DNA of 26,809 nucleotides from Candidatus Hermodarchaeota archaeon (lineage in GTDB: Archaea; Asgardarchaeota; Thorarchaeia; Thorarchaeales; Thorarchaeaceae), in assembly GCA_048885865.1 (NCBI GenBank), contig JBHLLF010000034.1, positions 1 through 26,809 on the forward strand. The letters are read 5' to 3'. Positions 1 through 26,809 of the stretch are shown here, in pieces. Each line of letters begins with the position of its first letter. Within the stretch, counting starts at the first letter, position 1. A model generated the notes under the pieces. That model made no database searches. It worked only from the letters and a program-made list of their open reading frames with translations, and was not told where the DNA came from. Made by a program: the position numbers and the translations under genes.

Positions 1-3000
1 GATAAGGGTAATTCCATGAGTATCATCACCAGCTGCGCTTAGAACTGTGTAACCCTTCTTCAATGCTACATCTGAAACGAATGAGGTGTCGTTTAGATTC
101 AATGTCCCATCATAGCCCGAGTTGTCGAAGTCATATGTTGCCGTAACAACGATGCCAGATGCATTCTCGAAAATGTTAATTCTGTCATCTGTGGGGCTTG
201 TTATTTTTATTGTCAAACTATCCCAGATGATACTCTGCGTCTGACTATTCTGGTCAACCTGATTGAGTCCATGTGATCCACCATTGTAGGCTACAATGTT
301 GTAGATTACTTCTTGTACTGATGACCTGCTAATCGTGATTCGCCATACGCCTCCACCAATATGACTAGCAGGAATGGAATTGATTGTGACTGCTCCATTT
401 GTGACAGGACTTGAGTCGGATGCGTAGATGAGAGTCACATCCAGATTGACATTAGCATTGACATTGACTCTGGCATCGGCTGGCGAATATGATTGAACTA
501 CTACTCTATCAGCAATATATGTACCCTGAACGGAAGTGTCGAAAAGATCTTGAGCTCCACTACCCGATCCAGCTTCCACAGCTTTGATTGTTATCGTATC
601 CAGGCCTGCCGAATCGTCAGCAAATACGACCAAGCTGAAACTCCCTGAAACGAGCGTTGTATCACTCCAAGGTCCGACACTAGAACCATATCCTGAGCTC
701 AGCACCCAGACATCGGTTTCATTTGATAGAGGATTATCATCCCCTGAACCCAGATAAAGCAAAGTTCCGCTCACAGTGAAACTCCCATCGAGAGGCCCCC
801 GGTTCACTGTGCCAGAACCATCGGAAATTGCAAGCCCTGAAATGTCCAGGCGCGTTTCAACATCCCAGTTCACTTCATAGTAGTCTTCGTCTGAATCAAT
901 ACCATCTGTTACATATTGTCTGATATCTATGTCTGTCAAGTCAGAGTGGTTCCAATCTATCTTGATTATCCAAGTAACCACAAGTTGATTGCCAGTTCCA
1001 GAAGCTGATGACCATGAAGCAATTATTACATTGCCTGCTCCTTGTTGAATCGAGAATGAGTCGGTTGCAATAGTATATCTCAAAGTCCATTCTTCTTGAA
1101 TGCGGAGATTATCATATAGAGAGATCTCTACATATTGAAGTGCATCATAGCCATTTCCGTCACTCACATTCGATGTTATCACATAGAATCGATACCTTGC
1201 ATACAGATTGTCAGAATCATCTGCATTTTCGAGCATTGAAAGGCCATCTGTTGTGTTAACAGGAACTTCATTGGGAGCCTCAGACCAGGTGACTTTCTGG
1301 GTAGTAGTGATGAATGCGATTATTCCGAAATTGGTCTCAGAGCTGACAGAAGAAGCATTGTAATAGTAGATGGCATCAGAAGCCGTGTTTCTGAAGAGAG
1401 ACTTGTTGGAGTCAGTGAAAGCGTACCAGTGGGTCGCATTGCGAAAGATGACCACTTCGTAGGTTGTGCAAGTTGCAGAATCATAGTCATATGTAACCAT
1501 GAGTGTGAAGTTTGCCTGCTGCCCATTGAATAACGAAGCACCATCTGCTGTGATCTCAATCCTGAGTCTGTCCCAAATGCAGAATGTGGAATCAGGCATC
1601 GATATTGCGGTTATGCCGAAACCATCATCACCGTTTGCGGTGAGAACTTCATAGCCACGCTTGCCTACAGTAGCATAGGTAAATTGAGTATCGTTCAGCA
1701 CAAGAGTTCCATCGTAATTCGAACCATCATAATCATAGACTGCACTCACAATAATGCCAGTCGCATTATCGCCCACGTTCACTCGTTGGTCGGGAGGGTC
1801 AGTGATGGATATTGTAAGAGAGTCCCAAATGCAGTATGTATCGTCGTTTTGGCGAATTACTGTGATTCCGAATGAATCATCGCCTGAGGCAAAGCTCACC
1901 GTGTAGCCCTGCCTCTGCGCAAAATCGTAACTGAATAAGGAGTTGTTCAGAACAAGGGTGCCATCATAGACAGCGCCGTCAAAGTCATACCTGGCCGATA
2001 CAACAATTCCTGATGCATTAGAATTCACGTCAATTCTTTGATCCAGAGGATCAGTCATCTGAATGGTCAAGCTATCCCAAATGCAAGATGCTTCATCATT
2101 TACTTCGATCACTGTGATACCATAAGTGTCGTCCCCACTAGCTGAACTCACATTATACCAGTGTTGCTGCGCTGACGCATAGATGAAAACCGTGTCATTC
2201 AGAATCAATGTTCCATCATAGGCTGAACCGTCATACAAGTATGTCGCTGTGGGGACTATAGATGCAGTATCTCCAATGTTTAGTCTGTCATCAGCCACCG
2301 CGATTGTGATGGAAAGGGCATCCCAGATAATTGAAGGCTCAGCAATAGTCTGGATAGCACTTATGCCAAACTGGGTATCAGTGATTGAAGTCACTCCGAA
2401 TGCGTAACGGACTACGGTTGAGTACGTATGTAGCTGAGTCCAAACAAGATCCCCTGAATCCCATGCCATGGCAGTTCCATTAAGAAACACAGTTCCCATG
2501 GCTCCAGTAAACAGGACACCATCATACTGTCGAATTACGATGGCTGTTATTTCCTGTATCGAGCCTAAATCACACCTCGAATCAGAAACTGAGTAGCTCA
2601 GCACTCGCAGCTGGTCCCATATTACAGTAGCAACATCGTTAGTGCCAATCACAGTAATCCCATAGGTATCTCCGCTTGCGGAATCCACGGTGTAGGCCCT
2701 AGCACCGACAACTCCTTGCTGGAAAACCGTGTCGTTAAGATTCAGTGATCCATCAAAGGGCGTACCATCATAGTCGTAAATTGCCGACGCAGAAACAGAA
2801 GCGACATCTCCCACATTTATTCGATAATCAATAGCGGAGATGGAAACAGTTAGGGAGTCCCAAATACATGACACGACCATATTCTGTCGAATCGCAGTGA
2901 TGCCGAAAGAATCTCCAAAAGCAGAAGCAACTGTATAGCCCCGACGGCCAGCTGAAGCCTGCTGAAAGAAAGTATCATTTAATTGAAGAGTTCCATCATA

Positions 3001-6000
3001 TGTGGCGCCATCATAGTCATAGATGGCTGTTGGAACAATAGATGCAATAGTCCCAGTATCGATCCTACCATCACTCACTGTGATGGTAATCGTTAGCGAA
3101 TCCCAGATGATACCTTGGCTCTGTGAGTTCTGGTCTACTGCTGTTATGCCATGTTGATTGGTAGCGGCAGATACTGTGTCAAAAGTCACGAATTGAGCTG
3201 TGCTTCGCGTTTCAGTGAAGTCCCAAACTCCGTTGGAACCAGAATAAGTGGCACTAATGCCATTTATTGAAACAAATCCGTCGACAACAAAAGAATCATC
3301 AAAGTCGTAGATTAGAGTTACATTGCAGGAACATCCAGTATTGATGTCAATCCTTGAATCCCCAGCTGAATAAGAAATGACCACTAACTGATCCCAGATT
3401 ATCGTAGTGTTGGACGTAGTAACAACCCATTGCGTGAGGCCATAGACTAATTCAGAGGCTATAATAACATGATATCCTATTCTTTGGACAGATGCAGAGG
3501 TCTCCTGATAACGCCATCGAGTCGCCCCGGCATCCCACGCCAGAATCTTAGAGCCATTGAGTGCAGCAGAGAAACCCTTTGTAATGTCTATGTCAACAGC
3601 ATCAAACTCGTACCGCGCTTTCCACCAAGTTTCACCTATTGAATTCGTGTCGATTCGCCCATCGACAACGCCAGATTGATAGAACTCTATTCGATCCCAT
3701 ACTACATCCTGGAATTTTGAATTCAAGTTCAGGAGGCTGATGCCATATGTATCCTCATAGGCATTGGAACTGTTTACGTAATACCGCCATAAACCAACTT
3801 CGTACCTAGACGGTTGATATGCGAAGTGGTCAGTGCTCCAAATCATGGCATTGTTGTCCATGTAGAGAATGTCGTCCGCGCCTAGTGGATGATTATCAAA
3901 TTCAAGCACGGCGGTCACTATTATATCGGCCGGCGATCCATAGTCAATGCGGTCATCAGTAGTAGAGGTGGTCTGAATTAGAATTCGATCCCAGACCACA
4001 TCCGTCCAAAGGATATTTGGATTCAGAGAAGAAATGTCATGTGTCACTTCATTGGCTAAAGTCGAATTGACATAAAACCTCCAGAGGCCGACTGCTATCT
4101 TGGAAGTCTGATACTCAAAATGGTCAGTGTTCCAACTCATTAGAGTGTCATCTAGGTAGAGTGTATCGCTCGCTGTCAACATGTGGCTATCAAATTCGAG
4201 TTGTGCGGTGACAGAAATCGTAACTGTAGTGCCAAGATTCAGTCGATTGTCATTGGCTGTGGTTGTGGTGATTTGAATACGGTCCCATATTTGTGCCACA
4301 CTAATGCCTGCTAGATTAACGTATGAGATTCCGTACGTATCTTCAAGGGCATTTGATGCATTGACAAAGAATATCCATTCGCCAACTTGAGCAAACTGTG
4401 GCTTATACTGGAAATAGGACCCGACCCATGTCATCTGAGTCTCATTCATGTAAAGAATGTCATCCAGACTGAGCAAGTGGCTATCATACTCGAGTTGGGC
4501 GGTGACTCGAATATCAGCTTGAGTGTCATAGTCTATCCGCCCATCCTGCGTGGTAGTGGTGAGAACCAGAATCCTGTCCCAAATCTGATTTACTGATTTG
4601 CCATCGGTGTTCACCAACGAGATTCCATATGTCGCTTCCAGAGCAGTGGAGATGTTTACAAAATAGGTCCAAGACCCCACTTCATTTCTTATTGGTTGAT
4701 ACTGAAAGTAACTTGAAACCCAGGTCATTTCAACATCATCCATGTACAGGATGTCACCGGACTCAAGTGGATGATTATCATACTCAAGCAGAGCTGTTAC
4801 TCGAATGTCTGCCGCAGAACCGTAGTCAATTCTATTGTCCTGAGTTGAAGTCGTGATTATTCTGATGCGGTCCCAAATGACGCTGGCAGCTTGGCTGTTG
4901 AGATTCACTAGTGTTATGCCATATGTTGATTCCACTGCGCTAGTGGAATTCACAAAGTAGTTTAGAATACCAATGATCGAATATGCACCTGTTGACAATT
5001 CAAAGTGATCAGTACTCCAAGACATCAAAGTATCGTTGGTGAAGAGAGTATCTCCAGAACCTAGCAGATGACCATCATATTCAAGCTCAGCTGTTACGGT
5101 GATTGTGGTGGAGCTTCCATAATTGATACGGTCATCAGCCGCCGATGTCGTAATAATTCTGATTCTGTCCCATATGACGCTCGATTCTTTGCCATTCAGG
5201 TTCAATTCTGTAATACCATAGGCATTCATTGTGCTTGAGTTCAGATAGTATGTCCACGACCCAACATCTGAATTTGACACATCAAGCTCGAACCAAGAGT
5301 TGCCTGAATCCCATGACATGGCCTGATCCGCTAACATGACTGAATCGCCGGAGCCAAGGAAAGTACCATCATGCTCAAGCATGAGGGTGACACGGATTTG
5401 GACAATATCGTCAACATTGACTCTCTCATCATCAGCCACTGTCGTTTGCACTGAGATCCTATCCCAAATGACATCTTGGAAATTGCCATTCTGATTGACT
5501 GAAGATATTCCATAATCGGATTCCATTGCATTTGTGAGATTTACAAAGTATCTCCAAGACCCTACGCTTGCTTTTGCTCTTGGCAACTCGAACCTCAATT
5601 CTCCCCCGTCCCAAGTCATTTGGACACCGTCCATGAAGATTGTATCCAAGGAACCCAGCAAATGGCCATCATATTCCAACTGAGCCGTGACTCTCAATTC
5701 TGCAACGGAATTGATGTTGACTCTGCTGTCATCGACAGTAGTTGATGTAATCAGGATTCGGTCCCAGATTATAGATGCGTCGGATGTAGTCTGAGTCCAT
5801 GCCGTCAGCCCATAAGATGTTTCCAGAGCGGATAGAATAGCATATTGCTGGAGCTCGACTCCTGCCCTAGATTCAGAATATATCCAGTAGGTACCATTCC
5901 AGACTAGCAGTTTAGAACCTATGAGTTGCGCTGTCAGTCCCGATGTGATTGGTACGTCATCATAGTCATAGCGGCTTGCCCAATAGGTGGTTCCTGTGGA

Positions 6001-9000
6001 TCCAACATCAATCCGTCCATCATCCACCCCTGACAAATAGAACTCTATGCGATCTGAGATGAATGTGTCTGTAACTGATCCAGCATAGTATAAGTCCGCT
6101 CCTGAAGGGCCATCTCCTTCAGCCACCACCTTGAAAGTGTAAGTGTTTACCCGAACCGAGGATGACGATCCAATATCTGTTGCTGTTAGTACTCCAAGAC
6201 CATCCACATTTCCTGACCAAGAACCAGAGATGTCGTGCAAAACCCAGAAGTCCGTTTCATTTGACAAGGGGAATAGTGATGAAGCATAGAAAGTCAAAGC
6301 TCCCGTAGCCACTAGGTCAGCGGTATCTACGTTCCCACGATCATTATCTAGACTTGGTAGAGTTGAATAATCCAACCGCGTTTCTATATCCCAATTGGAT
6401 TCATACCAATCACTTGCCGCAGAAAATGTATTACTAACGAATTGCTTGGTATCAACGTCTACAATGTCAGGATGATTCCATGAGATCTTGATATACCATG
6501 TGATGTTCAGCCATATGCCAGACTGCTCATAGGTGCAAGGTCCCAAAGCAATGTACATTGACCCATTCGTGACAGAGAATGATGAATTACTTCTGACGAA
6601 TGTGACAGTCCAGTAGTTAGTTCCTCTGTCATCACTAAAGAGAAGGAGGCGTACGAGTCGGATATCTTGATAGCCGTTCTGATCCGAAGCATTTGAAGTG
6701 ATCTTATAGTAGCGTAGTCGTGCATACATGTTGTCAGTATCATCGGGATTGAGCAGGTTTGGTGGGGCTTCATTGACGGGAACTATTGGAACGTATGATG
6801 TCCAATTGACGAGCTCAGTGTTTGTGATGAACAGAGTGATGTCATACGAGGTTTCCGATATGATTGAGGACGCATTGTAAAAGTAGACCGAGTCACTATT
6901 CGTGTCATTGAATAAAGTCACATTCAGATATGTGAATGCCAACCAGTCAGTGTTGTTCCTCGCGCAGATTATCTCATATGTTGTGCATATTGTACCATCG
7001 GACTCGTAGACCACACTGAGGGTAAAGTTGACCTGCCTACCGTTTAGCACCATCTCGGCATCCGCTTGGATGTCAATCACCAGTCGATCCCAAATGACAT
7101 CCAGGATGTTCGAATCTAGGTTTACTACAGAAATGCCGAAATCAGTTTCGTAAGCATTTGTAGCGTTCACGAAGTATTTCCACAGGCCCACGGAAGATTG
7201 GGAAGTGCTATGAACGAAGGCGCTTTGAGGTGCGCTCCATACCATGGATACACCCTCCATGTAGAGAGTGTCTCCAGAACCAAGAAAGTGGTCTCCATTT
7301 CCAGCATATTCCAATTTCGCAGTGACTTGTAATTCAACTGTGTTGCCGACATTGACTCGAGAATCATCAGCTGTTATCGAAAGGATGAGTATCCTGTCCC
7401 AAATGACTTCAACGCTTAATGAATTCAAATCGACTTCGCTAATCCCATAAGTAGTTTCAAGGCTGGAATTAGCAAAGAAGGTCCATTTTCCAACCTCGGT
7501 GAACGCGACGTCGAGGATGAAATGACTATTCCCTCCATCCCACGTCATCGCCGAGTCGTTGACGAATACAGAGTCCCCACTACCAAGAAATGTGTGGTCG
7601 AATTCGAGCCACAATGTTACTTGGATTTGGGCAATCGAACCTACATCAAGGTGACTTATGTCAACATTTGTAGTTTGGACAGTGATCTTGTCCCAGATGA
7701 TGCTAGTATTAGCTGCTATCTGAATGAATCGAGTTAGACCGTAGAGCGACTCGGAAGCACTCGAAACTCCATATCCCATCGATTGGACTGTAGAGAATGA
7801 TTCAGAGTAGTCCCACATACTTGTGATACCATTCCAAGAAAGCGCCTTGCTACCATTCAGTGACGCGCTGAGTCCAGAGGTGATTTCAAACTGATCGTAG
7901 GCGTATCTTGCTCTCCACCATGTTGTACCAACCGCATCAACATTGATTCTGCCATCCTCAACCCCAGATGAATAGAACTCAATCTCATCCCATATGATCG
8001 ATACATTGGAGGCTGTTTGAACCCACGCTGTGAGACCATAAGTCGTTTCAGAAGCGGAAGCAATCCCATACCCCACAAGTTGGACAGAGCTTTTTGCTTC
8101 TGAAAAGTCCCAACGGAAGTCAGAAGAATTCCAAGCCAGTGCTTTTGAGCCATTCATTGATGCAGTTAAAATGGCTCCCGATATCTCAATTCTATCATAT
8201 TCATACCTTGCGTTCCAGTAAACCAACCCAATATGATCCACATCGACTCTGCCATCAACTGCCCCGCTCTGATAGAACTCTATCCGATCCCAAATCTGGC
8301 TAATACTATTGCCATCTAGGAATAGAGCAGAAATCCCATAGGTTGCTTCATTCGCATTAGAGGAGTTGACATAGAAATCCCAACGTCCAACCATAAAGAA
8401 TTGAGGCTGAAGTCGGAAGTACGAACCAACCCAAGTCATCACAGTATCATTCATGTATAAGGTGTCAGCAACACCTAGAGGATGGCCATCGAACTGCAAT
8501 TCCGCGGTGACTCGAATGTCCGCCAACGACCCGAAGTCAATTCTGCCTACTTGTGTCGTAGTTGTGACAATCACAATTTGATCCCATATTTGATCGACTT
8601 CCGCACCAGCGAGATTGACCACGGTTATCTGAAATGTAGCTTCCAAAGCTCCAGTGGAATTCACATAGAACTTCCACTCGCCCACTTGAGAGAACTGGGG
8701 TTGCAGTCGGAAATATGGGCCAACCCATGAGAGCCCTGTATTGTTCATGAAAAGAGTATCACCCAAACCGAGTGGATGGCCATCATACTCTAGCTCAGCG
8801 GTGACTCTCAAATCTGCAAATGTATTGATATCAATTCGTGAATCTTGAGAGGCAGTAGCCGTTATCAGAATGCGGTCCCAAATCACATTCGCTGAAAGTG
8901 GGTTGGATTGCACGAGCGTTATTCCAGAAGCTGTTTCTAGAGCACCTGATGCATTCACAAAGTACCTGAGAGATCCAACTATAGAATAGGAGCCAGTTTC

Positions 9001-12000
9001 GAGATAGAAATGATCTGTATCCCATGTCATCACAGTATCATTCATTCGTAATGTGTCTCCACTGCCCAAGAAGGTGCCATCATACTCAAGTTGAGCTGTG
9101 ACATTTACTGTAGTGCTTGTACCATAGTCGATTCTACCGTCAGAAGCCACTGTGGTGATAATAAGAATACGGTCCCAGATTTGGTCTATCTGTTTCCCGT
9201 CAATATTGAGCACAGTAATATCGTAAGTATTCTCCACGGCTCCAGTTGCATTGACATAGAATCTCCACAGCCCCACCTGCGAGAACTGAGGCTGCAGCCT
9301 GAAATAAGGACCAACCCAAGTCATGGCTGTGCTGTTCATGTAGAGTGTATCTCCCGCTCCAAGAAGATGGCCGTCGAATTCCAACTCTGCTGTCACTCTA
9401 ATGTCCGCAGCTGTCCCATAGTCAATTCTTCCATTCTGCGTGGTGGTTGTGATAATTCGTATGCGATCCCAAATGATTGTTGCATTGCTTGCGGTTTGCA
9501 CCCAGCCAGCTAGTCCATGTGTGGCATCGTAAGCCGAGGCGATTGTATATCCAGTGGCCTGGACTGAACTCATAGTTTCTTGAAATGTCCAGTGGGAGCC
9601 ATTCCACAAGAGTATCTTGGTGCCATTTAATGCCGCGCTCAGCCCGCCCGTTATTGAGAGAGAGTCGTACTGGTATCTGGCACTCCACCAAGTGACACCG
9701 CTCGAATCGACATCTATTCTGGAATCATCGACTCCTGACTGATAGAATTCGATTCTATCAGCGACAAATATGTCAGCAATGCTTGAGAAAAGAAGATCAG
9801 TGCCCCCAAATCCTGCACCCTTTTGGACAACCTTGACTGTGTAAGTGTCTTGGCCAACTTCATCATCTGCATAGCAGGTAACGTTGAAGAACCCTGAAAC
9901 CAGGGATGAATCAAGCCAAGGCCCTACACTGGTTCCATACTCAGACCCGGAAACCCACACGTCCACTTCTGATGATGGGGGAGTGATAGCTGAACCATGA
10001 TATGCAACAGTGCCAGTGGTGAAGAACTGAGTATCTAGGTCCCCTCTATTTATCGTGCCTATATTATCGTCAGTGGCAATGCCCACAATGTCCAGCCGAG
10101 TTTCTATGTCCCAATCGACTTCATACCAGTCCGTGTCATTCTCTGATTTACTGTCAATGACGACACACTCAACATCGGTTCCTGTGACGTCCGGATGAAT
10201 CCATTCAATCGAAACTTGAAAGGTAATATCAATATCATTCCCCGCCCTCAAGGCATTTGATGAAACAGTGTCAAGAGCGATGTAATTTGCCGGGTCCGAG
10301 AACTCAGCAAAGCTATCAGTGTCCTCATTATACTCGATTGTCCAGTAGAGTGTGAGTCTATCGTCCGAGTATAGAGAGAGCCGCATGCTTTGGATGTCAC
10401 TATACCCGTCCTGGTCAGAAATATTTGCAGCTATCAGATAATCCCTGGCTTTAGCATACATGTGGTTAGAATCATCGATGTTGCCTACCGAGGGCTGTTC
10501 ATCGTTCGATGGAATATTGTTCCAAGTGTGAAGAAGAGTTGCATCAATGGACCATTGTGACGACACCGCGTCGCCTACTTCCAGCCCGCCCCTGAACCTG
10601 ATGGTGAATGTTGCAGATGTTAGCCAAGTTTCCACGCTTATGTTGTTCCATGAGTCTGCCTGCAAGTCAGCGAATAGACTGACCCAGGCAAGCCCGTCCC
10701 AGACTTCGACTGCTATATCTTCTGAATCGGTATTCCCTGCATAGATGCAGAGAAACTCGTTATTATTGTCAAATTCAGCTGCGGTCCATTGGACCTCCAA
10801 GTCTAGTTCATAGTTGTAGGTCTGATCTGTCCAGGTATGAAGTGTAATGAGATCTATCTCCCAAAGCCCTTGCTCTGCATCACTTGTGTTATCTGCACCT
10901 CGGAGTCTAATCGTGTAGCTGACTGAATTAAGGCCTGTGGCAGTCAGATTGGTCCACCCGGTTGCGGTAATCGTTCCCAGGCTGAGCCAGCCGACTCCAT
11001 TCCAGTAGCTGACATTTAGACCCTCAGTCCCAGCAATCGATCCAACATTGATACAGACTTCCTCATTGACTTCATCATTGTCTGCTCCACTCCAAGCGTA
11101 CTCGAAATCAGCCTCGTAGTTGACAACCTTTGGGGAACTAACGCCAATCCGCAGATGATCAGCGTAGGCATAGTCTGCACCACCAGTCTTGTAGAACACA
11201 AGTCTAATACGAAGTGAATTGACCTGCTGTTGAGAAAGTGTACCTACAATTGTCAGGTTGTCGTATTGCTTGGCCGTATGCTGCGCGACTCTACCCAGCA
11301 AAGTGCCGGCGCCTCCGGTAGTATCATAATAGACATCAAATCCATCATCAGCCGCACCATCAAGGTTCCAGCAATACAACGATACGTTTACTGTGAGGGC
11401 TCCCGACAAAGACGTGTTAGGAAATCCCCACCAGCCTCCCTGAGATCCTGGGGCCTTTGTATAGATGTAGTTCACAGGCTCATCTTGTGAACTCAGGTAG
11501 GGAGAAGTACCTTCTATTGTGAATCCGGCATAAGTCGCATCGTATGCGTCTGTGTCAAGCCAAACAGACTGATACGGATCACCGATATCTACTTCCTGAA
11601 TAGTCATGAACTGGGTGTCAACAGCGGTTCCTTGTGCATTTGCAGGATTCGTCTCGACCCCCACATCTGGTGAAGAGTCAACATCACTCGCATAGCTATC
11701 ATAATCATCCTCAGCGTCCGTGGTAATGGGTGCTGTATTCTCTTCAGTAAGAGTATCATATGTAGCATCAGGTCCAGATTGTTGGTTGGCAAAATTCGAG
11801 TGACTTCCTAGGTATCCGGCGCCATCGACATCTGACAGATTATTAGCTGCAAATTGTTCAAGCGATGATGCAAGAGTGTATTCTGTCTGAGTCACTATCA
11901 AACTTGGCTCACACGTTGGAGAGTATGAAGGATTAGTACTAGTGCCGAGCAGCATAGCCACTATACATCCTGTGAGGACAATGACTAAGGGTCCTCTCCT

Positions 12001-12006
12001 CTTCAT
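1..12006 (-). CDS. Giant secreted/cell-surface repeat protein (>=4002 aa, 3' end outside the window), predicted tandem beta-sandwich domains
   Basis: ATG at 12006-12004, GGAGGT 4 nt upstream and an in-frame upstream TGA at 12036-12034. N-terminus MKRRGPLVIVLTGCIVAMLLGTSTNPSYS (basic + hydrophobic signal peptide). Hand translation of long stretches stays in one frame to base 1 (...IIWDSLTIKITSPTDDRINIFENASGIVVTATYDFDNSGYDGTLNLNDTSF...HGITLI). The ORF track lists no minus ORF in this frame, as expected if there is no stop in the window. WD boundary motif every 243-309 nt. Confidence 0.95.
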   Translation of the reverse strand, partial: MKRRGPLVIVLTGCIVAMLLGTSTNPSYSPTCEPSLIVTQTEYTLASSLEQFAANNLSDVDGAGYLGSHSNFANQQSGPDATYDTLTEENTAPITTDAEDDYDSYASDVDSSPDVGVETNPANAQGTAVDTQFMTIQEVDIGDPYQSVWLDTDAYDATYAGFTIEGTSPYLSSQDEPVNYIYTKAPGSQGGWWGFPNTSLSGALTVNVSLYCWNLDGAADDGFDVYYDTTGGAGTLLGRVAQHTAKQYDNLTIVGTLSQQQVNSLRIRLVFYKTGGADYAYADHLRIGVSSPKVVNYEADFEYAWSGADNDEVNEEVCINVGSIAGTEGLNVSYWNGVGWLSLGTITATGWTNLTATGLNSVSYTIRLRGADNTSDAEQGLWEIDLITLHTWTDQTYNYELDLEVQWTAAEFDNNNEFLCIYAGNTDSEDIAVEVWDGLAWVSLFADLQADSWNNISVETWLTSATFTIRFRGGLEVGDAVSSQWSIDATLLHTWNNIPSNDEQPSVGNIDDSNHMYAKARDYLIAANISDQDGYSDIQSMRLSLYSDDRLTLYWTIEYNEDTDSFAEFSDPANYIALDTVSSNALRAGNDIDITFQVSIEWIHPDVTGTDVECVVIDSKSENDTDWYEVDWDIETRLDIVGIATDDNIGTINRGDLDTQFFTTGTVAYHGSAITPPSSEVDVWVSGSEYGTSVGPWLDSSLVSGFFNVTCYADDEVGQDTYTVKVVQKGAGFGGTDLLFSSIADIFVADRIEFYQSGVDDSRIDVDSSGVTWWSARYQYDSLSITGGLSAALNGTKILLWNGSHWTFQETMSSVQATGYTIASAYDATHGLAGWVQTASNATIIWDRIRIITTTTQNGRIDYGTAADIRVTAELEFDGHLLGAGDTLYMNSTAMTWVGPYFRLQPQFSQVGLWRFYVNATGAVENTYDITVLNIDGKQIDQIWDRILIITTVASDGRIDYGTSTTVNVTAQLEYDGTFLGSGDTLRMNDTVMTWDTDHFYLETGSYSIVGSLRYFVNASGALETASGITLVQSNPLSANVIWDRILITATASQDSRIDINTFADLRVTAELEYDGHPLGLGDTLFMNNTGLSWVGPYFRLQPQFSQVGEWKFYVNSTGALEATFQITVVNLAGAEVDQIWDQIVIVTTTTQVGRIDFGSLADIRVTAELQFDGHPLGVADTLYMNDTVMTWVGSYFRLQPQFFMVGRWDFYVNSSNANEATYGISALFLDGNSISQIWDRIEFYQSGAVDGRVDVDHIGLVYWNARYEYDRIEISGAILTASMNGSKALAWNSSDFRWDFSEAKSSVQLVGYGIASASETTYGLTAWVQTASNVSIIWDEIEFYSSGVEDGRINVDAVGTTWWRARYAYDQFEITSGLSASLNGSKALSWNGITSMWDYSESFSTVQSMGYGVSSASESLYGLTRFIQIAANTSIIWDKITVQTTNVDISHLDVGSIAQIQVTLWLEFDHTFLGSGDSVFVNDSAMTWDGGNSHFILDVAFTEVGKWTFFANSSLETTYGISEVDLNSLSVEVIWDRILILSITADDSRVNVGNTVELQVTAKLEYAGNGDHFLGSGDTLYMEGVSMVWSAPQSAFVHSTSQSSVGLWKYFVNATNAYETDFGISVVNLDSNILDVIWDRLVIDIQADAEMVLNGRQVNFTLSVVYESDGTICTTYEIICARNNTDWLAFTYLNVTLFNDTNSDSVYFYNASSIISETSYDITLFITNTELVNWTSYVPIVPVNEAPPNLLNPDDTDNMYARLRYYKITSNASDQNGYQDIRLVRLLLFSDDRGTNYWTVTFVRSNSSFSVTNGSMYIALGPCTYEQSGIWLNITWYIKISWNHPDIVDVDTKQFVSNTFSAASDWYESNWDIETRLDYSTLPSLDNDRGNVDTADLVATGALTFYASSLFPLSNETDFWVLHDISGSWSGNVDGLGVLTATDIGSSSSVRVNTYTFKVVAEGDGPSGADLYYAGSVTDTFISDRIEFYLSGVDDGRIDVGSTGTTYWASRYDYDDVPITSGLTAQLIGSKLLVWNGTYWIYSESRAGVELQQYAILSALETSYGLTAWTQTTSDASIIWDRILITSTTVDDSRVNINSVAELRVTAQLEYDGHLLGSLDTIFMDGVQMTWDGGELRFELPRAKASVGSWRYFVNLTNAMESDYGISSVNQNGNFQDVIWDRISVQTTVADDERVNVDDIVQIRVTLMLEHDGTFLGSGDSVMLADQAMSWDSGNSWFELDVSNSDVGSWTYYLNSSTMNAYGITELNLNGKESSVIWDRIRIITTSAADDRINYGSSTTITVTAELEYDGHLLGSGDTLFTNDTLMSWSTDHFELSTGAYSIIGILNYFVNSTSAVESTYGITLVNLNSQAASVIWDRIRIITTSTQDNRIDYGSAADIRVTALLEYDNHPLESGDILYMDDVEMTWVSSYFQYQPIRNEVGSWTYFVNISTALEATYGISLVNTDGKSVNQIWDRILVLTTTTQDGRIDYDTQADIRVTAQLEYDSHLLSLDDILYMNETQMTWVGSYFQYKPQFAQVGEWIFFVNASNALEDTYGISYVNLAGISVAQIWDRIQITTTTANDNRLNLGTTVTISVTAQLEFDSHMLTASDTLYLDDTLMSWNTDHFEYQTSKIAVGLWRFYVNSTLANEVTHDISSLNPNILWTDVVWDRILIQTTSTTDDRIDYGSPADIIVTAVLEFDNHPLGADDILYMDNNAMIWSTDHFAYQPSRYEVGLWRYYVNSSNAYEDTYGISLLNLNSKFQDVVWDRIEFYQSGVVDGRIDTNSIGETWWKARYEFDAVDIDITKGFSAALNGSKILAWDAGATRWRYQETSASVQRIGYHVIIASELVYGLTQWVVTTSNTTIIWDQLVVISYSAGDSRIDINTGCSCNVTLIYDFDDSFVVDGFVSINGISATYSGSNGVWDFTETRSTAQFVTFDTVSAATNQHGITAVDQNSQSQGIIWDSLTITITVSDGRIDTGTIASIVPTAIYDYDGATYDGTLQLNDTFFQQASAGRRGYTVASAFGDSFGITAIRQNMVVSCIWDSLTVSISAIDYRINVGDVASVSASAIYDYDGTPFDGSLNLNDTVFQQGVVGARAYTVDSASGDTYGITVIGTNDVATVIWDQLRVLSYSVSDSRCDLGSIQEITAIVIRQYDGVLFTGAMGTVFLNGTAMAWDSGDLVWTQLHTYSTVVRYAFGVTSITDTQFGISAIQTIAEPSIIWDALSITIAVADDRLNIGDTASIVPTATYLYDGSAYDGTLILNDTVFIYASAQQHWYNVSSASGDDTYGITVIEVNDEASCIWDSLTIQMTDPLDQRIDVNSNASGIVVSARYDFDGAVYDGTLVLNNSLFSYDFAQRQGYTVSFASGDDSFGITVIRQNDDTYCIWDSLTISITDPPDQRVNVGDNATGIIVSAVYDYDGSNYDGTLVLNDTQFTYATVGKRGYEVLTANGDDGFGITAISMPDSTFCIWDRLRIEITADGASLFNGQQANFTLMVTYDYDSATCTTYEVVIFRNATHWYAFTDSNKSLFRNTASDAIYYYNASSVSSETNFGIIAFITTTQKVTWSEAPNEVPVNTTDGLSMLENADDSDNLYARYRFYVITSNVSDGNGYDALQYVEISLYDNLRIQEEWTLRYTIATDSFSIQQGAGNVIIASWSSASGTGNQLVVTWIIKIDWNHSDLTDIDIRQYVTDGIDSDEDYYEVNWDVETRLDISGLAISDGSGTVNRGPLDGSFTVSGTLLYLGSGDDNPLSNETDVWVLSSGYGSSVGPWSDTTLVSGSFSLVVFADDSAGLDTITIKAVEAGSGSGAQDLFDTSVQGTYIADRVVVQSYSPADARVNVNANVNLDVTLIYASDSSPVTNGAVTINSIPASHIGGGVWRITISRSSVQEVIYNIVAYNGGSHGLNQVDQNSQTQSIIWDSLTIKITSPTDDRINIFENASGIVVTATYDFDNSGYDGTLNLNDTSFVSDVALKKGYTVLSAAGDDTHGITLI
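517..1269 (-). repeat. Node module copy 3 of the giant protein
   Basis: VPVN...DDSDNLYARYRFYVITSNVSDGNGYDAL...WNHSD...DYYEVNWDVETRLD...NRGPLD...PLSNETDVWV...GPW. Confidence 0.85.
6058..6783 (-). repeat. Node module copy 2 of the giant protein
   Basis: VPVNE...DDTDNMYARLRYYKITSNASDQNGYQDI...WNHPD...DWYESNWDIETRLD...DRGNVD...PLSNETDFWV. Confidence 0.85.
9763..10518 (-). repeat. Node module copy 1 (~250 aa) of the giant protein
   Basis: DDSNHMYAKARDYLIAANISDQDGYSDI...WIHPD...DWYEVDWDIETRLD...NRGDLD...SEVDVWV...GPW; homologous to copies 2 and 3. Confidence 0.85.
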
Positions 12007-12010
12007 ACTT

Positions 12011-12016
12011 ACCTCC
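12011..12016 (-). promoter_or_regulatory. Shine-Dalgarno (GGAGGT) of the giant gene
   Basis: Plus strand acctcc, 4 nt upstream of ATG 12006. Confidence 0.8.
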
Positions 12017-12193
12017 TCTATCAGCCGCTTCAATCATGCTGTCGGGACCATCGAAGCCTTGATTGAAACTCACTTCTATCGCGAATTGCAGGGCTCACTG
12101 GACTGGGTTGGATCGACCTGCATCAATTATGGGATTTCCTACCCACAGTACGGTCTTCATGTATGCATATTTGTCTTACTTCATTGGTTTCCA

Positions 12194-12203
12194 AATTAAA
12201 AAA
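12194..12203 (-). promoter_or_regulatory. Candidate TATA box for the giant gene
   Basis: TTTTTTAATT on the minus strand, just downstream of the preceding gene's terminator. It is the most AT-rich box in the gap, but no clear BRE is present. Confidence 0.35.
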
Positions 12204-12217
12204 CGGAAGCATGGACT

Positions 12218-12252
12218 AAAAAGAGAAAGGAAGAGGGGCATAATACCCCTCT
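12218..12252 (-). terminator. Hairpin + pyrimidine/U tract terminator of the 450-aa membrane protein gene
   Basis: Minus strand AGAGGGGU-AUUAU-GCCCCUCU (8-bp stem) followed by UCCUUUCUCUUUUU, starting 6 nt after the stop codon. Confidence 0.7.
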
Positions 12253-12258
12253 AATCAT

Positions 12259-13611
12259 CTATTGATCCTCGTCATCTTCTCCGAATCGCTTCGGCCTGCC
12301 AAGACGTCTGGAGTCGTCTACTCTAAGCCTATCAGGATCAGGTGGTGCACCATATCGTTCCTCTTTAGGCTCTCTAATCTCTTCAACGACCTCCCTATCG
12401 AGATCTTCTTCGCGAATCTCTTTGCCTTCTTTTCGCTCCTCTTTCACCCGCTCAGCGACGCGCTCAGCTCTCTCGAACATGACATAGTAGAGCGTGGTGA
12501 AGATTGCTACTAGCGGGAAGGCCAGCAGCTTCGCGATATCTCGGAAGAGAAACGTTTCGTAGACAGCAGGACCTGACCAGTCAAACCATCCTGCGAGGAT
12601 TGTGGCTCCAGAGTTAGAAACTGCGATAATGCTGTCAACGAAGAAGAACCCGCTGGCAAGGAAGAATGTGAATAGAGGACCGAAATCGCGTGTCCTCATG
12701 CGGGTCTCTTCCACACCCTCTGTGACAGTACGTCCTATCCCGCTCATAGCATAGAGCAAAAAGAACAGTGACATCGCGATATCAACGACGCTCATCGTGG
12801 GAGCTCCAGTTCTTCGCATTACGTTGACAAAGAAGTAGCCCGAATATATTCCAATGAAGATAGTCATCAGTGCGACATTCAAAGCTGCACCCTTACCGGC
12901 ATACCTAAAGAATGCCAAGAGGGATACCAAAGCAAAGAGTCCAAGGAGTCCTGCTGCCACCCAAATCAGAATTCCGTGAATCTGTAGATTGGATACAGCT
13001 TGTGGAAAGATTGCGGTTATTGCATCACCCAGACCAAACATGTTCTCCGGTATCAAGAAGAGAACAGCTAGAACTATAGCTCCTATAATTCCAAGTCCGA
13101 TGATCAACAGAAGGAAACTTCCAATGCCAACTCCAATTCCGCCCTTCTTTGGCTCTGCGATAGTGGCGAGGCGCAAACTGGTTCTTGATGACAAGTAGGC
13201 TTGGAAAGCGATCCAACCAACCCAACAGAACATGGCGAAGAACAGTAGGGCAGTCTCTCCAAAGAAAATTGACAGGAAAACTGATATCGCAAATGACACA
13301 GCTAGCCAGGCAACGCCCTTTAGTTCTGTCACCCGCCCTCGCCCTCTTCGTGTGATCCATAGCCGATCTGCACGCACCCCAATAAGTAGAGTCCCAAAGG
13401 CGAAATAGATGGTGCCTGTGGCACCAATGTATAGGAAGAAGTTCGCCAATATGAGCTCGATGCCTGTACCGGGATAGAGCGTCATGAGCCATGTCACGAG
13501 GTAGCCCAGGAAGGTTGTGAACACAAAGATGATCAAATAAGCAACGTATCTTCGAGTCTTAAAGAAGACCTTCAGACCTTCAACAATTCCAGATAGAATC
13601 GGGATTCCCAT
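12259..13611 (-). CDS. Polytopic membrane protein of unknown function (~11-12 TM, charged C-terminal tail)
   Basis: 450-aa ORF of hydrophobic segments alternating with basic loops (RRGRGR, EPKKGG), ending in a ~70-aa E/R/K/D-rich tail. GGAGG at 13622-13618. Confidence 0.9.
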   Translation of the reverse strand: MGIPILSGIVEGLKVFFKTRRYVAYLIIFVFTTFLGYLVTWLMTLYPGTGIELILANFFLYIGATGTIYFAFGTLLIGVRADRLWITRRGRGRVTELKGVAWLAVSFAISVFLSIFFGETALLFFAMFCWVGWIAFQAYLSSRTSLRLATIAEPKKGGIGVGIGSFLLLIIGLGIIGAIVLAVLFLIPENMFGLGDAITAIFPQAVSNLQIHGILIWVAAGLLGLFALVSLLAFFRYAGKGAALNVALMTIFIGIYSGYFFVNVMRRTGAPTMSVVDIAMSLFFLLYAMSGIGRTVTEGVEETRMRTRDFGPLFTFFLASGFFFVDSIIAVSNSGATILAGWFDWSGPAVYETFLFRDIAKLLAFPLVAIFTTLYYVMFERAERVAERVKEERKEGKEIREEDLDREVVEEIREPKEERYGAPPDPDRLRVDDSRRLGRPKRFGEDDEDQ

Positions 13612-13650
13612 ACCTATCCTCCCTAATACCGCAACGGAGGGCTAACCCTG

Positions 13651-13664
13651 ATTTTAAGGTTTGC
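13651..13664 (-). promoter_or_regulatory. Candidate BRE-TATA promoter of the membrane protein gene
   Basis: Minus strand GCAAAC-CTTAAAAT about 40 nt upstream of ATG 13611. Confidence 0.45.
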
Positions 13665-14166
13665 ACGCATCTACTCTACAAAGACTCCTATGCCATTTTC
13701 CCACCTGTTTCTTGCTCAAATTTGATTATTCCCTCACAGATGATTAAGTTTCAAAATGTATCTAATTAGCTAAAACCCATTACCACAGTAGAAGGGCTTA
13801 ATAGGTTGCATATCGCGTAGGTATAATGTGGTCAGGCAGTCAGTAGGGCCTAGTTTTCGTAACATGCCCTCATAACATAACTCCCCCCCTCCTACCACAT
13901 AAGTCCTGCTGGCCCTGACCACACCTCTGTTCTTCATTTCTTCATTCCCCTTCTTGCTCATGTATGTCCAATATCGAACAAGAAGGCGCACTAGTGTACA
14001 CTAAAACACAACGAAATGCGATTCAGCATATTAAAATAGGACATTTGCCATAGTCGAGGGTCATACAGCGTGCTGCATGAAGTGCAAGCTAATTCCATAC
14101 AGATTGTTCTGAACATGTTCTGGACATAATCTGCACTTCTGATGCAGACTTAGGAGAGAGAATTGA

Positions 14167-15570
14167 ATGGAAACACGACAGATTGCCGCCGTAATTCTCA
14201 TCGTCGTGGTTATTGCCGGCGTGGGCATAGGAATCTATTACTTCATGCCACAAGCCCCAGAACCGCCATACGGTGAGTTGGTAATCGGACAGGTAGTCAC
14301 ACCTGGCGCTCCAGCTGGAGTTGCGAGCGACCACATAATAAAAGTGGGAGTCCTCGGACCTTTGACCGAGATCCAAGGTATTGGCCATTGGAGAGGAGCC
14401 TATATGGCTTGTGACGAGCTGAACACTGCAGGCGGAGTAACAATAGACGGGGAAGTGTACTATTTTGGCATCATTGCCGAAGACACGTTTGAGGCTGAAA
14501 CCAGTCTTGACCCATCCAAAGGAGTGACTGCAGCGCAGAGAATCCTTACTACCGATGGCGCCCAATTCGTTCTTGGAGGATTCAGAACTGAGGCGGTAGA
14601 TGCCTATCTGCCAACAATAATGGACGCTGAGAAGCTATTCTTGAGCTGCGGACCTGCAACAGACATATTCACTACCTATGTGAATGATTCGTATGATACG
14701 TACAAGTATTACTTCAAGGTCACCCCAATAAACTCCACAGCTCTAGGAGGCGAGATAATTGGATTCCTAGCCGCGCTCAAGCCAATCATGCAGGGTGCAC
14801 TAGGAAAGAACATATCCCAAGTCGCAATCATTCGCGAGGATCTCGCATGGACAATACCACTTAGTAATGCCATTAACTACTACTTGCCCTTTTTCGGGTA
14901 CAATAAGACAATAGAGATAGCGTACCCGATTGCACAATCAGCATCATCATCATCATTCGCCGGATATTGGCAGCAGATTGAAGCCACTGGAGCACAGATC
15001 ACAATTCCAATAATTTCTGCACAAGGTGGGATTACAATGGTAACCCAGTATAAGGCGCTTGAACCGGGGTGCCTTATCGCAGGCATTGATGTCCAGGCAC
15101 AGCTGGCTAATTACTGGAATGAAACCGGTGGTGCCTGTGAGCACGAAGTCATCATCCAGACAATGCATCGCACCAATAAGACAACGAGGTCAATAGATAT
15201 GTGGGATGGTTTTATTGACCACTACGGGGACGAACCACTCTATACAGCCGTTGGCGCCTATGATGCGATGTATCTGTTGCACAAAGGAATCAATGATGCA
15301 CAGTCTCTGGTCTCAAACGATATTATACCATATCTTGAGGCCATAACAGTAGACAATCCGTTCGAAGGAGTAGGGGCTAACTTTGCTTACACTTCCACCC
15401 ACGACGTCTATGAAGGCTACATCGGTAACACACTCTATAGCGTGGGACTGTTCTGCCAATGGCAGGCAGGAGGAGTTAAGGAAGTCGTCACAACCGGAGG
15501 CGCTGTGTATCCGAATTGGCTCGCGACAGCAGATATCACATTTCCATCTTGGGGCATCAATGACGAATAG
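14167..15570 (+). CDS. ABC transporter substrate-binding protein, LivJ/K-like (type 1 periplasmic binding fold), N-terminal TM anchor
   Basis: N-terminal TM helix + Pro-rich linker, no lipobox Cys. IKVGVLGPLT, FVLGGFRTE, VAIIREDLAW and GAYDAMYLL motifs. Upstream of livHMGF-like genes. Confidence 0.9.
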   Translation: METRQIAAVILIVVVIAGVGIGIYYFMPQAPEPPYGELVIGQVVTPGAPAGVASDHIIKVGVLGPLTEIQGIGHWRGAYMACDELNTAGGVTIDGEVYYFGIIAEDTFEAETSLDPSKGVTAAQRILTTDGAQFVLGGFRTEAVDAYLPTIMDAEKLFLSCGPATDIFTTYVNDSYDTYKYYFKVTPINSTALGGEIIGFLAALKPIMQGALGKNISQVAIIREDLAWTIPLSNAINYYLPFFGYNKTIEIAYPIAQSASSSSFAGYWQQIEATGAQITIPIISAQGGITMVTQYKALEPGCLIAGIDVQAQLANYWNETGGACEHEVIIQTMHRTNKTTRSIDMWDGFIDHYGDEPLYTAVGAYDAMYLLHKGINDAQSLVSNDIIPYLEAITVDNPFEGVGANFAYTSTHDVYEGYIGNTLYSVGLFCQWQAGGVKEVVTTGGAVYPNWLATADITFPSWGINDE

Positions 15571-15607
15571 GTGACCTAATGGATTCAAGATGGATACATG
15601 GAATATT

Positions 15608-15651
15608 GAAGGAGTTTGAGTATTATTTGCTCAAATTCCCTTCTTCTTTTT
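15608..15651 (+). terminator. Intra-operonic hairpin + U tract after the SBP gene
   Basis: GAAGGAGUUUGAGUA-UUAUU-UGCUCAAAUUCC(C)UUC: ~15-bp stem with two G-U pairs and one bulge, followed by UUCUUUUU. Confidence 0.75.
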
Positions 15652-15718
15652 CCGACCAATTTTTCAATACGTTTGTAAATGAAATTCCCGGACAATCAAA
15701 CCTCAGAGGCGGAATATC

Positions 15719-16570
15719 TTGATAGAGGAGATACTAATCTTTGGCACGGTGCAAGGTGCTCTTCTAGCACTATTTGCACTGGGTTTTTCTCTAGTCTACG
15801 GTGTAGGTGGAGTGCTAAACCTGTCCCATGGAGCTTTCTTTGTAATCGCGGTCTACGTGTTCTACTGGACAATTCCTTTGTACGGAATAGCGATAAGTGC
15901 GGTTTTCGCGCTGATTGCAGTAGTTGCTGTCGGGGCAGCGACATATCTAGCACTCATCAAGCCCTTGCAGGAAAGTCACATTGGTGTTGTCTTGGTTACA
16001 TTCGCGCTGGCATTCTTCCTTGAGCAATTTGTGAAGGTCGTTGGGGACTCTTTATTTCACTATATACCGCCTTACATCTCGGGCCCAGTCGAATTCTTGG
16101 GTGTCAGATTCCAAGCCCAATTGGTGATTCTGGTGGTGGGATCTCTAATCCTTGTGACAGGGGTAGCTCTGTTCATTAACAAATCAAGAATTGGCAAGTC
16201 AATACGTGCCGTATCGCAGGATGCAGAGGCGGCAAAGCTAATGGGCATAAACACTGACTTGGTGCTAATGACAAGCGTTATGATATCGGCTTTGCTCGTG
16301 GGTTTTGCGGCTATTCTTTACGGCCCGGGCACCTCGATCGCACCTCACTTGGGATGGAGCTATCTGCTATCTGCTTTCGCAGTAACAATCTTTGGTGGAA
16401 TGGGTAGCATACCAGGAAGCATTTTGGGCGCCTTCATAATGGGATATGCAGGAACATTTACTAATTTCTACATTAGTGCTGCCCTCTCAGAGGTAATTCC
16501 CATTGTAGTGATTCTAGTAATGTTGTTGGTCAGACCTCAAGGGCTGTTAGGAAAGAAGGAGCTGCAATAG
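15719..16570 (+). CDS. livH: Branched-chain amino acid-type ABC permease (LivH-like)
   Basis: ALGFSLVYGVGGVLNLSHG, SRIGKSIRAVSQDAEAAKLMGIN, FGGMGSIPG and VRPQGLLG motifs. TTG start. Confidence 0.92.
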   Translation: MIEEILIFGTVQGALLALFALGFSLVYGVGGVLNLSHGAFFVIAVYVFYWTIPLYGIAISAVFALIAVVAVGAATYLALIKPLQESHIGVVLVTFALAFFLEQFVKVVGDSLFHYIPPYISGPVEFLGVRFQAQLVILVVGSLILVTGVALFINKSRIGKSIRAVSQDAEAAKLMGINTDLVLMTSVMISALLVGFAAILYGPGTSIAPHLGWSYLLSAFAVTIFGGMGSIPGSILGAFIMGYAGTFTNFYISAALSEVIPIVVILVMLLVRPQGLLGKKELQ

Positions 16571-16574
16571 ATCA

Positions 16575-17558
16575 ATGATGAATTTCGAGATAGATCTCAA
16601 TTTATTGCAAAGGCGCTTTAGAGCTTGGGCCCTGTCTTATCGTGGAACCATAGCGCTTGCTTGCTTCTTCGGATTGCTTCTCATTCCACCAATCACTGGT
16701 AATCAGTACTATGCACAAGTTCTTATCATAGCCATGATCTATGCGATCTTTGCGGCAAGCTGGGACCTCCTTGCAGGTTTTGCAGGGCAGATCAGTTTTG
16801 GACACTCTGCATTCTTTGGAATAGGAGGCTATGCCACGGCTGCCCTTGTCAAGTTCTTTGGAGTCCATTGGGTGTTAGCAGTAATCACTGGCGCCCTTGT
16901 CGCTGTGCTATCCAGTCTATTGATTGGAATACCATGTCTGAGATTGAAGGGACCTTACTTGGCTCTTGGAACACTAGCGTTTAGTTTAATCTTGCTCAAC
17001 GTGTTAATGATGGGGGACTTTCTGGGTGGCACCGAGGGCATCTCAGGATTGCCTGTGGTTGAGAACATATTCATAGCCTTCTATCTCGTACTAGCAATCA
17101 TGATAGTCAGTCTGGTTACAATGCGGACGATTGCTGATTCGAATCTCGGTACAATTCTGAAAGCAATTCGAGACGATGAAACATGCGCTGATGCATCTGG
17201 GATAAACACTACCGTCTACAAGCTCATTGCATTCATGATCAGTGGGTTTTTCGCTGGGATTGCGGGTGCATTGTACTTGCTGAGCACAACGACCGTCAAT
17301 CCAGCTTACTTCCAACCACTCTACTCGTTCTATGCCATCATAATGGCTTCGATAGGGGGTATTGCCACCATCTATGGATCGACAATCGGTTCATTCCTCT
17401 ATGTCGTTCTTAACGAGTATCTCAGACCACTGGCAGCAGTAGCACTATTGTCCTTTGCCACCATTCTAATCTTTATCGTGCGCTTTGCGGAGGAAGGCGT
17501 CATGAATCCATTCTTTGAGAAGTCTCAAGAACTTTGGGACAAAATACGGGGAAGGTAA
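16575..17558 (+). CDS. livM: Branched-chain amino acid-type ABC permease (LivM-like)
   Basis: SWDLLAGFAGQISFGHSAFFGIGGY, LRLKGPYLALGTL, GGTEGI and LKAIRDDE...GIN motifs. Confidence 0.92.
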   Translation: MMNFEIDLNLLQRRFRAWALSYRGTIALACFFGLLLIPPITGNQYYAQVLIIAMIYAIFAASWDLLAGFAGQISFGHSAFFGIGGYATAALVKFFGVHWVLAVITGALVAVLSSLLIGIPCLRLKGPYLALGTLAFSLILLNVLMMGDFLGGTEGISGLPVVENIFIAFYLVLAIMIVSLVTMRTIADSNLGTILKAIRDDETCADASGINTTVYKLIAFMISGFFAGIAGALYLLSTTTVNPAYFQPLYSFYAIIMASIGGIATIYGSTIGSFLYVVLNEYLRPLAAVALLSFATILIFIVRFAEEGVMNPFFEKSQELWDKIRGR

Positions 17559-17559
17559 G

Positions 17560-18300
17560 ATGGGTCTAATACTAGAAGTCAAGAATCTGACTAAGAAGTT
17601 CGGTGGACTTACAGCAGTCAATGATGTAAATTTCGAGATAGAAAGAGGAGAGATGCTCGGCCTGATTGGCCCTAATGGAGCAGGGAAGACGACACTCTTC
17701 CATCTGCTGACTGGATTTGAAAAGCCTAATTCTGGTTCGATTAGGTTCAACGGAATAAGCATCAGAGGAAAAAAACCCTATCAGATTGTCAATCTAGGGA
17801 TTGCTAGGACTTTCCAGTTGGTAAAATCATTTCGCTTTCTCAGCCTTCTTGACAACATAGCAGTGGCATGCCTCTCGGCTCGCGGAAGGCGGTCATTTGA
17901 ATCTTCAGATATCGATGAAACTGCCAGCTCAATACTCTCTTCCGTCGGATTGGTGGACAAGGCCAGATTGCCCCCGGTAATCCTACCTCATGGTGATTTG
18001 AGAAGACTTGAGATTGGTAAGGCATTAGGAACGAACCCAGAATTACTACTTCTCGATGAACCGTTCAGTGGGCTGACATATGAAGAGAAAGAGGGGGTCA
18101 ACAAGCTGATAAAAAGACTGCATGATGAGGGTGTGACTATTTTTGTCACAGGACATGTGCTACGCGAGTTGATGAACTTAGTTCCCAGGGTTATTGCCAT
18201 GCATCGGGGTAGACTAATTGCCGAAGGATCTCCGCGGGAGGTGGCAAACAACAGAATAGTACTAGAGGCGTACCTAGGAGGAAGTGAAGCATTTGCTTGA
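17560..18300 (+). CDS. livG: ABC ATP-binding protein (LivG-like); start revised to ATG 17560
   Basis: LEVKNLTKKFGGLTAV, Walker A GPNGAGKT, GIARTFQ, Walker B LLLLDEP, and VLEAYLG at the C-terminus. ATG lies 1 nt after the livM stop. Confidence 0.92.
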   Translation: MGLILEVKNLTKKFGGLTAVNDVNFEIERGEMLGLIGPNGAGKTTLFHLLTGFEKPNSGSIRFNGISIRGKKPYQIVNLGIARTFQLVKSFRFLSLLDNIAVACLSARGRRSFESSDIDETASSILSSVGLVDKARLPPVILPHGDLRRLEIGKALGTNPELLLLDEPFSGLTYEEKEGVNKLIKRLHDEGVTIFVTGHVLRELMNLVPRVIAMHRGRLIAEGSPREVANNRIVLEAYLGGSEAFA

Positions 18301-18997
18301 ATTGAGAAAGGTCTACCACTACTACGGTAAAGCCAAGGCTTTGGAAGAAGTCAATCTGACCGTGGAGGAAGGCTCTCTCGACGCCGTTATTGGCCCAAAC
18401 GGTGCAGGGAAGTCCACGCTCCTCCGGGCCATATCTGGATTGGAAGAGATTGACAGAGGAAGGATAAGCTTCAGAGGAGAAAGGATAGACGAACTAGATG
18501 CCTATCAAATAGCTCGGAGGGGAATCGCGCAGTGTCCAGAGCGCAGGCGGCTCTTCTATGATATGTCAGTGATGGAGAACCTTGAACTCGGAGCATATTC
18601 ATTGAGGGACAAAAGCAAGTATTCAAAACTCCTCGATTTTGTCTTCGATATCTTCCCCAGATTGCAGGAGCGAACAGAGCAACGTGCTGGAACCCTTAGT
18701 GGGGGTGAGCAACAGATGCTCGCAATCGGGCGTGCACTTATGTCCGATCCAATACTGCTCTTGTTGGATGAACCGTCCCTGGGATTAGCGCCTAAAATCA
18801 AGACGAGAATCTTCGAAGCAATTCTCCAAATCAAGGAGGAGGGTACAACAACTCTTCTGGTTGAACAAGATGCAGTTCTAGCAATGGAGATTGCAGATTA
18901 TATCTATGTGCTTGAGGAAGGCAAGATCGAGATGAGCGGGACAAAAGAGCAATTGCAGAGAGAGCCGCGCATCAAGAAAGTCTATTTAGGAATATAG
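18284..18997 (+). CDS. livF: ABC ATP-binding protein (LivF-like)
   Basis: GPNGAGKST, PERRRLF, FPRLQER, LSGGEQQMLAIGRALM, LLLLDEPSLGLAP, LLVEQ and VYLG motifs. GTG start overlapping livG. Confidence 0.94.
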   Translation: MKHLLELRKVYHYYGKAKALEEVNLTVEEGSLDAVIGPNGAGKSTLLRAISGLEEIDRGRISFRGERIDELDAYQIARRGIAQCPERRRLFYDMSVMENLELGAYSLRDKSKYSKLLDFVFDIFPRLQERTEQRAGTLSGGEQQMLAIGRALMSDPILLLLDEPSLGLAPKIKTRIFEAILQIKEEGTTTLLVEQDAVLAMEIADYIYVLEEGKIEMSGTKEQLQREPRIKKVYLGI

Positions 18998-19008
18998 GTG
19001 ATGATAGA

Positions 19009-20349
19009 ATGTCTACATCTCTAGAGGATCTCTTACGTGATGCCAAGATAGAACTTGTGATTTCTAGATTTGAAAACGACCCATCAATAATGCAGGAGTT
19101 GATCAGGCATCTAGGCAATGAGATTCGCTCGATTAGGTTCAACGCAACTCTGGCAATTGGTGAATTGGGAGCTGATTCTGCGGATGCTGTTTCAGACTTA
19201 GTCGAATGCCTTGAGGATGAAGATTGGAGCATCTGCCGCGAAGCAGCAAGATCGCTAGGGAAGATTGGAGAGTCGGCAGTTGATGCCATTCCTGGCTTGG
19301 TGGGTCTATTGAATGATCAGGAAGTGACAATCAGAACAGCGGCCGCAATTTCAATCGGGAATATTGGAGCCGCGACAGATGAGGCGATATCAGGTTTGAT
19401 ATCAGCACTTAATGATCAGAATGAGGAGATTCGAACCGAAGCTGCGAGATCTTTAGGGAAATTGGGGGCAAATGCCAATACTGCAATTCCACAACTGACG
19501 AATTGCCTAAGGGATATTAGCTGGACAGTCAGAACAGCTGCAGCTCAGGCAATACGGGAAATAGGCTTGGGGTCGGTGCAGTCTATCCCGATGCTTGTCA
19601 ACACTCTTGAGGACGGGGATTGGAGAGTTCGTTATCGATCCATAGAAACACTAGCCGAGATTGGCAAGGATGCAATCCCTGCACTTATTGAGGCTGTTGA
19701 TCATGAGAATCCAGTTGCCCGAAGAGGAGCTATTGAAGCCCTGGGTGAGATGAAGGCTTCTGACCAGCATGTTATTGATAGCTTGGCCTCTAGGCTGCAG
19801 GATAAAGACGAAGGGGTTCGTGGAAAAGCAACTGATTCCCTTCGTAGCATTGGAATGGCGGCCATTCCAGCCCTAATGGAGGCGTACCAAGCAGCAAACA
19901 AGAAGATGAAAATTCAGATAATGTCTGCACTCGGTGGAATGGGATCACAGGGAGAAACAGCAATTCCATTCCTACTAGGGGAATTGGAAGCTAGTGACAC
20001 ATCAGTTCGAACAGAAGCAGCTAGATCACTGGGTAGGTTGGCAATAGGCAACCCGGATATTATCACTGCTCTTGCAGCGTCTCTCTCAGACGCAAAGGTG
20101 ACAGTCAGACGCGAGGCAGCCTTGAGTCTTGGGAAATTTGGACAGGACGCAACACTTGCAGTTCCGAATCTAGTCAACTCACTCAGTGATGACTCTCCAG
20201 ATGTGAGGTGGCGTGCGTCCGAGGCACTTGGGAGAATAGGAACAAGCAACTTGAATGCTCTTTCTACCCTAGAGTCCTTGCTTCATGACAGGTTTGACTA
20301 CGTTGCGGAAGCCGCACAGGAAGCACTCGATTTAATAGGTGGACAATAA
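19009..20349 (+). CDS. HEAT-repeat (HEAT_2/PBS-lyase-like) alpha-solenoid protein, 13 repeats
   Basis: 13 repeats of the type (A)IPxLxxxLxDxxxxVRxxAAxALGxIG cover nearly the whole 446 aa. GGTGA upstream. Confidence 0.92.
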   Translation: MSTSLEDLLRDAKIELVISRFENDPSIMQELIRHLGNEIRSIRFNATLAIGELGADSADAVSDLVECLEDEDWSICREAARSLGKIGESAVDAIPGLVGLLNDQEVTIRTAAAISIGNIGAATDEAISGLISALNDQNEEIRTEAARSLGKLGANANTAIPQLTNCLRDISWTVRTAAAQAIREIGLGSVQSIPMLVNTLEDGDWRVRYRSIETLAEIGKDAIPALIEAVDHENPVARRGAIEALGEMKASDQHVIDSLASRLQDKDEGVRGKATDSLRSIGMAAIPALMEAYQAANKKMKIQIMSALGGMGSQGETAIPFLLGELEASDTSVRTEAARSLGRLAIGNPDIITALAASLSDAKVTVRREAALSLGKFGQDATLAVPNLVNSLSDDSPDVRWRASEALGRIGTSNLNALSTLESLLHDRFDYVAEAAQEALDLIGGQ

Positions 20350-20361
20350 ACAGGAAGGGGC

Positions 20362-22047
20362 ATGACTGACGATCCGTATGCGGCAAAGATTTGGTTGAAG
20401 CAATACGATGAGGGCGTACCAGAACACATCGACTATCCAGAGATGAACCTTTATCAAATTCTGGATGACTCTGCCCGTGATTTTGGAGGACGCCCAGCGA
20501 TTTGGTTCCAAAAAAGGAGAATAACTTACAAGGAATTCAAGGACATCGCTGACAGACTCGCAACAGCTCTTGTGAATTTGGGTGTCAAGAAGGGCGATGT
20601 CGTCGCAATGATGATTCCAAACTTCCCTCAATATCTCTTCAGCTTCTTTGGAATTCTGAAGGCAGGAGCAATCATTACTGCATGCAGCGTGCTGCTAACA
20701 GAGAGAGAGCTGGCTTACCAGCTAAATGACTCAGGTGCGGAAACAATCATTGCTTGGGATACACAGCTTGAGAAGATTAATGCCATAAAGGATAGGACTA
20801 GACTCAGGAACATCATCATTACGAATGTGCTTGATTATGTGCCTGGTGCGAGGAGAGACCCTCCAGAGCTTTCAGGAACCATGCAGTTTGTAAATCTGGT
20901 CAATAGTACTGAGCCGAACCCTCCTAAGTTCGAGATCAACGCCAAGGAAGACCTTGCTGCTCTTCAGTACACAGGGGGGACCACAGGTCTACCAAAAGGT
21001 GCGATGTTGACTCACTACAACCTAGTATCCAATTGCATAGCTACATACTCTTGGACTGCATCAGAGGTGCAAAAGGGGAAAGATACGGGTCTCACTAACC
21101 TGCCACTTTTCCATATCTACGGGATGACAGTCGCTATGAATAGCTGGATCTACAACGCCTCTGCAATTGCCCTCAATCCAGATGCTAGAGACCACAAATC
21201 ATTATTCGAGATCATAAAGGATACGAAGCCAGCGATGTTTCCAGGCGTTCCAACCATGTACATGCGTCTGTTGGAGCGAGATGACCTAGAAGATTATGCA
21301 AAGGATTTGAGATGCATCAGATTCTGCAACACAGGTGCAGCAGCTATGCCCCCTGAAGTCCTCAAGGAGTTTGAGGAAAGAACTGGAGCCATCATTATCG
21401 AAGGTTATGGGCTCACTGAAGCCTCGCCAGTGACTCATGTTAATCCAATCAAAGGAGTGCGTAAGATTGGGTCCATAGGAATTCCAATCTCTGATACGGA
21501 GGTCAGGATTGTTGACACCGATGATTATACAAAGATCCTGCCCATTGGAGAAGATGGCGAGCTCCTAATTAGAGGTCCTCAGGTGATGAAGGGATATTGG
21601 AACAAACCTGACGCTACTGCAAACCAGATCAAAGATGGCTGGTTGATGACGGGAGATATCGGGCATATGGATGAAGAGGGCTACTTCTTCATTGTTGATA
21701 GAAAGAAAGACATGATTAATGTAAGTGGCTTCAAGGTCTACCCAAGGGAAGTGGAGGATGTGTTGTTTGAGCATGAGGCCGTAGAGAATGCCGCTGTAAT
21801 TGGATTGCCAGATCCAAATACACCCGGCAGTGATTGGGTCAAGGCATTCATCATGCTCAAGGACGGATATAAGGAGAGCGAGGAGCTTCTCGCTGAGATT
21901 CGAGAGTTCTGCCGAGCGAATGTATCGCCGTATAAAGTTCCGAAAGAAATCGAAGTCCGAAAGGAACTTCCAGAAACCCTAGTGGGCAAAGTACTTCGAA
22001 AAGATCTGAAGGAGCAAGAGGATAGAAAGGCTGGAGAGTTGGTCTGA
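20362..22047 (+). CDS. Long-chain-fatty-acid--CoA ligase-like acyl-CoA synthetase (ANL/AMP-binding family, FadD/LcfA-like)
   Basis: LQYTGGTTGLPKG (AMP-binding loop), LPLFHIYG, PGVPTMY, EGYGLTE, TGDIG, DRKKDMINVSGFKVYPREVE and LPETLVGKVLR motifs. Confidence 0.93.
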   Translation: MTDDPYAAKIWLKQYDEGVPEHIDYPEMNLYQILDDSARDFGGRPAIWFQKRRITYKEFKDIADRLATALVNLGVKKGDVVAMMIPNFPQYLFSFFGILKAGAIITACSVLLTERELAYQLNDSGAETIIAWDTQLEKINAIKDRTRLRNIIITNVLDYVPGARRDPPELSGTMQFVNLVNSTEPNPPKFEINAKEDLAALQYTGGTTGLPKGAMLTHYNLVSNCIATYSWTASEVQKGKDTGLTNLPLFHIYGMTVAMNSWIYNASAIALNPDARDHKSLFEIIKDTKPAMFPGVPTMYMRLLERDDLEDYAKDLRCIRFCNTGAAAMPPEVLKEFEERTGAIIIEGYGLTEASPVTHVNPIKGVRKIGSIGIPISDTEVRIVDTDDYTKILPIGEDGELLIRGPQVMKGYWNKPDATANQIKDGWLMTGDIGHMDEEGYFFIVDRKKDMINVSGFKVYPREVEDVLFEHEAVENAAVIGLPDPNTPGSDWVKAFIMLKDGYKESEELLAEIREFCRANVSPYKVPKEIEVRKELPETLVGKVLRKDLKEQEDRKAGELV

Positions 22048-22291
22048 GTCCTAATTACTGATGAGGGCGACTTTGACTACATGAAAAGCATGTTCCAGAA
22101 ATTCAAACCAGTCACATCCTGTTCTGAAACTACCGGGATTGGGTTGTACCTAAAGACGAATTCAGATCCAGCGCTTTGCTATGTCTAAACACCGATGTAG
22201 TTTCAGTCTGGTGGTTTAGGAGGATTTCCCGGACTCTTTAGAATCCCGGGCACTTGGCAATTATCTCGTTATAGCTATCATCTTCGGGTTT

Positions 22292-24589
22292 TCAGGGTTC
22301 ATACATTTTGCGTGGATTGCGTTTCTTTCTGAAGAAATGAAGTCCAATAGGTAGAACTAGAAATACCGGAAGAAAATCTTGCCAGATATCTCCAGATTTA
22401 ACAGTGATCAGAATATGTGCTGAGATTGACCGATTAGCCCAATCAAAAACTGTCACATTCAATTCATGCACACCATTCTCTAGGTCTAAGATATTAACTG
22501 CAGTATTCGGAGCGTAAATAGTAGCCCTAAGCAAGTCGTTAATTCGAACCTCCGCACGTTGGTAACCTGATTCATAATCATCTGCAATCCATTCAACTAT
22601 GATGTCCGGCTCACTAGCAATTTCCGTGTCTGGACTAATGATACTTAATGCAGGATTGGTGAGATCGACTACAAAGCTTCGCTGCATGCTAGCCATGTTT
22701 CCCGAAGCGTCAAATACAGTGAGATTGAAAGTATGTGAGCCTTCCGTCAAATCATCTAAGATAGTATTCAATGTAGAGCCGCTGTAGATGATGTTTGAGG
22801 GACTGTCTATCCAAACTTCGGAGAGAACATAGCCACTTAAGGAATCATAGGCAGCCCAAACTATATTGACAGAATTGACAGAGCTGTTGTAGAATTCAAC
22901 TGGAGTGAGGATTTCTGTGGAAGGTGCAGTCAAATCGATGTTGAACCGAAAGTGAGCGGCTTTGGACCCAATGTTACCTACTGAATCTCTTGCCACAGCA
23001 TGAAGATACCAAATTCCCTCACTCAACCTAGTACTTACTTGAATAGTATTGCTTGCTGTATAGAATCCAATAACATCATCAGGAATTGTAGAAGGATTCC
23101 GATCAATTATGTAGTAATAGCCTATTACACTATTGACATCAGTTGAATCAGACAAGCTGAACTCTGGTTGACATTCGACATACCATGCATTGGAGTCCGG
23201 ATGAGTTTGAGACGAGATTGTGGGTGGAAGCACTGTGCAATCGTAGTTTATAGTAAGAAGGGGATCACCAATTATTGTTAGGCCATAATACCATTCAAGA
23301 TATTTTGATCCTGCTGTACCATTGGCATTTAGTGCGTTGGAAAACCAATATGCTAGACTCTGACCCAATGTTTCATTTCTATTGAGTGCCGAATAGAAGT
23401 ACTCGCAATCCATCATACCCCCAGTCTTTGTAGTTCCAATTACAGCAAGACTATAATTGCCGCTAAATGCATAAGTGACGCCCAAATTGTCTATTGAAGT
23501 CCATTTTGCTGCAGAACATGCAAATAGATTGTAGAAGTTGAATGATGGCGGAGCCTCTTGAATTTGATTTGAACGTGTAGATCCCTCTCCAAATCCTCCA
23601 GGTCCAAAATTATGTGCAGTAGAAGTGCTATGCACACAAATGTGGGCCCACTGATAATCCTGAGGAAGCCGGTTCTCTGCCCAATCTGTGGCATTTGTCC
23701 AAGAGGATAACATAACAGAGGTGCGAGTCGGATAAGCTAATCCAACATCATTGTCCCATTTTTTCCCTATTCCTCCTGCCCAATCATCATCAATATAGAC
23801 AAGAGCACGCCGCTGTCGCCTAAGTCCACCAGTACGGTAAGTATGAGCTCTTGATAGGTAGGAGTTCACATGACTTGCATCTCCAGAACCCCATGATAGA
23901 GAACTCGGGTCGATGCGGCTGACAAATATCTCAGGATAGATATCTGCATCTGAAGCAGCGGTGTGACCATCAAAGATTCCATCCACAGGATTATTGTCTA
24001 GCCAAGTCCCATCTAAATCCATAAGATAGAGGTCGCAGATGAAAGTTTCAGCCCAGAATCCGCTTGTTGCTGGATGATAGAATTCCGCATAAGGAAGTCT
24101 GCCAATGAGAACAGCTCCAATGAGTCCGCTTGATTTGTACCATTGAGTCAGATTGTTCTTCAATTCCTCATGTGTTTCTATTGGATCAGTGTATAGCAGT
24201 GTTTCATACCCCGATTTATTGAGATCCTGGCGATATTGTTCGACAGCTACAGATACATCTGGGTACAATGAATCTTGAACGATTATCGCGACTGTATGAT
24301 TGGTCAAATCATCTTCAGCTGCAAGGTATATTTCAAATCCAGGGGGAGCCAGAATTGCTAATGGTGAAACATTCTGCTTCGGGGAATCTTCTCTATGAGA
24401 ATAGAAAGAATGGTCCCCAGGAAATCCAATAAGACTACTAATGTCACAATGGCCAGGCTGTGTGGCAGCGGAGTTGAGAACCACTATTATGCCTATAAGT
24501 AAGACAGCTCTAAATTTGGCTACATGTATGAATGAATTGCGTCCAACCAGCGAATTCACGTCCCGCATATTCTGAATCGCTCCATTCAT
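22292..24589 (-). CDS. Membrane-anchored gingipain-like (peptidase C25, clan CD) protein with ~3 C-terminal Ig/FN3-like domains
   Basis: N-terminal hydrophobic segment. C25-like motifs YRQDLxxxGY, GAVLIGRLP, CDLYLMDLDG, PEIFVSRI, HICVHS (His320), NLFACS (Cys358) and IIGDPLL. Ig-like repeats (DLTAP/DLTNP, EGxH, AxDxxGN/VFDxxxN). C-terminal TM + RKKR. The start could be ATG 24568. Confidence 0.82.
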   Translation of the reverse strand: MNGAIQNMRDVNSLVGRNSFIHVAKFRAVLLIGIIVVLNSAATQPGHCDISSLIGFPGDHSFYSHREDSPKQNVSPLAILAPPGFEIYLAAEDDLTNHTVAIIVQDSLYPDVSVAVEQYRQDLNKSGYETLLYTDPIETHEELKNNLTQWYKSSGLIGAVLIGRLPYAEFYHPATSGFWAETFICDLYLMDLDGTWLDNNPVDGIFDGHTAASDADIYPEIFVSRIDPSSLSWGSGDASHVNSYLSRAHTYRTGGLRRQRRALVYIDDDWAGGIGKKWDNDVGLAYPTRTSVMLSSWTNATDWAENRLPQDYQWAHICVHSTSTAHNFGPGGFGEGSTRSNQIQEAPPSFNFYNLFACSAAKWTSIDNLGVTYAFSGNYSLAVIGTTKTGGMMDCEYFYSALNRNETLGQSLAYWFSNALNANGTAGSKYLEWYYGLTIIGDPLLTINYDCTVLPPTISSQTHPDSNAWYVECQPEFSLSDSTDVNSVIGYYYIIDRNPSTIPDDVIGFYTASNTIQVSTRLSEGIWYLHAVARDSVGNIGSKAAHFRFNIDLTAPSTEILTPVEFYNSSVNSVNIVWAAYDSLSGYVLSEVWIDSPSNIIYSGSTLNTILDDLTEGSHTFNLTVFDASGNMASMQRSFVVDLTNPALSIISPDTEIASEPDIIVEWIADDYESGYQRAEVRINDLLRATIYAPNTAVNILDLENGVHELNVTVFDWANRSISAHILITVKSGDIWQDFLPVFLVLPIGLHFFRKKRNPRKMYEP

Positions 24590-24597
24590 ATTACTTA

Positions 24598-24638
24598 ATA
24601 TATAATCATCTTTTGTATGTCATCTAGATATTATATAC
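24598..24638 (-). promoter_or_regulatory. Two candidate TATA boxes for the C25-like gene
   Basis: Minus strand GTATATAAT (24638-24630) and TTATATAT (24605-24598). Confidence 0.4.
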
Positions 24639-24833
24639 AACACCATCATCGGTACTAATATGAAAGGAGGTCTTCTCGGTAAGTTTAGGTGCGTTTTGCG
24701 AATCCATTTCCTTTCTTAAGCATTTGTCAGAAATATCTAATATTAGGAAGTCTTAGCTTAGCACGCACGCACTTAACAAACGGACAGACATAATCACAAT
24801 AGCTGCAAGAGTGAAACGGTTGGACCAGAAGAT

Positions 24834-24880
24834 ACCTTCGACTTCAATGCGAAGCATTAACCTACGACTTTAATGCGAGG
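24834..24880. repeat. Imperfect 21-bp direct repeat (26-bp period)
   Basis: accttcgacttcaatgcgaag (24834-24854) vs acctacgactttaatgcgagg (24860-24880), 18/21 identical. Confidence 0.7.
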
Positions 24881-25155
24881 TTCATCCGATCAGAGATCAA
24901 CCCGATTCGAAAGCATTAGGAGGGGACTCATGATATGCTTAGAGCCCCATCTCCCTTGGAATAAGTCAATAAACACTAAATTTGAGTAGAACTCAATTGA
25001 TTCGTCCTTCGGATAAAATTGGTACAGGTTAATTGGGAAAGATAGAGAGTTGGGGAGGCGGCCTTTTTTCTTGTGCCTCCTTCCATGTGGATTTTGAGTA
25101 CTCTGCTCTGCTTAGCCAACAGCTTTCAAGCTGTGGGTACTCGTCTCCCGCTAAT

Positions 25156-26809
25156 TCAGATACTCTCGGCTCTCGCTTCTTCCGCATCATATAGGCTCGA
25201 TTTAAAATGCCCCAGCGACTCATCAGATTTGGATCTTGCCACCCTCCTCTTCCTTAGATTAAATCCATAGACCAACGACAGTAATGGCCCAAACCATGCG
25301 AACAATATTAGCACCCCTGCAAATGAGATAGTGACTAGTGGCTCAGAATCATAGCTGTAATCGCCAGCTACTGGACTTTCAAATGAACGCGAGTGTTCTC
25401 TCGGATGGTTCGTAGGACCCGAATAACTCACCAAATTCGTAGGACTCACCATAGCTGACAATCCATCAGGCCCTTCAGAAGCCGCTGAGTTTTCCATGAC
25501 ATAGACATTCACTTCGATGAGGTCACAACACTGGAGATTAATCTGCATGATCATGCATAGCATAATTCCTGATTGTTCGCTTCCATCCAGGAATAGTGAC
25601 AATGGAATCTCTATGTGAAGCTCATATTCGCCTACTGCCAGGTCGTCAAAGATATAGTATCCTGAGTCGTCGGTTGTATGGGATCCAATGCAGCTTCCCC
25701 TTGAGTTAAAGAGACTGAAGGTAATTCCTGCTATTGGAGTACCTTCAGAGGTTTGATCCAGGACTAAGCCATGTATAGCAGAGCCCCAGACCTGGTTCAA
25801 CTCTATGTGTGCCTCCAATGATGCGTCACTGGCTGTCCCATCCACATCCATCAGGAACTCGTATACGTTTCCAGCAAAGGCTTCCGCCTCTTCAAAAGTG
25901 TATATTTCACCCTTCAACGCGAACGGTGTGTGGATGGTAATCAGTACATCGTCGCACACATCTACTTCTGATACGATGATTTCACAGGTGGTTGGATCCA
26001 TCGTGATTCTCTCGGTGATGTCAGCCAATTCTATCCAGTAGTCAATCTCTCCATCTTCATCAAAATCTGTCCACAAGTATGCGTGAATTTGCGTAGCTCC
26101 ATTCGTTTCAAACTCAGGAGGCAGTTCATAGGTTATCGTTTCACTACCGGTGAAAACATGGTATAGGAGATTGAGATAGAATCCTCCTGGGTTTGTTGCT
26201 GATAGCTTGTAACGCATCCCACACGGCCAATCTGGAGTGAAGACAATCTTGAAGCCAGTTATTGTGATGCGTTGGTCGCTTGAGTCAGACATCCATGTTT
26301 CTACAGATTTGCGCCAAAGCTTTTCATGTGGTTCTGTCTGGTCCGAGTTCCGTGCCTCATCAAAAGCTGTGACATATACAGTAAGGGTCGTACCTGCAGG
26401 TTGACCTGGTATTACTGCCATCCATAGTCCATCAAGTTCATCATAGATCATGTCAACAGTGATTGAACCATAGGTCAAGGTAACCTCTGTCACTCCGACA
26501 TTATCAGTTACTAAGGCTGTGACAATCACATCCTGTCCCTGAACTGGAGATACGGGGCTCTGAGTCACCTCCACTATCACCGGGGCCTCAGTGTCAGCCC
26601 AGTGCTTGTAGTCATGCTCACTCTCAACAGAGTTACCTGCAGCATCATACGCTGTCACATATACCTCGAGGGTTGTACAAGCTGGCTGACCTGGGATCGT
26701 CCCCTTCCACAGACCATCAGTGTCGTCATATTCCATCTCATCTGTGGTGTCACCATAGGTCAGTGTGACCCGTACCACTCCGACATTGTCAGTCACTTGG
26801 GCTGTGACT
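25156..26809 (-). CDS. Cell-surface protein, 3' part (5' end outside the window): tandem 95-aa Ig-like repeats, DxDxDG loop, Cna-B/SdrD-B-like domain, C-terminal TM
   Basis: The frame stays open to the right edge (VTAQVTDNVGV...). Two copies of VTAxVTDNVGVxxVTLTYG...DGLWxxxIPGQPAxTTLxVYVTAxDxAxN, 285 nt apart. DFDEDGEID; IHGLVLD...TTDDSGYYIFDDLAVGEY; TM followed by RKRR. Confidence 0.88.
   Translation of the reverse strand, partial: VTAQVTDNVGVVRVTLTYGDTTDEMEYDDTDGLWKGTIPGQPACTTLEVYVTAYDAAGNSVESEHDYKHWADTEAPVIVEVTQSPVSPVQGQDVIVTALVTDNVGVTEVTLTYGSITVDMIYDELDGLWMAVIPGQPAGTTLTVYVTAFDEARNSDQTEPHEKLWRKSVETWMSDSSDQRITITGFKIVFTPDWPCGMRYKLSATNPGGFYLNLLYHVFTGSETITYELPPEFETNGATQIHAYLWTDFDEDGEIDYWIELADITERITMDPTTCEIIVSEVDVCDDVLITIHTPFALKGEIYTFEEAEAFAGNVYEFLMDVDGTASDASLEAHIELNQVWGSAIHGLVLDQTSEGTPIAGITFSLFNSRGSCIGSHTTDDSGYYIFDDLAVGEYELHIEIPLSLFLDGSEQSGIMLCMIMQINLQCCDLIEVNVYVMENSAASEGPDGLSAMVSPTNLVSYSGPTNHPREHSRSFESPVAGDYSYDSEPLVTISFAGVLILFAWFGPLLSLVYGFNLRKRRVARSKSDESLGHFKSSLYDAEEARAESI

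Follow-up and report, generated by a model that had tools for sequence, protein, structure and literature searches.

A giant protein with the predicted architecture of a fibrillar adhesin in a Thorarchaeota (Asgard) archaeon

Giant surface proteins and their stalks

Fibrillar adhesins form a class of large proteins that combine a rod of repetitive stalk domains with an adhesive region and a surface anchor (Monzon and Bateman; PMC9210967). The physical scale of such rods is known from the MpAFP RII tetra-tandemer, which is ~190 Å long and thus allots ~4.75 nm to each Ig-like repeat (PMC4083281). The kind is not new to Asgard archaea, in which giant adhesin-like proteins have already been described: the cultured Nerearchaeum marumarumayae encodes LOKIASV2_19760, an adhesin-like protein of 5,416 aa with 54 fibronectin-like domains (10.1101/2025.07.22.663070). 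Other huge archaeal proteins carry an N-terminal Laminin_G_3 domain (PMC11573180), while the giant aloposon genes Otus and Ephialtes are described as a tandem pair flanked upstream by a MinD/ParA-type gene and downstream by the tRNA site of integration (PMC8813620). Asgard cells have no ordered S-layer and bear many protruding surface structures, believed to mediate the contacts between cells that matter for syntrophy and for models of eukaryogenesis (PMC9834061). Here we describe a gene whose product resembles LOKIASV2_19760 in being an Asgard protein of ~5,000 aa that starts with a signal, strings together tens of beta-sandwich domains in tandem, includes a membrane-spanning segment and is predicted to reach ~250 nm; it differs (the two being compared by description only) in that its stalk is built from lineage-restricted “IWD” units, interrupted by three nodes and tipped with a CBM-like jelly-roll instead of being fibronectin-like.

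A giant frame that runs off the contig

The gene lies on the minus strand of a 26,809-nt stretch of DNA (the window) that is an entire contig, G000:C34; the giant gene is therefore truncated by the assembly. In an ORF listing that allows open ends, positions 1..12033 form a single stop-free frame of 4,011 codons, open at the contig end and filling nearly half of the contig; a stop-free run of such length is expected by chance with a probability of ~1e-97 (stop-codon frequency ~0.054), and apart from it the interval contains a single ORF of 100 aa or more, which has 140 aa. The original prediction of one open minus-strand frame without a stop before the window edge thus holds, and a full translation, inspected for the in-frame stop or frameshift that would speak against it, contains zero stops. 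The first ATG (12006-12004) leaves 4,002 codons visible (1..12006, minus strand; assigned from the frame, its translation and a syntenic orthologue), and the SD that had been claimed is read as a Shine-Dalgarno-like GGAGG at 12016-12012, 5 nt 5′ of the ATG. Was this frame hidden? It is absent from the ORF track, since such listings by default omit frames left open at an end, but the exact 4,002-aa product is already among the public NCBI proteins as a partial “hypothetical protein”, and sibling genomes annotate the gene likewise; no public record carries this allele past residue 4,011. The lesson for annotation is that ORFs at contig ends need to be listed.

Since repeats are hard to assemble and the contig breaks within the gene, the frame might be an assembly artefact or a decaying pseudogene of collapsed repeats. 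The probability of this is close to negligible: the repeat units are only 16-67% identical to one another, independent assemblies yield the same gapless gene, and a same-genus genome holds a syntenic orthologue of 5,170 aa (G015:C16:2336-17848) that aligns over 4,003 codons without gaps at 91% identity, with a dN/dS of 0.13 that rises above 0.24 in no region. On this gapless syntenic alignment and its dN/dS, the gene can be taken as real and under purifying selection, and its full length is probably ~5,170 codons. The flanking genes, which encode a Liv-type ABC transporter, a HEAT protein and an acyl-CoA ligase, are also kept in the G015 genome.

Domain map

From the N- to the C-terminus, the protein begins with a putative signal and a probably disordered acidic stretch, continues with three predicted jelly-roll domains and then has three nodes, each of which precedes a run of units (all coordinates below are on the minus strand). 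The N-terminal signal segment (11935..12006), located by a Kyte-Doolittle scan and identical in the G015 orthologue, consists of a hydrophobic stretch of ~19 aa preceded by a basic n-region (KRR). An acidic, probably disordered stretch and then a less-defined beta region open the head (11572..11928), as judged from AlphaFold2 (AF2) models, in which the head starts with ~40 residues at a pLDDT of 30-48, rising to 67-84 for the following ~70. The head domain itself (11134..11571), modeled with a pLDDT of ~90, is predicted from its fold matches to be a CBM-type jelly-roll. The interval between head and node 1 (10519..11127) is taken up by two homologous “b” units of ~100 aa each, supported by a pair alignment, an HMM that matches across the family and a beta-rich, jelly-roll-like AF2 model (pLDDT 81-95).

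The stalk begins with node module 1 (9769..10521), ~250 aa that would fold into two Ig-like domains; the three node copies align, so the model of node 2 serves as a proxy. Run 1 (6805..9768) consists of 10 IWD units of 96-103 aa, the last of which is a distinct capping subtype; node module 2 (6064..6804) pairs a predicted V-set-like Ig domain with a second Ig-like domain; and run 2 (1291..6063) has 17 units, including short ones of 81-84 aa, again with a capping unit last. Both runs were delimited with an HMM built in this analysis, by alignment and by subtype clustering. Node module 3 (520..1290; node alignment and HMM) leads into run 3 (1..519; HMM), of which the first two units are visible, the second cut by the contig end. 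Invariant Asp residues occur in the repeat. Altogether, the visible protein contains 29 tandem units of 81-103 aa in runs of 10, 17 and at least 2; in the orthologue, the last run has 12 recognized units, with a ~100-aa unmatched stretch among them, followed by a TM helix and a tail of ~110 aa. All unit and family alignments are of loci taken from genomes only.

A predicted Ig-like stalk barely covered by Pfam

The units are confidently predicted to be Ig-like and the first node domain V-set-like. An AF2 model of a capping unit, node 2 and the following unit is all-beta, with a mean pLDDT of 92.5, and matches Ig-like domains and four-domain arrays in ICAM-5, intimin, FdeC and the extender repeats of RTX adhesins, as well as Bap. 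Within the node 2 model, residues 104-241 resemble antibody variable domains (Z ~9, rmsd 3.0, 115 aligned residues) and residues 242-350 intimin-type Ig domains; these matches are generic, with Z values of 9-10.6 across the protein against a usual background best of 7-8, and such a common fold is no proof of function. The extended beta-sandwich rod that was originally proposed is thus borne out at the level of a predicted fold. The same holds for its length: at ~4.75 nm per domain, 29 units and six node domains would span ~165 nm if extended, in agreement with the claim that the visible part would exceed 100 nm.

The repeat was also said to belong to no named family, and in this it stands. Pfam and NCBIfam give no usable match to the whole protein, to the head or to node 1, and a profile of the unit alignment finds only a chance-level match among PDB sequences (E 0.76), hence no sequence homology to bacterial adhesins. 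The nearest candidate, DUF7738 (PF24880), does not match the whole protein at E<=1; its best score in this genome is 15.8 bits, at window positions 1669-1851, under the gathering cut-off of 24.6. Relatives do pass this cut-off, the paralogue P0010 totaling 153 bits, where the best stretch falls on a short unit (83 aa) with its register shifted. DUF7738 thus probably captures part of the domain that makes up the unit; a literature search found no paper that mentions this DUF. New family models for the unit, the node and the “b” unit are warranted.

The head and the distal region

By its predicted fold, the head is CBM-like. The best VIA-align match to residues 122-264 of the head model is CBM36 (Z 10.6, rmsd 3.0, 117 aligned residues, to be read against the background given above), followed by CBM6/29/32/35/86, the Eph ligand-binding domain and MAM; Foldseek adds reelin repeats and CBM51/CBM32, and an ESM Atlas search with the head gave scores of at most 0.88, a lead only. 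The closest archaeal comparison is with the Laminin_G_3 proteins (PMC11573180), which are likewise giant and bear a lectin-type domain near the N-terminus; a small member of the present family, P0157, has Laminin_G_3, whereas Pfam finds no such domain in the head described here, which is nearer to the CBM6/35/36 type by fold.

Predicted membrane topology and anchor

How would such a protein be held at the surface? In the visible part, the sole strongly hydrophobic segment comprises residues 14-32 (mean 2.0 on the Kyte-Doolittle scale); the signal peptide claimed earlier is thereby present as a putative signal, and the rest of the chain reaches 1.33 at most. One candidate for an internal TM segment, at residue 3173, was rejected: it scores 1.24 and lies in a beta-strand region with no helix. 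The orthologue contains one further strong hydrophobic segment, a TM helix at residue 5040, with ~110 aa after it. All 37 apparently complete homologues collected (1,098-6,612 aa) likewise combine a hydrophobic segment at the N-terminus with a TM helix that follows the last unit. A C-terminal anchor of this allele was not found on this contig or elsewhere in this assembly; we infer from the orthologues that the allele would end in the same way.

The visible part has a mass of 441 kDa and a pI of 4.05 and is rich in S, T, D, V, I and G, which upholds the enrichment noted originally and adds glycine to it. It contains 74 N-glycosylation sequons, compared with 44 ± 6 in shuffled sequences, and these are fixed in position within the unit, falling in alignment column 53 in 20 of the 29 units and in column 86 in 13; the stalk may thus be glycosylated. 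A large, acidic, Ser/Thr-rich chain whose C-terminus lies beyond the contig could also be a shed or secreted, halomucin-like matrix protein that is not kept on the cell. We consider this very unlikely, given the TM helix that follows the last unit in the 91% orthologue and in the 37 complete members.

Distribution and genomic setting

Homologues of the protein are named Thorarchaeota, Sifarchaeia or Promethearchaeota, in line with the Asgard-type origin suspected from the sequence. Among 301 Asgard genomes sampled, the repeat is nearly limited to one family: the unit profile is found in 44 of the 76 sampled genomes of the archaeon's own family and, outside it, in two stray genomes only.

This distribution bears on whether the gene is cargo of an aloposon-type mobile element, as the giant genes that Wu et al. 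describe for aloposons would encourage one to think. That reading was rejected and appears extremely improbable: the window contains no tRNA gene and no MinD/ParA-type gene, no second giant gene stands in tandem here or at the G015 locus, where the gene is alone between conserved flanks, and the unit profile is empty in the other sampled Asgard families, the two stray genomes excepted; the downstream side of this allele is absent from the contig.

Adhesin or envelope spacer?

Set beside the fibrillar adhesin class, the protein has the length (at least 4,002 aa visible, 5,170 aa in the orthologue); a stalk of 29 tandem units and three nodes, predicted to be Ig-like; and, as a candidate adhesive region distal to the anchor, an N-terminal jelly-roll that is CBM-like by predicted fold only (Z 10.6) and matches no sequence family. 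A surface anchor was not found in this assembly, but the 91% orthologue and the 37 complete relatives have a C-terminal TM helix that would serve as one. On these models, the protein is built like a fibrillar adhesin, with putative binding. It shares with bacterial fibrillar and RTX adhesins (MpIBP/MpAFP, LapA-type, intimin, FdeC, Bap) a large size, a rod of ~100-aa tandem Ig-like domains and a distal, putatively ligand-binding region. Unlike these, it belongs to a single-membrane archaeon, it is predicted to be anchored by a C-terminal TM helix, where those use T1SS retention, a sortase motif or a beta-barrel, and its units are divergent (see above) instead of near-identical. RTX adhesins are exported by a T1SS and have C-terminal RTX nonapeptide repeats, a T1SS signal and an N-terminal retention module; Pfam finds no RTX/T1SS domain in the present protein, nor in the last 1,170 aa of its orthologue.

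Archaeal S-layer glycoproteins, for their part, are abundant and lattice-forming and often have a PGF-CTERM or C-terminal TM anchor. Likeness to them is limited to generic multi-Ig fold matches by Foldseek, which include EA1 (8opr) and the archaeal 7ptp, and a PGF-CTERM-like end is absent from the orthologue's tail. These matches nonetheless lend something to the idea that the protein is a structural envelope component, a spacer or canopy in a glycocalyx-like coat that sets the distance around the membrane of an Asgard cell lacking an S-layer. The unordered and complex surface densities of Asgard cells, with no ordered S-layer, fit this (PMC9834061), as do the unit counts of 10/17/12, which are kept across orthologues of 67-91% identity and suggest that length itself matters. 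Even so, the idea seems unlikely: lectin-like tips and heads that vary among family members fit target recognition better, and a family present in 44 of 76 genomes is not a universal part of the envelope.

The reading that we favor, and regard as likely, is that of a type-I membrane glycoprotein of a Thorarchaeota archaeon with the role of a fibrillar adhesin. Export across the single membrane would be directed by a Sec-type signal at the N-terminus, and the full-length form would be held in that membrane by its C-terminal TM helix, leaving a short helical tail in the cytoplasm. The stalk, long and thin, would consist of ~45-50 Ig-like domains (39 IWD units and three two-domain nodes) and measure roughly 150-250 nm if extended. 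At its far tip, three jelly-roll lectin/CBM-like domains would probably bind a glycan or other surface ligand on particles or partner cells. A bolder extension, which is doubtful, would count these fixed-length, lectin-tipped rods of ~200 nm as some of the “complex surface proteins” that cryo-ET shows on Asgard cells, and in Thorarchaeota as tethers that keep a fixed distance to syntrophic partners or to particles and whose cytoplasmic tail may couple to internal machinery. Were the tether reading true, the closest relatives of eukaryotes would have a lineage-specific system of contact between cells, and one that is directly testable. The family is a concrete candidate for a Thorarchaeota surface structure with a clear domain map (a CBM-like tip, a lineage-restricted Ig-like stalk barely covered by Pfam, a TM anchor), and constructs for expression, glycan arrays, structures and antibody labeling are defined by the alignment of the units together with the models.

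Other members of the family

Smaller members of the family combine the same stalk with different lectin-type heads, Laminin_G_3 in P0157 (above) and DUF2341 in P0079. Another contig of the same assembly, G000:C90, carries at its right end a C-terminal fragment of 724 aa, which was tried as the missing end of the giant gene because its orientation fits. It was rejected: it is only 33% identical to the repeats of the orthologue, and it has its own orthologues, of 85-87% identity, in genomes that separately hold an orthologue of the giant gene. By these sequence relationships, the fragment classes as a second family member.

Open Frame and Gene Identity

In an ORF listing that admits open ends, the minus-strand frame at window positions 1..12033 runs for 4,011 codons, stop-free up to the contig end. 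Its first ATG, read from the sequence, is at 12006-12004, with a GGAGG at 12016-12012, five bases upstream of it on the same strand; 4,002 codons are therefore visible, the length that the original prediction of a hidden giant surface protein had given. The chance of a stop-free run this long is ~1e-97 at the local base composition, and the sole other ORF of at least 100 aa in 1..12033 encodes 140 aa. The prediction also held that the gene had been missed by the ORF track: the default listing does omit the frame, but the apparent emptiness is a listing artefact, because frames running off an end are left out by default, and the 4,002-aa product is already public from NCBI.

Is so long a frame a gene? 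Its syntenic counterpart in a same-genus genome, G015 (contig 16, 2336-17848), encodes a product of 5,170 aa that matches the visible protein, P0001, at 91% identity over 4,003 residues with zero gaps, and dN/dS over the aligned codons of the two contigs is 0.13 (Nei-Gojobori; 0.08-0.24 per region). The gene recurs in independent NCBI assemblies, 99.6-100% identical to the G015 form and always named a “hypothetical protein” of Candidatus Thorarchaeota. Judged by these comparisons, the giant gene is a real gene; its dismissal as an artefact is poorly supported. In a sibling MAG, on one 110,691-bp contig, the orthologue is annotated as two adjacent proteins, P0181 and P0186 (MFW9861964.1 and MFW9861965.1; 728 and 4,359 aa), which correspond to G015-form residues 2-729 and 813-5171; the split could reflect faulty assembly, a stop or a local frameshift.

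Locus and Scaffold Order

A gene for a multi-pass membrane protein of 450 aa, to which Pfam gives no match (12259-13611, minus strand), lies directly upstream and adjoins the giant gene in both the window contig (C34) and G015; it stays beside the giant gene in close orthologues (85-95% identity), has a 29% paralogue on contig C41, and may be co-transcribed with its giant neighbor. Farther out, the plus strand carries, within 14167-22047, an operon for a Liv-type ABC transporter with its binding protein, two permeases and two ATPases, followed by genes for a protein of 446 aa composed entirely of HEAT repeats and for an AMP-binding acyl-CoA ligase; these genes are common to the two loci, and their order is identical in G015. 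That the giant gene belongs to a mobile element is a poorly supported reading of this locus. Two probable surface proteins are encoded on the minus strand toward the right contig end: one of 765 aa with a Big_13 Ig-like domain (22292-24589), the other of at least 550 aa with SdrD_B/CarboxypepD_reg/SpaA-type domains (25156-26808), which runs off that end.

The assembly (G000; 3.58 Mb in 117 contigs, estimated 87% complete) contributes C34, all 26,809 bp of it, as the whole window. No public protein record among those searched extends this allele beyond residue 4,011, and its C-terminal ~1,170 residues were looked for across the assembly and not found. The right end of another contig (G000:C44 20930-21130) matches, at 97% on the protein level, the ORF with which the orthologue-bearing G015 contig opens; this makes C44, then a gap of ~5.6 kb, then C34 the likely order, on a match that covers only ~200 bp. 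On this arrangement, the gap would be occupied by two small genes and by the 3.5 kb that the giant gene lacks.

Domain Architecture

HMMs made from the protein's own repeats set the part boundaries (P0001 numbering, Met = residue 10). A signal segment (10-33) precedes an acidic stretch of low model confidence (~36-75; pLDDT below 50), and confidence climbs across 76-155; the head domain extends up to residue 300. Two homologous, jelly-roll-like “b” units (303-505) lead to a stalk in which runs of Ig-like “IWD” units alternate with two-domain nodes: node 1 (505-755), ten units (756-1743), node 2 (1744-1990), seventeen units (1991-3581), node 3 (3582-3838) and two final units (3839-4011), the second truncated by the contig end. 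In the G015 orthologue, 12 units are recognised beyond node 3, and a stretch of ~100 aa within this run is unmatched; the run gives way to a hydrophobic helix (residue 5040; Kyte-Doolittle 2.19) and a ~110-aa tail. This helix and the N-terminal segment (Kyte-Doolittle 2.0) are the only strongly hydrophobic segments.

The units, of 81-103 aa, start with an I-W-D-(R/S)-(I/L) motif; one Asp is invariant and another is present in at least 90% of them. Subtypes include a distinct capping unit ahead of nodes 2 and 3 and a short form of 81-84 aa. Identity between units is only 16-67%; from their sequences, they are old duplications, unlike near-identical “periscope” repeats. The visible protein has 74 N-glycosylation sequons vs 44 +/- 6 in shuffles, at positions fixed within the unit (alignment column 53 in 20/29 units, column 86 in 13/29); it is rich in Ser, Thr and Asp and has a pI of 4.05. 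These features fit an extracellular archaeal glycoprotein, with glycosylation itself predicted from sequence.

The original prediction had recognised no named repeat family, and neither Pfam nor NCBIfam gives a match, whether to the protein as a whole, to its head or to node 1; searched against PDB sequences, the unit profile finds no relative. One Pfam model, DUF7738, scores 15.8 bits on the giant protein, below its cut-off of 24.6, and 153 bits in total on a paralogue, P0010, where the best stretch is a short 83-aa unit; DUF7738 is probably a partial, register-shifted model of the unit domain. A literature search found no paper that mentions it.

Predicted Folds

Two fragments were modeled with AlphaFold2. 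The first (capping unit, node 2 and the next unit; 442 aa, on a 26-row alignment drawn from its own and related genomes) is all-beta, with a mean pLDDT of 92.5 and a pTM of 0.68, and its Foldseek matches in the PDB are multi-domain Ig, FN3 and macroglobulin arrays, among them the Bap BSP domain, complement C3/C4, S-layer proteins, RTX-adhesin tetra-tandem repeats and titin. VIA-align, with a background of 7-8 by the tool's own statement, splits this model into four domains at moderately higher Z values: an Ig-like capping unit (Z 8.8, rmsd 2.8, 91 aligned), a node domain 1 similar to antibody variable domains (Z ~9.2, rmsd 3.0, 115 aligned), and a node domain 2 that, like the following unit, resembles intimin Ig domains (Z 9.2). 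The entire model aligns to the four-domain arrays of ICAM-5 D1-D4, FdeC and an RTX adhesin extender.

The second model (head and “b” units; 470 aa, 27-row alignment) has a mean pLDDT of 83, with the first ~40 residues below 50. Foldseek returns reelin repeats, CBM51, CBM32, Cry protoxin domains and BcsB; VIA-align places CBM36 on top (Z 10.6, rmsd 3.0, 117/124 aligned), followed by CBM86, CBM29, CBM6, CBM32 and CBM35, then by Eph ligand-binding domains and MAM. For both predicted models, such Z values stand only moderately above that background and show fold, not function.

A Probable Adhesin-Like Stalk

Work that leaves archaea unmentioned defines a fibrillar adhesin by its large length, together with an adhesion region, a repetitive rod-like region and an anchor at the surface (PMC9210967). 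The best-supported reading of the giant protein is a type-I membrane protein built in this manner: a lectin-like tip would be carried on the long Ig-like stalk, and the C-terminal helix would anchor it. One rival makes it a structural envelope spacer; another, a shed matrix protein, is poorly supported. How far could the stalk reach? The MpAFP RII tetra-tandemer is ~190 Å long for four Ig-like repeats (PMC4083281); scaled from this figure, the 35 visible stalk domains would span ~165 nm if extended, in keeping with the more than 100 nm foreseen for the visible part, and the full-length form would exceed 200 nm.

[quoted passage not shown] Asgard giant proteins are already listed (Extended Data Fig. 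7 of PMC8813620), UniProt held three Thorarchaeota proteins of >5,000 aa (PMC11573180), and an adhesin-like protein of 5,416 aa from a cultured Asgard archaeon has 54 fibronectin-like domains and a predicted reach of ~250 nm (10.1101/2025.07.22.663070); this kind of protein is therefore already known. Interest lies in the clear domain grammar and in a family of Ig-like domains that is lineage-restricted and essentially unmodelled.

Distribution

Among 1.84 billion representatives searched, the unit profile matches 876 clusters, formed at 50% identity, with E <= 1e-3, and 283 with E <= 1e-30. Homologues with names come from MAGs of Candidatus Thorarchaeota, Sifarchaeia or Promethearchaeota, in support of the early guess of an Asgard-type archaeon. 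Across 301 genomes sampled in the phylum, the profile is found in 44 of the 76 from the window's own family and in two stray genomes from two other families; it is found in none of the rest. In all 37 apparently complete members (1,098-6,612 aa; 3-58 recognised units), a hydrophobic segment lies at the N-terminus and a TM helix follows the last unit, with tails of 2 to ~500 aa. Orthologues of the giant gene (67-91% identity) keep unit counts of 10/17/12; length is therefore conserved inside the orthologue group and variable among paralogues. Smaller members bear other heads, with Laminin_G_3 and DUF2341 recognised. In the largest complete member seen here, P0029 (6,612 aa; G065:C55, open frame 6,620 aa), the 58 recognised units fall into runs of 32, 11 and 15.

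G000 encodes at least one more member, at the right end of contig C90 (5827-7998, minus strand), where its last 724 codons, read inward from the contig end, specify two units, a single TM helix and a cytoplasmic tail of ~450 aa that is very acidic (Glu/Asp-rich). Its orthologues (85-87% identity) occur in three same-genus genomes (G002:C83, G013:C362 and G010:C38). This fragment was rejected as the missing end of the giant gene, with only 33% identity to the orthologue's repeats. A still longer frame in another genome (G043:C81 1016-31429, plus strand) has an N-terminal signal and at least 10,138 codons and does not close before the contig ends; head-type and “b”-type jelly-roll units occur in it, without IWD units or nodes, and, if real, its product would rank among the largest archaeal proteins.

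Follow-up and report, generated by a model that had tools for sequence, protein, structure and literature searches.

The window, by which we mean the whole 26,809-nt stretch of DNA analyzed here, is the beginning of a contig (C34) from a metagenome bin of 117 contigs that is 87% complete with 5% contamination. On its minus strand, positions 1 to 12033 form one frame without stops that is open at the contig edge (ORF list), and the database copy of the encoded protein (P0003) starts at an ATG at 12006, begins MKRRGPL, and is 4,002 aa long. The gene is broken by the contig end. A full-length ortholog, L001, is 5,170 aa long, 94% identical, and encoded on a 64-kb contig; the complete protein is ~5,170 residues with ~50 immunoglobulin-like domains, of which the window encodes the first 4,002 residues (Table 1). 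The bin holds one further piece of the family, at the end of contig C90, which belongs to a different paralog. The 724-aa open frame there was considered as the missing C terminus and rejected, in that its tail is 84% identical to that of P0018, a protein of the sister lineage; the tail of close orthologs (AFELExPTEPAGxRLK...) is unlike it, and a tail of this type was not found by tblastn in the source bin.

Table 1. Features of the giant surface protein gene in the window
Feature	Positions	Strand	Basis or remark
Partial giant surface protein gene	1..12006	minus	N-terminal 4002 aa encoded; ~1170 aa C-terminal past contig end
Signal peptide or hydrophobic leader, N-terminal (MKRRGPLVIVLTGCIVAMLLG...)	11926..12006	minus	Sequence reading; conserved in orthologs
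Head module H1: acidic disordered lead-in, then jelly-roll core (~11131-11574)	11134..11913	minus	AlphaFold
Two H2 beta-sandwich modules, ~100 aa each, head to first node	10519..11133	minus	Internal repeat in sequence
Node N1 (domains Na + Nb)	9760..10497	minus	Three-node alignment; orthologous family-wide, clade support 99
Segment 1: ten units B A A A A B B A A E	6799..9759	minus	E cap 6799-7089
Node N2	6052..6783	minus	Three-node alignment; AlphaFold model
N2 Na: V-set-like Ig domain, ~135 aa	6379-6783	minus	AlphaFold model
N2 Nb: Ig-like domain, ~108 aa	6052-6378	minus	AlphaFold model
Segment 2: seventeen units B A7 B D C C V C C C E	1285..6054	minus	E cap 1285-1572
Node N3	511..1254	minus	Alignment, node tree
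Segment 3 start: unit D + truncated unit C	1..510	minus	Continues in ortholog L001

At the N-terminal end, the AlphaFold model of H1 (mb538561ea6fb) has a mean pLDDT of 65, with a core at ~75 to 88 whose predicted fold is like that of a carbohydrate-binding module or an Eph ligand-binding domain. Aligned with VIA-align, this model (pLDDT 65) matches CBM6/35/36 and the Eph ligand-binding domain at Z scores of 10 to 11 (rmsd ~3 Å, 120 to 133 aligned residues), and H1 has no Pfam match. A shared jelly-roll fold alone is no proof of sugar binding, and we treat H1 as a candidate ligand-binding tip. The H1-H2-H2-node grammar is common to the whole family, as judged by HMM, and H2 is all-beta in the model. 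At the C-terminal end, L001 closes with a transmembrane (TM) helix followed by ~110 aa of cytoplasmic tail; the window ends before the C terminus, and the type I topology and membrane anchor of its protein are predicted from the orthologs. The window protein has 74 NxS/T sequons, versus 44 ± 6 in shuffles, and its composition includes 9.3% Asp and 1.0% Lys. Based on these features, it is probably a membrane-anchored surface fiber with predicted glycosylation.

Cutting the chain at [IV]WD boundaries delimits 29 units in the window and reproduces exactly the order given by the sequence-only reading; with six node domains, the count comes to 35 domains. The units are 35 to 68% identical inside a class and 13 to 40% identical across classes. 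The proposed subtypes are borne out by a maximum-likelihood unit tree in which every class is one clade (support values of 96/90 for A, 100/99 for B, 90/83 for C, 100/99 for D, and 100/100 for E), with 5 label changes needed where shuffles average 14.8. The order is likewise non-random, in line with the sequence-only reading: same-class neighbor pairs number 14 versus 7.1 ± 1.9 when shuffled (p = 0.0007), and E closes both segments (p = 0.003). In L001, segment 3 reads D C C C D C V E' D' C C A' D' and is followed by the TM helix. The units had been called WD units, a name that suits the conserved I-W-D boundary at the unit end and misleads as to family; WD40 domains are propellers of ~40-aa repeats, whereas these are Ig-like beta-sandwiches of 81 to 103 aa with no Pfam WD40 match. 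We could place them in no named stalk family either (Big_1/2/3, FN3, PKD, Cadherin, SHIRT, and others), the whole protein having no Pfam match at an E value of ≤1 and ten single modules having no usable Pfam match at an E value of ≤10. The C-type runs of a paralog, P0014, do match DUF7738 (PF24880; E value of 3e-45), and by custom HMM the C units are homologous to those runs, despite the fact that neither the window protein nor its C unit matches DUF7738 at the gathering score.

The node positions, when re-derived as 9760-10497 (N1), 6055-6774 (N2), and 511-1254 (N3), agree with those first proposed to within ~20 nt. N1, N2, and N3 are homologous modules of ~245 residues each, mutually 38 to 43% identical across ~250 aa, with the conserved motifs NxDDxDNxYA, SDxNGY, IKIxWxH, WDxETRLD, and SNETDxW. 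Each is part of what may be called a super-node, that is, an E cap, a Pro-containing linker of 15 to 20 residues, Na, and Nb, and the window protein has three of these. Across the family, an E unit precedes the node in 99/99 junctions, the first node being preceded by H2, and the unit after the node is B in 77 cases, D in 52, and C in 8. The E unit and node carry acidic DxDxNG-type motifs and near-invariant glycosylation sequons, at N45 and N56 of E in 38/38 junctions and at N277 of Nb in 37/38. A search of the ESM Atlas with the node returned unnamed clusters only, below 0.9.

How would such a junction look? The sequence-only reading had pictured a jointed rod and had proposed structure prediction across the E-node-B junctions. 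The AlphaFold model of E-N2-B (m766238ef76e1; pLDDT 93.3, pTM 0.72) consists of four beta-sandwiches without a low-confidence linker; it is confident and continuous, and the joint finds no counterpart in it in the form of a hinge. In this model, Na resembles antibody variable domains (Z ~9, rmsd 3.1 Å, 115 aligned residues), Nb together with the B unit resembles intimin (Z 9.0), and Foldseek matches also include RTX-adhesin tandem repeats and macroglobulin-domain arrays. As modeled, all of the modules are Ig-like beta-sandwiches. The whole model superposes loosely (rmsd 11 to 13 Å) on the extended chains of ICAM-5 D1-D4, titin I65-I70, and fibronectin, and based on these superpositions and the pTM, the chain would run straight through the node.

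The family is found in Thorarchaeota, in 33/87 genomes of the class and all within one family, and its sole match outside Thorarchaeota is one Lokiarchaeota protein (P0053; E value of 1.5e-25) with one node. Our literature search found no paper on this protein family. The group I orthologs, that is, those of the gene's own lineage, come from at least 10 metagenome genomes and are 63 to 94% identical; unit order and number are unchanged among them, with no random adjacency, and the inter-node distances of 995 aa (N1-N2) and 1,601 aa (N2-N3) are exact in every one. Each unit is nearer its positional ortholog (~73%) than any paralog. At the DNA level, Tandem Repeats Finder reports no array in the gene, a DNA repeat search found no high-identity repeats, and the best inter-unit identity is ~65 to 70% over 224 nt. 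Inter-unit DNA identity of at most ~70% leaves fast slippage nothing to act on, and the array of this gene is therefore frozen and not, as had been proposed, tunable in length. In this lineage, unit identity is conserved position by position, and node spacing is constant.

Across the family as a whole, the picture is more varied, with segments of 4 to 21 units and proteins of 2 to 5 nodes. The node tree shows N1 as an ancient clade throughout the family, together with recent duplications of whole node-plus-run-plus-E blocks (P0002, with 5 nodes, and P0052/L013). The hierarchy, the homology of the segments, and the segmental duplication that the sequence-only reading had put forward stand, the last on the strength of this tree; its independent expansion within segments, like the jointing and the tuning, is not supported. 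The units form one pool, in that identity within segments equals identity between segments. Moreover, the segments of the sister lineage change length jointly, which argues against independent expansion: the N1-N2/N2-N3 distances there are 782/689, 1070/977, 1165/1074, 1358/1265, or 1645/1555 aa, and in 17/18 proteins with both segments complete, segment 1 is one unit longer than segment 2. On the tree of this lineage, whose kin are non-independent and some of whose forks are poorly supported, length changes number at least 8 for segment 1 and at least 7 for segment 2, compared with a single change in their difference. Close sister-lineage orthologs differ by one 288-aa gap in each segment, exactly, and the same paired change separates P0030 (12/7) from its sister P0036 (9/4); elsewhere, change can be uncoordinated (P0038, 16/7, versus P0033, 16/4). 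The joint changes of the sister lineage suggest that node spacing is under selection.

Several origins for these lengths were considered and set aside. Gene conversion is an unlikely source of the matched lengths, with inter-segment units ~54% identical within a protein versus ~78% overall identity between orthologs. A three-unit super-repeat behind the 288-aa steps is not general: in plots of identity against offset, period 3 occurs in segment 2 of P0021 and P0023 only, period 4 occurs in P0037 and P0046, and the others have none, and P0055 violates a multiple-of-3 rule. As for the window protein, its segment 2 is not a simple colinear copy of segment 1, since the closest A-unit pairs do not follow one another in the same sequence.

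In total, the observations outlined above make it likely, in our judgment, that the gene product is the outer portion of a single-pass (type I) surface fiber of a Thorarchaeota archaeon, with a fixed-order Ig-like stalk and nodes. In this architecture, the signal peptide is followed by an acidic disordered stretch, a predicted lectin-like jelly-roll tip, two H2 sandwiches, and a stalk of ~46 back-to-back Ig-like domains, 35 of them in the window, and in the full-length ortholog a TM helix and cytoplasmic tail close the protein. The stalk is built on two levels, as unit runs (81 to 103 aa, five classes) broken by three super-nodes; its history is one of duplicated blocks of node, run, and cap and of gains and losses of whole units, with the result now frozen in this lineage. 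We posit that this stalk would be long (~200 nm, taking ~4 nm for each domain), glycosylated, and fairly stiff and could hold a binding tip far off the membrane and that the nodes may serve as fixed structural or docking stations, not hinges. A tunable version of such a stalk, of the periscope type that the sequence-only reading had in mind, would have intragenic recombination alter the unit number and so tune the projection of the tip. The family-wide range in units and nodes would fit this idea, as would the homogenized runs of some paralogous lineages, which are 70 to 78% identical at all offsets, but the window gene, with no tandem array, a top unit DNA identity of ~70%, and orthologs that, even at 63% module identity, match it exactly in unit number and length, makes it improbable. 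Could the regularity instead be a product of assembly, with repeats collapsed or made chimeric in a short-read metagenome bin? The gene does break its contig, the bin has the modest statistics given above, and the other family piece in it, at the C90 end, comes from a different paralog. However, the order and exact lengths recur in at least 10 separately assembled genomes, including the complete ortholog on its 64-kb contig, and the 12-kb frame is open, with units too diverged in DNA to collapse; we give such an artifact hardly any credence.

Is the stalk then no more than a passive one? The constant node distances of the window's lineage, like the matched distances of the sister lineage, point to something more specific. 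In a more far-reaching reading, nodes would pair with nodes, inter-node distance would be the selected trait, and the protein would be a junction or lattice element, not a free stalk; it could be folded at N2, antiparallel across two cells, or staggered among neighbors in a canopy. The paired length changes of the sister lineage speak for such docking, as do the exactly constant spacing of the window's own lineage and the V-set fold predicted for Na, a fold that often dimerizes. However, the segments of the window protein are unequal (10 and 17 units), so symmetric pairing cannot be family-wide, uncoordinated changes occur in other lineages, and the sister-lineage counts carry the dependence among kin and the weak forks noted above. 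Node docking thus seems to us rather unlikely as matters stand, and the fixed-order surface fiber is the reading that we carry forward.

According to one account (bioRxiv 10.1101/2025.07.22.663070), the Asgard surface is irregular and protein-rich, with components unidentified. The present family is a concrete surface candidate, a predicted fiber of ~200 nm with a conserved domain-by-domain plan and predicted glycan-bearing nodes at fixed heights. To our knowledge, Thorarchaeota have never been imaged. The fixed order runs counter to the usual view of repeat adhesins as length-variable, and the coordinated length change in the sister lineage is a hint that node spacing matters, e.g., for cell-cell contact in syntrophic consortia. 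If docking were true, the archaea closest to eukaryotes would possess giant ruler-like proteins of junctions or lattices, in place of simple adhesin stalks. Of practical use, the alignments of units and nodes provide definitions for at least seven domain families absent from Pfam.

The design is a familiar adhesin-like plan built from unnamed domains. Titin, a eukaryotic, intracellular ruler or spring, offers an analogy only, with no homology implied: its I-band/A-band super-repeats (PDB 3b43, 2rjm) likewise form an Ig chain with a position-specific higher-order pattern kept between orthologs, and the E-N2-B model aligns with titin I65-I70 at a Z score of 8.7 (340 aligned residues, rmsd 11.3 Å). 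Periscope proteins (SasG, Rib, and Sgo_0707) share with the window protein a rod-like repetitive stalk behind an N-terminal domain for binding (in the window protein, the candidate tip H1) and a family whose members differ in length (PMC8201768). They are known for highly identical DNA repeats and for repeat-number variation between close strains (PMC8201768), both of which are absent in the window gene and its close relatives. Bacterial fibrillar adhesins (intimin/invasin Big domains and RTX extender repeats; PDB 6xi1/6xi3, 1f02, 6tpl) have the succession also predicted here, of a distal binding-type domain (for the window protein, the candidate H1), a linker-less beta-sandwich stalk, and an anchor, with fold matches at Z scores of 8 to 9 and Foldseek E values of ~1e-8 to 1e-9. 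Like them, the window protein is acidic with DxD-type motifs, and its 29 units and six node domains form a tandem stalk that is all-beta in the model. An anchor of TM helix and tail is seen in the 94%-identical L001, the window being cut before the C terminus. Unlike them, it is archaeal, would have a type I membrane anchor and tail in place of an outer-membrane or cell-wall anchor, and has five unit classes in fixed order with two-domain nodes, not one repeated domain. Within the Asgard archaea, the available part of the same preprint (bioRxiv 10.1101/2025.07.22.663070) describes LOKIASV2_19760 of Nerearchaeum marumarumayae, a protein of 5,416 aa with 54 fibronectin-like domains of several subtypes. 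Compared by that description, both proteins combine a signal peptide with dozens of FN3/Ig-like domains that fall into several subtypes, and both have a membrane span (seen for our protein in the ortholog) and a predicted reach of ~200 to 250 nm; LOKIASV2_19760 is Lokiarchaeial, and node modules, a cap unit, and conserved spacing are not among the features described for it there.

The minus strand of the window reads from 12033 to base 1 as one uninterrupted frame, free of stops and open at the end of contig C34, which is one of 117 contigs in a 3.58-Mb bin and whose first 26.8 kb form the window. The database copy of this giant surface protein (P0003; ATG at 12006, 4002 aa) begins with a signal-peptide-like leader, MKRRGPLVIVLTGCIVAMLLG, and Pfam gave no match to the protein, whether entire or module by module. 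Cutting at conserved [IV]-W-D boundaries yields 29 units (the label "WD units" is not to be taken as WD40), in the very string of classes A to E and V that the sequence-only reading had listed. These subtypes are real: in a maximum-likelihood tree there is one clade per class (support of 96/90 for A, 100/99 for B, 90/83 for C, 100/99 for D, and 100/100 for E), the class labels need 5 changes versus a shuffle mean of 14.8, and units of one class share 35-68% identity, those of different classes 13-40%. The order is also nonrandom, with 14 same-class neighbours versus 7.1 ± 1.9 in shuffles (twofold; p = 0.0007) and with the cap, E, at the end of both segment 1 (N1 to N2) and segment 2 (N2 to N3) (p = 0.003). 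Overall, the observed arrangement is confirmed. The nodes N1, N2, and N3 span 245 residues each and share 38-43% pairwise identity. Around N2, the flanking A units are mirrored, a1 a2 E N2 B a2 a1 (A_1448, A_1546, E N2 B, A_2091, A_2191; window 7090-7692 and 5470-6054), the closest paralog pairs being A_1546/A_2091 (99/96) and A_1448/A_2191 (96/85); such an order is not expected from simple tandem or block duplication.

Nodes of the giant gene, neighbouring genes in the window, and the related piece on contig C90
Feature	Position	Strand	Remarks
Node N1	9760-10497	-	alignment of three nodes
Node N2	6055-6774	-	alignment of three nodes
Node N3	511-1254	-	alignment of three nodes
Multi-pass membrane protein, 450 aa, charged C terminus	12259-13611	-	immediately upstream of giant gene, same strand
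Branched-chain amino-acid ABC transporter operon (binding protein, two permeases, two ATPases), then HEAT-repeat protein and AMP-binding acyl-CoA synthetase-type enzyme	14167-22047	+	
Two likely surface proteins	22292-24589 and 25156-26796	-	one with Big_13 Ig-like match; other with SdrD_B, CarboxypepD_reg, and SpaA prealbumin-like matches
C90 end piece (outside window)	last ~2.2 kb of C90	-	724-aa open frame: 2.5 stalk units, TM helix, ~450-aa very acidic cytoplasmic tail

Given that E-N2-B was modelled by AlphaFold as four beta-sandwiches with a mean pLDDT of 93.3 (pTM 0.72, nowhere below 50), what is a node? The E unit (model residues 1-98) resembles C2-type Ig, PKD, FN3, and CARDB domains (Z 8.3-9.3); Na, the first node domain (103-237), fits the variable domains of antibodies and T-cell receptors (Z about 9, rmsd 3.1 Å, 115 residues aligned); and for Nb plus the B unit (239-442), the match is to intimin domains (Z 9.0). 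Foldseek also returned RTX-adhesin extender repeats and macroglobulin-domain arrays, and E-N2-B as a whole superposes loosely (rmsd 11-13 Å) on the extended four-domain chains of ICAM-5 D1-D4, titin I65-I70, and fibronectin. The node is therefore a pair of larger Ig-like domains within the rod. The sole real linker, 15-20 residues with Pro between E and Na, comes out ordered in the model (pLDDT about 86-88). There is no sign of a hinge that would make the rod "jointed," as had been proposed, though it may contain a kink. Confidence is lower for the head model (pLDDT 65, from 12 sequences); its core, spanning residues about 154-301 of the protein, appears as a jelly roll like those of CBM6/35/36 and Eph ephrin-binding domains (Z 10-11, rmsd about 3 Å, 120-133 aligned).

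The protein carries 74 N-x-S/T sequons versus 44 ± 6 in shuffles, and its composition is 9.3% Asp and 1.0% Lys. An alignment of 38 junctions (E, node, and next unit), taken from the window and from related loci, shows the sequons at E N45 and N56 in all 38, that at Nb N277 in 37, and that at E N21 in 31. The acidic motifs NxDDxDNxYA and SDxNGY, conserved in the same E-plus-node block, could be calcium ligands. The I-K-I-x-W-x-H motif of Na (window about 6480-6500) holds the only invariant lysine of this alignment.

One grammar holds throughout the family. With the node as the query, 52-60 proteins of 2200-7250 aa were found; those with names are all titled "hypothetical protein" and belong to metagenome genomes of Thorarchaeota, "Sifarchaeia," or "Promethearchaeota," apart from one weak match in Lokiarchaeota. 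Among 29 loci in species-representative genomes, 23 are titled Thorarchaeota or Promethearchaeota; the others are titled "uncultured archaeon" or "archaeon," and two come from an Ignavibacteria-labelled bin. Of the 87 genomes of the class, 33 have the head, and these 33 all fall in one family. Module HMMs give H1 H2 H2 (the head), then repeated node, run, and E, then a last node with a terminal cassette behind it, and finally a TM helix and a tail. A node comes next after E in 99/101 cases, and the rule that E precedes internal nodes extends to the whole family (99/99); the unit after a node is B in 77 cases, D in 52, and C in 8. Two open frames of 10,138 and 6,620 aa with several H2-like modules (G004:C81 and G030:C55) would be relatives of still greater size, or fusions, from other genera of the family.

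How did such an array arise, and does its length vary? Segmental duplication is supported by the node tree and by recent block duplications, namely of nodes 2 and 3 of a five-node relative (P0002), of both nodes of P0052, and at locus L013, which has two near-identical segments, D4-5 C C V C C C E. In the tree, N2 and N3 cluster mostly by position within lineages, and N1 is one clade across the whole family; therefore, the separation of N1 from the other nodes predates the divergence of the lineages. The units of segments 1 and 2 form one pool, as identity within a segment equals that between segments. "Tunable length," on the other hand, finds no support in this gene's own lineage, where the array is frozen: the unit string is identical in at least 10 genomes, and every ortholog with it has segments 1 and 2 of exactly 995 and 1601 aa. 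Modules match their positional orthologs at 77-97% identity in the closest orthologs and 63-86% (mean about 73%) in more distant ones, the exception being the N3 and D_3842 pair of P0004, versus 35-68% at most for paralogous units within one protein. Tandem Repeats Finder found no array in the units, and no two units exceed about 70% identity in their DNA; thus, the features that define length-variable "Periscope" stalks (PMC8201768), namely highly identical DNA repeats and repeat numbers that vary between close strains, are not present. One complete ortholog (5170 aa; L001, a 64-kb contig of isolate TM1S.110) has a segment 3 of D C C C D C V, a degenerate E, a D-like unit that might mark a former node position, C C, and two weak units, and ends in a TM helix and a roughly 110-aa tail; it thereby indicates what the truncated copy in the window lacks. 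In P0004/P0007 (Sifarchaeia MAG, locus tags ACFFCX_), N3 and the next unit group with nodes of another lineage, the remainder being colinear, and that unit is B in place of D (24% identity to the window's D_3842); the pattern resembles a module swap between paralogs.

Nor is expansion independent in the sister lineage, since its segments change while their difference stays nearly constant. This lineage takes in P0008 to P0028, P0054, and P0055; its N1-N2/N2-N3 distances are 782/689, 1070/977, 1165/1074, 1358/1265, or 1645/1555 aa (P0008 is the sole departure), and between close orthologs each segment shows just one gap, of 288 aa. On a concatenated node tree, segment 1 requires at least 8 changes, segment 2 at least 7, and their difference only 1; a flanking-unit tree gives the same picture. 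Could conversion between segments have matched the lengths? This is unlikely, because inter-segment identity is about 54% versus about 78% overall between orthologs. A three-unit sequence period is present only in some segments. The coupled changes suggest that node spacing is under selection; in the window's own protein, the segments are unequal.

Apart from the giant gene, the genome contains a single family piece, the end of contig C90, the tail of which is 84% identical to that of P0018 (Thorarchaeota SMTZ-45, sister lineage). Therefore, the bin carries what looks like a second, truncated giant paralog of the sister lineage, the body of which is missing from the bin; genomes DZ3S.43, QM2B.38, and MP5_2600 likewise have a second paralog. 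The 450-aa membrane protein, without a Pfam match, adjoins the giant gene in close relatives (97% in L001, 95% in L002) and also lies beside a short two-node family member (L021, 68%). The ABC transporter operon is ordinary.

The design of the giant protein is that of fibrillar adhesins, and it is similar to that of an adhesin-like giant of a cultured Lokiarchaeial relative, described in a preprint as having 5416 aa and 54 fibronectin-like domains of several subtypes (bioRxiv 10.1101/2025.07.22.663070). From these designs as described, the window's family differs in its set of unnamed domain families, in its fixed, position-specific order, in a rod punctuated by a three-domain E-Na-Nb block with predicted glycans, and in a node spacing that is conserved or covarying.
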